Below are positions 1 to 38,337 of a stretch of 38,337 nucleotides of DNA, piece by piece. Where the stretch lies: assembly GCA_035266745.1 (NCBI GenBank), contig DATFMT010000215.1, positions 1 to 38,337 of the forward strand, read 5' to 3'. The position numbers were made by a program, and so were the translations under genes. This stretch comes from Geothermobacteraceae bacterium. Its GTDB lineage: Bacteria > Desulfobacterota > Desulfuromonadia > Desulfuromonadales > Geothermobacteraceae. The notes beneath the pieces were generated by a model, which searched no databases, was not told the DNA's origin, and saw only the letters and a list, made by a program, of their open reading frames with translations. Each line of letters opens with the position of its first letter. Positions within the stretch are counted from its first letter, which is position 1.

Positions 1-377
1 ATGGCAAAGACGAACAGGTTGAGCAGGGCGAAAAAACGCGCGGTGTCCCCCTCTTTTTCCATGTAGCCGACCGCATAGAGATGGATCAGGGTCGAAACCC
101 CGGTGACCATCAAGGCCATCGGTGCCGAGAGGTGATCGAAGAGGATGCTGAAATCGACCTTGAGCGGGCCGCTCTCCAGCCAGGTGAAGAGGGTGACGCG
201 GGTTCCTTCTCCATCCGAAAGTGACCAGAATGACAGGGTGCAGAGAAAGGCCGCCGCAACCGCCACGACCGCCAGCGCACCACGCAGGCGGCGCGGCAGG
301 TAGCTGCCGAACATGGCATTGATGGCACCGCCGAACAGCGGCAGCAGCAGAATCAGAAACAGCAGTTTCGCGTTCAT
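1..377 (-). CDS. nuoL: NADH-quinone oxidoreductase subunit L (NuoL), N-terminal ~125 codons only; the gene runs off the left edge
   Basis: Not on the ORF track because there is no stop inside the window. My translation of the minus strand from the ATG at 377 gives MNAKLLFLILLLPLFGGAINAMFGSYLPRR...SAPMALMVTGVSTLIHLYAVGYMEKEGDTARFF, a typical NuoL/ND5 N-terminus. The ATG overlaps the nuoK stop (TGATG). Position after nuoK fits the nuoA-N gene order. Confidence 0.85.
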   Translation of the reverse strand, partial: MNAKLLFLILLLPLFGGAINAMFGSYLPRRLRGALAVVAVAAAFLCTLSFWSLSDGEGTRVTLFTWLESGPLKVDFSILFDHLSAPMALMVTGVSTLIHLYAVGYMEKEGDTARFFALLNLFVFA

Positions 378-682
378 CAGCCCTTCATCTCGTTGTATTG
401 GTCCGCTTCGATGGTCCCCTTGCGGCGTTGCAGATAAACGACCATTGCTAGTGAAATCGAGACCTCGGCCGAGGTCAATGCCATCAGCAGCACCACCACC
501 AACTGGCCGTCGATCTGCTGCCAGAAGGCTGAGCCGCCGACCAGGGTCAGGCCGACCGCGTTGATCATCACCTCGACCCCGATCAGGATCATGATCAGGT
601 TGCGGCGGGCCAGGGTACAGGCCAGCCCCATGACGAACATAATGCCGGCGACGATCAGCAGGTGCTCGAGAGGAACGATCAT
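377..682 (-). CDS. nuoK: NADH-quinone oxidoreductase subunit K (NuoK)
   Basis: ORF-track call 377..928 trimmed to the internal ATG at 682 (MIVPLEHLLIVAGIMFVMGL...EADQYNEMKG). This gives a 101-aa three-helix membrane protein of NuoK/ND4L type. The ATG overlaps the nuoJ stop (ATGA). The upstream part of the ORF-track call lies inside nuoJ and is Arg/Gly-rich noise. Confidence 0.9.
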   Translation of the reverse strand: MIVPLEHLLIVAGIMFVMGLACTLARRNLIMILIGVEVMINAVGLTLVGGSAFWQQIDGQLVVVLLMALTSAEVSISLAMVVYLQRRKGTIEADQYNEMKG

Positions 683-1191
683 GTGCGACCTCCTTTGCGC
701 CATTCTTTCTTGCCGACGTAAAAAGCGCCAACCGCGGCAAACAGCAGCTGGAAAGAGACCACCTCGACCGCGAGTGCATATTCCTTGAACAGCGCGTAGC
801 CGAAATCGCGCGGCGAAGCGTAGTAGGCCGGTACGCCCTCCCGACCGACCGTTTCCACGCCCATGATCAGCAGCGTGCAGGAGACCAGGGCCAGTGCCAG
901 AAGGACCACCGGCAGCCAACGTTGCCACCCAGTCCCTTTGCTTTCCGCTTCGTTGGGCGCCAGTTCGAGCATCATGATGATGAACAAAAACAGCACCATG
1001 ATCGCCCCGGCATAGATGATCACCTCCCAGGCGGCGACCAGCGGTGCTCCGAGCAGGTAGAAGATCAGCGCCAGGGCAAAAAAAGCATGCACCAGGTAGA
1101 CCACCGCATGCACCGGGTTGCGCCGGGTGATGCAGAGCAGCGTCGCAATCAGTGCCACGGCCGAAAGAATGTAGAAAATTATCGCTGCCAT
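679..1191 (-). CDS. nuoJ: NADH-quinone oxidoreductase subunit J (NuoJ)
   Basis: 170-aa hydrophobic protein (MAAIIFYILSAVALIATLL...). Its size and its position between nuoI and nuoK match NuoJ/ND6. Confidence 0.9.
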   Translation of the reverse strand: MAAIIFYILSAVALIATLLCITRRNPVHAVVYLVHAFFALALIFYLLGAPLVAAWEVIIYAGAIMVLFLFIIMMLELAPNEAESKGTGWQRWLPVVLLALALVSCTLLIMGVETVGREGVPAYYASPRDFGYALFKEYALAVEVVSFQLLFAAVGAFYVGKKEWRKGGRT

Positions 1192-1207
1192 CAGGTCCTT
1201 GCCGTTG

Positions 1208-1738
1208 TTACGGTAACAGATCTTTTACGTCCGCCGGTGGTGTCTCGTCATCGTTGCCGCCGCGCGGATTGACGACACCGATGCCGGCGTGCTGGTAAAA
1301 GTTATAGCTGTTGTCCTTGCCGCCATCCTTGATCAGCAGGTCCTCTTTCTCGAAGACCAGGCTCATCGGATCGCGGTTACAGATCTCGTAGTCGGGCGAC
1401 ATCTGGATCGCCAGGGTCGGGCAGGCTTCGGCGCAGAGCCCGCAGAAGATACAGCGGGTGAAGTTGATGCGGAACCAGGCGGCCTGGCGCCGGCCGTTTT
1501 CTAGCTCTTCGGCCTGCATCGAGATGCAGTCGACCGGGCAGGCGGCGCTGCACAGGTAACAGGCGACGCAGCGCTCGCCGCCATCCGGGTCACGGGTCAG
1601 CACGATGCGCGCCCGGTAGCGCGAATAGGGGGTGCGCTTCTGTTCCGGGTACTGGATGGTCACCGGTCTGCGGAACATGTTGCGCAGGGTGATCCAGTAG
1701 GGCTTGAAGGTGCCTTTGATATCGCGCCAGAGGTTCAT
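1208..1738 (-). CDS. nuoI: NADH-quinone oxidoreductase subunit I (NuoI), 2x[4Fe-4S] ferredoxin-type
   Basis: 176 aa with two CxxCxxCxxxCP motifs (CVACYLCSAACP and CIFCGLCAEACP). Lies between nuoH and nuoJ. Confidence 0.95.
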   Translation of the reverse strand: MNLWRDIKGTFKPYWITLRNMFRRPVTIQYPEQKRTPYSRYRARIVLTRDPDGGERCVACYLCSAACPVDCISMQAEELENGRRQAAWFRINFTRCIFCGLCAEACPTLAIQMSPDYEICNRDPMSLVFEKEDLLIKDGGKDNSYNFYQHAGIGVVNPRGGNDDETPPADVKDLLP

Positions 1739-1741
1739 AGG

Positions 1742-2737
1742 CTATCCATTCAACCAGAGCAAGATCGCTCCGGTGACGATGACGTTGGCCAGCGCCAGCG
1801 GGACCAGGATTTTCCAGCCAAAGTGCATCAGCTGGTCGTAGCGGAGTCTCGGCAGGGTGCCGCGGGTCCAGATAAAGCAGAAGGCGATCAGCATCACCTT
1901 GGCGAAAAACCAGACGATCGGCGGCAGCAGCGGACCGTGCCAGCCGCCGAGGAAGAAGATCGTCACCATGCTCGAGAGGATGATGACGTTGATGTACTCA
2001 CCGACGAAGAACAGGCCGAAGCGCATCCCCGAATACTCGGTGTGGAAGCCGGCGACGATCTCGTTCTCGGCTTCCGGCATATCGAACGGCACCCGCTTGG
2101 ATTCGGCCAGCACGCTGATCAGGAAAATGATAAAGGCGAGCGGGTTCTTCAGCGCAAACGGGATAGCGGCCTGGGCGTTGACGATATCGGTCAACGAGAA
2201 GGAGCGCGCCATCAGCACCACCGGCACGATGGAGAGCCCCATCGACAACTCATAACTGATCAGCTGGGCCAGGGCGCGGATGCCACCGAGCAGGGCGTAT
2301 TTGGAGTTGGAGGCCCAGCCGCCGAGCGTGACGCCGTAAACCGCCAGCGACGAAAGGCCGAGAAAGTAGAGCACGCCGATATTGAGGTCGCAGATCACCA
2401 GCGGCACTTCGCGGCCGAACAGGGTGACCGGCGGTCCGAAGGGGACCACGGCAAAGGTCAGCAGGGCCGTCACTGCGGCAATTCCCGGGGCGACGAAAAA
2501 CAGCGTCTTGTCGGCCTGCGACGGGATAAAGTCCTCCTTGGTGACCAGTTTGACGGCGTCGGCCAGCGGCTGCAGCAGACCGAAGGGGCCGACCCGGTTC
2601 GGGCCGTAACGCAATTGCATGCGGCCGAGCAGCTTGCGCTCGGCGAGCACCATATAGGCGGCGCCAGTCAGCAGGATGAAAAAGACAAAGCTGATCTTGA
2701 CCAGGATCAGGGCGAGGGTGATCAGGAACTCGCTCAT
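1742..2737 (-). CDS. nuoH: NADH-quinone oxidoreductase subunit H (NuoH)
   Basis: ORF 1742..2764 trimmed to the ATG at 2737 (MSEFLITLALILVKISF...), which overlaps the nuoG stop as ATGA. Polytopic membrane protein with the NuoH/ND1 signature region (RKLLGRMQLRYGPNRVGPFGLLQPLADAVKL). Confidence 0.93.
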   Translation of the reverse strand: MSEFLITLALILVKISFVFFILLTGAAYMVLAERKLLGRMQLRYGPNRVGPFGLLQPLADAVKLVTKEDFIPSQADKTLFFVAPGIAAVTALLTFAVVPFGPPVTLFGREVPLVICDLNIGVLYFLGLSSLAVYGVTLGGWASNSKYALLGGIRALAQLISYELSMGLSIVPVVLMARSFSLTDIVNAQAAIPFALKNPLAFIIFLISVLAESKRVPFDMPEAENEIVAGFHTEYSGMRFGLFFVGEYINVIILSSMVTIFFLGGWHGPLLPPIVWFFAKVMLIAFCFIWTRGTLPRLRYDQLMHFGWKILVPLALANVIVTGAILLWLNG

Positions 2738-5133
2738 GTCTCCCCTCCCTTGTCGATCCGGCACGGCACCTGGCTGCCGGAGGCGAACTGTTCCAGCGGG
2801 GTACCGTAAAGACGCGTGGTGATCGCCAGTCCGTCAACCATATGGGGGTCAACTTTCAATGTCAGCCTGACATTATCCAACTCGGTCCGCAGGGTCACGG
2901 TTTCGCCGTCGGACAACTGCAGTCGGCAGGCCAAATCCGGATGGACCAGGAGCTGCGGCGCTTCGGTCACGGCTTGCAGGGTGGCGGAGAATGAGGAGAG
3001 CCGTTCGCTGCCGTACAGGCCGTCAACGACCAGCAGGGTCAAGTCGGCGGTGTCACCCGAACTTTTAAACCCTGCTTCCGTAGCGGGCGGGAGCTGGCCG
3101 CTGCCTCTCACCCTGACCCCTTCATGCTCCGGGGCCAGCAGCGACAGACCGGTGAAGCGGGGGTCGGCAGCTTCCAGCTCGACATGGATGGTGTGCAGGT
3201 TGAGGTCCAGCTCCTGCAGTTCGGCCAGCAGTTGCCAGGCGGCCTGCGGCAGGCTGCCCGGTGTGACGGATTCAAACTGGCGTGGGGGATAATTGCCGCC
3301 ACCGGTCTCCCGGATCGGCAGCCCCGGTTCGAAGGCCGCCGCGACTGCCAGCATCCGCCCTTCGTTGTTGACGTAGCTGCCAGCCGCTTCGGCCCAGCCG
3401 GTGGTTGGCAGGAAGGCATCGGCCTGTTTGGCGGCCCGGTTCGGAATATGATCCATCACCAGCAGGAATTCAAGCGCACCGAGGGCCGTGGCAATGCGTT
3501 CCGGATGATCGGTGACCGGGTCGTTTTCGAGACAGACCAGCGCCTTGACCTTGCCGGCGAGGACGTCGTCGAGCAGGCTGTTGAAGTCGTCGTTGTCTTT
3601 TGCCAACAGGGCGCCGGAAAAACTGTTCGGTCCCGCCAGGGGAACGAAGATTCCGCACTCCTGCTCGTTGGTCGGCAGGGAGGTGGCGGTCTGGAACAGT
3701 TGCGTCACTCCAGCCGGGCCGAGCAGATCGGCGCCACCGATCAGAATCGGTTTGGCGGCCCGCTGCAGCCGTTCGCGAATCCCCTCGAGGATCGTCAGCT
3801 GCTGACGGCTGAAAGATGCGGCGGGCATGCCGCTGCCGAGAAATTCCATGACCTGTGACAAGCGGCCGGGATGCAGCGGCAGGTGGACCGCATCGCAGGG
3901 AAGTTTTACCGGGCGCGGATCGATGACGGCGACCAGGGCTCCCTTGCGGGCAGCCTGGCGGAGCGCCAAGGCCAAAACCGGGGCTTCGCCGAGCGGATCA
4001 CTGCCAAGCAGCACCAGGCAATCGGATTGACGGATATCTTCCAGGCTGCGGGCCCGCTGACCGAGTTGTGCCGCGAGGCTGCGTGCGGTGCGGTCGCGCC
4101 GGGCCTGGCAGTCATAAACCAGCCGTGAACTGCCGATGCTGCCGGCGAGTCTGGACAACAACCAGTTGGCCTCCAGGGATGCGCGCGGTGAGCCGAGAAA
4201 AGCGATGCTTTCCGGACCGTACTGGGTGGCGACCTGTTGCAGGCAGATGCGGCTGCGTTCGAGGATATCGTCCCAACTGGTACGCTCGCCCTTCCAGCGC
4301 GGCTCTCGCGGCCGGTCCGGGTGATTGAGGTGGTCGATGGCAAAGCGGCCGCGGTCGCAGATGAAAAAACCGTTGGTCTTGCGGTTGATGCCGCCGCGCA
4401 CCCGTTGCGCTTCGCGGTAACGGCCCCCGGGGACCACCGCACAGCCGAGCGAGCAGTGCGGGCAGATCGATGGTGCTTCCTCGAGATCCCAGTAACGGGT
4501 TTTGAAGCGAAACGGTTTGCTGGTGAAGACCCCGGTCGGGCAGGCGTCGATAATGTTGCCGGCAAAAGGGGACTCCAGCCGGCCGTCCCTGAAACGACCG
4601 AAGAAGAGCCGGTTGCGCGACCCCATGACGCCAAAATCAGTGCCGCCGCAGTAGTCTTGGTAGGTGCGGACACAGCGGTAGCACTGAATGCAGCGGTTCA
4701 TCTCCTGCTCGACGAAGGGGCCAAGTTCCTGGTTGATCCAGGTCCGCTTCGGGCCACGGTAGCGCCTGATGCCGTGACCGCCGGCGATGGTCATGTCCTG
4801 CAGCTGGCATTCGCCCCCTTCGTCGCAGACCGGACAGTCGTGGGGATGGTTCATCATCAGCCACTCGATGACATGAGCACGGAGTTCCTGGGCGTCCTGG
4901 TCAACGGTCGAGACAACCATACCGTCCTGGGCCGGGACCATGCACGACATCTGGATTCCCTTGACCGGTCCCTCGCTGAACTTCATCGCACAGAGCCGAC
5001 AGGCTCCGACCGCCCCGAGCGCTTCGTGGTAACAGAAGTGCGGGATGACGATGCCGATCCGCTTGGCGGCTTCGAGCACGTTGCTGCCATCGGGAACGGT
5101 CACTTTTTGGTTGTCAATAGTCAACGTCGGCAT
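2734..5133 (-). CDS. nuoG: NADH-quinone oxidoreductase subunit G (NuoG), 799 aa
   Basis: The N-terminus has a 2Fe-2S ferredoxin fold (CYHEALGAVGACRLC) followed by 4Fe-4S motifs (HPHDCPVCDEGGEC, CIQCYRCVR, CPTGV). A molybdopterin-oxidoreductase-like domain follows. Confidence 0.93.
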   Translation of the reverse strand: MPTLTIDNQKVTVPDGSNVLEAAKRIGIVIPHFCYHEALGAVGACRLCAMKFSEGPVKGIQMSCMVPAQDGMVVSTVDQDAQELRAHVIEWLMMNHPHDCPVCDEGGECQLQDMTIAGGHGIRRYRGPKRTWINQELGPFVEQEMNRCIQCYRCVRTYQDYCGGTDFGVMGSRNRLFFGRFRDGRLESPFAGNIIDACPTGVFTSKPFRFKTRYWDLEEAPSICPHCSLGCAVVPGGRYREAQRVRGGINRKTNGFFICDRGRFAIDHLNHPDRPREPRWKGERTSWDDILERSRICLQQVATQYGPESIAFLGSPRASLEANWLLSRLAGSIGSSRLVYDCQARRDRTARSLAAQLGQRARSLEDIRQSDCLVLLGSDPLGEAPVLALALRQAARKGALVAVIDPRPVKLPCDAVHLPLHPGRLSQVMEFLGSGMPAASFSRQQLTILEGIRERLQRAAKPILIGGADLLGPAGVTQLFQTATSLPTNEQECGIFVPLAGPNSFSGALLAKDNDDFNSLLDDVLAGKVKALVCLENDPVTDHPERIATALGALEFLLVMDHIPNRAAKQADAFLPTTGWAEAAGSYVNNEGRMLAVAAAFEPGLPIRETGGGNYPPRQFESVTPGSLPQAAWQLLAELQELDLNLHTIHVELEAADPRFTGLSLLAPEHEGVRVRGSGQLPPATEAGFKSSGDTADLTLLVVDGLYGSERLSSFSATLQAVTEAPQLLVHPDLACRLQLSDGETVTLRTELDNVRLTLKVDPHMVDGLAITTRLYGTPLEQFASGSQVPCRIDKGGET

Positions 5134-5181
5134 GGTTTTGTCGGCGGCTTCGCCGGAGACTCATCTGCTGGGTTCCCCTGC

Positions 5182-5226
5182 GGACCAGATCGTTCGACGT
5201 ACGCTGTACGCCTCACAATCTGGTCC
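5182..5226. other. 9-bp-stem hairpin in the 170-bp nuoF-nuoG spacer
   Basis: ggaccagat (5182-5190) is the exact reverse complement of atctggtcc (5218-5226), with a 27-nt loop. It sits in the only sizeable gap of an otherwise tightly packed operon. Confidence 0.4.
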
Positions 5227-5303
5227 TTGGGCACCTTGCATCTGAAACCTCTGGCTGTGCCGTAGTTACTCCCGGTTTATATAGCCCAATCGTTAAATGC
5301 TGG

Positions 5304-6578
5304 TTATCCTTTGAAGGGACAGTACCCCTTTTTCACATGATCTTCCAGTTCGTCCTCGAAATGGTTCAATAACCCTTCCAACGGTCCCATCGCCCCTTCG
5401 GCGAGGGCGCAGAAGGAACGGCCGGCGATATTCTTATGCTGATCCCTGAGCATGGCGATCAGCTCCCGGCTGCCGCGCCCGGCCTCGATCTCCTCGAGCA
5501 GCCAGCGCACCATCACCAAGCCGTCGCGACAGGGGGTGCACCAGCCGCAGGATTCGCGGGCGAAGAATTTCATCAGGTTGAGGGTCGCGCCGACCATGCA
5601 GGTGTCGCTGTCAAAAGCGGTCACGCCGGCGGTGCCGAAGCGGCTGCCGACCGCGGCCAGCGGATCGAAATCGAGCGCCACGTCGAGGTGCGCGGCGGTC
5701 AGATAGGGGGTCGAGGCCCCGCCGGGCAGGCAGGCCTTGAAACCCTTGCCGCCGCGCATGCCGCCGCCGATCTCAAGCACTTCACGCAGGGGGATGCCGA
5801 CCGGCAGCTCGAAACATTCGGTACGCTCGAGGTGACCGGAGAGGCCGAACAACTTGGTCCCGGACCCCTCCGGATTAACGGCCAGATCCTTGAACCATTC
5901 ACTACCGCCGGTGAGGATGTGCGGCACGTTGGCCACCGTCTCGATATTATTGACCGTGGTCGGTTTGCCGAACAGCCCCTTGACCGCCGGGAAGGGCGGC
6001 TTGCTGCGCGGATTGGCCCGCACCCCCTCGATGCCGTTGAGCTGGGAAGTCTCCTCGCCGAGGATGTAGCGGCCGGCGCTGCGGTGGACGTGGACCTGCA
6101 GGCCGTAGCCGCTACCGAGGATGTCCGGGCCGAGATAGCCGGCCTGCTTGGCCTCTTCGATGGCCCGCTCCAGGTTGCGTGAGCACTCCTCGTAGGCGTA
6201 GCGGATGAAGATATAGGCTTCCGGAACCTGCAGGGCGTAGGCCGAGACGATGACCCCTTCGAGGACCTGATGCGGGTCGGCCAGCAGCAGCTGCTTGTCC
6301 TTGTAGGTTCCCGGCTCCATCTCGTCGCCGTTGACCACCAGATACTTTGTCCCCGGCTGATCGGCGGGGAAGAACGACCACTTCAGCCCGGTCGAAAAGC
6401 CGGCACCGCCCCGGCCGCGCAGTCCCGAGGCCTTGACCGTCTCGCGTACCTCGGCCGGGGTCATGGACTTGAGCGCCCTTTCCAAACCCCGGTAGCCGCC
6501 GTTTTTGCGGAACTCGTCGAAAAAGACGGTCTCGCCAGGGCGGCGGTTCTTGAAGAGGATTTGCGGGTAGTCGGCCAT
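5304..6578 (-). CDS. nuoF: NADH-quinone oxidoreductase subunit F (NuoF), NADH/FMN-binding
   Basis: 424 aa. Contains GLRGRGGAGFSTGLKW (FMN/NADH site), a GDEMEPGT-type motif and C-terminal 4Fe-4S cysteines (ESCGWCTPCRDG). Confidence 0.95.
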   Translation of the reverse strand: MADYPQILFKNRRPGETVFFDEFRKNGGYRGLERALKSMTPAEVRETVKASGLRGRGGAGFSTGLKWSFFPADQPGTKYLVVNGDEMEPGTYKDKQLLLADPHQVLEGVIVSAYALQVPEAYIFIRYAYEECSRNLERAIEEAKQAGYLGPDILGSGYGLQVHVHRSAGRYILGEETSQLNGIEGVRANPRSKPPFPAVKGLFGKPTTVNNIETVANVPHILTGGSEWFKDLAVNPEGSGTKLFGLSGHLERTECFELPVGIPLREVLEIGGGMRGGKGFKACLPGGASTPYLTAAHLDVALDFDPLAAVGSRFGTAGVTAFDSDTCMVGATLNLMKFFARESCGWCTPCRDGLVMVRWLLEEIEAGRGSRELIAMLRDQHKNIAGRSFCALAEGAMGPLEGLLNHFEDELEDHVKKGYCPFKG

Positions 6579-6582
6579 GGCG

Positions 6583-7068
6583 TCAGGCTTTTTCCTTGTT
6601 CAGGATCGCATCCACCAGCTCCGGCGTCAGCCGGCCGTAGGTGGTCAGTCCAATCATCATTGCCGGGGCGTCGCCGCAGGCGCCGAGACAGCAGGTCGGC
6701 AGCAGGGTAAACACTCCATCGGCGGTCGTTTGGCCCGGAGCAATGCCGAGTTTTTGTTGCAGGTAGTCGTAGACGTGCTCGCCGTCGCGGCTCCAGCAGC
6801 AGATCGAATCGCAGACATGGATCACCTTGCGTCCCACCGGCTGACGGTAGATCTTGTCATAGAAGGTGGCGATCTCTTCGATCTGCAGGACAGAGAGGCC
6901 GAGGATGCTGCCGGCCAGTTCGACCCCGGCATCCGGTACCCAGCCGTGATGATCCTGAATCGCCCGCAGCAGATCGACGATCAATTCACGCGGGTGCTTG
7001 ATCGCCGCTGCCTTGGCGCGGAACGCTTCGAGCTGGTCTTGGGGGAGGAGTTTGTTCATAAGTTCCAT
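6583..7068 (-). CDS. nuoE: NADH-quinone oxidoreductase subunit E (NuoE), thioredoxin-like 2Fe-2S
   Basis: 161 aa. Cysteine pattern HVCDSICC...CCLGACGDAP is typical of NuoE. Lies between nuoBCD and nuoF. Confidence 0.93.
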   Translation of the reverse strand: MELMNKLLPQDQLEAFRAKAAAIKHPRELIVDLLRAIQDHHGWVPDAGVELAGSILGLSVLQIEEIATFYDKIYRQPVGRKVIHVCDSICCWSRDGEHVYDYLQQKLGIAPGQTTADGVFTLLPTCCLGACGDAPAMMIGLTTYGRLTPELVDAILNKEKA

Positions 7069-9453
7069 TTATCTATCCAGATCCGCCAGCACGAAATCGA
7101 TCGATCCCAAAATCGTGATCAAATCGGCGATCAACCAGCCACGGCTCATCAGCCCGGTCATCTGCAGGTGCGGGAAACTCGGGGTGCGAATCCGTGCCCG
7201 GTAGGGGACGTTGTTGCCGTCAGAGACCAGGTAGTAGCCGCACTCCCCCTTGCTCGATTCGATCGCCCGGTAACATTCGCCGCGCGGCGGGGTCATGCCG
7301 CGGGTGACGTTGCAGAAATGGTGGATCAGGCTCTCGATGTCCTGCAGGCCATCCTTTCGCTTCGGATAGACGTAGCGGTAATCCTCGCCGATCCAGCGCC
7401 CGCCCGGCATCTCGGCGGCGGCCTGCTTGATGATCTTCAGGCTTTCGCGCATCTCGCGCATGCGCACCTGGTAGCGGGCAAAGGAGTCGCCTCCGGTTGC
7501 GGTCGCCACATCGAAGTCATATTTCTCGTAGCCGGAATAGGGCATCTTGCGGCGCAGGTCCCACTCCAGGCCGGTGGCGCGCAGGTTCGGGCCGCTCATG
7601 CCCCAATCGATTGCTTCGTCGGTTGTCACTGCGCCGACCCCCTCGGTGCGGGCGCGGAAGATCGGACCGTCGTTGAGCAGGGTTTCCAGTTCGTCGAGGC
7701 GCTTGTCGAAATCCTTGGTAAAGGTGTGAACAACAGATTCCCAGCCCTTCGGCAGGTCCTGCGGAACACCGCCGATCCGGAACCAGGAGGGGTGCATGCG
7801 GCCGCCGGTGACCATCTCGACGATGTCGAAGATCTTCTCGCGCGATTCCAGGGCATAGAAAACCGGGGTCATGGCGCCGACGTCGTGGGCGAAGGTGCCG
7901 AGCCAGACCAGGTGGTTGGCGAGCCGGAACAGCTCGCAGAGCATGACCCGGATCGCCTGGGCGCGCTGCGGTACCTCGAGCCCGAGCAAGGTCTCCAGCG
8001 GCAGCAGGTAGGCGAGGTTATTCTGCACCCCGGAGAGGTAGTCGATGCGGTCGGTGTAGGGGATGAACTGGTTCCAGTGCTGACGCTCGGCCATCTTTTC
8101 GGCGCCGCGATGGTGGTAACCGATGTCGAGATCGACGTCCTCGATCTCCTCGCCGTCGAGCAGCAGGATCAGGCGCAGCACGCCGTGGGTGCCCGGGTGG
8201 TGCGGGCCGATGTTGAGCACCATCGGCTCCTCACCGGGTTTGATCTTGCGCCCCTTGAAGAAGTCACCCCCTTCGCGGGGAATCATGGTAGCGGCTGTTT
8301 CGGCGGTGTAGGCCGCCATCTCACTGGCACGGAAGACGTGCTCCTTGCGCAGCGGGTGCCCTTGCCACGAATCGGGCATCAGGATCCGGCGCAGGTCGTG
8401 GTGGCCGGTGAAGCGCAGCCCGAACATGTCGTAGACTTCCCGTTCGTACCAGTTGGCAGAGGGCCAGAGGTCGGTGATCGACGGCGCTTCCGGGTGGTCA
8501 CCGGTCAACGGTACCTTGACCCTCAGGTAGCCGGGATCGTCGAAATTGGTCAGGTGGTAGGTGAGGGTGTAATCGTGGCCTGACTTGCTGACCCGGGCGG
8601 TCTCATCGACGGCGGTCAGGTCTTCGAGCCGCCGGTACTTGACCGGGGCTTCCTGCTTGAGAAAGCGCAGCAGTTCCGGAGCGTCTTCCGCCGCGCTCAC
8701 CAGGGTCGGCATGTCGGCGGCATCCTCCTCGCGGACCCGCTCGCCGAAGCGCGCCGCAAGCGTCTGGCGCAGGTTCCCCGTCGAGGCGGGAAACTCGATC
8801 TGTGGTTGAGCCGGTCGCCACATCGCGTTCGAGCGGCTCTGCCAGAAGGTCGGCTGCTGCATGCTGGTGCCGCGGATGCTGCTGTTGCCGTAGCCGGGGC
8901 CGCGCGGGTCGCGGCTCTTGCTGACGCCGTCGATCAGGATTTCCCGGGTGGTCCCCTCGTGACCCCCCTGCATGCCGAGCACCTTGCGGGCCGGCTTCTC
9001 CTCGTTGCGGATTTTCTCCTGCAGCAGCATGATCCCCTGGATGAAGGCTTCCGGGCGCGGCGGGCAGCCGGGGACATAGACGTCGACCGGGACGATCTGG
9101 TTGACCCCCTGGATGACGCTGTAGACATCGTACATGCCGCCGGAGTTGGCGCAGCTCCCCATTGAAATAACCCATTTCGGGTTGGTCATCTGTTCGTAGA
9201 GGCGCAGGATCGACGGCCCCATCTTCTTGAACGGGGTGCCGGAGATCACCATCAGGTCGGCTTCGCGAGGGGTGCCACGCAGCACCTCGGCGCCGAAGCG
9301 GGCCAGGTCGAAGCGCGGGGTGAGGCTGGTGGTCATCTCGACGAAACAGCAGGAGAGACCGAAGAACATCGGCCACATGCTGTTGCTGCGCGCCCAGTTG
9401 ATGACGTCGTCGAGCGTCGTCAGGATGACATTGTCGGGGATTTCTTCAGTCAT
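7069..9453 (-). CDS. nuoBCD: Fused NADH-quinone oxidoreductase subunits B, C and D in one 794-aa polypeptide
   Basis: A single uninterrupted ORF. The N-terminal part is NuoB ([26 protein letters not shown] = N2 cluster ligands). A low-complexity linker of about 70 aa follows. The middle part is NuoC-like ([19 protein letters not shown]). The C-terminal part is NuoD ([13 protein letters not shown]...YTDRIDYLS...[12 protein letters not shown]). Confidence 0.93.
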
Positions 9454-9905
9454 AGTTCCTGTCCGCGACGCTGGACCGTCCTCGGCCGGGGGCCCCAGTC
9501 GAGGCCGCCCATCTTCCAGAGATAGACTAGGCCGAGAAACAGCACGACGATGAAAAAGGTGATTTGCCAGAAACCGGCCCAGCCGATCAAATCCCAGGCG
9601 ACCGCCCAGGAGACGATGAAAATCGCCTCGACATCAAAGACGATGAAGAAGATCGCCACCAGGTAAAAAGGCACCGGTTCGCGAAGTTTGGCTTCCCCGG
9701 TCGGCGCGATGCCGGATTCGTAGGGTTCCTCTTTGAGCCCGCCACGGGACTTGTGGCCGAGCAGCCAGCTGACCACCATCAGCGTGCCGATCAAGATCAG
9801 GGCGATCACCCCGTAGAGGACGAGCGACAGCAACCCTTCGGCACTCGGCGGGCTTTCTCCGCCGGTCGGGACCGGCAGCTGGCTGGCTAGGTTGAGGATC
9901 GGCAT
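9450..9905 (-). CDS. nuoA: NADH-quinone oxidoreductase subunit A (NuoA)
   Basis: 151 aa. Contains the NuoA/ND3 core ([32 protein letters not shown]). Its stop overlaps the nuoBCD start by 4 nt. The exact start is uncertain because the N-terminus is longer than usual. Confidence 0.88.
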
Positions 9906-10036
9906 TGGTAAGTGAATGACTTTACTTAAGTTTTATCAGGTTGTTGTCGCCGGTTTGCCAGGTGCAAAAACCGGGCACAAAGTCATGACCAAGGATAACA
10001 CAAAACGCCCACCTGTCCATAACCGTGGCGTACCGA

Positions 10037-10483
10037 CTAGCAGTTCAGCGCGGTCTCGATGGCGGCCCTGGCCAGGGCGTCACAACGTTCATTCTCCGGG
10101 TGGCCGGCGTGGCCCCTGACCCAGTGCCACTCGACTTCATGTTTCTCAGTCAGTAGCAGCAGGCGTTCCCACAGATCACGGTTGGCGACATCTTTTCGCT
10201 GGGAATTTTTCCAACCCTTCTTGACCCAGTTCTGAATCCACTCGGTGATCCCTTTTTTGACATATTGCGAGTCGGTGGTCAGGACCACCTTGCAGGGGCG
10301 GGTCAACGATTCGAGACCGGCAATTGCGCCGATCAGTTCCATCCGGTTGTTGGTGGTTTCCAGTTCGAAACCGGAGAGTTCTTTTTCGCTGCCGTTGTAG
10401 CGCAACAGGGTTCCCCAGCCGCCGGGACCGGGGTTGCCGGAACAGGCGCCGTCGGAGAAGATTTCGATGCGTTTTTCGCTCAT
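10037..10483 (-). CDS. rnhA: Ribonuclease HI
   Basis: 148 aa. [24 protein letters not shown]...TTNNRMEL...TDSQYV...[20 protein letters not shown] carries the canonical RNase H1 catalytic D-E-D-D context. Confidence 0.93.
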
Positions 10484-10555
10484 GGGTGCTCGCTGCGGTT
10501 GGGGTTGGTAGGTGGTCGGTGTTTCGGGGAGGATAGCATGGAAGCGGGAGGGGTG
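10430..10555. repeat. Copy 1 of a duplicated segment (rnhA codons 1-19 plus about 70 bp upstream)
   Basis: Hand alignment to 12885-13030. 56 of the first 67 positions are identical, and a second conserved block, ggggagga(t/g)agcatg, follows. Confidence 0.7.
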
Positions 10556-10763
10556 CCAGATCTAGATGGGAGGATCTGCGCCAGGGTCGGGAGCCAAGCT
10601 GACCTTGCCTCCGCGCTTCGGGCATTGTCAGCCAGGCAAGTCCCCTTGGCCAGGCGGTTGGTTGACTCCCGCTCTCGGCATGATGCTAAATGGAAATGCA
10701 GGCCATTTACGGGTTTCTTAACCGTTGTGTTTAGCACTAGGGGGGCGTAGAGGAGAATGAATC

Positions 10764-11660
10764 ATGATTTCACTGAGTCTCAGGTCCTTGTCCACATCGG
10801 TTTTAGCGCTGCTGCTCCTCACTGGCGGCGCGGTGGCCGCCGATGAGGTGACGATCAACACCGTTCCGGTCACCGAACAGATCTTCATGCTTGCCGGGCA
10901 GGGGGGCAACATCGGGCTGTTCATCGGCCCGGACGGCACCTTTATGATCGACGACGAGTATGCGCCGCTGACCGACAAGATCGTCGCGGCGATCAAGGCC
11001 GCCGGCGGCGATATCCCGAAGTTCCTCATCAACACCCACTACCATGGCGACCATACCGGCGGCAACGAGAACCTGGGTCGGCAGGGGGCGCTGATCTTCG
11101 CGCAGGACAACGTCCGTGAGACGCTGCTCGCCGGCAGTTACCTCGCCGCTTTTCAGTCGAAGAGCCCGCCGGCCGCCAAGCCGGCCCTGCCGGTGGTGAC
11201 CTTCGCCGAAAACCTCACCTTTCATCTGAACGGTGACACCGTTCACGCTGTCCACGTCCCCAACGCCCACACCGACGGCGACTGTTTCATTCGCTTCCAG
11301 AAGGCTAACGTTATCCACGCCGGCGACGTCTTCTTCAACGGCTTCTATCCCTTCATCGACGTCGATCACGGCGGTTCGCTCCGGGGGATGATCGAGGCGG
11401 CGGACACGATCCTCGCGCTGGCGGATGACCAGACCAAGATCATCCCGGGCCACGGCCCCTTGGGCGACAAGGCCCAGCTCGCCAGCTACCGGCAGATGCT
11501 CTGGACCGCCTACCAGCGGCTGAAAGCCCTGAAGGTCGAGGGGAAAACCGCCGCGCAGGCGGTGGCCGCCAAGCCGCTGGACGACCTCGAGGCGGAGTGG
11601 GGGGACGGGCTGTTCAAGGGGGACAAGTGGATCGAGCTGGTCTACCCGGGAGTCTACTGA
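10764..11660 (+). CDS. Secreted metallo-beta-lactamase-fold hydrolase
   Basis: 298 aa. N-terminal signal peptide (MISLSLRSLSTSVLALLLLTGGAVAA), an HxHxDH motif (THYHGDHTGGN) and downstream His/Asp ligands (HTDGD, PGHG). GGAG-type RBS upstream. Confidence 0.8.
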   Translation: MISLSLRSLSTSVLALLLLTGGAVAADEVTINTVPVTEQIFMLAGQGGNIGLFIGPDGTFMIDDEYAPLTDKIVAAIKAAGGDIPKFLINTHYHGDHTGGNENLGRQGALIFAQDNVRETLLAGSYLAAFQSKSPPAAKPALPVVTFAENLTFHLNGDTVHAVHVPNAHTDGDCFIRFQKANVIHAGDVFFNGFYPFIDVDHGGSLRGMIEAADTILALADDQTKIIPGHGPLGDKAQLASYRQMLWTAYQRLKALKVEGKTAAQAVAAKPLDDLEAEWGDGLFKGDKWIELVYPGVY

Positions 11661-11709
11661 ACCTGACCGAGGGATCTGCCAGTCCTGGCGTTCCCGCAAG
11701 GAGAAGGCC

Positions 11710-12411
11710 ATGAATAAACCCGTTTGCGCGGTTGTCGGCGTCGGCCCCGGCAACGGCGCCGCGATTGCCAGGAAGTTTGCTGCGCAAGGCTACGCGGTGG
11801 CCCTTTGCGCCCGCAGTCGGGACAAGCTCGAGGTGCTGGCAGCCGAACTGCCCGCTGCGGCGGCATTCGTTTACGATGTCACCGACCCGCAGGCGGCAGG
11901 GTGGGTGTTTGCCGAGATCGAGCAAAAGCTGGGGCCGGTCTCAGTGGTCGCCTACAATGCCGGTTCGGGGACCTGGGGCAGGCTCGATGACGTCTCCGTC
12001 GAGGCATTCCAGTCCTCGTGGGAGGTCAACACCCGCGGCCTGTTCCTTGCAGTCAAGGCGGTGCTGCCGCAGATGCGTCGGCTGGGGGGCGGCGCCATCG
12101 TGGTTTCCGGTGCGACCGCCTCGGTGAGAGGGGGGTTGGAGACGACGGCCTTCGCCTCGGCCAAGGCAGCTCAGCGGAGCCTGACCCAGTCGCTGGCCAA
12201 GCAGCTCGGCCCGGAGAAGATCCACGTCGGCTATGTCGTCCTGGACGGTATGGTAGACCTGGAACGAACCATGGAGCGGATGCCGGACAAGCCGCTCGAT
12301 TTCTTCCTGAGCTCCGAACAGATTGCCGAGGCGGTCTATTATCTGGCGACGCAGCCGGAGCGCGCCTGGACCTTTGAGATGGATCTGCGCCCCTACGGCG
12401 AGAAATGGTAG
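11710..12411 (+). CDS. Short-chain dehydrogenase/reductase family protein, atypical (Phe in place of the catalytic Tyr)
   Basis: 233 aa. Gly-rich motif VVGVGPGNGAAIA, NNAG-like YNAG, and an S...FxxxK segment (SGATAS...AFASAKAA) where classical SDRs have YxxxK. Confidence 0.8.
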   Translation: MNKPVCAVVGVGPGNGAAIARKFAAQGYAVALCARSRDKLEVLAAELPAAAAFVYDVTDPQAAGWVFAEIEQKLGPVSVVAYNAGSGTWGRLDDVSVEAFQSSWEVNTRGLFLAVKAVLPQMRRLGGGAIVVSGATASVRGGLETTAFASAKAAQRSLTQSLAKQLGPEKIHVGYVVLDGMVDLERTMERMPDKPLDFFLSSEQIAEAVYYLATQPERAWTFEMDLRPYGEKW

Positions 12412-12423
12412 CCCGCCCGGTGC

Positions 12424-12789
12424 CTACCTGGGCAACTCGACGGTGACGGTCGTGCCGCCGTAGCCGTGGACGGAGTCATGGGCGCGCACCGTGACCTGGC
12501 CCGTCTTCGCGGGGATCTGCACCCCCGAGAGGCTGCGGGTAAAGGGTTGCTCCTCGGTATGCGGGTGTAGCAGGACGCGCGTCGCCAGCACGGCCCCGGT
12601 CGCATCGACGATCTCCCATTTATCGGCGTAATGCTGCCAACCTTTGTCCCGGTGCGACACGGTGACCTGGAACCGGTAGCTACCGTCACCATTTCTTGTC
12701 GCTTCGGCACGCAGCACATCCGCTTCTCCGGCGTGGGCAGCGGCAACCGGGAGCAGGAGCAGCAGGAACGACAGTGGAAATACCCTCAT
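12424..12789 (-). CDS. Small secreted protein of unknown function
   Basis: 121 aa. Cleavable signal peptide (MRVFPLSFLLLLLPVAAAHA), a good RBS (GAGGTGAA before the ATG) and a beta-rich mature part. No family recognised. Confidence 0.6.
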   Translation of the reverse strand: MRVFPLSFLLLLLPVAAAHAGEADVLRAEATRNGDGSYRFQVTVSHRDKGWQHYADKWEIVDATGAVLATRVLLHPHTEEQPFTRSLSGVQIPAKTGQVTVRAHDSVHGYGGTTVTVELPR

Positions 12790-12884
12790 TTCACCTCTTC
12801 AGCACGGTTTCAAAGAAGTATATCCGATTCCGCTAGTGCCGCTTGCGCGGGCCGTGGCCCCGGCGGTCGTGGACGATGGCGTCC

Positions 12885-12948
12885 GGGGTTGTCGGAGCAA
12901 GCGCCGTCGGAAAAGATTTCGACATGTTTTTCAGTCATAGGTGCTCGT
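12885..12948 (-). pseudogene. Truncated second copy of the rnhA 5' end (first 19 codons conserved, then diverges)
   Basis: My minus-strand translation from the ATG at 12948 gives [19 protein letters not shown], compared with rnh[20 protein letters not shown]. It then reads RHRPRPPGPRPAQAALAESDILL and stops. The upstream DNA (12949-13030) also resembles the rnhA upstream region. Confidence 0.65.
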
Positions 12949-13201
12949 TGCTGCAGGAGATGGATTGTTGGGCGACGGGCGTCGCCGAGCTTTCTGGGGA
13001 GGAGAGCATGAAGGGGGCGGAGGGGCTAGGGGAGATACTGAATTTCCTGAGTTGTGGGTTTACGACCCAATACTGCAACTTTTTGCAATATTGCGTTGTC
13101 AATTTGACCTCTTCCAGGTTCGACCACCAGCCCCAGGTTTTATGAGCTGTTATCAGGCCTGGTGGGGGTGGGGGGCAGGCGCACTGATCCCGCGGAAGAA
13201 A

Positions 13202-13708
13202 TCAGTGCTTGTGCAAGAGTTGTAGTATTCCCTGCAACAGTTGCAGCGGGGTTGGCGGGCAGCCGGGGATCACCGCGTCGACGGGCAAAACCTGTGCGAC
13301 ACCGGCACAACTGGCATAGGACTCGCCGAACTCCCCGCCATGTTTCGCGCAGTCACCCATGGCAATGACCAGTTTGGGGGCTGGCGTTGCATTGTAGGTA
13401 CGCTGCAGCGCCTCCTGCATGTGGCGAGTCACCGGGCCGGTGACCAGGAGCAGATCGGCATGCCGTGGCGAGGCGACGAAGTGGATTCCGAAGCGTTCGA
13501 TATCGTAGAAACCGTTATTGACAGCGTGCATTTCGAGCTCACAGCCGTTACAGGACCCGGCGTCAACCATCCGGATAGCCAGCGAGCCGCCGAACTGGCG
13601 CGCGATCTCACGCTGGCAGGCGGTCCCGAGTTCGGCAACCTCAGCACCGACGGACACGGGTTCGGTCAGCTTGCCAGTTTTGAGAGTTTTTTTATAGAGA
13701 TGATACAT
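13202..13708 (-). CDS. ehrS: Ehr/Hyf-type complex small subunit (NuoB/HycG/HyfI-like), [4Fe-4S] ligands present
   Basis: 168 aa. All four cluster cysteines are present in GSCNGCELE, GDCAKHGG and PGCPP. Symbol assigned by analogy to the Geobacter ehrABCDLS naming, recalled from memory. Confidence 0.85.
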   Translation of the reverse strand: MYHLYKKTLKTGKLTEPVSVGAEVAELGTACQREIARQFGGSLAIRMVDAGSCNGCELEMHAVNNGFYDIERFGIHFVASPRHADLLLVTGPVTRHMQEALQRTYNATPAPKLVIAMGDCAKHGGEFGESYASCAGVAQVLPVDAVIPGCPPTPLQLLQGILQLLHKH

Positions 13709-13742
13709 CGTCGCTGCTCCTCAAGGTTGCCGGTTCGACCCG

Positions 13743-15347
13743 TTACAAGTCATGTCCGCTATAGGAGCCATTGACCGATTTGTTGCAGGCCGGAAAATCG
13801 GGGACAATCGTACCGTCAGTCATCTGTTCGAGCGCCAGCCAGTTGAGCCAGCTGGGATCTCGCGGGAAGTAGCGTAAAACCCGCCCCTGTGCATCGAGGC
13901 GCAGATAGGCCAGGGTTTCACCTCGCCAGCCCTCAATCAACCCCAGCCCCTGCACCTGCTGACCGGTCGCGTGACAGGGAACCGCAATAGCTGTCTTTGG
14001 CAGCTGGCGGAATAACTTGGCGAGCAGATCGATGGAAATCAGGATTTCATCCCCACGCACCCTGACCCGTCGTGCAATGTCCCCTTCGAGATAGGCTGGA
14101 ACCTCAACCTCAAGCTGGTCGTAAGGGGGGTAGGGCGCATCGCGGCGCAAATCATCCTGCAGATTGCTGGCGCGGCCGACATAACCCAAAACTCCGAGCC
14201 TGCTGGCGGTCTCCGGGGGCAGCACTCCGGTGTTGCGCAGGCGATCCTGCAGCGAGGGGTATTCGAGCAGCATCGGCAGCAGTTCTGCGACTTCGCTGCG
14301 CAGGCGCTCCCCGGCGGTCAGCAGGGCCTCGACCTGCTCTGCACCCAGGTCACTGTTCACCCCACCGGCGATCAGATAATCGAACAGCAGGCGGTGGCCG
14401 AAAAAATGCGCGTTATCGCGCTGCCAGAGTTCACGCAGCCGGGTCAGCTGGGTCTGGGCGAAGGCGAAACCGACGTCGTTACAGATGGCGCCGATGTCGC
14501 CAAGATGGTTGGCAATTCGTTCCCGTTCGCAGGCGATGGCCCGCAGGGCGAGGGCACGCGCCGGGAGTCGGGTGCCGAGTGCCTGTTCCGCGGCCTGGCA
14601 GGCGGCCCAACTGTGGGCGACGCTGCTATCGCCGGAGACTCGCGCAGCGAGGCGGATCAAACCCTGCAGATCGCGACCCACCGCAATTTTTTCGATTCCT
14701 TTGTGAACATAGCCGAGCCTCTCTTCGAGGCGCAGAATCGTTTCGCCGACCGCCTGAAAGCGGAAATGTCCCGGTTCGATGATCCCGGCATGAACCGGAC
14801 CGACCGGAATTTCGTAGACTCCGCTCCCCGCGATTGGCGGGAAGGGGTAGGTGGAATCGGCCGGGGTTTCAGCCGCAGGATGACCGGCGCGGGGAAAATC
14901 GTTGCGCAACGGATATTCATCCGCAGCCCAGCCCCGGTGGCGGGTCCAGCGGCGCTGATCCGGGTGGTCGCTGAAATGGACCCCGAGCAGATCCTGAATG
15001 TGGCGTTCCGGACGATCCGCAGCGGGGAAAAAGGGGGTCTGCGCGTTGAGCTGCGGATGATTCTCATCCAGAGCGGTTTCAACCAGCACCTGCCCGTCGC
15101 AGCCGGAAAACAGACTGAAAATCAGGATCCGTGGTGGGCAATGGTCCCCCCAACTGGCCGAAAAGCGCAGCGATTTCTTCGCCGCGATTTCGGCGACCTT
15201 GCCCCAGTCCGCCGCATTGACTCGCAGACGGCAGCAGCTTGGATTGAGCGCAGGTTGTTCGGCGACTTCAAGCTGCAGAGCCTGCAAGGCCTGTCCCAGC
15301 TCCCTGCTCTTGCCGGAGGTGACCCGTGCGGGTTGCCGCTGACTCAT
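13743..15347 (-). CDS. ehrL: Ehr/Hyf-type complex large subunit (NuoC-NuoD/HycE/HyfG-like) lacking NiFe-binding cysteines
   Basis: ORF 13743..15680 trimmed to the ATG at 15347 (MSQRQPARV...), which overlaps the stop of the upstream gene as ATGA. Contains the group-4 hydrogenase signature GPVHAGIIEPGHFRF. The RxCGxCxxxH site reads RVSGDSSVAH, and the C-terminus reads DFPACNKSVNGSYSGHDL instead of DPCxxCxxR. Confidence 0.88.
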   Translation of the reverse strand: MSQRQPARVTSGKSRELGQALQALQLEVAEQPALNPSCCRLRVNAADWGKVAEIAAKKSLRFSASWGDHCPPRILIFSLFSGCDGQVLVETALDENHPQLNAQTPFFPAADRPERHIQDLLGVHFSDHPDQRRWTRHRGWAADEYPLRNDFPRAGHPAAETPADSTYPFPPIAGSGVYEIPVGPVHAGIIEPGHFRFQAVGETILRLEERLGYVHKGIEKIAVGRDLQGLIRLAARVSGDSSVAHSWAACQAAEQALGTRLPARALALRAIACERERIANHLGDIGAICNDVGFAFAQTQLTRLRELWQRDNAHFFGHRLLFDYLIAGGVNSDLGAEQVEALLTAGERLRSEVAELLPMLLEYPSLQDRLRNTGVLPPETASRLGVLGYVGRASNLQDDLRRDAPYPPYDQLEVEVPAYLEGDIARRVRVRGDEILISIDLLAKLFRQLPKTAIAVPCHATGQQVQGLGLIEGWRGETLAYLRLDAQGRVLRYFPRDPSWLNWLALEQMTDGTIVPDFPACNKSVNGSYSGHDL

Positions 15348-16810
15348 AACAGCCCCCTGCCGACGACCATGATGGTCGCCTGGTCGAGCCAGCGGGAAAG
15401 GACGTCGGGGATGGCGATGCCGAGCAGCAGCACCAGCAGCAGATGGAGGACCACCGGCCACATGTTGGCGTCGATTGCGTCTTGTCCTGCAGGTTGTTCG
15501 CCGAAAACCATCGGTTGCACATGCCGGAACAGCCCCGAAAAGGCGACCGCCAGGCCGCTGAGCAGGGGAATCACCAGCCAGGGCCAGCTCTTGATCGTCG
15601 CGCTGAAGAGCAGGAATTCGCTGGTAAAGACGCCGAACGGCGGGAAGCCGGCAATGGCCACCGTGCCGAGCAAAAAGCACCAGCCGACCATCGGCTGGGT
15701 TTTTATCAGGCCGCGGATGCCATCAATGCTTTGAGTGCCGGCGACATGGGCGATGTGGCCGACGGTGACAAAGATCGAGGACTTGGTCAAAGAATGAACA
15801 ATCATGTGCAACAGCGCGCCGAAAGTGGCCAGCGGTCCGCCGATGCCGAAGGCAAAGGTCATCAGCCCCATGTGTTCGATCGATGAGTAGGAAAACATCC
15901 GTTTGATATCACGCTGGCGGTGGAGCAACAGTCCCGCGAGGGTGAAGGTGAGCAGGCCGAAGCCCATCATCATCCTGCCCGCCAGATCATTCTCCAACGC
16001 CGGATCGATGATCATCTTGAAGCGGACCAGCGCATAAAGCGCAATGTTGAGCAGCAGGCCCGAAAGAATGGCCGACATCGGTGTCGGCCCCTCGGAGTGG
16101 GCATCGGGTAGCCAGTTATGCAGAGGCACCAGGCCGACCTTGGTGCCGTAGCCGACCAGTAGAAATCCGAAGGCCAGCAACAGCACCGCCGGTTCAAGTT
16201 GGGTCGCATGCTGGTAGAGCACACTCCACAGCAGGCTGTCGTCACTGCCAGGCAGAATTCGTTCGGCGGCAAAATAGACCAGGACCGTGCCGAACAGCGC
16301 CTGGGCGATGCCGACCCCGCAGAGGATGAAGTATTTCCAGCCGGCTTCGATCGACTCGGGGGTGCGATAGAGCGACACCAGCAGCACGGTGGCCAGGGTT
16401 GCACCTTCGATCGAGACCCACAGAATCCCGAGATTGTTGGTCGAGAGGGCGACCAGCATGGTCAGCAGGAAGCCCTGATACATCGAATGGTAGAGCCGCA
16501 TGCGGCCGTCGTCGACCCGGCCGATTTCCCGTTCGTGAGCCATATAGGGGCGCGAAAAAACCGCGGTGGTCATGCCGACAAAGGCGTTGAGCAGAATCAG
16601 GTAGACGTTGAAGGCGTCGATATAGAACAGCTTGCCGGGGCTGAGCATCGGCCCCTGGTTGAAAATGTTGAGCGCCAGTTGCAGCGAGCAGACGAAGCCG
16701 GCGATACAGATCAGCAGATTGAGGGTGCCGGCGCTTCGCCAGTGGCCGATCACGCCGAAGAGCAGAGTGCCGATCAGCGGCAGCAACAAGGTCAGGTAAA
16801 GGGCACTCAT
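15344..16810 (-). CDS. ehrD: Antiporter-like membrane subunit (NuoM/N, HyfF-like)
   Basis: 488 aa polytopic protein. Conserved channel residues are visible (WVSIEGATL, GYGTKVGLVPLHNWLPDAHSEGP, HSLTKSSIF). 4-nt overlaps with both neighbouring genes. Confidence 0.88.
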   Translation of the reverse strand: MSALYLTLLLPLIGTLLFGVIGHWRSAGTLNLLICIAGFVCSLQLALNIFNQGPMLSPGKLFYIDAFNVYLILLNAFVGMTTAVFSRPYMAHEREIGRVDDGRMRLYHSMYQGFLLTMLVALSTNNLGILWVSIEGATLATVLLVSLYRTPESIEAGWKYFILCGVGIAQALFGTVLVYFAAERILPGSDDSLLWSVLYQHATQLEPAVLLLAFGFLLVGYGTKVGLVPLHNWLPDAHSEGPTPMSAILSGLLLNIALYALVRFKMIIDPALENDLAGRMMMGFGLLTFTLAGLLLHRQRDIKRMFSYSSIEHMGLMTFAFGIGGPLATFGALLHMIVHSLTKSSIFVTVGHIAHVAGTQSIDGIRGLIKTQPMVGWCFLLGTVAIAGFPPFGVFTSEFLLFSATIKSWPWLVIPLLSGLAVAFSGLFRHVQPMVFGEQPAGQDAIDANMWPVVLHLLLVLLLGIAIPDVLSRWLDQATIMVVGRGLL

Positions 16811-17484
16811 TTGTCGACCTCGGTCAAACGGTTGAGGTGATCAACGTCGAGGGAACCAATTCCCGAACGGATCTGGAAGAAGAAGATGCCGAACAGGACC
16901 GCCGCCACCAGCACGTCGAAGGCGACCCCCAGTTCAACGACCATCGGCATTCCGTAGGTAGAGACGACCGCGGCGAAGAAAAGCCCGTTTTCCATCGACA
17001 TGAAGCCGATGACCTGGGCGACCGCCTTGCGCCTGGTGATGATCATCAACATGCCGATCAGCACGACCGCTAATGAAATGGCGATCGTGTTGCGGGTCGC
17101 AAGCAGTGAGAGCTCGCGAATCGGCAGCACGACGTAGTAGCTGAAGAGAGTCAGGGCGCCGGCGGCGATCATGACCAGCGAGCTCCCGCCGACGGTCTCG
17201 ACGCTGCGGCGGATATCGAGCCGGACCACCAGGCGGCGCAACTGCCAGGGAATGAAGAAGACCTTCAAGCCCAGGGTCAGGGCCGCTGAAATGAACAAAT
17301 GATGGTGTCCCGAGCTGCTCGCCATCAGCACCGTGGCGGCAAACAACAGCACGCCCTGCCAGGCGAAGGTGTGAATCAGACCGATCATCCGCGTCTGGGC
17401 CAGCAGCAGAAAGGAACTGAAGAGGATCAGCGCGGCCAGGGTCAGGATCAGCTGTTCACTGAAGGTCAGCAGCGGGAAGCTCAT
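16807..17484 (-). CDS. ehrC: HyfE-like small membrane subunit (NuoK-related)
   Basis: 225 aa, about 7 hydrophobic helices. Size and position match HyfE of hydrogenase-4-type operons. Confidence 0.8.
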   Translation of the reverse strand: MSFPLLTFSEQLILTLAALILFSSFLLLAQTRMIGLIHTFAWQGVLLFAATVLMASSSGHHHLFISAALTLGLKVFFIPWQLRRLVVRLDIRRSVETVGGSSLVMIAAGALTLFSYYVVLPIRELSLLATRNTIAISLAVVLIGMLMIITRRKAVAQVIGFMSMENGLFFAAVVSTYGMPMVVELGVAFDVLVAAVLFGIFFFQIRSGIGSLDVDHLNRLTEVDK

Positions 17485-17485
17485 C

Positions 17486-18430
17486 TCAGCGCACCTCCAG
17501 GATCACATGGCTTAACATGCCGAGCAGCGAGAGAATGAAGGCCAGCCCCAACAGCTGTGGCACCCGGAACAGGCGCATCTTGGCCAGGCCGCTTTCGGCT
17601 GCGGCCAGCACAAAGCCGAGCAACATCAGTTTGATCAGTAACAGCAGCGCCGCAACCAGGAGGTCTGGCGGCGTCAAACTGGTCGCCATCCCCCAGGGGA
17701 CGAACAGATTCACCAGCAAGACGCCATAGAGCAGCAGTTTGATCATCGCCGCCCACTCCATCAGGGCCAGATGGCGACCGCAGTATTCGAGGATCATCGC
17801 TTCGTGGACCATGGTCAGTTCGAGATGGGTCGCCGGGTTGTCGACCGGGATCCTCCCGGTTTCGGCCACGGCCACCAGCACCAGTCCCATGGCGGCGAAA
17901 ATAAAGGATGGATAGAGTTGAAACGGACGCTGCAGCAGGGCGCTGATCATGGTCGAGAGGTTGGTGCTCGAAACGCTCATCGCCAGAGTGAAGATCGCAA
18001 GTAACATCGCCGGTTCAGCCAGCGAGGAGATGGTCATCTCGCGCGAAGAACCCATGCCGCCGAAGGCGGTGCCGATATCCATCCCGGCCAGGGCGAGAAA
18101 GAATCGACCGAGGGCAAAAAAACCGACCAGCACAATGGCATCAGCCAGCGCCGAGGTCGGCAGGTTGGGAGCGACCAGCGGGATCACCGAACAGGCCAGA
18201 GCAGTGACGCTGAAGACGATATAGGGCGCAATCCGGAAGATGGTCGAGGCGTTCGCCGCGACCACGATCTCTTTGCGGAACAGCTTGCCCAGATCGCGGT
18301 AAGTCTGCCAGGGCGCCGCACCCTGGCGATTCTGGAATTTGCACTTGCACCATTTCACCCAGCCGCTCAGCAAGGGCGCGGCGGCGATCATCAGCCCGGT
18401 TTGCAAGAGTGCCAGCAACCAGCCGTTCAT
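17486..18430 (-). CDS. ehrB: NuoH/HycD/HyfC-like membrane subunit
   Basis: 314 aa polytopic protein with the HycD/NuoH-like core (RIPVDNPATHLELTMVHEAMILEY). There is a 1-nt gap to the next gene, and its start overlaps the stop of the upstream gene by 4 nt. Confidence 0.87.
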   Translation of the reverse strand: MNGWLLALLQTGLMIAAAPLLSGWVKWCKCKFQNRQGAAPWQTYRDLGKLFRKEIVVAANASTIFRIAPYIVFSVTALACSVIPLVAPNLPTSALADAIVLVGFFALGRFFLALAGMDIGTAFGGMGSSREMTISSLAEPAMLLAIFTLAMSVSSTNLSTMISALLQRPFQLYPSFIFAAMGLVLVAVAETGRIPVDNPATHLELTMVHEAMILEYCGRHLALMEWAAMIKLLLYGVLLVNLFVPWGMATSLTPPDLLVAALLLLIKLMLLGFVLAAAESGLAKMRLFRVPQLLGLAFILSLLGMLSHVILEVR

Positions 18431-20433
18431 ACCAGGATCCAGAGGATAAGGAGCAGGGTGAAGAAGGAGTAGGAGAGATAGATGCGGATGTTCCCCCCCT
18501 GAATCAGTGAGGCCCGTTTGGCCGCCGCCAGCAGAAGTTGCCCGATCGGAAGATAGATTTTTTGCCAGGCCCAGTCGCCGACTTCAAGCTGATAACGTTC
18601 CGGGCTCTGACCCGTGGCGGGGAGCACTGCTTCTTTATGTGGCCAGACCGGGCTGAAAATGCGTCGAATCGGCATGCTGAAGGCGGTAGCGGTGTATTGC
18701 ATCCGCGCATTTAAGGGGCCGAAGCCACAATCCCAGGGGGGCGCGATGCGCGTTGGAGTACGACGGCGCTGTGGATGAAACCAGAGCCAGCTGATCAGCC
18801 AGGCCAGTGCCAGGCCGAGCAGCACCATTGGCGCTCCGTAAGAGGCCGCTGCCGGTGAGATTGGTGTCAACCAGAGAGCGCCGCCGGCAGTCGCTTCGGC
18901 TAAGTCCTGGTGCAACAGCAGCTCTGCTATGTTGCTCAACACGCCGACCGTCCAAGTCGGCATGACGCCGAAACCGAGGCAACAGAGCGCCAGAATCGCC
19001 TGGGCAAAGCGCATCCCGTAGGAGGCTTCACTCGCGGTCTTTGCCGGTTCGCTCCGCGGCAGGCCGAGAAACACCACGCCGAAGACCTTGACGAAACAGG
19101 CCGCAGCCAACGCCCCGGTCAGTGCCAGGACTGCCGCCGCGACCGGAATCAGCGAGCCGAGCACGCCACTTTCCAACGCCGGACCCTGCAGGGCCGCCTG
19201 AAAGGTCAGCCACTCCGAGACGAAGCCATTAAAAGGCGGCAGCGCCGAAATACTGATACAGCCGATCAGAAAACAGCTGGCGGTGAAGGGCATGCGATGG
19301 ATCAATCCGCCCATCTTCTCCATGTCGTGCTGTTTGCTGTGCTGCAGAACCGCACCGGCGCCGAGAAAAAGCAGGCTCTTGAAGAGTGCGTGATTCAGGC
19401 AGTGATAAAGTGCGGCGACCAGGCCCAGGGCGGCAAGGCTCGGGTGGCCGGTCCCGGCGAAAATAATGGCAAGGCCGAGACCGATGTAGATGATGCCGAT
19501 ATTTTCAACGCTGTGGTAGGCCAGCAGACGCTTTAAATCATGCTGCATCAGCGCATAGAGGACCCCGAGCAGGGCTGAAGCCGCTCCGACAACCAGGACC
19601 AGCACCCCCCATTGCCAATGAAAATTGCCAAGGAGTGAAAAACTGAAGCGGATAAAGCCGTAGACGGCGACCTTGAGCATCACCCCCGACATCAGCGCCG
19701 AAATATGCGAGGGTGCCACCGGGTGCGCCTGGGGCAGCCAGACATGCAGAGGCACTAGGCCCGCTTTTATACCGAAGCCGACAAAAGCGAGTAGAAAGGC
19801 GATGGTCTCCCACCCGGGCGACAGTTGAGCGCTGGCCATATCGGAGAAGGCAAAGCCACCGCCAAATCCCGAGAGGATGCCAAAACCGAGTAAAATGCAG
19901 AGTCCGCCGACCTGGGCCATCAACAGGTAGATGAAGGCGGCGCTGCGGTTTTCAGCGCGATGGTGTTGATAAGCCACCAGAAAGTAGCTGGAGACCGACA
20001 TCAGTTCCCAGCTGACCATGAAGGAAAAGGCATCGGCAGCTAACGTCAGCAGGAACATGCCGGTGACAAACAGCCCACTGAAGATCGTAATTAGTGCCAG
20101 CGGCTGGCCCTCCGCTTCGTACTCCCGGCAATAAGCCGGGCCGTAACAGGCGACGACGCTGGTAATCAGACCGACAATGGCGAGAAAAAACCCGGCCAGG
20201 GGATCAAGCGCAAAGTGGCTCTGCAACCAGGGGAGGCCGATCGGCAAGATGATCTGCGAAGTTTGTCGCAGGACCAAGGCCATTCCGCCGGCCACTACGG
20301 CCGAAATGCCGGCGAGGCCAAGCAGGGTAAACGCCAGGCTTTTGTAGAGACGAGGGAAACGGTAAACGAGTAGCGGGAGCAGTGCGGAACAGAGCGCGAG
20401 AACAACCGCTAGTTGTGCAATCGGTAGTGGCAC
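18427..20433 (-). CDS. ehrA: NuoL/HycC/HyfB-like antiporter-type membrane subunit
   Basis: 668 aa. Conserved residues are visible in VSWELMSV, GFGIKAGLVPLHVWLPQAHP and NHALFKSLLFLGAG. HyfB/HycC-type C-terminal segment (PPWDCGFGPLNARMQYTATAFSMP). GTG start with AAGGAG about 10 nt upstream. Confidence 0.88.
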   Translation of the reverse strand: MPLPIAQLAVVLALCSALLPLLVYRFPRLYKSLAFTLLGLAGISAVVAGGMALVLRQTSQIILPIGLPWLQSHFALDPLAGFFLAIVGLITSVVACYGPAYCREYEAEGQPLALITIFSGLFVTGMFLLTLAADAFSFMVSWELMSVSSYFLVAYQHHRAENRSAAFIYLLMAQVGGLCILLGFGILSGFGGGFAFSDMASAQLSPGWETIAFLLAFVGFGIKAGLVPLHVWLPQAHPVAPSHISALMSGVMLKVAVYGFIRFSFSLLGNFHWQWGVLVLVVGAASALLGVLYALMQHDLKRLLAYHSVENIGIIYIGLGLAIIFAGTGHPSLAALGLVAALYHCLNHALFKSLLFLGAGAVLQHSKQHDMEKMGGLIHRMPFTASCFLIGCISISALPPFNGFVSEWLTFQAALQGPALESGVLGSLIPVAAAVLALTGALAAACFVKVFGVVFLGLPRSEPAKTASEASYGMRFAQAILALCCLGFGVMPTWTVGVLSNIAELLLHQDLAEATAGGALWLTPISPAAASYGAPMVLLGLALAWLISWLWFHPQRRRTPTRIAPPWDCGFGPLNARMQYTATAFSMPIRRIFSPVWPHKEAVLPATGQSPERYQLEVGDWAWQKIYLPIGQLLLAAAKRASLIQGGNIRIYLSYSFFTLLLILWILV

Positions 20434-20476
20434 CGGCAGATAACTCCTTTGAATATCGAGGGATTCAAGAGGCGAA

Positions 20477-20493
20477 GAACTGTTCCGCAGTTC
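20477..20493. promoter_or_regulatory. Inverted repeat GAACTG-N5-CAGTTC in the divergent ehrA/sulP control region
   Basis: gaactgttccgcagttc has perfect 6-bp arms. It lies about 45 bp upstream of the ehrA start codon. No binding protein is assigned. Confidence 0.25.
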
Positions 20494-20774
20494 TCTGTCG
20501 TTGGGTGGGCTATTCTAGAACGGCATTCTGTAACTGTCAAACGGAGTCTGCAGGTAAATATTGGTTCGATATGCTCAAACAACAGTGAAAAGTTTTGCTT
20601 TGCGCCGCTTTCGTGGCGTAAAACCACTTTTTAAGGTTGAATTATTTTCTTGCAGGCGTATGATCACCCGCTGTTGGACAAGACCTGCAAGGCCCTGCCC
20701 GGCGTATTCCGCCGACACCTGGACGTACCGCCCTCGCTGCCGACGGACATCCGTGAACTCTGCATTGAGGGAGA

Positions 20775-22520
20775 TTGCGCGTGTCCCAGAATCGACTGGT
20801 TCCCAAGCTCTTCAGTACCCTGCGGGAAGGCTATTCCCGCCAACAATTCAGCAATGACCTGCTGGCCGGCGTCATCGTCGGTATCGTCGCCCTGCCGCTG
20901 GCGATCGCCTTCGCCATCGCCTCGGGGGTCAAGCCGGAACAGGGGATCTACACCGCGGTGGTGGCCGGCTTTCTGATCTCGGCGCTCTCCGGCAGCAAGG
21001 TGCAGATCGGCGGGCCGACCGGCGCCTTTATCGTCATCGTCTACGACATCGTCCAGCGCTACGGCTACGACGGCCTGGTGATCGCCACCCTGATGGCCGG
21101 TGCGCTGCTGGTGCTGATGGGGCTGGCGCGGCTCGGAGCGGTGATCAAGTTCATCCCCTACCCGGTGACGGTCGGCTTTACCAGCGGCATCGCCCTGCTG
21201 ATCTTTTCCGGCCAGTTGCGCGACCTGTTCGGCCTGCAGCTGGAGACGGTCCCCTCGGAGTTTATCGAGAAGCTTGCCGCCTACGGCGAACACCTCGGCA
21301 GTATCTCCCCGGCAGCGGCCGCCATTGGCCTGACGACCATCCTCGTCATTCAGCTCTGGCCCAGGGTGACCCGCCGGGTGCCGGGGTCGCTGGTGGCCAT
21401 CCTGCTCACCACCTTGCTGGTGAGTCTGTTCGACCTGCCGGTGGCGACCATCGGCAGCCGCTTCGGCAGTGTGCCGAACAGTCTGCCGCTGCCGCACCTG
21501 CCGGCGCTCCCCGACTGGGCTCATCTTCGGCAGCTGTTCTCCCCGGCGCTGACCATCGCCCTTTTGGCCGGGATCGAGTCGCTGCTATCGGCGGTGGTCG
21601 CCGACGGCATGATCGAGAGTCGCCATCGTTCCAACATGGAGCTGATCGGCCAGGGGGTGGCCAACCTGGTCTGCCCGCTGTTCGGTGGCATCCCGGCCAC
21701 CGGGGCGATTGCGCGCACCGCGACCAACATCAAGAACGGCGGTCGCACCCCGATCGCCGGCATGGTCCACGCGCTGACCCTGCTGCTGATTCTGCTGTTT
21801 TTTGGCAAGTGGGCGGCGCTGATCCCGATGCCGACCCTGGCTGGAATCCTGGTGGTGGTCGCCTGGAACATGAGCGAGGCGCATCTGTTCGCCAAGCTGT
21901 TGCGTGCCCCGCGTGGTGATGTGCTGGTGTTATTGTCGACCTTTGGCTTGACAGTGCTGGTCGATCTGACCGTCGCAATCCAGGTCGGCATGGTGCTGGC
22001 CGCGTTTCTGTTCATGCAGCGGATGGCCGACGCCACCCAGGTCGGTTTTATCACCCGGGAGCTGCAGGATGGTGAAGATGAAACCAGCGATGATCCACTC
22101 AGCCTGAGTCAACGGGATGTCCCGGTCGGGGTTGAGGTGTTCGAGATCAACGGCCCGTTTTTCTTCGGTGCCGCCGACAAGTTCAAAAATGCCCTGGACA
22201 CAGTCAGTGTCCCGCCGCGAGTCTTGATCCTGCGGATGCGCCATGCCCTGACCCTGGATGCCACGGCCCTGCAGGCGCTGGAGAACGTTCATACAAAAGC
22301 GCTTAAACGTGGTACCCTGTTGCTGTTGTCCGGAGTCCATGCCCAGCCGTTGCTGGTCATGGAGCGTTCCGGTTTTCTTGACCGGTTAGGTCAGGAGAAT
22401 GTCTTTGCCAACATCGACGCGGCGCTGAATCGATCCCGCGAGACGCTCGGTCTTCCGGTGGTTGCGGCTCCCGGTGCATTTGTGCCGACCGTGACCCGGG
22501 AAATCAATCCGGAAGCCTAA
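20775..22520 (+). CDS. SulP-family anion transporter (sulfate/bicarbonate permease type) with C-terminal STAS domain
   Basis: 581 aa. The N-terminus [36 protein letters not shown] is a typical SulP signature. More than 10 TM segments and a C-terminal STAS-like domain ([15 protein letters not shown]). TTG start at 20775, or GTG at 20781. Confidence 0.88.
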
Positions 22521-22547
22521 CCTCAAACGACTTAACCAGGGGGAAAC

Positions 22548-23348
22548 ATGGATAAGCCACTCCTGCACGTTTTTCGCAATACGCCGATGGGACGTGAAAC
22601 TCTGCTGCTTTCGGTTTACCTGTGCCGGCAGCTCAGGCTGCCGCTCGATCTTTACCTCCCCAAGGAGAAACGCTTTCTGTTCTATTTTGACTCGGTAGTC
22701 GTCCAGGTCGATCTCGATGCCTCTTATCTGAGTTACCCTGAAACGGCCCGGCAGAGGGCTGAAGAGCTGACGAAGGGGGTGGGGAAGCGCCGTTTTATCA
22801 AAGCGAAAAGCTACACGGCGACCGATCTTCCCGATTTGCCGACCGGCTTTTCGTTGATGACCTGTCCCCGCTCCATGAGCGACCAGTCCAGCCGGATCGG
22901 GTTGGGACACATCGGCCCCAAGGTCCGCAGGATTTTGCTGCATGCTCCGTTTCCGGTCATGATTCCGAGCGTCGTCTACAAGCCGTGGACCAGCATCACC
23001 GTCCTCTACGGCGGTTCGCCCGCCGCCGCCGAGGCGGTGAAGCTGGCCCTGCGTTTCCAAGAGCGCTGCCAGCTGCCGTTGCAGATCATCAGTGTCGGTG
23101 AGCGCAGCGCGCTGGAGCAGACCTTGCGTGAGCAGGGGTTGCTGGAACAGGTTGTGGGGAGTGACTGGCAAATCCACCCGGGGAATTCCCTGGTGGAGCA
23201 TCTTTACGGAATCCCGCACGATGCCCTGGTGGTGCTTGGCGCCTATGCCCATGGCCCGATCAGGTCACTGTTCGGCAGCACCATGGAGCTGGTCCAGTCC
23301 CAATTGCCCCAGTCGCTGGTGGTGGTCGGCCCGAATTACAGCGCTTGA
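22548..23348 (+). CDS. Tandem universal stress protein (USP)-like protein
   Basis: 266 aa. The C-terminal USP motif GAYAHGPIRSLFGSTMELVQSQLPQSLVVVGP and a weaker first-domain copy (IGLGHIGPKVRRILLHAPFPVMIP) are visible. Starts 27 nt after sulP. Confidence 0.6.
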   Translation: MDKPLLHVFRNTPMGRETLLLSVYLCRQLRLPLDLYLPKEKRFLFYFDSVVVQVDLDASYLSYPETARQRAEELTKGVGKRRFIKAKSYTATDLPDLPTGFSLMTCPRSMSDQSSRIGLGHIGPKVRRILLHAPFPVMIPSVVYKPWTSITVLYGGSPAAAEAVKLALRFQERCQLPLQIISVGERSALEQTLREQGLLEQVVGSDWQIHPGNSLVEHLYGIPHDALVVLGAYAHGPIRSLFGSTMELVQSQLPQSLVVVGPNYSA

Positions 23349-23420
23349 GCGTGGCAACAGGCAAGTCTGCCACGGCCCCTCCGAGTCCGGAACCTGGAGG
23401 GGCCGGCGTGCGTTTACTGC

Positions 23421-23545
23421 GCTTCGCATCTCCTTGGAGACAAAAAAATTCAATTCTTGAAAATCATTATGGTTGCTGGGCAACCAGGGGGGATTCGCCT
23501 AATTCGTCACCCACGTCACGTGGGTTCCTGCTTTGGCTCCCCTCC
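23421..23545 (-). repeat. tRNA-Glu-derived pseudo-tRNA module A (inverted T-arm piece, A-run, then degenerate tRNA-like body ending in a 7-bp palindrome)
   Basis: The minus strand of 23470-23545 reads GGAGGGGAGCCAAAGCAGGAACCCACGTGACGTGGGTGACGAATTAGGCGAATCCCCCCTGGTTGCCCAGCAACCA. It aligns by eye with tRNA-Glu from the D-loop to the T-arm. U33 and the T-stem are lost, so it is not a functional tRNA. A homologous copy lies at 29234-29309. Confidence 0.6.
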
Positions 23546-23790
23546 GCACGCTGGCGCGGCCATCCTTAAGAGTGCCACGCCCGCCTGTCTCTGCCCGTTT
23601 CTTTCGGTCTTTTGAACCGCCGTCTGTGTTGCGGCTCCTCGGCTTGGCGATATGCCAGGCCTGCGTCGCCGCGCCTTGCCGGCAGACCAAAATCCTCGAA
23701 ATAACTTGGGCCATCCGGGCAAGCGGGGCACTCGCCGCTTATCTGACATTAAGTCAGCGCTCGCTGCGCTTCGAATCCCCCTGGCGACAA

Positions 23791-23822
23791 AGAAAAAAGC
23801 CCCTTCGCTTGTGCGAAGAGGC
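23791..23822 (-). terminator. Rho-independent terminator of tRNA-Glu copy 1
   Basis: Minus strand reads gcctcttcgc-acaa-gcgaaggggc followed by TTTTTTCTTTG. It lies 11 nt after the tRNA 3' end. Confidence 0.8.
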
Positions 23823-23833
23823 TTTATTTCTTT

Positions 23834-23911
23834 TGGCGTCCCCAGGGGGATTCGAACCCCCGTCGCCGCCGTGAAAGGGCGGTGTCCTGGGCCAGGCTAG
23901 ACGATAGGGAC
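23834..23911 (-). tRNA. tRNA-Glu (anticodon UUC), copy 1, CCA encoded
   Basis: Minus strand reads GTCCCTATCGTCTAGCCTGGCCCAGGACACCGCCCTTTCACGGCGGCGACGGGGGTTCGAATCCCCCTGGGGACGCCA. Cloverleaf checked by hand. Anticodon loop is CTTTCAC and T-loop is TTCGAAT. Confidence 0.93.
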
Positions 23912-24080
23912 TTAATACTTCAAGCACCCAGCGGGAAATGGCCCCGCGTGGAGAGTTTTTATCCCAAGCGCGGGGTAACTGCAAGAAAAAAATCATCGTT
24001 GTGAAAAAGCGCAAGAAACGGGTTGGCGAACCCGCATGGGCCTGCTAGCCTCAAGGCAGAGAACAGCAGGAGATGAAACG

Positions 24081-24920
24081 ATGTCAGACACCTACCAGCT
24101 CATCGCCCAAGCGATCCGGTTTATCGAAATCAATGCGCTCGCCCAGCCGTCGCTTGACCGGGTTGCCGAGCATGTCGGCCTGAGCCCGTATCATTTTCAG
24201 CGGCTGTTTCAGCGCTGGGCAGGGGTCAGCCCGAAACGCTTCCTGCAGTTTCTGACCGCCTCACATGCCAAGCAGTTGCTGCGCGATTCCCTCCCCGCCC
24301 TCGAAGCGAGTTTTGCCGTGGGCCTGAGCAGTCCGGGGCGGCTGCATGATCTGCTGATTGCGACTGAAGCGGTCACTCCGGGCGAGTTCAAGTCGGGCGG
24401 TGCCGGCCTGACGATCCGCTACGGGTTTCACCAAACCCCCTTTGGCCGCTGCCTGATCGGGGTGACGGAGCGGGGCATCTGCCTGTTCGAGTTTGTTGAT
24501 GCCGCCGACCAGGCGCAGTTGCTGGAACGCTTATGTCATGCCTGGCCGGAAGCCGCCCTGTGCGAAGATCCGCTGGCCACCGGGGCTGTTGTCGAGAAGA
24601 TTTTCGCCCGGCGCGAGGCTGCCGGCAGCCGGGAGCTGAAGCTGCTGCTGCGTGGCACCAATTTCCAGCTCAAAGTCTGGCAGGCCCTGCTGCGGATTCC
24701 GGAAGGCAGGGTCGTCTCCTACGGTTATCTCGCCGCACAGCTCAATTGCCCCGGTGCCAGTCGCGCCGTCGGCTCGGCGGTCGGGCAAAACCCGATCGGT
24801 TACCTGATCCCCTGTCATCGGGTTTTGCGCCAGAGTGGCGAGCTGGGCGGCTATCGCTGGGGAACCGAGCGGAAACAGGCGCTTCTGGGGATGGAGTGGC
24901 TCGACACAAAAGCCGGTTAG
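24081..24920 (+). CDS. AraC-type HTH regulator fused to methylated-DNA-protein-cysteine methyltransferase (Ada/Ogt-like)
   Basis: The N-terminal half is an AraC HTH (LDRVAEHVGLSPYHFQRLFQRWAGVSPKRFLQ). The C-terminal half is MGMT with the active-site IPCHRV. ORF-track start 24036 trimmed to the ATG at 24081, which is preceded by AGGAG. Confidence 0.85.
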   Translation: MSDTYQLIAQAIRFIEINALAQPSLDRVAEHVGLSPYHFQRLFQRWAGVSPKRFLQFLTASHAKQLLRDSLPALEASFAVGLSSPGRLHDLLIATEAVTPGEFKSGGAGLTIRYGFHQTPFGRCLIGVTERGICLFEFVDAADQAQLLERLCHAWPEAALCEDPLATGAVVEKIFARREAAGSRELKLLLRGTNFQLKVWQALLRIPEGRVVSYGYLAAQLNCPGASRAVGSAVGQNPIGYLIPCHRVLRQSGELGGYRWGTERKQALLGMEWLDTKAG

Positions 24921-25570
24921 CGCCGCTCGGCGGCGCGGATCAGCTCGGCGAGCGCTTCGGCGAGCTGCCGGTAACCGACCGCGTTGGGGTGGATGGGATC
25001 GCTCTTCAGCGAGTTGTCCTTGAGGATGTCGCTGAGGGTGTCATCCAGATAGGGGAGGCGGTACTCTTCTGCGAGTTTTGCGTAGAAGGTGGGCGGCGTG
25101 AGAAACAGGCCGAACTGCGGCACCCCGGCCAGCACCACGTCAGTACCCTGCTGACGGCAGGTCTCGATCATCGCTCGCAGGTTCTCCCGCGTCTGGTTGC
25201 TATCAAGCCTACGCAGAAAGTCGTTGCCGCCATGAATCAGGATCACCAGCTGCGGCTGCACCTGCTCCACTACCCCGGGCAACCGCTTGCGCCCGGCGGC
25301 TGACACTTCGCCGGGAACCCCGGCGTTGACCACTTCCACTCCGAGCAGCCCCTCCAGGACCGCCGGATAGCTCTGGCTCTCACTCGCCCCGTTGCCGTGG
25401 GTCAGGCTGTCGCCGAAGGCCAGTACCGTCGCGCCGGGAGCGAGCGGGCGGATCTTTGGGGTGGAGTCGCAGCAGGCGAGCAGCAGCAGGGTGGCCAGCA
25501 GGGTGAAGAAATTTTTCGGGTGGGGTTTCAGCATGGTTGCCAGCATAGCGCAAGTTGCTGTGAAGTGCAC
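24917..25570 (-). CDS. SGNH/GDSL hydrolase lipoprotein (TesA/arylesterase-like)
   Basis: Block I FGDSLTHG, block III GGNDF and block V DPIHPN are present. Lipobox LLLLACC. The real start may be the internal ATG at 25534 (MLKPHPKNFF...). Confidence 0.82.
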   Translation of the reverse strand: MHFTATCAMLATMLKPHPKNFFTLLATLLLLACCDSTPKIRPLAPGATVLAFGDSLTHGNGASESQSYPAVLEGLLGVEVVNAGVPGEVSAAGRKRLPGVVEQVQPQLVILIHGGNDFLRRLDSNQTRENLRAMIETCRQQGTDVVLAGVPQFGLFLTPPTFYAKLAEEYRLPYLDDTLSDILKDNSLKSDPIHPNAVGYRQLAEALAELIRAAERR

Positions 25571-25752
25571 ATTCGAACTTCAGTTGGGCGGAAAGTTGTC
25601 AAAATAGAAAAAGGTTATTCCGGGGCCAGAAACGGTCAATTAGCAATCCATTCTTAAGAACAGAGTTCCATGGATGTGCTGGAGGATATGGGCATGAACG
25701 TTCTTAAATCCTTGGGCGAACTAGGGTCGTAAAATAAGACAACAACATATAA

Positions 25753-25783
25753 GCGGCCCTGCCTGAATTTCAGGTGGGGCCGC
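25753..25783. other. GC-rich stem-loop in the GDSL / cytochrome-PKD intergenic region
   Basis: The outer arms of gcggccc-tg-cctga-att-tcagg-tg-gggccgc are perfect complements. No clean U-tract follows. Confidence 0.35.
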
Positions 25784-25919
25784 ACTGTATGGTCAAAATA
25801 TGATCTATGGGATGTCGCAAATAGAGGAATATAATTCTGGCCGAATGATCGTGTTTTATTTGGTGATTAACGCTTATCAGCGTAGCCTCGTTGAGTTATC
25901 CGGGAGAGATCCATAGGTT

Positions 25920-25956
25920 AAAAAAGAGGGAGGGTCAAAGACCCTCCCTCTTTTTT
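25920..25956. terminator. Bidirectional rho-independent terminator downstream of the cytochrome-PKD gene
   Basis: aaaaaa-gagggagggtc-aaa-gaccctccctc-tttttt has a perfect 11-bp stem with A- and T-runs on both sides. It lies 20 nt beyond the stop at 25976. Confidence 0.88.
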
Positions 25957-25975
25957 CCAGCTTTCTGACAGTGTA

Positions 25976-28015
25976 TTACCTGCAGGTTACATCCGTGGTA
26001 GCTGTGACTGCATCGTTAGTCATCACTCTATTCTCAGTCGCATCAATTGTTGCGGTCCATGTTATCGTCCCTGAACCGGGTTGGATGCATGAGATGTCAG
26101 CATTGAAACCGAAACGATCACCACCTTTGCCTGGCGTTACAGAACTCGTAATGCTGGTTGGCGATACACTTATGTTCACCAGATCCGCAGGCACCTCCCA
26201 CGATAGTGCAACAGTCGCTTCCTGTGCCTTTGTATCAGCTTCAGCAACCGCTGTAAGACCTTTCGTGGCAGTTTGCGTTCCCAGTTTCACACTTTTGGGC
26301 GCTTGAAGCTTATCGACATATACGTCGGCCTCTATCTGCGGCTCGATCGTGGCAGTCGTTGTCGCGGTATCGATCAATCCGTTGTTATCGGTGACTGTCA
26401 GGGAAACCGTGTAGGTTCCTGCCGATGAATAGGTATGGGTCGGGCTCACTCCAGTTTCAGTGGTGCCATCACTGAAATCCCACAGGTAGGAGACAATCGT
26501 ACCGTCAGGGTCATTCGATCCGGAGCCGTCAAACTGGACGGGAGCACCGACTGTGCCGGTGTACGGTCCATTCGGATCTGCGATCGGCGGTTGCGGTTGG
26601 GGAACATCCGCAATCGTGGCCGTCGACGTAGCGGTATCGCTCAGCCCGTCGGTATCGGTAACGGTCAGGGCAACCGTATAGTTTCCTGCGGATCCATAGA
26701 CATGGGATGGGTTCACACCCGCCCCGGTGCCACCATCACCGAAATCCCATTCATAGGCAACAATCGATCCGTCAGGGTCATTCGATCCGGAGCCGTCAAA
26801 CTGGACGGGAGTACCAGCAGTGCCGACGTACGGACCATTCGGATCAGCGACCGGCGGTAACGGTTGAGGAACATCCGCAATCGTAGCCGTCGTAGTCGCA
26901 GTATCGGTCAAACCATCGGTATCGGTAACTGTCAGGGAAACCGTATAGGTCCCTGCGGAACCATAGAAATTGACTGGATTCACACCCGTCGCTGTGTTGC
27001 CATCACCAAAATCCCAATCATAGGCAACAATCGATCCGTCAGGGTCATTCGATCCTGAGCCGTCAAACTGGACGGGAGCACCGACAGTGCCGGTGTACGG
27101 ACCATTCGGGTCTGCGACCGGCGGTTGCGGTTGGGGAACTTCCGCAATCGTGGCCGTCGATGTTGCAGTATCGCTTCCACCGTCGTTATCAGTGACGGTC
27201 AGGGCTACCGTATAGGTTCCTGCGGATCCATAGACATGGGATGGGTTCACACCCGCCCCAGTGCTGCCGTCACCGTAGTCCCATTCGTACGCGACTATCG
27301 TTCCGTCAGTGTCATTGGACCCTGAGCCGTCAAATTGGACCGGAATACCGGCTGTGCCGCTGTATGGTCCATTCGGGTCTGAGACCGGCGGTTGGTTAAC
27401 TGGACAGTCTGGATCGGCCGTATCGTAGAGGCCGTCGCCGTCATTGTCCAAGCCAATAAAATCCCCTGCGGTCCAGTTTTCATTTATCCCCGCTTGCCTG
27501 ACAGGGTTGCAGGGCTCATCGGCGTTGGTGTCGTTCGTCCCGTAGTAGGGAGGAAAAACATGTTCACCGACCGGTGTGTAGTTTGCGGGGTTGGCGTCGC
27601 TATGGCAGAGCGAGCAGCTGGATACTCCTGCATTAGTGTGGTGTTGACGCAGTCCAGCACCGCGGCCGGCAGAGATAGAATCATGGCCTTCGTCTTCGAC
27701 CCGTCCGTGGCAGCCGACACAACCGAGTCCTGGGTTATCCGCAGTGCCGTCGGAGAAACCGATATACGGATTTCTGTTGTCGCTTGAGGTGTGGCACAGG
27801 TTGCACGCCGTGGCCATGGCACTGGAACTTCGGTGCATAGAGTGCTTGTCGCCCGCTGGAAAGGTTGACCCCTTGGTCGACGTGCCGCCGGTAAACGCCC
27901 CGTGACAGTTCTGACAGCCATCGTTGTACCTTGAATAGGCGTGAGTATCTGACGCCCACATTCCAAATGCCACAATGATAAATAAAACATATGGCAACAA
28001 TCGAATTCTTTTCAT
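25976..28015 (-). CDS. Secreted tetraheme c-type cytochrome domain fused to four PKD domains and a C-terminal Ig-like domain
   Basis: 679 aa. N-terminal signal/anchor (LLPYVLFIIVAFGMWA). Four CxxCH motifs (CQNCH, CNLCH, CVGCH, CSLCH) lie within aa 34-138. A DNDGDGLYDTADPDC Ca-binding-like motif follows. Four repeats of about 89 aa carry PKD hallmarks (FDGSGSNDPDGSIVAY-WDFGDG). RBS GGGAGAG is present. Confidence 0.85.
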   Translation of the reverse strand: MKRIRLLPYVLFIIVAFGMWASDTHAYSRYNDGCQNCHGAFTGGTSTKGSTFPAGDKHSMHRSSSAMATACNLCHTSSDNRNPYIGFSDGTADNPGLGCVGCHGRVEDEGHDSISAGRGAGLRQHHTNAGVSSCSLCHSDANPANYTPVGEHVFPPYYGTNDTNADEPCNPVRQAGINENWTAGDFIGLDNDGDGLYDTADPDCPVNQPPVSDPNGPYSGTAGIPVQFDGSGSNDTDGTIVAYEWDYGDGSTGAGVNPSHVYGSAGTYTVALTVTDNDGGSDTATSTATIAEVPQPQPPVADPNGPYTGTVGAPVQFDGSGSNDPDGSIVAYDWDFGDGNTATGVNPVNFYGSAGTYTVSLTVTDTDGLTDTATTTATIADVPQPLPPVADPNGPYVGTAGTPVQFDGSGSNDPDGSIVAYEWDFGDGGTGAGVNPSHVYGSAGNYTVALTVTDTDGLSDTATSTATIADVPQPQPPIADPNGPYTGTVGAPVQFDGSGSNDPDGTIVSYLWDFSDGTTETGVSPTHTYSSAGTYTVSLTVTDNNGLIDTATTTATIEPQIEADVYVDKLQAPKSVKLGTQTATKGLTAVAEADTKAQEATVALSWEVPADLVNISVSPTSITSSVTPGKGGDRFGFNADISCIQPGSGTITWTATIDATENRVMTNDAVTATTDVTCR
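26336..27391 (-). repeat. Four tandem repeats of about 267 bp encoding the PKD domains
   Basis: Protein repeats at aa 209-297, 298-386, 387-475 and 476-560 are near-identical in long stretches (e.g. PPVADPNGPYTGTVGAPVQFDGSGSNDPDG). The same periodicity is visible in the DNA. Confidence 0.85.
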
Positions 28016-29049
28016 CTTACTCTCCCTTTCTTTTTTTTGGTGGAAACAAATTTGCTGGAGATCTCAGCATTGAATGAAGAGGCCGCCAGGATTTTCAACT
28101 GAATGATTGCGAGATTAACTCATGGAACGTTCTTATATTTGAAAATGGTCTCTAGGACCCGCACCTGTTTGCCTCGCTATACAAAAAAGGCCTCGAATGT
28201 TTAAGTCCAGGACAGAAGCCAGCTGATGACCGTAGACAATTCGATCCGAATGTATGTTAAGCGCGCTACTGAATGACGTTCCTTATAAACCAGTCGGTAA
28301 AACCAAAATTATGTGCCGCTGTGTCGATTAACCGAAGTGAGCTTCAGCTACCAGTCTTCCTGGTACCCGTCAGCGTTGAAAGAATAAAAGGCAGTGTTTA
28401 TACCAATCAACGTTAGAAAGAGTTCCGAATTTCAGTATTTCGCCTGAAGGCACTAAAATCGTTTGGAATTTTTTTCTTCTGTCAAACAAGATTCGTGTGA
28501 AAGCCTTGGGAAAATCTGTAGATATGAGCAGTCACGGAACGAATTTAAACGTGGAGAGTTGCGTCAGTTTATAAATGCTGTCTGGTTATTTAACCGCTCC
28601 CTGGGACATTTTTTGTCTTCAAGCGTCTAAAGTCTTTCATATTGTGCCGGTACTAGTTTTAGACGTCCCCAACGTTGTCATTCAGGTTGAGAAATCAAAA
28701 AGGCAGAACCAGCTAACGTCCTAGTAGTCCTGTAAGTGAGAAGTAGAAAATGAGAGTCCCCCAATGCAGAGATTGGGGGTAAGGGACTAATCTCTAATTT
28801 ATAAGGCTCGTAATATTTTCAAAAATGGAATTATCTTAAATGTTTTCCTGTCTTGCTTTAAGGGGTTTTGATTGGCGATAATGCGAAGTTCTTAGAAGTC
28901 CTAACTATTGCGACACAATTTGCTGTCTTGTATAGAACGTCATTGCCCGGAGTCAGCGAATCGACGATCAAAAAAAAACCAATATTCTGCAACAAGAATT
29001 CACGTCAGGTGGTGGAGTTAGGTGCATACCTCGATAATAAATTTATCCC

Positions 29050-29125
29050 GGTCGGTATCCTCCATTCACTGCCGCGGTCATCCCTGGCCGCTTTTCAGTC
29101 ACGGGCAGCGCCCGCTCCGCTTCGA
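29050..29125. repeat. Direct repeat unit of about 75 bp (second copy at 29303-29372)
   Basis: ctccattcactgccgcggtcatccctggccgcttttcagtcacgggcagcgcccgctccgcttcgaa compares with cccctccaatcgctgccgcggccatcctgaccgcttttcagctactggttgcgttcgctccgcttcgaa. Both copies end in the TTCGAA T-loop core. Confidence 0.6.
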
Positions 29126-29309
29126 ATTTCCCAGGAGCCAAAGAGAAAAGCCCTTCCGCTTTCGCAGAAGGGCTTCCGCCAAAATGGCGCCCCCAAGAGC
29201 AATTGAGATGGCCCGGTTGTAACTCAGCCCTTGTGGTTGCTCTGCAACCAAGGGGGATTCGTCCACTGCGTCACCCGCATCACGCGGGATCCTGCGTCGG
29301 TTCCCCTCC
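29119..29309 (-). repeat. tRNA-Glu-derived module B (inverted T-arm piece, orphan terminator, decayed tRNA 3' piece, pseudo-tRNA with TGGTTGC-N3-GCAACCA palindrome)
   Basis: The components are, in order:
- 29119-29139: gcttcgaatttcccaggagcc
- 29150-29173: hairpin gcccttccgc-tttc-gcagaagggc, with a T-run on the minus strand
- 29185-29216: tggcgcccccaagagcaattgagatggcccgg, resembling the tRNA-Glu 3' end
- 29234-29309: homologous to 23470-23545. Confidence 0.55.
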
Positions 29310-29365
29310 AATCGCTGCCGCGGCCATCCTGACCGCTTTTCAGCTACTGGTTGCGTTCGCTCCGC

Positions 29366-29408
29366 TTCGAACCCCCGTCGCCGGCGTGAAAGGCCGGTGT
29401 TCTGGGCC
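29366..29408 (-). pseudogene. Internal fragment of tRNA-Glu (T-loop to D-loop), copy-2 type
   Basis: ttcgaacccccgtcgccggcgtgaaaggccggtgttctgggcc matches 30231-30273 of tRNA-Glu copy 2 with one mismatch. The acceptor stem and the 3' T-stem are missing. Confidence 0.75.
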
Positions 29409-29495
29409 GAAGAAGAAAACTTTGTTCTTTGCATTGCAAATGATTGGCTACAGCAAGTACGAACAACTGCCTATGAGAGATCTACTCCAAAGCCC

Positions 29496-30044
29496 TCATT
29501 CCGAAAAAAAGTACTCACCTACCGGTAAGTCCACCGCTGAATCTGCCTTACCACTTCTGATTGATGAAATTCCAAATCTTCTGATTTTTTCAAAAACACT
29601 ATCATTGTCTTCACCTGCAAAGCCGCCATCCAATAATTGCGACCTTTGACATTCTCTGACCCCCGCACAGGTGAATGGATCAAAAGAAAAAACTCTGGCA
29701 GGGTTAGACACATCAGTATCACTATGGTTAGAATGGTCGCCCTTCTGAGATGAGCCAACTTCTGTTACACCACCTTGAACATGAGTCGCACTGTTCACAC
29801 CTGTTGGAGCGCTACCAATGACATTGTGGTTATGCCCCTGATCCTCTGTTGAATCACTACCGGGAAGAATCTGTTGTGGGTCAGTGGTATCGGGATTGCC
29901 GGGACAAGAGATGTCGGCAGGCCTGAGAGTACTCTGAATTGGTTTAGAAATGTTAGAGCAACCAGCGATTAAAGCAGAAGATGCAATGAGAACTATGACA
30001 AAAAGATTGATAATGTTGAATGTTAATCTCAAGGACTCCCCCAA
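29496..30044 (-). CDS. Hypothetical lipoprotein, low-GC, His/Asp-rich
   Basis: 182 aa. TTG start and lipobox LIAGC after a hydrophobic stretch. His-rich patches (QGHNHN, GDHSNHSD). Composition is unlike the flanking genes. No homology recognised. Confidence 0.45.
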   Translation of the reverse strand: MGESLRLTFNIINLFVIVLIASSALIAGCSNISKPIQSTLRPADISCPGNPDTTDPQQILPGSDSTEDQGHNHNVIGSAPTGVNSATHVQGGVTEVGSSQKGDHSNHSDTDVSNPARVFSFDPFTCAGVRECQRSQLLDGGFAGEDNDSVFEKIRRFGISSIRSGKADSAVDLPVGEYFFSE

Positions 30045-30165
30045 ACGAAAACAAATTTATCTATTGCTACATCGCGGCAAAAAACGAGCGATTAATGAGC
30101 GTCAGAACCAGGCTTAAACTATCCCCTCCAAAAAAGTCATGTCCAAAGCCAACCTAGAACCAACC

Positions 30166-30203
30166 AATAAGAAAACGCCTCCTCTGATTTCTCAGAAGAG
30201 GCG
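30166..30203 (-). terminator. Rho-independent terminator of the tRNA-Lys/tRNA-Glu operon
   Basis: Minus strand reads cgcctcttctga-gaaa-tcagaggaggcg followed by TTTTCTTATT. It starts 8 nt after the tRNA-Glu 3' end. Confidence 0.8.
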
Positions 30204-30211
30204 CTCTCATT

Positions 30212-30289
30212 TGGCGTCCCCAGGGGGATTCGAACCCCCGTCGCCGGCGTGAAAGGCCGGTGTCCTGGGCCAGGCTAGACGATAGGGAC
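30212..30289 (-). tRNA. tRNA-Glu (anticodon UUC), copy 2, CCA encoded
   Basis: Identical to copy 1 except for a swapped base pair in the anticodon stem (CCGGC/GCCGG versus CCGCC/GGCGG). Confidence 0.93.
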
Positions 30290-30342
30290 TTAAAACTTCA
30301 AGCACCCAGCGGGAAATGACCCCGCGAATACTGCCTGTATAA

Positions 30343-30418
30343 TGGTGAGCCGCGAAGGATTCGAACCTTCGACCATCTGATTAAAAGTCAGATGCTCTAC
30401 CAACTGAGCTAGCGGCTC
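30343..30418 (-). tRNA. tRNA-Lys (anticodon UUU), CCA encoded
   Basis: Minus strand reads GAGCCGCTAGCTCAGTTGGTAGAGCATCTGACTTTTAATCAGATGGTCGAAGGTTCGAATCCTTCGCGGCTCACCA. Anticodon loop is CTTTTAA. Confidence 0.93.
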
Positions 30419-30433
30419 GCAAACGAGATGGAA

Positions 30434-30462
30434 TTTATACTTGAACGGGTGGACTAAGTCAA
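30434..30462 (-). promoter_or_regulatory. Sigma70-type promoter of the tRNA-Lys/tRNA-Glu operon
   Basis: Minus strand reads TTGACT, a 17-nt spacer, then TATAAA, about 15 nt before the tRNA-Lys 5' end. An A-rich UP-like tract lies upstream (aaaaaaatccaaaaaa). Confidence 0.55.
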
Positions 30463-30530
30463 CCCTTTTTTGGATTTTTTTGCAGAGGCTGTCGAACCCT
30501 GCGACAGCCGCTGCAAGGCTTGGAAAATCC

Positions 30531-31829
<1,299 letters not shown>

Positions 31830-33137
31830 TTATTTGTCTCCTGCTGGATTCAAGATGAACTCATCGGCAACAATGTCCGCCAGGGTCAGAGTGCGTTCCT
31901 GAGAGTCTGCGACCCGGATCAGACGCAACGGCTGGTCATTTTCACTGATGATCATCAGATAGGTGAATTTCATTTTGCCGGCATAGGCCAGGCTGGTCTC
32001 GAGATCGCGTGGTAGCATGTCGCGTGCTGCCGAATACCCCTTGTTACGCAGCGCCCGGGCGATGCGCTGGGCCGGTTTTTTGTCGGCGCCGGCCTGGAAC
32101 AGCAGGACGTCGACCCGGTTTTCAACCTGGTTCTCGAGTTCGCGGTCGAGGGCGAACAACAGGTTGAGCAGGTTAAAAGTAAATCCGGTTGCCGGGGCCT
32201 GGCGGCCGTAACGGGCGGTCAGGTTGTCGTATCGGCCGCCGGAGCAGACTGCGCGGCCCAACCCGGGTAGGAAGCCCTGGAAGGTGATGCCGGTGTGGTA
32301 ATCGAGGCTGCGGATCTCGGCCAGGTCAAGGGTCAGGTGGTTGGCAACATCGTGAACGTCGAGGACATCGAGGACCTGGTCCAGGTTGTCGAGCGCGGCC
32401 TGGGAGCGGGCGTTGCGGACCGTGTTGGCGGCCTTGTCGAGAATCTCCCGTCCCCCGAACAGGCGCGGCAGGATCTGCAGCTCTTCCTTGCTGCGGTCGC
32501 TGATCGGCAGCGCTTCGAGCAGGCTTTTCAACTCCGAATTGTCCTTGCGCACAATCGCTTCGCGCAGATTCTGCAGGGCGGCAGCCGGCAGGTCGAGTTC
32601 GGCCATGATGCCGTTGAAAAATTCGACCTGGCCGATATCGACGGTAAACTCCCGGGCGCCAATCGCCTGCAGAGACTCGATCGCCATGGTGATCATTTCG
32701 GCGTCGGCCTCGGCGCTCTCCAGTCCGATCAGCTCAACCCCGGCCTGGAAGATCTCGCGGTCCTTACCGGCCTGTTGCTCGGCATGCCGTAGCACCCGGC
32801 CGGAGTAGCAGAGCCGTAGCGGCAGCGGCAGGTCCTGCATCCGGGTCGCGAAAATTCGCGCGATCTGCGGGGTTATGTCGGGTGGGAACGCCACCAGCTT
32901 GCCGCTCTGGCGATCGTCAAAGCGGAAGGTCCGTTCGCGCAGCCCGGCGCCGAGCCCGTTTTCGAGCACGTCGAGATTTTCCAGCGACGGCGTGACCACC
33001 GGCCGGAAACCCCAGTGTTGAAACACTTCGGCCAGCGTCCGGTTGAGGTAGTCGATCTTGACCGCCTTAAGTGGCAAGAAATCCTTGACGCCCTTGGGGA
33101 GCAAAGATTCCTGAGTGGGGATGAATTGATTAAGCAT
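31830..33137 (-). CDS. hisZ: ATP phosphoribosyltransferase regulatory subunit HisZ (HisRS paralogue)
   Basis: Class-II aaRS-like core (LPKGVKDFLP, RLCYSGRVLRH, GGRYDNL). The position upstream of purA is a common hisZ-purA pairing. An alternative start is the ATG at 33185, which overlaps the serA stop (TAATG). Confidence 0.8.
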   Translation of the reverse strand: MLNQFIPTQESLLPKGVKDFLPLKAVKIDYLNRTLAEVFQHWGFRPVVTPSLENLDVLENGLGAGLRERTFRFDDRQSGKLVAFPPDITPQIARIFATRMQDLPLPLRLCYSGRVLRHAEQQAGKDREIFQAGVELIGLESAEADAEMITMAIESLQAIGAREFTVDIGQVEFFNGIMAELDLPAAALQNLREAIVRKDNSELKSLLEALPISDRSKEELQILPRLFGGREILDKAANTVRNARSQAALDNLDQVLDVLDVHDVANHLTLDLAEIRSLDYHTGITFQGFLPGLGRAVCSGGRYDNLTARYGRQAPATGFTFNLLNLLFALDRELENQVENRVDVLLFQAGADKKPAQRIARALRNKGYSAARDMLPRDLETSLAYAGKMKFTYLMIISENDQPLRLIRVADSQERTLTLADIVADEFILNPAGDK

Positions 33138-33184
33138 CTTCGATTTGATCCTGTTGTCAGGCCGTTTATCGGTCCCGAAAGTCA

Positions 33185-34759
33185 TTACAGCAGAACCTGG
33201 GTTGCCGAGAGGATTGATTCATGGTCGCGAATCCTGGCCAGAACGGAATCCGGGATCTGGCTGTCGACATTGATCAGGGTCAGGACCCGGTCTTTGCCTC
33301 GCGACAGGTTCATCTGGGCAATATTGATACCGGCTTCGCCAAGCAGCTGACCGATATGGCCGACCACGCCCGGGCGGTCGTCATTGTACAGCACCAGGAT
33401 ATGTCCTTCCGGAATCGCCTCGACGCACAAGTCGTCAATGCGGATAATTCTGCCGCTGGTGCCGAACATGGCTCCTGCCACCGAGCATGAACCGTCGGTG
33501 CCGGTCAGGGTCAGGCGGATCAGGTTCGAGTAGCCTTCCGATTCCGAACTCTTGGTTTCAACGACGTGCAGGCCCCGTTCCCGGGCCAGATGCGGCGCAT
33601 TGACGTAATTGACAATCGACCCGACCATCGGCGTCAGCAGCCCCTTGAGGACCGCCATGGTGATCGGAGTGGTCGGATGGTCGATCGATACGCCGGCATA
33701 TTCAATCGTCACCTTCTGCAGCCCGCGCGGTCCGGTTTGGGCCAGGAATGCACCGAGTTTTTCCGCCAGGTTGATAGTTGGGCGGATCGCCTTGAGGATA
33801 TCGGCGTTGACGGCTGGCACATTCAGGGCATTGACAACGATGCCGTTGAGCAAAAAGTCGATAATTTGCCGGGCGACCTGAACCGTGACGTTGACCTGGG
33901 CATCCAGCGTCGAGGCGCGCAGGTGCGGGGTGAATACCACCTGGTCTAGCTCCAGCAGCGGGTTGTCGGCGGCCGGCGGCTCCTTGGCGAAAACATCGAT
34001 TGCGGCGCCGGCTACGGTCCCGGCCTTGATGGCCTTGGCCAGCGCCACCTCGTCGATCAGGCCGCCGGTCGCGCAGTTGATGACCCGGCAACTCGGCTTC
34101 AAAAGCGCCAGGGTCTCTTCGTTGAGCAGGTGTTCGGTTTCGGCATTCAGCGGCGTATGCAGGGTGATAAAGTCGGATTGCTTCAGCAGCTCTTCAAACT
34201 CAACCTGTTCGCCACCGAGCTGTCGCACGACCTCGGGGACCAGGTAGGGATCAAACGCCAGGACTTTCATATTCAGTGCCCGGGCCCGTTCGATCACCAG
34301 CCGGCCGATCTTGCCGCAGCCGATGACACCGAGGGTTTTTCCCGAGATCTCAACCCCGAGAAAACGGTCTTTTTCCCACAACCCCTCCTTGATCGAGGCG
34401 TGGGCAGCGGGGATCTGGCGTGCCAGGGCCAGTAACATGGCGATCGTGTGTTCGGCGGTGGTGGTGGTGCTGCCGAATGGGGTGTTCATGACCACGACCC
34501 CCTTGCGGTTGAGCGCCTCCATATCCATGTTCTCGACTCCGATACCGGCCCGTCCGACGACCTTGAGCTGCTTTGCCGTGGCGAGCAGCTCCGCATCGAC
34601 CTGGGTACCGCCACGCACAACCAGCGCATCGGCGTCGGCGATAGCTGCTTTGAGTTCCCGCTCGGAGACACCGGGAAGGTAGCAAAGTTCAATCCCTTGC
34701 GCCTGCTCGAACAGCTGCAGCCCTTCGCGGGAGAAATTATCTGAAATCAGTACTTTCAT
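33185..34759 (-). CDS. serA: D-3-phosphoglycerate dehydrogenase with C-terminal ACT domain
   Basis: ORF trimmed to the ATG at 34759 (MKVLISDNFSREGL...). NAD-binding GVIGCGKIGRLV and a D-2-hydroxyacid dehydrogenase core. C-terminal ACT-like segment (HILVLYNDDRPGVVGHIGQLLGEAGINI). Confidence 0.93.
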   Translation of the reverse strand: MKVLISDNFSREGLQLFEQAQGIELCYLPGVSERELKAAIADADALVVRGGTQVDAELLATAKQLKVVGRAGIGVENMDMEALNRKGVVVMNTPFGSTTTTAEHTIAMLLALARQIPAAHASIKEGLWEKDRFLGVEISGKTLGVIGCGKIGRLVIERARALNMKVLAFDPYLVPEVVRQLGGEQVEFEELLKQSDFITLHTPLNAETEHLLNEETLALLKPSCRVINCATGGLIDEVALAKAIKAGTVAGAAIDVFAKEPPAADNPLLELDQVVFTPHLRASTLDAQVNVTVQVARQIIDFLLNGIVVNALNVPAVNADILKAIRPTINLAEKLGAFLAQTGPRGLQKVTIEYAGVSIDHPTTPITMAVLKGLLTPMVGSIVNYVNAPHLARERGLHVVETKSSESEGYSNLIRLTLTGTDGSCSVAGAMFGTSGRIIRIDDLCVEAIPEGHILVLYNDDRPGVVGHIGQLLGEAGINIAQMNLSRGKDRVLTLINVDSQIPDSVLARIRDHESILSATQVLL

Positions 34760-34913
34760 GGTGGTGGGAAATCCAATAAACTCGGATAAAGTCTTGATTC
34801 TGCGACTAACCAGCCAAACACGGTACGTTAACAATCGCTCGCTACGATTGTCAAGGGGAAAGCCCCTTGCAAAGCGACTGAAAGGCCGTCATCTCCTGTC
34901 GCTGCGGCAGGCA

Positions 34914-34940
34914 TAAAAAAACCCGGCCAGGGGGCCGGGT
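34914..34940 (-). terminator. Rho-independent terminator after the cold-shock gene
   Basis: Minus strand reads cccggcc-ccct-ggccggg followed by TTTTTTT. Confidence 0.85.
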
Positions 34941-34964
34941 TCGTCGCTGGCGGACGGCAGCCCA

Positions 34965-35168
34965 TCAGCCCATGGTGACGTTCTGCGCCTGCAGTCCTTT
35001 GGGCCCTTCGATCAGTTCGTAGCAGACGCTATCCCCTTCATTGAGGGTTTTAAAGCCATCCATCTGGATCGCGGAAAAATGCACGAAAATATCCGGTCCG
35101 TCCTGCTGCTCGATAAATCCAAATCCCTTGGCGTTGTTGAACCACTTCACGGTACCTTTGTGTGCCAT
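34965..35168 (-). CDS. Cold-shock protein, CspA family
   Basis: [34 protein letters not shown] carries the RNP1 (KGFGFI) and RNP2 (VFVHF-like) motifs. ATG at 35168 is preceded by AGGAGG. A leader region of about 170 nt lies upstream. Confidence 0.93.
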
Positions 35169-35340
35169 CACTGCTCTCCTCCTGTTGCGGGTGTCATCAG
35201 CTCCCAGCGGGGACTATTGTAGGGTGGCCATCTCATGACCTGGATGGCCTGGCCTGGAATGCAAGGGTCCGGCATTCCGTTCAACGTGAGTACTCTATCG
35301 TGGGATGGCAGTTTTTCAACAGGGTTGGTTAGAAAATTAC

Positions 35341-35378
35341 AATAAAAAGGGGACAGCACTCCCTGCGAGGCTGTCCCC
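35341..35378 (-). terminator. Rho-independent terminator after the small zinc-ribbon ORF
   Basis: Minus strand reads ggggacagc-(12-nt loop)-gctgtcccc followed by TTTTTTATT. Confidence 0.85.
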
Positions 35379-35397
35379 TGACGGTTTAGGCAAAGGG

Positions 35398-35568
35398 TTA
35401 GATCCGGTTCGAATCCGGATGCTGTTGGTAGTGCGCTTCGACCACCTTGTCGTGGCAGGGGGGGCAGATCGTCGCGGTATCGATTTCACAGACGTCGCGG
35501 CGGATTTGGTAGCCCTCTCCTTCAGCCGGCCCCTGGTACGACCCACACCATGCACAATACTTTAACAA
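35398..35568 (-). CDS. Small (56 aa) CxxC...CxxC zinc-ribbon-like protein, function unknown
   Basis: The ORF-track call 35398..35655 begins at a TTG that I read as the -35 box. I prefer the TTG at 35568, which lies 5 nt after GGAGGG. This gives MLKYCAWCGSYQGPAEGEGYQIRRDVCEIDTATICPPCHDKVVEAHYQQHPDSNRI. The gene has its own promoter and terminator. Confidence 0.5.
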   Translation of the reverse strand: MLKYCAWCGSYQGPAEGEGYQIRRDVCEIDTATICPPCHDKVVEAHYQQHPDSNRI

Positions 35569-35626
35569 TGGATCCCTCCGGATGTCAGCAATACGTCCCT
35601 GACCCACTATATTGTGTATATGGTGA

Positions 35627-35655
35627 AGTATTAGCACAAAATATTGTGCTGTCAA
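35627..35655 (-). promoter_or_regulatory. Putative sigma70 promoter with a perfect palindrome filling the spacer
   Basis: Minus strand reads TTGACA-gcacaatattttgtgc-TAATAC. The 16-nt spacer (35634-35649) is GCACAA-N4-TTGTGC, a candidate operator. Confidence 0.4.
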
Positions 35656-35666
35656 CGCATTAAATC

Positions 35667-37157
35667 TTATTTGGTCTGCAGGTACTCCAGCAGCAGTCTG
35701 ACCCCGAAGCCGGTCCCCCCCTTAGGACAGCAGGGCTGGCCTTTTTCCTCCCAGGCGGTGCCGGCGATGTCCAGGTGGGCCCAGGTGTAGTCGTCGGCAA
35801 ACTTCTGCAGGAACGCCGCGGCAGTAATCGTCCCGGCCGGCCGGCCGCCGATATTCTTCAGGTCGGCCACGTGACTCTTGAGCTGGTTGGCATAGTCCGA
35901 CCAGAGCGGCAGCTGCCAGAGGCGCTCACCGCTCTTGTTTCCGGCCTGGATCAGCTGGCGGATCAGGCCGTCGTGATTGCCAAGCACCGCCGCAGCATAG
36001 TGCCCCAGGGCGATGATGCAGGCACCGGTCAGGGTCGCAAGATCAATGACGACGCGGGGTTGATACTTGGCGGCGAAGGTCAGGGCGTCGGCCAGGATCA
36101 GCCGCCCTTCGGCGTCGGTGTTGAGGACCTCGATGGTTTTACCTGAGAGGGAGGTGAGAATATCGCCCGGTCGATAGGCACTGCCGGAGGGAAGGTTTTC
36201 CACCGCCGGGACGATGCCGACCAGATTGAGCGGCAACTTGAGCAGCGCGGCGGCCTTGAGCACCCCGAATACGACCGCGCCTCCGGCCATGTCCATTTTC
36301 ATCTCGTCCATTTTCTCGGCCGGTTTGAGCGAGATGCCCCCGGCGTCGAACACCACCCCCTTACCGACCAGCACGATCGGTTGGGCATCGTCATGGTCAC
36401 CGGAGTATTCCAGGGTGATCAGCTTCGGCTCTCGCTGGCTCCCTTGGGCGACGCCGAGCAGGGCGCCGCAGCCAAGCGCTTCAAGTTGCTCCCGTTCGAG
36501 GACCTCGCACTTGATGCCGACCTGTTGCGCCAGCTCCCGCGCCTGGTTGGCCAGGTAGGCGGGTGACTTGACGTTGCCCGGTTCGTTGACCAGGTTACGG
36601 GCCAGGGATACTCCGTCGACAACATGCCCGGCCCGCTCAGCGGCCTGGCCGGCCAGGGCCAATTCCTTGCTGCCGCGAACCAGCAACACCCCCTTGGGGT
36701 CGGCCGGGGGATCGTCGTCCGACTCGCTCTGGTAGCGGTCGAAACGGTAACTGCCGAGCAGCAGACCTTCGGCAACCGCCTGGGCGGTAGCAAGATCGAG
36801 CCCCTTGGCGCAGAAACTGGCGAGATCGAGGGCGAAGCTGGCAGTATGGGTCGCCCGGACCTGCTCCAGCGCGGATCCCGCGGCCTGGCGCAGCCGGGTC
36901 GGAGCCTTCTTCCTCGATTTGCCGATGCCCACCAGCAGCAGCCGTTGGGCCGGCAGGCGTTTGCCGGTATGCAGCAACAGGGCTTGGCCGCTGGCGCCCC
37001 GGAATTCACCTTCCCGGCTGGCCCGGGAGATCGGTCCATCCAGTGCGGCATCGAGTTCCTTGAGCAGCGGCGTACCGAGTTTTCCTTCGTTGACGGCTAC
37101 GACCAGGCAGCCGGTTTTTTGCTTGAGCGCGGGTGAATTTTTGACGGTAAGCAACAT
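35667..37157 (-). CDS. pepA: Leucyl aminopeptidase (M17 family)
   Basis: NTDAEGRL signature (VLNTDAEGRLILADAL), metal-ligand context (VGKGVVFDAGGISLKP) and typical length. ATG at 37157 is preceded by AAGGA. Confidence 0.93.
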   Translation of the reverse strand: MLLTVKNSPALKQKTGCLVVAVNEGKLGTPLLKELDAALDGPISRASREGEFRGASGQALLLHTGKRLPAQRLLLVGIGKSRKKAPTRLRQAAGSALEQVRATHTASFALDLASFCAKGLDLATAQAVAEGLLLGSYRFDRYQSESDDDPPADPKGVLLVRGSKELALAGQAAERAGHVVDGVSLARNLVNEPGNVKSPAYLANQARELAQQVGIKCEVLEREQLEALGCGALLGVAQGSQREPKLITLEYSGDHDDAQPIVLVGKGVVFDAGGISLKPAEKMDEMKMDMAGGAVVFGVLKAAALLKLPLNLVGIVPAVENLPSGSAYRPGDILTSLSGKTIEVLNTDAEGRLILADALTFAAKYQPRVVIDLATLTGACIIALGHYAAAVLGNHDGLIRQLIQAGNKSGERLWQLPLWSDYANQLKSHVADLKNIGGRPAGTITAAAFLQKFADDYTWAHLDIAGTAWEEKGQPCCPKGGTGFGVRLLLEYLQTK

Positions 37158-37180
37158 GAGACACAATCCTTGGTTGGGAA

Positions 37181-37911
37181 TTATCGTTCAATTTCGGCGT
37201 AGCGATCCTGATAATCGCGATACCAACAGTTTAGCCGTTTTTTGTCGACCTGGAGTTCCGTAGCCAACAATTCGCCGACTTTCTGCAACTGCGCGAGCCC
37301 CCGGCCCGGGGCCAGGGCCAGCGGCGTGCGCCGGCGCAGAATGTCCTCCGGGGTAGGGCAAATTCATAGCGGGCAGCAAAGCCGACTTCAGCCTCGAGCA
37401 GAACCGGGTTGTCTGACAGCAACGTATTTGATTGCGGCTGCTGCAGAAACTCGATAAATTGCCCAATTCGCACACCGTATCTGCCGAGTAGCTGCTGGGT
37501 CTGGCTGGCGGACCAGCCCCAGTCGGCCTGCAGTTCGGGGCTGTGTTGGGCGCTAAACCTCGCAAAGTTCCCGGTATCGCCGCCGGGCAGGGGCTGCCTG
37601 GCCGTTTGACTCGGCGGGCCCTGGTGCCCCAGTAGCCGGCAGGCCAGCTCAGAGACTTCCGCCGCCAGTGACCGGTAGGTGGTATATTTGCCGCCGCCGA
37701 TCGACAGCAGACCACTCGCCGACCGGTACACCTGGTGCTCGCGCGAGATCTTACTGGCCTGGGCGGATTGTTCGTAGATCAGCGGTCGCAGCCCGGAAAA
37801 GGCGGCGATGATGTCGGTCTTGACCGGGGAAAAATCGCACAGACGCCGGGCCGATTCGGCCAGCTTTTGCGGGTTGCGTTGCCATGTCTGCTGTGCCCCG
37901 GTCTGCTTCAT
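37181..37911 (-). pseudogene. FAD-dependent glycerol-3-phosphate dehydrogenase (GlpD/GlpA family) remnant: C-terminal part only, and frameshifted
   Basis: ORF 37231..37911 holds FSGLRPL...GGGKYTTYRSLAAEV, which sits about 300 residues into GlpD-type enzymes. No FAD-binding N-terminus is present. After ...AARYEFAL the frame degenerates (PRRTFCAGARRWPWP). Shifting one nucleotide at the C-run near 37350-37353 restores PEDILRRRTPLALAPGRGLAQLQKVGELLATELQVDKKRLNCWYRDYQDRYAEIER, with a stop at 37181. Confidence 0.7.
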
Positions 37912-38143
37912 GGCGCCATTCTAGCGGGGCGGTCAGCAGTTGGCAATTGTCCTTTTGCCATTTGCATCTGCGGCAATGAACCGAGAGTGATCAGAAGCTT
38001 CTGCTTGTGGAGCCGATTCCGCTTATCGGCGGCCGTAGAGAGTTTCGGCGCGGTCGCGCAACCGCACTCGCCCCGGTTGCCGGCAAAGTACAGGCAGGAA
38101 ATAAACCGGTGACGCCATTGCGACGCTGCCGGAAGGGAACCTC

Positions 38144-38169
38144 AAAGGCCGGGATTTCTCCCGGCCTTT
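38144..38169. terminator. Stem-loop terminator after the right-edge gene
   Basis: aaaggccggga-tttc-tcccggccttt has a perfect 11-bp stem and starts 5 nt after the stop at 38175. Short T-runs lie on both strands. Confidence 0.6.
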
Positions 38170-38174
38170 TCATC

Positions 38175-38337
38175 TTATCGCATATTGGCCATGGTTAGAC
38201 ATTTGCCAAGCATCCGGTTCAACAGGTTCTCCCGGGCCAGCGAGGGGAGTGGCGGAGGTTTGCGGAATCCGAGAACTTTCAGTTCGTCAATGATCTGGGG
38301 ATTCCGTTCCATCTTGAGCCCCTGGCGGAACGTGGCC
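38175..38337 (-). CDS. 3' end of an unidentified gene entering from the right edge
   Basis: My minus-strand translation is open from the edge: ATFRQGLKMERNPQIIDELKVLGFRKPPPLPSLARENLLNRMLGKCLTMANMR, then a stop, immediately followed by a terminator hairpin. No family recognised. Confidence 0.5.
   Translation of the reverse strand, partial: ATFRQGLKMERNPQIIDELKVLGFRKPPPLPSLARENLLNRMLGKCLTMANMR

Follow-up and report, generated by a model that had tools for sequence, protein, structure and literature searches.

A six-gene Ehr/Hyq operon lacking the [NiFe] site in a Geothermobacteraceae bacterium: a candidate redox-coupled ion translocator

Organization of the Locus

The window analyzed here, a 38,337-nucleotide stretch of contig DATFMT010000215.1 from a Geothermobacteraceae bacterium, carries six co-directional, closely packed genes on the minus strand, located with the list of open reading frames and profile searches (Table 1). 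An earlier note, made from the sequence without database searches, had described them as a NiFe-less membrane complex related to group-4 hydrogenases, and profile searches and alignments confirmed this description. The tight coupling that it had reported throughout applies to four junctions, which are 4-nt overlaps or 1-nt gaps, whereas between L and S lie 34 nt that include a GGAG ribosome-binding site. Gene L starts at the ATG at 15347, which overlaps the stop of gene D as ATGA; the GTG at 15680 proposed by the ORF lister was rejected in favor of this coupled start. Gene A begins with GTG at 20433, preceded by an AAAGGAG ribosome-binding site. The candidate promoter upstream of it is a consensus match that says nothing on function, and a search upstream of the operon for a sigma-54 or NifA-type promoter found none.

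Table 1. Genes and candidate promoter of the operon (positions in the window).
Feature	Position	Strand	Description
Gene A (ehrA/hyqB)	18427-20433	-	668 aa; HyfB-like antiporter-type subunit
Gene B (ehrB/hyqC)	17486-18430	-	314 aa; HycD/HyfC/NuoH-like
Gene C (ehrC/hyqE)	16807-17484	-	225 aa; HyfE-like small membrane subunit
Gene D (ehrD/hyqF)	15344-16810	-	488 aa; HyfF-like antiporter-type subunit
Gene L (ehrL/hyqG)	13743-15347	-	534 aa; NuoC-like + HycE-like fusion, NiFe ligands absent
Gene S (ehrS/hyqI)	13202-13708	-	168 aa; NuoB/HycG/MbhJ-like small subunit
Candidate sigma-70-type promoter	20512-20540	-	TTGACA-17-TAGAAT, 11/12, ~80 nt 5' of gene A

The borders of the operon are clear: upstream lies a SulP gene in divergent orientation, and the genes downstream are unrelated. 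As previously stated, no hyp or protease maturation gene occurs among the larger ORFs of the window, and no HycF/NuoI-like gene belongs to the six-gene cluster. The cluster has no electron-input module of its own, but the claim that none exists anywhere in the window fails, since NuoI, E, F and G are encoded in the neighboring nuo operon. Nor is that operon "complete", as had been written: nuoA, nuoBCD and nuoE-K are present, while nuoL, M and N run off the window start.

Membrane Subunits

The two antiporter-like subunits exceeded the cut-offs of their family models: gene A reached 816 bits against NF005086 (hydrogenase 4 subunit B; cut-off 667), besides matching PF00361, and gene D reached 724 bits against NF005045 (subunit F; cut-off 543). 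The channel residues (TM5 Glu, TM7 Lys, TM12 Lys and His) are invariant in both, comprising E143, K223, H230/237/243, K352 and E407 in A (n = 57 relatives) and E135, K224, H231/238, K343 and E398 in D (n = 72). The antiporter motifs quoted in the earlier note are likewise present and invariant in relatives.

Gene B, which matches PF00146 and contains many acidic residues invariant across relatives, joins the peripheral module to the membrane arm. Its best solved relative is HycD (7z0s_D, 4.9e-43), with NuoH at only ~1e-6. Gene C scored 86 bits with the HyfE model NF008556, under the cut-off of 136, and matched PF00420 weakly; its C-terminal half is NuoK-like, with the NuoK-type Glu E165 and E184 invariant, and a sequence search for solved relatives detected none.

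Large and Small Subunits

Gene L matches PF00329 and PF00346, and PF00374 weakly, and aligns with E. coli HycE (7z0s_E) at E = 3e-57. In this alignment, RVCGIC of HycE becomes RVSGDS and DPCYSC becomes NGSYSG, the pocket motifs of L being RVSGDS and NKSVNGSYSGHDL. The earlier note had found no NiFe ligands in L and had named cysteines at these four positions as the observation that would overturn its reading; the alignment gives Ser, Ser, Ser and Gly, which refutes a NiFe catalytic site in this subunit.

All four cysteines are also absent from 78 of the 109 nearest full-length cluster representatives, while the 19 that have all four form a separate clade. Asp240, located between the two former N-terminal cysteines, is found in 67 of the 78 Cys-less representatives and in none of the 19 four-Cys ones, a distribution that points to gain of the residue and not to decay. 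The pocket loop GPVHAGIIEPGHFRF is strictly conserved among relatives. The quinone ligands of NuoD are absent, with Tyr87 and His38 of T. thermophilus Nqo4 aligned to Gly and Ile. Modeling, suggested earlier as a check on the pocket, supported the fold (AlphaFold pTM 0.86; best match HycE 7z0s_E, TM 0.82), but the model is unreliable at the pocket loops themselves, residues 173-215 and 513-534.

Gene S matches PF01058 and aligns with MbhJ (3.9e-35) and HycG (2e-34). The four cysteines that had been read as cluster ligands, C53, C56, C120 and C150, correspond to those of both proteins and are 100% conserved (n = 70 relatives). They account for one [4Fe-4S] cluster; S has no ferredoxin-like domain.

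Relatives and Genomic Neighborhoods

Leaving aside truncated contigs and the rearranged loci L028, L064, L074, L075 and L080, the 80 genome loci fetched share the A-B-C-D-L-S order at 50-87% identity. They come from Desulfuromonadota, Desulfobulbales, many Gammaproteobacteria, Burkholderiales, Nitrospinota and Methylomirabilis, and 22-38% of the columns in each subunit are invariant across phyla.

Homologues of NuoI/E/F/G were found within 10 kb of none of the 80 loci. A HycF-like gene was equally absent near all of them which, with the clear operon borders, counts against the alternative that the earlier note had named as a refutation, HycF and hyp genes co-transcribed just outside the cluster. 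The proposed search for a conserved partner also returned no recurrent redox gene in a census of the two nearest neighbors on each side. The commonest non-regulatory neighbor is a SulP anion transporter, at 8 of the ~46 loci with enough upstream sequence; the SulP of the window is of a different subtype, 27% identical. CNNM/CorC, TrkH, beta-carbonic anhydrase and PTS-EIIA-type and XRE-type regulators also recur, PTS-Ntr-like EIIA regulators lying upstream in Desulfuromonadales loci. Such transporters and regulators would fit an ion-homeostasis role as well, through associations that are weak and drawn from few lineages.

Family Assignment and Comparison with Known Complexes

It is well supported that the operon is a functional member of the Ehr/Hyq family (hyfBCEFGI type). 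Its identity follows from gene content and order, the order shared by 80 loci and 37-60% identity to the Rhizobium hyqRBCEFGI; its functionality follows from the invariant columns and from the detection of Ehr subunits in the G. sulfurreducens proteome. Equally well supported is the view that this family, with its six subunits, descends from a group-4 (4f-like) membrane-bound [NiFe] hydrogenase. In the course of this descent the Ni-Fe site was lost, and the proximal [4Fe-4S] cluster of the small subunit, the HycD-like coupling subunit, one HyfE/NuoK-like subunit and both antiporter-like subunits were kept. The operon is thus a rediscovery of a known family (Ehr, Hyq, hyfBCEFGI), described since 2005-2009 and noted over 20 years in Geobacter, Acidithiobacillus, Nitrospira, rhizobia and candidate phyla.

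Judged by sequence, the window copy is of the six-gene Hyq type. Azorhizobium and rhizobial hyqRBCEFGI operons contain the identical six structural genes in like order, and the Rhizobium plasmid operon shows 45, 50, 37, 53, 43 and 60% identity for B, C, E, F, G and I. Both systems have a NuoC-HycE fusion large subunit without either CxxC and a small subunit with four cluster cysteines, and both are devoid of HyfA, D, H and J. Two of the three "completely conserved" cysteines of HyqG are kept (C289 and C521), whereas the third, Cys-497, adjoining the old active site, is Gly527 in the window and its clade. The small XRE-type regulator hyqR, upstream in 17 gammaproteobacterial loci and Rhizobium, is absent from the window. 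The hosts also differ, Azorhizobium being a microaerophilic diazotroph and the window host an uncultured Desulfuromonadales-like bacterium.

[quoted passage not shown] This complex (GSU0739-0745), discussed in PMC7894505 and PMC4758237, also combines a NiFe-less large subunit, a NuoB-like small subunit and HyfB/C/E/F-like membrane subunits. The Geobacter parallel drawn earlier holds for the family but probably not for the type: the gene names (ehrA-1, ehrA-2) and the count of seven locus tags suggest that the G. sulfurreducens cluster belongs to a paralogous seven-gene type, which the window copy probably does not match. As seen in Geopsychrobacter and Desulfuromonas versatilis, this paralogue carries two HyfB-like subunits, a large subunit only 33% identical to L and, on its small subunit, an N-terminal 2x[4Fe-4S] domain (2x CxxCxxCxxxCP). 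That a NiFe-less paralogue carries a ferredoxin-type domain suggests that electron transfer persisted after the Ni-Fe loss.

NiFe-containing, group-4f-like sister clusters (Desulfitobacterium hafniense DCB-2, CP001336, and a Desulfotomaculum contig) match the window in gene order and subunit sizes, have no separate HycF, and share GPxHAGIIEPGHFRF and NKSFxLxY, their large subunits being 35-40% identical. Unlike the window, they keep all four ligands in RxCGxC and CYxC, have Val, Ala or Ile at the Asp240 position and, in some cases, bear a ferredoxin domain on the small subunit. These six-gene, HycF-less sisters (L087, L086) suggest that direct electron entry at the small subunit is ancestral; the D. 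hafniense cluster also shows that HycF absence is not tied to NiFe loss.

Among proteins of solved structure, L, S and B come closest to subunits of E. coli FHL-1 (Hyc, PDB 7Z0S; HycE 3e-57, HycG 2e-34, HycD 5e-43), and the family models place A, C and D nearest to HyfB, HyfE and HyfF of FHL-2. FHL differs in having the Ni-Fe site, the subunits HycF and HycB, formate dehydrogenase H and maturation by Hyp/HycI, none of which the window cluster has. With complex I, the cluster has in common the modular plan (NuoB/C/D/H/K/L-M-N homologues), the N2-type cluster position and the antiporter channels; it lacks NuoA, E, F, G, I and J, as well as the NuoD ligands Tyr87 and His38, resembles NuoH marginally, and has a hydrogenase-type SCNGCE motif in S in place of the CC motif of NuoB. 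In line with the earlier note, the cluster is not a duplicate of Nuo; L, S and B are far closer to HycE, HycG and HycD than to NuoD, B and H. The Pyrococcus sulfane-sulfur reductase MBS/MBX has 13 subunits, among them MbsN, which resembles NuoI, and an Mrp-type module. It is a far more remote relative (PDB 6U8Y; large subunit 2.5e-19, small 7.4e-20) and shows that a group-4 relative can lose the chemistry of a hydrogenase and still couple a redox reaction near the proximal cluster to ion translocation.

Alternative Explanations

Our best explanation, which is plausible but tentative, is that the operon acts as a redox-coupled ion translocator. A redox role is suggested by the conserved cluster cysteines of S, the gain of Asp240, the ferredoxin domain of the paralogue, the HycF-less NiFe sisters and the Azorhizobium deletion phenotypes; ion translocation is suggested by the invariant Glu/Lys/His of A and D, the NuoK-type Glu of C and the acidic residues of B. 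Counting against it are the loss of the NuoD quinone ligands, the likeness of B to HycD, the lack of a recurrent redox neighbor at 80 loci and the transporter neighbors.

The neighborhood observations favor a redox-independent transporter, such as an Mrp-type cation/proton antiporter or another ion-homeostasis device, with L/S as a structural or regulatory cap, e.g., a redox or Fe-S sensor gating transport. The fully conserved antiporter channels, the SulP, CNNM/CorC, TrkH and carbonic anhydrase genes and the upstream EIIA regulators are all compatible with it. We consider it unlikely, given the strict conservation of the cluster cysteines and pocket loop, the gained Asp240, the two-cluster ferredoxin domain retained by the paralogue, the thin neighborhood associations, and the NifA control and H2-related phenotypes of the Azorhizobium operon.

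Those phenotypes gave rise to another proposal, in which HyqBCEFGI of Azorhizobium caulinodans is a cytoplasm-facing, bidirectional H2:quinone "endo-hydrogenase" activating H2 at a non-Ni-Fe site (PMC2650096, PMC2930871, PMC3357923). The operon belongs to the NifA regulon, and its deletion slowed diazotrophic growth by ~20%, altered H2 fluxes, abolished recycling of nitrogenase-derived H2 and cut the very strong H2 evolution of a microaerobic hupSL mutant by ~80% (Ng et al. 2009, PMC2650096; Sprecher et al. 2012, PMC3357923). By calling the role unassigned, the earlier note overlooked these genetics, although the activity claimed there is contested and mechanistically unexplained. Orthologous architecture, with 43-60% identity in five of six subunits (HyqE 37%), would extend the proposal to the window, but we regard it as improbable. 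Activation of H2 is not known to occur in the absence of Ni-Fe, Fe-Fe or Fe-GP cofactors. The four ligands are lost, no hyp genes lie nearby, and the Cys-497 counterpart is Gly527. The Azorhizobium growth defect remained under saturating external H2, pointing to a different role. The subunits went undetected in A. ferrooxidans growing on H2, and the catalytic subunit is listed by HydDB as a non-hydrogenase (PMC7735108); in G. sulfurreducens, all Ehr subunits were detected at levels varying with the electron donor, and were less abundant on H2 than on formate (PMC7894505).

Decay into a non-functional relic through relaxed selection has been suggested for G. sulfurreducens KN400 (PMC13194489), where missense mutations built up in two ehr genes over 17 years of electrode culture, and would agree with the vanished metal site; for the window copy it is very improbable and contradicted by the conservation data, namely intact, translationally coupled reading frames, 50-87% identity and kept gene order across several phyla, and invariant functional residues in all six subunits, besides the protein detected in Geobacter and the Azorhizobium phenotype. 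Hardly credible is an ordinary Hyf/FHL-2 or Ech-type [NiFe] hydrogenase with HycF, formate dehydrogenase and hyp genes outside the window, since the passed equivalog models (NCBIfam, hydrogenase 4 subunits B and F) and the public annotation "Ni,Fe-hydrogenase III large subunit" face a Ni-Fe cysteine count of 0/4, the separate four-Cys clade, clear operon borders and no HycF-like gene near any relative.

Proposed Mechanism

For a redox-coupled ion translocator, the small-subunit cluster would be the only cofactor of the complex. Its electron carrier would be soluble, cytoplasmic and of low potential, with ferredoxin or flavodoxin as the simplest candidates. This carrier would dock directly on the small/large subunit module, in the place that seats HycF/NuoI in FHL and complex I, and exchange electrons with the single [4Fe-4S] cluster. 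The cluster would in turn exchange them with an acceptor in the remodeled Ser/Asp-lined pocket at the L/S/B interface. A membrane quinone is the most economical guess for this acceptor, though the canonical quinone ligands are absent and B is far closer to HycD, from an enzyme without quinone use, than to NuoH. The resulting charge change could be relayed through B, C, D and A along their conserved chain of Glu, Lys and His residues, moving H+ or Na+. In the forward direction, the complex would conserve energy; in reverse, proton-motive force would be used to reduce the low-potential carrier.

Genetic Organization of the Six-Gene Operon

The six open reading frames run head to tail and form one operon in the order HyfB-, HyfC-, HyfE- and HyfF-like genes, large subunit and small subunit, hereafter A, B, C, D, L and S. 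The earlier note described all of them as coupled by 4-nt overlaps or a 1-nt gap. This is true of four junctions (4-nt overlaps at A/B, C/D and D/L, a 1-nt gap at B/C) but not of L/S, where a 34-nt spacer carries a GGAG ribosome-binding site. The start of L is the ATG at 15347, which overlaps the stop codon of D as ATGA, and not the upstream GTG from the ORF listing; a JGI metagenome record contains a 534-aa protein 100% identical to L. An AAAGGAG ribosome-binding site precedes the GTG start of A, and a consensus match to a sigma-70-type promoter (TTGACA-17-TAGAAT) lies ~80 nt upstream of that start. A sigma-54 promoter search upstream of the operon returned nothing above chance. Since the operon is flanked upstream by a divergent SulP/STAS transporter gene and downstream by a short-chain dehydrogenase gene and a gene for a metallo-beta-lactamase-fold protein, both unrelated to it, it constitutes a self-contained six-gene unit. 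A hidden seventh gene was considered and rejected: neither the 790 nt downstream of S nor the upstream intergenic region has a relative in any fetched locus, and Pfam gave no match for their ORFs.

Features of the window discussed in the text
Feature	Coordinates	Strand	Description
Six-gene operon	13202-20433	minus	A to S
A, HyfB-like	18427-20433	minus	668 aa; hydrogenase 4 subunit B, NF005086, 816 bits (cut-off 667)
B, HyfC/HycD-like	17486-18430	minus	314 aa; PF00146 (NuoH/HycD family)
C, HyfE-like	16807-17484	minus	225 aa; HyfE model NF008556, 86 bits, below cut-off 136; C-terminal half NuoK-like
D, HyfF-like	15344-16810	minus	488 aa; hydrogenase 4 subunit F, NF005045, 724 bits (cut-off 543)
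L, large subunit	13743-15347	minus	534 aa; PF00329 and PF00346, weak PF00374
S, small subunit	13202-13708	minus	168 aa; PF01058 (NuoB family)
nuo operon	1-9905	minus	nuoA, fused nuoBCD, nuoE, F, G, H, I, J, K; 3.3 kb from the six-gene operon
Three-way fused nuoBCD	7069-9453	minus	794 aa; Oxidored_q6, 30 kDa and 49 kDa domains
SulP/STAS gene	20775-22520	plus	divergent, upstream of the operon
tRNA-Glu(TTC) genes	23834-23911, 30212-30289	minus	~6.3 kb apart; second adjoins tRNA-Lys(TTT)
679-aa protein	25976-28015	minus	secreted-looking; N-terminal CxxCH-type haem motifs, then four PKD domains
Low-GC stretch	28016-29500		~1.5 kb, ~41% G+C vs ~60% elsewhere; no credible ORF, no Rfam match

The neighbouring nuo operon had been called complete and canonical; nuoA, nuoBCD and nuoE to nuoK are indeed present, but nuoL, nuoM and nuoN lie beyond the window start. 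Likewise, the statement that NuoI and NuoEFG occur nowhere in the window is correct for the six-gene cluster and not for the window as a whole, where NuoI, E, F and G are encoded in this separate operon. The same nuo-ehr adjacency is found in Geopsychrobacter electrodiphilus (locus L081).

An Rfam scan of the window returned three tRNAs only, all away from the operon. Between the two tRNA-Glu genes lie genes for an Ada-like AraC/methyltransferase regulator, a GDSL lipase and a PKD-repeat protein, together with a low-GC stretch, and this bracketed segment could be an inserted element. The haem-motif part of the 679-aa protein has weak cytochrome c3/c7/MtrC-like matches.

A Large Subunit Without Its Ni-Fe Site

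The nearest solved structure to L is E. coli HycE (7z0s_E, E = 3e-57), followed by MbhL (1e-36) and NuoCD/Nqo4 (~1e-28 to 1e-30). Where HycE has RVCGICGFAH and DPCYSC, the aligned segments of L read RVSGDSSVAH and NGSYSG, so that both CxxC motifs are gone and the four Ni-Fe ligand positions are occupied by Ser238, Ser241, Ser528 and Gly531. This alignment bears out the first reading, that the large subunit has none of the NiFe ligands, and separates L from the group 4 [NiFe] hydrogenases (Hyf/FHL, Ech and Mbh) with their RxCGxC...DPCxxC signature. The canonical quinone site of complex I is also absent from L, since Tyr87 and His38, the quinone ligands of Thermus thermophilus Nqo4, align with Gly and Ile. 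Furthermore, L stops where a matured large subunit would end, leaving no extension for a maturation protease to remove, and, as the earlier note had stated, no hyp or hydrogenase protease gene is found among the larger ORFs of the 38-kb window.

The AlphaFold model of L (mean pLDDT 80.6, pTM 0.86) has HycE as its best fold match (TM 0.82, E = 6.5e-35). It is unreliable (pLDDT <50) at residues 173-215 and 513-534, the pocket loops and C-terminus, which pack against partner subunits, and pocket geometry therefore cannot be read from it. Across relatives, L carries the invariant loop GPVHAGIIEPGHFRF.

For a family survey, L was searched against a library of 50%-identity cluster representatives, and the full-length matches (n = 109) were aligned. 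Cysteine is missing from all four Ni-Fe positions in 78/109 representatives, present at all four in 19/109, and present at one or three in 12/109. The four-Cys representatives form essentially one clade, with 21 leaves under their last common node. Asp occupies the position between the two N-terminal ligands in 67/78 Cys-less sequences as opposed to 0/19 four-Cys sequences, which have Val, Ala or Leu there. On this comparison, the Ni-Fe pocket was remodelled and not merely degraded, and the gained Asp marks the NiFe-less pocket.

Small and Membrane Subunits

The small subunit is closest to MbhJ and HycG, and C53, C56, C120 and C150 align with their proximal-cluster ligands and are invariant, as expected from the four [4Fe-4S] cysteines recognized at first reading. 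S has no extra Cys motifs and no ferredoxin-like domain. B is closest to HycD (4.9e-43), its similarity to NuoH being marginal (~1e-6), and no solved relative of C was detectable by sequence. With L, S and B nearest to HycE, MbhJ/HycG and HycD, respectively, the peripheral and interface module is, judged by homology, of the hydrogenase type and not of the complex I type, and the view that the cluster is not a redundant copy of Nuo is upheld. In comparison with complex I, the six-gene unit lacks NuoA, I, J, E, F and G, as well as the quinone Tyr/His of NuoD.

The Glu/Lys channel residues, said earlier to be kept in both antiporter-like subunits, proved invariant across the relatives of A (TM5 Glu E143, TM7 Lys K223, TM12 Lys K352 and neighbouring His residues) and of D (E135, K224 and K343 at the same respective positions, again with neighbouring His residues). 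Two NuoK-type Glu residues, E165 and E184, are invariant in C, as are many acidic residues in B.

Distribution and Conservation

A scan with one genome per species revealed close relatives in at least 575 species-level genomes, among them those of iron reducers, sulfur oxidisers, methanotrophs, nitrite oxidisers and rhizobia. The named large subunits closest to L belong to Geopsychrobacter (70%), Geothermobacter and Desulfuromonas/Desulfuromusa metagenome-assembled genomes. Detailed locus comparison covered the best 80 of these at least 575 relatives (large-subunit identity 50-68%), drawn from Desulfuromonadota, Desulfobulbales, Burkholderiales, Nitrospinota, Methylomirabilis and many Gammaproteobacteria (Chromatiales, Methylococcales, Thiotrichales, Acidiferrobacterales and others). 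Wherever the contig was long enough, the order A-B-C-D-L-S was kept across the 80 loci, at 50-87% identity per subunit, with few exceptions (L028, L064, L074, L075 and L080). Invariant alignment columns make up 22-38% of each subunit and include the four cluster cysteines of S.

The order breaks take several forms. In the gammaproteobacterial locus L028 (11485-13271), ~1.8 kb separate the small- and large-subunit genes, and L080 has its small-subunit gene upstream, encoded on the opposite strand. In Thiocystis violascens (a metagenome-assembled genome; L074, 9902-12965) and Chromatium okenii (L064), an orphan gene encodes the large subunit (532 aa, 57% identical to L), with the other five genes not nearby; in L074 a pucC-type gene follows directly. 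Candidatus Methylocalor cossyra (L085, OZ026885.1) has a six-gene copy between transposase genes on a 148-kb plasmid, with an additional annotated ORF of 103 aa between its HyfF-like and large-subunit genes. This plasmid copy accords with the operon having spread horizontally as one unit.

Genomic Neighbourhood and the Search for a Partner

No NuoI, E, F or G homologue was found within 10 kb of the operon in the 80 loci. A HycF-like 2x[4Fe-4S] subunit is absent from the cluster and from within 10 kb of the 80 relatives, an absence that is not diagnostic alone, as the NiFe-containing sister clade also lacks HycF. A conserved redox partner gene was sought by all-against-all clustering of flanking ORFs (~55 loci) and by counting Pfam families among the two closest genes on either side of the operon (55 loci), and none recurred; a redox partner is genomically linked in 0/80 loci examined.

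The recurrent neighbours are transporters and regulators only. Immediately ahead of the operon and in the same direction, 17 loci have a small XRE-type regulator, the HyqR of rhizobia, which the window lacks; HTH+PTS-EIIA regulators occur near the operon in 6 Desulfuromonadales loci and sigma-54 activators in 7 loci. SulP anion transporters were found in 8 of ~46 loci with enough upstream sequence. These eight (L025, L045, L054, L061, L067, L068, L073 and L079) are gammaproteobacterial or 'Muproteobacteria', with SulP within a few kb of the operon. The window SulP/STAS protein is of a different subtype, 27% identical to the SulP of the other loci. CNNM/CorC was found in 4 loci and beta-carbonic anhydrase in 2, and a TauE-family transporter precedes a NiFe-type sister cluster (L086). 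These associations, confined to few lineages, are only suggestive, and SulP adjacency may reflect a functional link to anion transport or chance. An inorganic-carbon or sulfur-anion role, suggested by the SulP, carbonic anhydrase and TauE neighbours, was rejected because the associations are too sparse and lineage-restricted.

NiFe-Bearing Sisters and a Seven-Gene Paralogue

Context look-ups showed that the NiFe-containing sister clusters share this six-gene content and likewise lack a separate HycF. One of them, in Desulfitobacterium hafniense DCB-2 (L087, CP001336, 4956-12141), combines this architecture and all four Ni-Fe cysteines with a plain 155-aa small subunit whose N-terminus resembles that of S, which makes it a candidate minimal group-4 hydrogenase. 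In a Desulfotomaculum contig, the small subunit of the NiFe-containing cluster bears an N-terminal two-cluster ferredoxin domain. Because sisters that retain Ni-Fe also lack HycF, its absence is ancestral in the clade and older than Ni-Fe loss, and the small subunit must be where electrons enter.

The Desulfuromonadales also possess a second, paralogous NiFe-less cluster (L081, 13097-21605; L090, 1570-12292), which in Geopsychrobacter stands in tandem with the six-gene type. It comprises an HTH+PTS-EIIA-type regulator, two HyfB-like genes, HyfC-, HyfE- and HyfF-like genes, and genes for a large subunit 33% identical to L and a 251-aa small subunit with two CxxCxxCxxxCP motifs (a 2x[4Fe-4S] ferredoxin domain). 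The window has no such paralogue, and with its single HyfB-like gene and an S without a ferredoxin-like domain it lacks the features expected of the Geobacter-type Ehr. By its gene names (ehrA-1, ehrA-2) and seven locus tags, the Ehr of G. sulfurreducens appears to fit the paralogue type and not that of the window; Geobacter names were not among the top 120 matches of either homology search. The names Ehr, hyfBCEFGI and Hyq cover one orthologous six-gene type and a paralogous seven-gene type.

Relation to Published Ehr and Hyq Complexes

Ehr complexes have been described as group-4-related complexes without Ni-Fe ligands and of unknown function (PMC6349859, PMC10284858, PMC6728331, PMC4758237), and for Acidithiobacillus and Nitrospira the name hyfBCEFGI has been used for the same cluster (PMC7735108, PMC5596200). 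Every Ehr subunit was detected in G. sulfurreducens, at higher abundance with formate than with H2, the role of the complex being one 'never investigated' (PMC7894505). The earlier note held that substrate and role remained unassigned, thereby missing the work on Azorhizobium caulinodans, whose hyqRBCEFGI was presented as a six-subunit core version of complex I (PMC2650096, PMC3357923). There, the operon is NifA/sigma-54 dependent, and its deletion slows diazotrophic growth by ~20%, abolishes endogenous H2 recycling and removes ~80% of microaerobic H2 evolution; the catalytic site is 'speculative' in the authors' own word (PMC2650096, PMC3357923). Neither CxxC motif is present in HyqG, which has three conserved cysteines, Cys-258, -491 and -497 (PMC3357923).

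The hyq operon of Rhizobium sp. SRDI969 (pSRDI969_4) has the same gene order as that of the window, and its products are 45, 50, 37, 53, 43 and 60% identical to A, B, C, D, L and S, respectively, over nearly their full length. Two of its HyqG-type cysteines (Cys259, 491 and 497) are kept in L as C289 and C521; the third is Gly527, an invariant Gly in the window's clade. The three-Cys feature therefore marks an alphaproteobacterial subgroup and not the whole family. The window operon, intact and translationally coupled, almost certainly belongs to the Ehr/Hyq family, of which it is an ordinary six-gene, Hyq-type member in a Desulfuromonadales-like genome. The finding first reported from this DNA is real and its main lines were correctly read, but it is a rediscovery, the family having been noted time and again since 2005-2009.

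Possible Mechanism and Alternative Explanations

The reading we tentatively prefer is that of a redox-coupled ion translocator with a single small-subunit cluster and direct docking of its carrier. A soluble low-potential carrier would dock directly on the S/L module, as must happen in NiFe-containing sisters without HycF, and electrons would pass, in one direction or the other, between the single [4Fe-4S] cluster and an acceptor in the remodelled pocket. This transfer could be coupled to the movement of H+ or Na+ by the chain of conserved charged residues in B, C, D and A. For the acceptor, the economical guess is quinone, but the usual quinone ligands are absent and B is HycD-like. The complex may also run in reverse, as proton-motive-force-driven ferredoxin reduction in respiring diazotrophs and rTCA autotrophs, which would fit the NifA control in Azorhizobium and a growth defect uncured by external H2.

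Redox-independent ion transport is an unlikely alternative. The cluster shares MrpA/D- and MrpC-like folds with Mrp antiporters but only these, and, unlike the MrpA-G set, which has no hydrogenase-type peripheral subunits, it has L and S as integral parts of the operon. The seven-gene paralogue, which keeps an electron-input domain after Ni-Fe loss, argues that NiFe-less complexes still transfer electrons. A true non-NiFe hydrogenase, as claimed for Hyq, is improbable, and its more specific form, in which a Ser/Asp-lined pocket beside the single [4Fe-4S] cluster would be a new nickel-free site of H2 turnover, as the Azorhizobium genetics claims, is slightly more so. A relic complex (PMC13194489) is very improbable, being contradicted by purifying selection, as seen in the invariant columns of every subunit. 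An ordinary [NiFe] hydrogenase, with all four cysteines replaced in L, has a negligible chance. The remaining probability falls to acceptors or roles not yet imagined.

Conclusions

As one more ortholog, the window locus adds little in itself, and tractable hosts already exist in Geobacter, Azorhizobium and Rhizobium. The Ehr/Hyq complexes represent the simplest natural complex I/hydrogenase machine, with one Fe-S cluster and two antiporter modules. If nickel-free H2 turnover were true, the family would count as a fourth type of hydrogenase, with a wide distribution among aerobes and anaerobes. Once known, the reaction of these complexes would close a gap in our picture of bioenergetics, and it could show how low-potential electrons are made or used by bacteria that respire.

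Follow-up and report, generated by a model that had tools for sequence, protein, structure and literature searches.

A conserved pocket devoid of Ni-Fe ligands in the large subunit of a probable Hyq-type complex from a Geothermobacteraceae bacterium

Results

A six-gene hydrogenase-4-like operon

The window analysed here, to which all positions refer, is a stretch of 38,337 nucleotides from a Geothermobacteraceae bacterium (assembly GCA_035266745.1, contig DATFMT010000215.1). Positions 13202-20433 of its minus strand hold a self-contained operon of six intact and translationally coupled genes in the order B-C-E-F-G-I, which lies beside a divergent transporter gene.

20775-22520, plus strand: divergent SulP/STAS anion transporter (Pfam PF00916 and PF01740), a possible but unproven functional neighbour
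20512-20540, minus strand: sigma-70-like promoter match TTGACA-17-TAGAAT (11/12), about 80 nt upstream of the first gene, from a consensus scan only
18427-20433, minus strand: HyfB/HyqB-like antiporter-like subunit, 668 aa (NCBIfam 'hydrogenase 4 subunit B', 816 bits, above cutoff)
17486-18430, minus strand: HyfC/HyqC-like, NuoH/HycD-like subunit, 314 aa (Pfam PF00146)
16807-17484, minus strand: HyfE/HyqE-like membrane subunit, 225 aa (NCBIfam 'hydrogenase 4 membrane subunit', E = 2e-24, below cutoff)
15344-16810, minus strand: HyfF/HyqF-like antiporter-like subunit, 488 aa (NCBIfam 'hydrogenase 4 subunit F', 724 bits, above cutoff)
13743-15347, minus strand: HyqG/EhrL-like large subunit with no Ni-Fe ligands, 534 aa, a fusion of NuoC-like and NuoD/HycE-like parts
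13202-13708, minus strand: HyqI/HycG/NuoB-like small subunit, 168 aa (Pfam PF01058), with a CxxC-type [4Fe-4S] site

The promoter scan returned two sites against 0.1 expected. A horizontal origin was considered and rejected given the GC content of the operon (60.6%) relative to that of the window (59.9%), and the operon therefore appears native. The open reading frame of the large subunit corresponds to the minus-strand translation of 13743-15680, with the real start at an ATG (15347) that overlaps the stop codon of the upstream HyfF-like gene as ATGA. Within the large subunit Pfam recognized PF00329 and PF00346, and weakly PF00374. The best solved-structure match in a HMMER comparison with PDB chains was HycE (7z0s_E, E = 3e-57), with MbsL (6u8y_L, E = 2.5e-19) a distant match, and HycE was also the best match of Foldseek (TM 0.80), as is appropriate for the group 4 large-subunit fold. 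The AF2 monomer is a confident fold (pTM 0.85) in which the pocket residues 160-216 and 513-534 have a pLDDT below 50, and therefore no pocket geometry is claimed.

Remodelling of the active-site pocket

Three segments of the large subunit make up the pocket considered here.

14757-14801, minus strand: beta1-beta2 loop GPVHAGIIEPGHFRF, residues 183-197
14613-14642, minus strand: L1-equivalent motif R-V-S-G-D-S-S-V-A-H, residues 236-245, in place of RxCGxCxxxH, as aligned to HycE and MbhL
13746-13799, minus strand: C-terminal motif DFPACNKSVNGSYSGHDL, residues 517-534 and the end of the protein, in place of ...DPCxxCxxR

The original prediction for this locus had read RVSGDSSVAH at the site of the group 4 [NiFe]-hydrogenase L1 motif. 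The HMMER alignment with HycE (7z0s_E), which sets RVCGICGFAHS over RVSGDSSVAHS, confirmed this reading, and the RMCGICSFSH of MbhL (6cfw_L), with its ligands Cys68 and Cys71, aligns likewise; the Arg, Gly and His of the motif are kept and both Cys are Ser. The C-terminal motif, spelled D517-FPACNKSVNGSYSGHDL534 and followed directly by TAA, presents N-G-S-Y-S-G-H-D-L-stop at the site of DPCxxCxx(R/H), with NGSYSG opposite the DPCYSC of HycE, in agreement with the predicted loss of these Cys. The four positions of the Ni-Fe Cys ligands are occupied by S238, S241, S528 and G531. An offset alignment that would restore the ligands was sought and none exists, HMMER, MAFFT and Foldseek being in agreement. 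The sole Cys near the C-terminal site, C521 (PACNKS), precedes the DPC-equivalent position by five residues, differs among family members (C/I/N/V/T) and is not homologous to a ligand.

The upstream loop GPVHAGIIEPGHFRF had been judged hydrogenase-like rather than NuoD-like, and rightly so, as it carries the proton-relay Glu (xEPxxFR), retained as E191, and is identical in Cys-bearing relatives. The NuoD used for that comparison belongs to a canonical NuoBCD fusion within the window (7069-9453), which does contain GPHHPGTHG and the C-terminus ascribed to it. Neither of the quinone ligands of complex I is found in the large subunit, with G239 at the position of Tyr87 and I190 at that of His38 (T. 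thermophilus Nqo4 numbering). In agreement with the original description, the pocket, with S238/S241/S528/G531, is not a Ni-Fe site, and it is not an obvious quinone site of the complex-I kind either. It is also correct that the protein ends at the motif with no C-terminal extension; however, this is not a mark of Ni-Fe loss, since the closest Cys-bearing relatives, P0149 and P0151 among them, end there too.

The description of the active-site motifs as replaced holds for all four Cys ligands, but the pocket has been more than replaced in that it is highly conserved across phyla. The pocket motifs do not vary among 119/119 close relatives and hardly vary among 79 members drawn from many phyla; the loop is likewise invariant in all 119 and nearly so across phyla. 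Residues R236, G239 and D240 are conserved in at least 97% of the 79 family members, with D517, F518, P519, N522, K523, S524, N526, Y529, G531 and D533 also conserved at 97% or above. D240 is an invariant Asp gained between the two former N-terminal ligands. Relative to Cys-bearing relatives, the ligand exchanges are CG[AV]C to S-G-D-[ST] and LCY[SA]C to x-S-Y-[SA]-G. Few parts of the protein are as conserved between phyla as the remodelled pocket, a pattern that speaks for a new function rather than decay.

The small subunit and the membrane arm

The best PDB match of the small subunit was MbhJ, with HycG nearly as good. Residues C53, C56, C120 and C150 align with both proteins, are invariant in 52/52 members and form the CxxC...C...CP pattern of the proximal [4Fe-4S] cluster of group 4 small subunits. 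The motif reads SCNGCELE, whereas the NuoB part of the window NuoBCD reads SCCFVEM, with the tandem CC that we take, from the Nqo6 structure, to be the defining N2 motif of NuoB; the small subunit of the operon has no tandem CC.

Every canonical ion-pathway Glu, Lys and His is retained in the membrane arm. Each antiporter-like subunit has an invariant Glu in TM5, Lys in TM7, His/His/Lys in TM11 and Glu in TM12, seen as E143, K223, H344, H348, K352 and E407 of the HyfB-like subunit (56 family members), whose best PDB match is HycC (7z0s_C), and as E135, K224, H335, H339, K343 and E398 of the HyfF-like subunit (60 members). In the HyfC-like subunit, best matched by HycD (7z0s_D, E = 5e-43), residues E172, E221, R224, D228, E235 and E243 are invariant, as are E165 and E184 of the HyfE-like subunit (57 members).

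Family distribution and descent

Relatives are encoded in at least 596 species genomes, with hosts that include methanotrophs, sulfur, iron and nitrite oxidisers, rhizobia, Burkholderiales and metal reducers. The identical six-gene order occurs in Desulfobacterota, in Gamma-, Beta-, Alpha- and Zetaproteobacteria, in Acidithiobacillus and in Actinomycetota; individual B-C-E-F-G-I loci were seen in Xanthobacter, Acidithiobacillus, Zetaproteobacteria and Actinomycetota. Compared with its Geopsychrobacter orthologue, the large subunit has a dN/dS of 0.14. In a rough NJ tree the Cys-less proteins form one derived clade next to Cys-bearing proteins, and the window protein falls in the same subclade as 504-aa alphaproteobacterial proteins. 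At the level of sequence, these comparisons show descent of the large subunit from Cys-bearing group 4 [NiFe]-hydrogenase relatives, and the tree suggests a single origin of the Cys-less large subunits.

Gene neighbourhood

Gene context was compared across 82 sequences, comprising 81 loci and the window. A SulP gene adjoins the operon in 15 of them, and 12 of these 15 are Methylococcales, so the cases are not independent; the closest relatives of the window operon (L001, L002 and L003) have no adjacent SulP gene. In NCBIfam the SulP protein of the window lies nearest to DauA (below cutoff) and to the generic SulP family. A bicarbonate transporter, with a link to CO2 uptake, was considered for this protein and rejected, the BicA score being far below cutoff. 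CitMHS/DASS transporters with TrkA_C domains are adjacent in three of the 82 sequences and a putative Ca2+/Na+ antiporter cluster, a provisional reading made with no family search, likewise in three, while a PTS-EIIA(Ntr)-like regulator gene follows the operon in Geopsychrobacter. The recurrent neighbours, namely SulP, DUF2490 and a sensor kinase with a sigma-54 regulator, come mainly from Methylococcales and were therefore not taken as functional evidence.

No NuoI/HycF-like, ferredoxin, formate dehydrogenase, hyp or nif gene recurs beside the operon in the 81 loci and the window, and no NuoI/HycF-like, ferredoxin, formate dehydrogenase or hyp gene was found anywhere in the window. Neither hyp nor nik genes occur within the 38 kb of the window, nor do they flank the 81 loci, and gene context pointed to no electron donor or acceptor.

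Discussion

Identity of the complex

The Ehr class of hyfBCEFGI-like clusters reportedly goes back to Coppi 2005 and Marreiros 2013. Ehr/Hyq complexes are defined by a group-4-hydrogenase-like subunit set with a large subunit that has no Ni-Fe Cys ligands (PMC4758237, PMC6349859, PMC10284858), which is the composition found here. The six genes B-C-E-F-G-I, the fused NuoC-NuoD large subunit and the four-Cys small subunit also agree with the description of the Hyq type (PMC3357923), in which Sprecher et al. 2012 noted a HyqG with neither CxxC motif. On this evidence the window operon very probably encodes an Ehr-class complex of the Hyq type whose large subunit is devoid of Ni-Fe.

The loss of the Ni-Fe ligands is real, but it is a published property of the widespread Ehr/Hyq family (PMC3357923, PMC4758237, PMC10284858, PMC12342949), of which the window operon is one more member. 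The original proposal that this feature leaves the complex functionally unexplained stands in so far as the family was described as being of unknown function as late as 2025 (PMC12342949), but not as a new observation. Added here, from sequence comparison, are the near-invariance of the pocket in at least 596 species genomes from several phyla, the gained Asp, the invariant cluster Cys of the small subunit and ion-channel residues, the dN/dS value and the frame shared with Cys-bearing sister proteins.

A proposed redox-coupled ion translocator and its alternatives

Because the pocket, cluster and channel residues are conserved, dN/dS is 0.14 and the loop and C-terminal frame recur in Cys-bearing sister proteins, the complex appears to be a selected working machine and not a decayed hydrogenase. 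We infer that it carries no Ni-Fe(CO)(CN)2 centre and is still a working redox-coupled ion translocator. It may tentatively be regarded as a reversible ion-translocating oxidoreductase between a low-potential carrier and quinone. As the complex has no NuoI/HycF-like subunit, ferredoxin or flavodoxin would dock onto the small and large subunits themselves, and the single cluster would pass electrons between the carrier and a quinone in the polar Ser/Asp/Tyr/His pocket. The reaction would run forward, from ferredoxin to menaquinone, and pump ions in anaerobes such as this Desulfuromonadales organism; in aerobic lithotrophs and diazotrophs it would run in reverse, with the membrane potential driving formation of low-potential reductant. 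Ehr subunits are abundant in G. sulfurreducens proteomes (PMC7894505), and deletion of hyq impairs diazotrophic growth of A. caulinodans, with effects seen only when the quinone pool is reduced and the membrane potential is high (PMC2650096, PMC3357923). Counting against the ferredoxin-quinone mechanism are the absence of the complex-I quinone ligands (G239, I190) and the CxxC of the small subunit, which is hydrogenase-type and not the tandem CC of quinone-reducing NuoB. Save for the four ligands the module is hydrogenase-like, and would suit a low-potential soluble substrate at least as well as quinone. Hyq-dependent H2 evolution in an A. caulinodans nifK mutant (PMC3357923) also counts against the mechanism, which fits only if another H2-forming enzyme is assumed. 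Taken as a whole, the explanation (a Hyq-type complex, a redox-coupled ion translocator and a ferredoxin-quinone mechanism) has a little less than an even chance of being correct.

In the 'endo-hydrogenase' model that the Ludwig laboratory proposed, Hyq is an H2:quinone oxidoreductase, which would make it a genuine converter of H2 whose active site is non-canonical. In A. caulinodans about 80% of the H2 evolved microaerobically depends on hyq, and this evolution continues when nifK and hupSL are both mutated; the hyq genes are under NifA control, and without them diazotrophic growth is slower (PMC2650096, PMC3357923). The window protein shares a subclade with the 504-aa alphaproteobacterial proteins and keeps the hydrogenase proton-relay Glu and the CxxC cluster. 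However, there is no family-wide conserved Cys near the pocket, as the three Cys of HyqG are only partly present here (G527 for Cys497) and variable elsewhere. We know of no biological H2 activation without an Fe or Ni centre on at least one thiolate, which we count against this reading. No hyp genes lie beside any of the 81 loci or in the window, and, by analogy with complex I and hydrogenase structures, one cluster could probably not serve both an H2 and a quinone site, because both would fill the same cavity. The evidence for H2 from Hyq is genetic only, HydDB does not count the A. ferrooxidans homologue among the hydrogenases (PMC7735108) and H2 does not induce Ehr in Nitrospira moscoviensis (PMC12342949), and we consider an H2-converting enzyme highly improbable. 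Slimmer still is the chance that the Cys-free pocket (S-G-D-[S/T] ... N-x-S-Y-S-G-x-D-L-COOH) holds a novel cofactor or metal and catalyses H2/H+ conversion, as the A. caulinodans hyq genetics suggest; were it so, Ehr/Hyq would be a new hydrogenase class in hundreds of aerobic and anaerobic species. The pocket in question adjoins the hydrogenase-type [4Fe-4S] cluster and the proton-relay Glu.

A redox enzyme acting on something other than H2 or quinone, such as a sulfur species, some other small and polar compound or a hard metal ion bound by Asp/Ser/Asn/Tyr, would explain the polar, small residues of the pocket (S, G, D, S/T; N, x, S, Y, S, G) with its gained invariant Asp, and would suit the hydrogenase-type cluster motif and the many hosts that are sulfur, iron or nitrite lithotrophs. 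In MBS/MBX the proximal cluster has reportedly been proposed to do the chemistry on sulfur species. The operon has neither the Mrp module nor the NuoI-like subunit of MBS, though, and its similarity to MbsL is distant; the hosts are ecologically too diverse for one special substrate and no substrate-related gene is conserved nearby, so such an enzyme seems unlikely. We give about the same low credence to a device mainly for ion translocation or homeostasis, in which the peripheral arm and cluster regulate or sense instead of catalysing and which may energise neighbouring anion transporters. The invariant ion-pathway residues, the adjacent SulP, CitMHS/DASS and putative Ca2+/Na+ antiporter genes and the PTS-EIIA(Ntr)-like regulator of Geopsychrobacter would accord with it. 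The concentration of SulP cases in Methylococcales and their absence from the three closest relatives weaken this association, the invariance of cluster Cys and pocket exceeds the usual need of a purely structural role, and redox is the sole apparent energy source. Least probable of all is a decayed, non-functional hydrogenase remnant, as stated for Geobacter Ehr (PMC13194489). Missense mutations did accumulate in the Ehr genes of G. sulfurreducens kept on electrodes over the long term (PMC13194489), and none of the four catalytic ligands survives, but with six intact and coupled frames, a low dN/dS, pocket, cluster and channel residues invariant in hundreds of genomes across phyla and Ehr proteins detected in proteomes (PMC7894505), this explanation appears effectively refuted by the conservation data.

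Significance

Ehr/Hyq lies between group 4 hydrogenases and complex I, and its reaction therefore bears on the evolution of complex I. Databases routinely label its members 'Ni,Fe-hydrogenase III large subunit' or 'NADH-quinone oxidoreductase subunit C', which inflates the H2 metabolism inferred from genomes. The very high H2 evolution that a single laboratory ascribes to a Cys-less enzyme has been neither confirmed nor refuted. The family-wide invariants G239-D240, E191, S528-Y529-x-G531-x-D533 and the CxxC cluster argue against the view of a dead hydrogenase and are concrete targets for mutagenesis.

Comparison with known systems

The PDB search found no structure of any Ehr/Hyq member, and neither a structure nor a biochemical characterisation was found in the literature searched. 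The Hyq of A. caulinodans (hyqRBCEFGI, AZC_4360-4355; Ng 2009, Sprecher 2012) has the same six structural genes in the order B-C-E-F-G-I, the same NuoC-NuoD fusion with neither CxxC, the C-terminal frame ...CNKSxNxSYSGxDL-stop and a four-Cys small subunit (PMC3357923). Database names of cluster members are generic or wrong, for example 'hydrogenase expression protein HypE', which is why the link to Hyq is drawn from the Xanthobacter flavus locus L070 and published Cys positions. The L070 protein, about 45% identical to that of the window, shows the Hyq signature (...CNKSFNCSYSGVDL), which matches the conserved Cys491 and Cys497 of the 504-aa A. caulinodans HyqG (PMC3357923). In the window protein Cys258 and Cys491 of HyqG correspond to C289 and C521, and Cys497 to G527; the three Cys vary in the wider family and define only an alphaproteobacterial subgroup. 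Unlike A. caulinodans, the window has no gene for a hyqR-type sigma-54 activator and shows the sigma-70-like promoter match instead, and its host belongs to an anaerobic Desulfuromonadales lineage whereas A. caulinodans is a microaerophilic diazotroph.

Ehr clusters such as G. sulfurreducens GSU0739-45 share the group-4-hydrogenase-like set without Ni-Fe ligands and belong to the same bacterial order (PMC7894505, PMC4758237, PMC6349859). The Geobacter cluster differs in having seven genes and two NuoL-like subunits, and it matches a second, more divergent Geopsychrobacter operon (L001_2: EAAAGDTSIGH) that adjoins the orthologue of the window operon. The window operon would therefore be a paralogous six-gene type and not an orthologue of GSU Ehr, a placement made through the Geopsychrobacter operons. 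The Cys-bearing sister proteins, probably group 4f [NiFe]-hydrogenases, the group to which Ehr is closest (PMC10284858), have the same GPxHAGIIEPGHFRF loop and DFPLxNKSF frame, a similar length and no C-terminal extension. They differ in keeping RxCGxCxxxH and LCY[SA]CxDR (...LCY[SA]CxDR-stop in P0149 and P0151) and in having Ala, Val, Thr, Leu or Met at the position of D240.

The formate hydrogenlyase/hydrogenase-4 system of E. coli (HycE, HyfG; 7Z0S) gave the best structure match for the large, HycD-like and HycC-like subunits, but the window operon has no Ni-Fe ligands, HycF/HyfH (NuoI-like) or HycB/HyfA, and no formate dehydrogenase or hyp genes lie near it. The MBS/MBX sulfane reductases combine a Mrp-type module with a NuoI-like MbsN and MbsL, where the window operon has six subunits only. 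Complex I (NuoCD/Nqo4 and NuoB) shares with it the fold, the lack of a Ni-Fe site, one terminal [4Fe-4S] cluster and the antiporter-like membrane arm. In contrast to complex I, the operon has neither NuoI (2x[4Fe-4S]) nor the NuoEFG electron-input module, which are also not recurrent beside its homologues, and it does not have Tyr87, His38 or the tandem-Cys NuoB motif, all three of which are present in the canonical NuoBCD of the same window (RIDY, GTHG and CC).

The large subunit lacks both the Ni-Fe and the complex-I quinone ligands

Six closely spaced genes on the minus strand, some of them overlapping, make up the operon, and the large subunit is encoded by the fifth.

Genes of the operon (family searches) and motifs of its large subunit (translation)
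18427-20433, minus strand, HyfB-like subunit, 668 aa
17486-18430, minus strand, HyfC/NuoH-like subunit, 314 aa
16807-17484, minus strand, HyfE-like subunit, 225 aa
15344-16810, minus strand, HyfF-like subunit, 488 aa
13743-15347, minus strand, large subunit, 534 aa
14613-14642, minus strand, N-terminal motif R236-V-S-G-D-S-S-V-A-H245
13746-13799, minus strand, C-terminal motif D517-FPACNKSVNGSYSGHDL534, then TAA
13202-13708, minus strand, NuoB/HycG-like small subunit, 168 aa

Translation of the large subunit starts at an ATG at 15347 that shares the sequence ATGA with the stop codon of the preceding gene; a longer GTG-initiated ORF reaching 15680 was rejected as an ORF-calling artefact. In Pfam, the 534-aa protein divides into a NuoC-like N-terminal part (PF00329) and a NuoD/HycE-like C-terminal part (PF00346), the match to PF00374 staying below threshold. 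The original prediction placed the two motifs at 14613-14642 and 13746-13799, where both were found exactly, and the protein stops as it proposed, without an extension, the TAA lying directly behind L534.

When all PDB chains were searched with HMMER, the top hit was E. coli HycE, the formate hydrogenlyase large subunit (7z0s_E; E = 3e-57, residues 87-531). In this alignment RVCGICGFAHS and DPCYSC of HycE pair with RVSGDSSVAHS and NGSYSG of the window protein, and P. furiosus MbhL (Cys68 and Cys71) aligns in the same way. The four Ni-Fe ligand positions are S238, S241, S528 and G531, the first two bearing out the claim that both L1 cysteines became Ser while Arg, Gly and His were kept. T. thermophilus Nqo4 (NuoD) aligns R84-M-D86-Y87-L-H89 over the N-terminal motif, with G239 at the position of quinone-binding Tyr87 and I190 at that of His38 in the β1-β2 loop. 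Alignment to group-4 large subunits and NuoD/Nqo4, the check proposed with the prediction, thus returned S/S/S/G at the four Cys positions. By these alignments the Cys ligands are truly absent; alignment and coordinates together confirm the replaced motifs, and the reading of the pocket as neither a Ni-Fe site nor an obvious quinone site is supported. The proposed contrast with NuoD of the same window also holds, as the canonical complex I there has a NuoB-NuoC-NuoD triple fusion (794 aa, 7069-9453, minus strand) that keeps complex-I-type NuoD motifs, C-terminal end included, whereas the operon protein does not. HycE was also the best Foldseek match (TM 0.80) of an AlphaFold2 monomer model (pTM 0.85), in which pocket segments 160-216 and 513-534 were of low confidence; therefore no geometric claims are made for the pocket from this model.

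In the small subunit the four [4Fe-4S] ligands are all present and arranged as in hydrogenases (SCNGCELE ... C120 ... C150-P-P), in contrast to the tandem SCC in NuoB of the window's own complex I. No NuoI/HycF-like subunit, HycB/HyfA, formate dehydrogenase, hyp or nik genes were found in the operon or the 38-kb window. A consensus scan gave a strong sigma-70-like match, TTGACA-17-TAGAAT, at 20540-20512. The operon appears native to the contig, since its GC content equals that of the window (60.6% and 59.9%).

Conservation of the pocket and of the complex

The closest named relatives (63-70% identity) are from Geopsychrobacter, Geothermobacter, Desulfuromusa and Desulfuromonadaceae, which identifies the window as Desulfuromonadales DNA. 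When one genome per GTDB species was scanned, at least 596 confirmed relatives were found; the best 80 of these belong to Desulfobacterota, Methylococcales, Chromatiales and Thiotrichales sulfur oxidisers, Zetaproteobacteria, Nitrospirota, Burkholderiales, Acidithiobacillus, Rhizobiales (including Xanthobacter) and, in one case, Actinomycetota. The gene order B-C-E-F-G-I recurs across these groups.

Among 119 close relatives (at least 56% identity), R-V-S-G-D-S-[ST]-V-x-H-x-W, GPVHAGIIEPGHFRF and the C-terminal PDFPxCNKSVNGSY[SA]GHDL-stop show little or no variation. In 79 members drawn from all of these phyla, H186, E191, H194, R196, R236, G239, D240, N522, K523, S524, N526, Y529, G531 and D533 are at least 97% conserved. 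None of the four cluster cysteines varies among the 52 small subunits compared; every member keeps the TM5 Glu, TM7 Lys, TM11 His/His/Lys and TM12 Glu of both antiporter-like subunits, and the acidic residues of the NuoH-like and HyfE-like subunits are kept. For the large subunit, comparison with the Geopsychrobacter orthologue gave a dN/dS of 0.14 at a near-saturated dS of 1.68. These data show strong purifying selection on the complex and a pocket that is conserved rather than decayed, with the rest of the complex equally constrained.

Loss of the cysteines

Searching 1.84 billion cluster representatives without a profile gave 870 clusters at E <= 1e-30. Within the best 150 of these, 22 have all four cysteines (R-x-C-G-x-C-x-x-x-H ... 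L-C-Y-[SA]-C-x-D-R) and approximately 98 are Cys-less. The Cys-bearing clusters have the GPxHAGIIEPGHFRF loop and DFPLxNKSF frame in common with the Cys-less proteins and likewise end without a C-terminal extension. In a rough NJ tree the Cys-less proteins form one derived clade, the window protein grouping with clusters P0076 and P0121 and 504-aa alphaproteobacterial clusters. The substitutions run from C-G-[A/V]-C to S-G-D-[S/T/E/N] and from x-C-Y-[SA]-C to x-S-Y-[SA]-G. Asp240 was gained in the Cys-less clade alone. One locus (L057) and seven clusters (P0130, P0132, P0134, P0175, P0222, P0232 and P0268) keep only the first Cys (R[VI]CGDS..., e.g. RVCGDS), with S/A and G at the other three positions, and could represent either intermediate stages in losing the Ni-Fe site or reversions.

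Neighbouring genes

A SulP/STAS transporter gene is divergent from the operon (20775-22520, plus strand). SulP genes adjoin the operon in 15 of 82 sequences (the window, L011, L015, L017, L019, L025-L028, L030-L032, L036, L038 and L056); in Methylococcales they lie directly upstream on the same strand, sometimes duplicated, and in the window and L031 they are divergent. A DUF2490 gene lies 3' of the small subunit in 10 Methylococcales loci, and CitMHS/DASS transporters adjoin the operon in three loci.

The complex I genes (nuoA-BCD-E-F-G-H-I-J-K, 377-9905) are arranged as in Geopsychrobacter electrodiphilus (L001), where only RNase H and a small gene separate them from the hyq-like operon. Directly downstream of the window-operon orthologue, L001 has a second, more divergent Cys-less operon (12260-21605) with two NuoL-like subunits and EAAAGDTSIGH in its large subunit, and an HTH_17/PTS-EIIA(Ntr)-like regulator between the two. 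The window has neither; an unrelated secreted 121-aa ORF (12424-12789) follows its small subunit.

Two tRNA-Glu(TTC) genes (23834-23911 and 30212-30289, minus strand) are identical at 76 of 78 positions, with one compensatory pair change and approximately 35 nt of similar flank. The 6.3-kb segment between them is lower in GC (53% vs 61%) and encodes an Ada-like AraC/MGMT protein, a GDSL lipase and a 679-aa protein that has four PKD domains besides four CxxCH haem motifs. It may have arisen by insertion of an island or by tRNA-mediated duplication.

Possible function

The Ni-Fe ligands are lost, the proximal cluster and proton-relay loop, both of hydrogenase type, are kept, and the membrane arm has the full residue set for ion translocation; we infer that electron transfer at the single cluster is still coupled to ion translocation. 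No recurrent partner genes were found beside the operon in the 81 loci and the window. Because there is no NuoI-like subunit, a soluble redox partner must bind straight to the small and large subunits. Since the former Ni-Fe site and the quinone site of complex I share one cavity beside the cluster, only one substrate can be served there, and the H2:quinone scheme proposed for Hyq is implausible on geometric grounds.

The favoured, though tentative, reading is an oxidoreductase that works reversibly between ferredoxin (or flavodoxin) and quinone. In the Desulfuromonadales host the forward reaction would save energy while re-oxidising the ferredoxin reduced by 2-oxoglutarate or pyruvate oxidation; aerobic lithotrophs and diazotrophs would use the reverse reaction at the expense of membrane potential. 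Such a role would also account for the dependence of A. caulinodans Hyq phenotypes on a reduced quinone pool and high membrane potential (PMC2650096, PMC3357923). Against it, the complex-I quinone ligands are missing from the pocket, the cluster motif is of the low-potential hydrogenase type, and nifK-independent H2 evolution (PMC3357923) requires another H2-forming enzyme to be assumed. That the complex is instead a non-canonical hydrogenase seems very improbable; a redox enzyme with another substrate is unlikely, as is, to the same degree, a mainly ion-transport or regulatory role, possibly tied to the adjoining anion transporters. A dead relic is hardly credible given the conserved pocket, cluster cysteines and ion-pathway residues and a dN/dS of 0.14, and this conservation contradicts the statement that Ehr is simply non-functional (PMC13194489).

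Relation to known Ehr and Hyq complexes

The operon belongs to the class 'Ehr' (Ech or energy-converting hydrogenase-related complexes), reportedly defined by Coppi 2005 and Marreiros 2013. It appears under this name in later papers (PMC4758237, PMC6349859, PMC10284858, PMC7894505, PMC12342949). The Cys-free pocket is a published hallmark of this known, widespread Ehr/Hyq family, to which the window adds a new Desulfuromonadales member; the value added here is the list of family-wide invariants. The function of Nitrospirales Ehr was still called 'unknown' in 2025 (PMC12342949). HydDB assigned the homologous A. ferrooxidans hyfBCEFGI cluster to the non-hydrogenases (PMC7735108). Public annotations are inconsistent and partly wrong, including 'Ni,Fe-hydrogenase III large subunit', 'NADH-quinone oxidoreductase subunit C' and even 'hydrogenase expression protein HypE' (P0138 clusters).

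The operon has the same six-gene layout as hyqRBCEFGI of Azorhizobium caulinodans (PMC2650096, PMC3357923), for which Sprecher et al. reported that HyqG has neither CxxC motif and that its Cys258, Cys491 and Cys497 are conserved (PMC3357923). These positions could be located exactly through the C-terminus of the Xanthobacter flavus protein (...DFPLCNKSFNCSYSGVDL); the window protein has C289 and C521, and Gly at the Cys497 position. In Geopsychrobacter the six-gene orthologue and the more divergent operon, of seven genes, stand in tandem, the latter having the composition published for G. sulfurreducens Ehr (EhrA-1, A-2, B, C, D, L, S). From this published gene composition we infer that the window operon is a Hyq-type paralogue rather than an orthologue of the G. 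sulfurreducens (GSU) Ehr.
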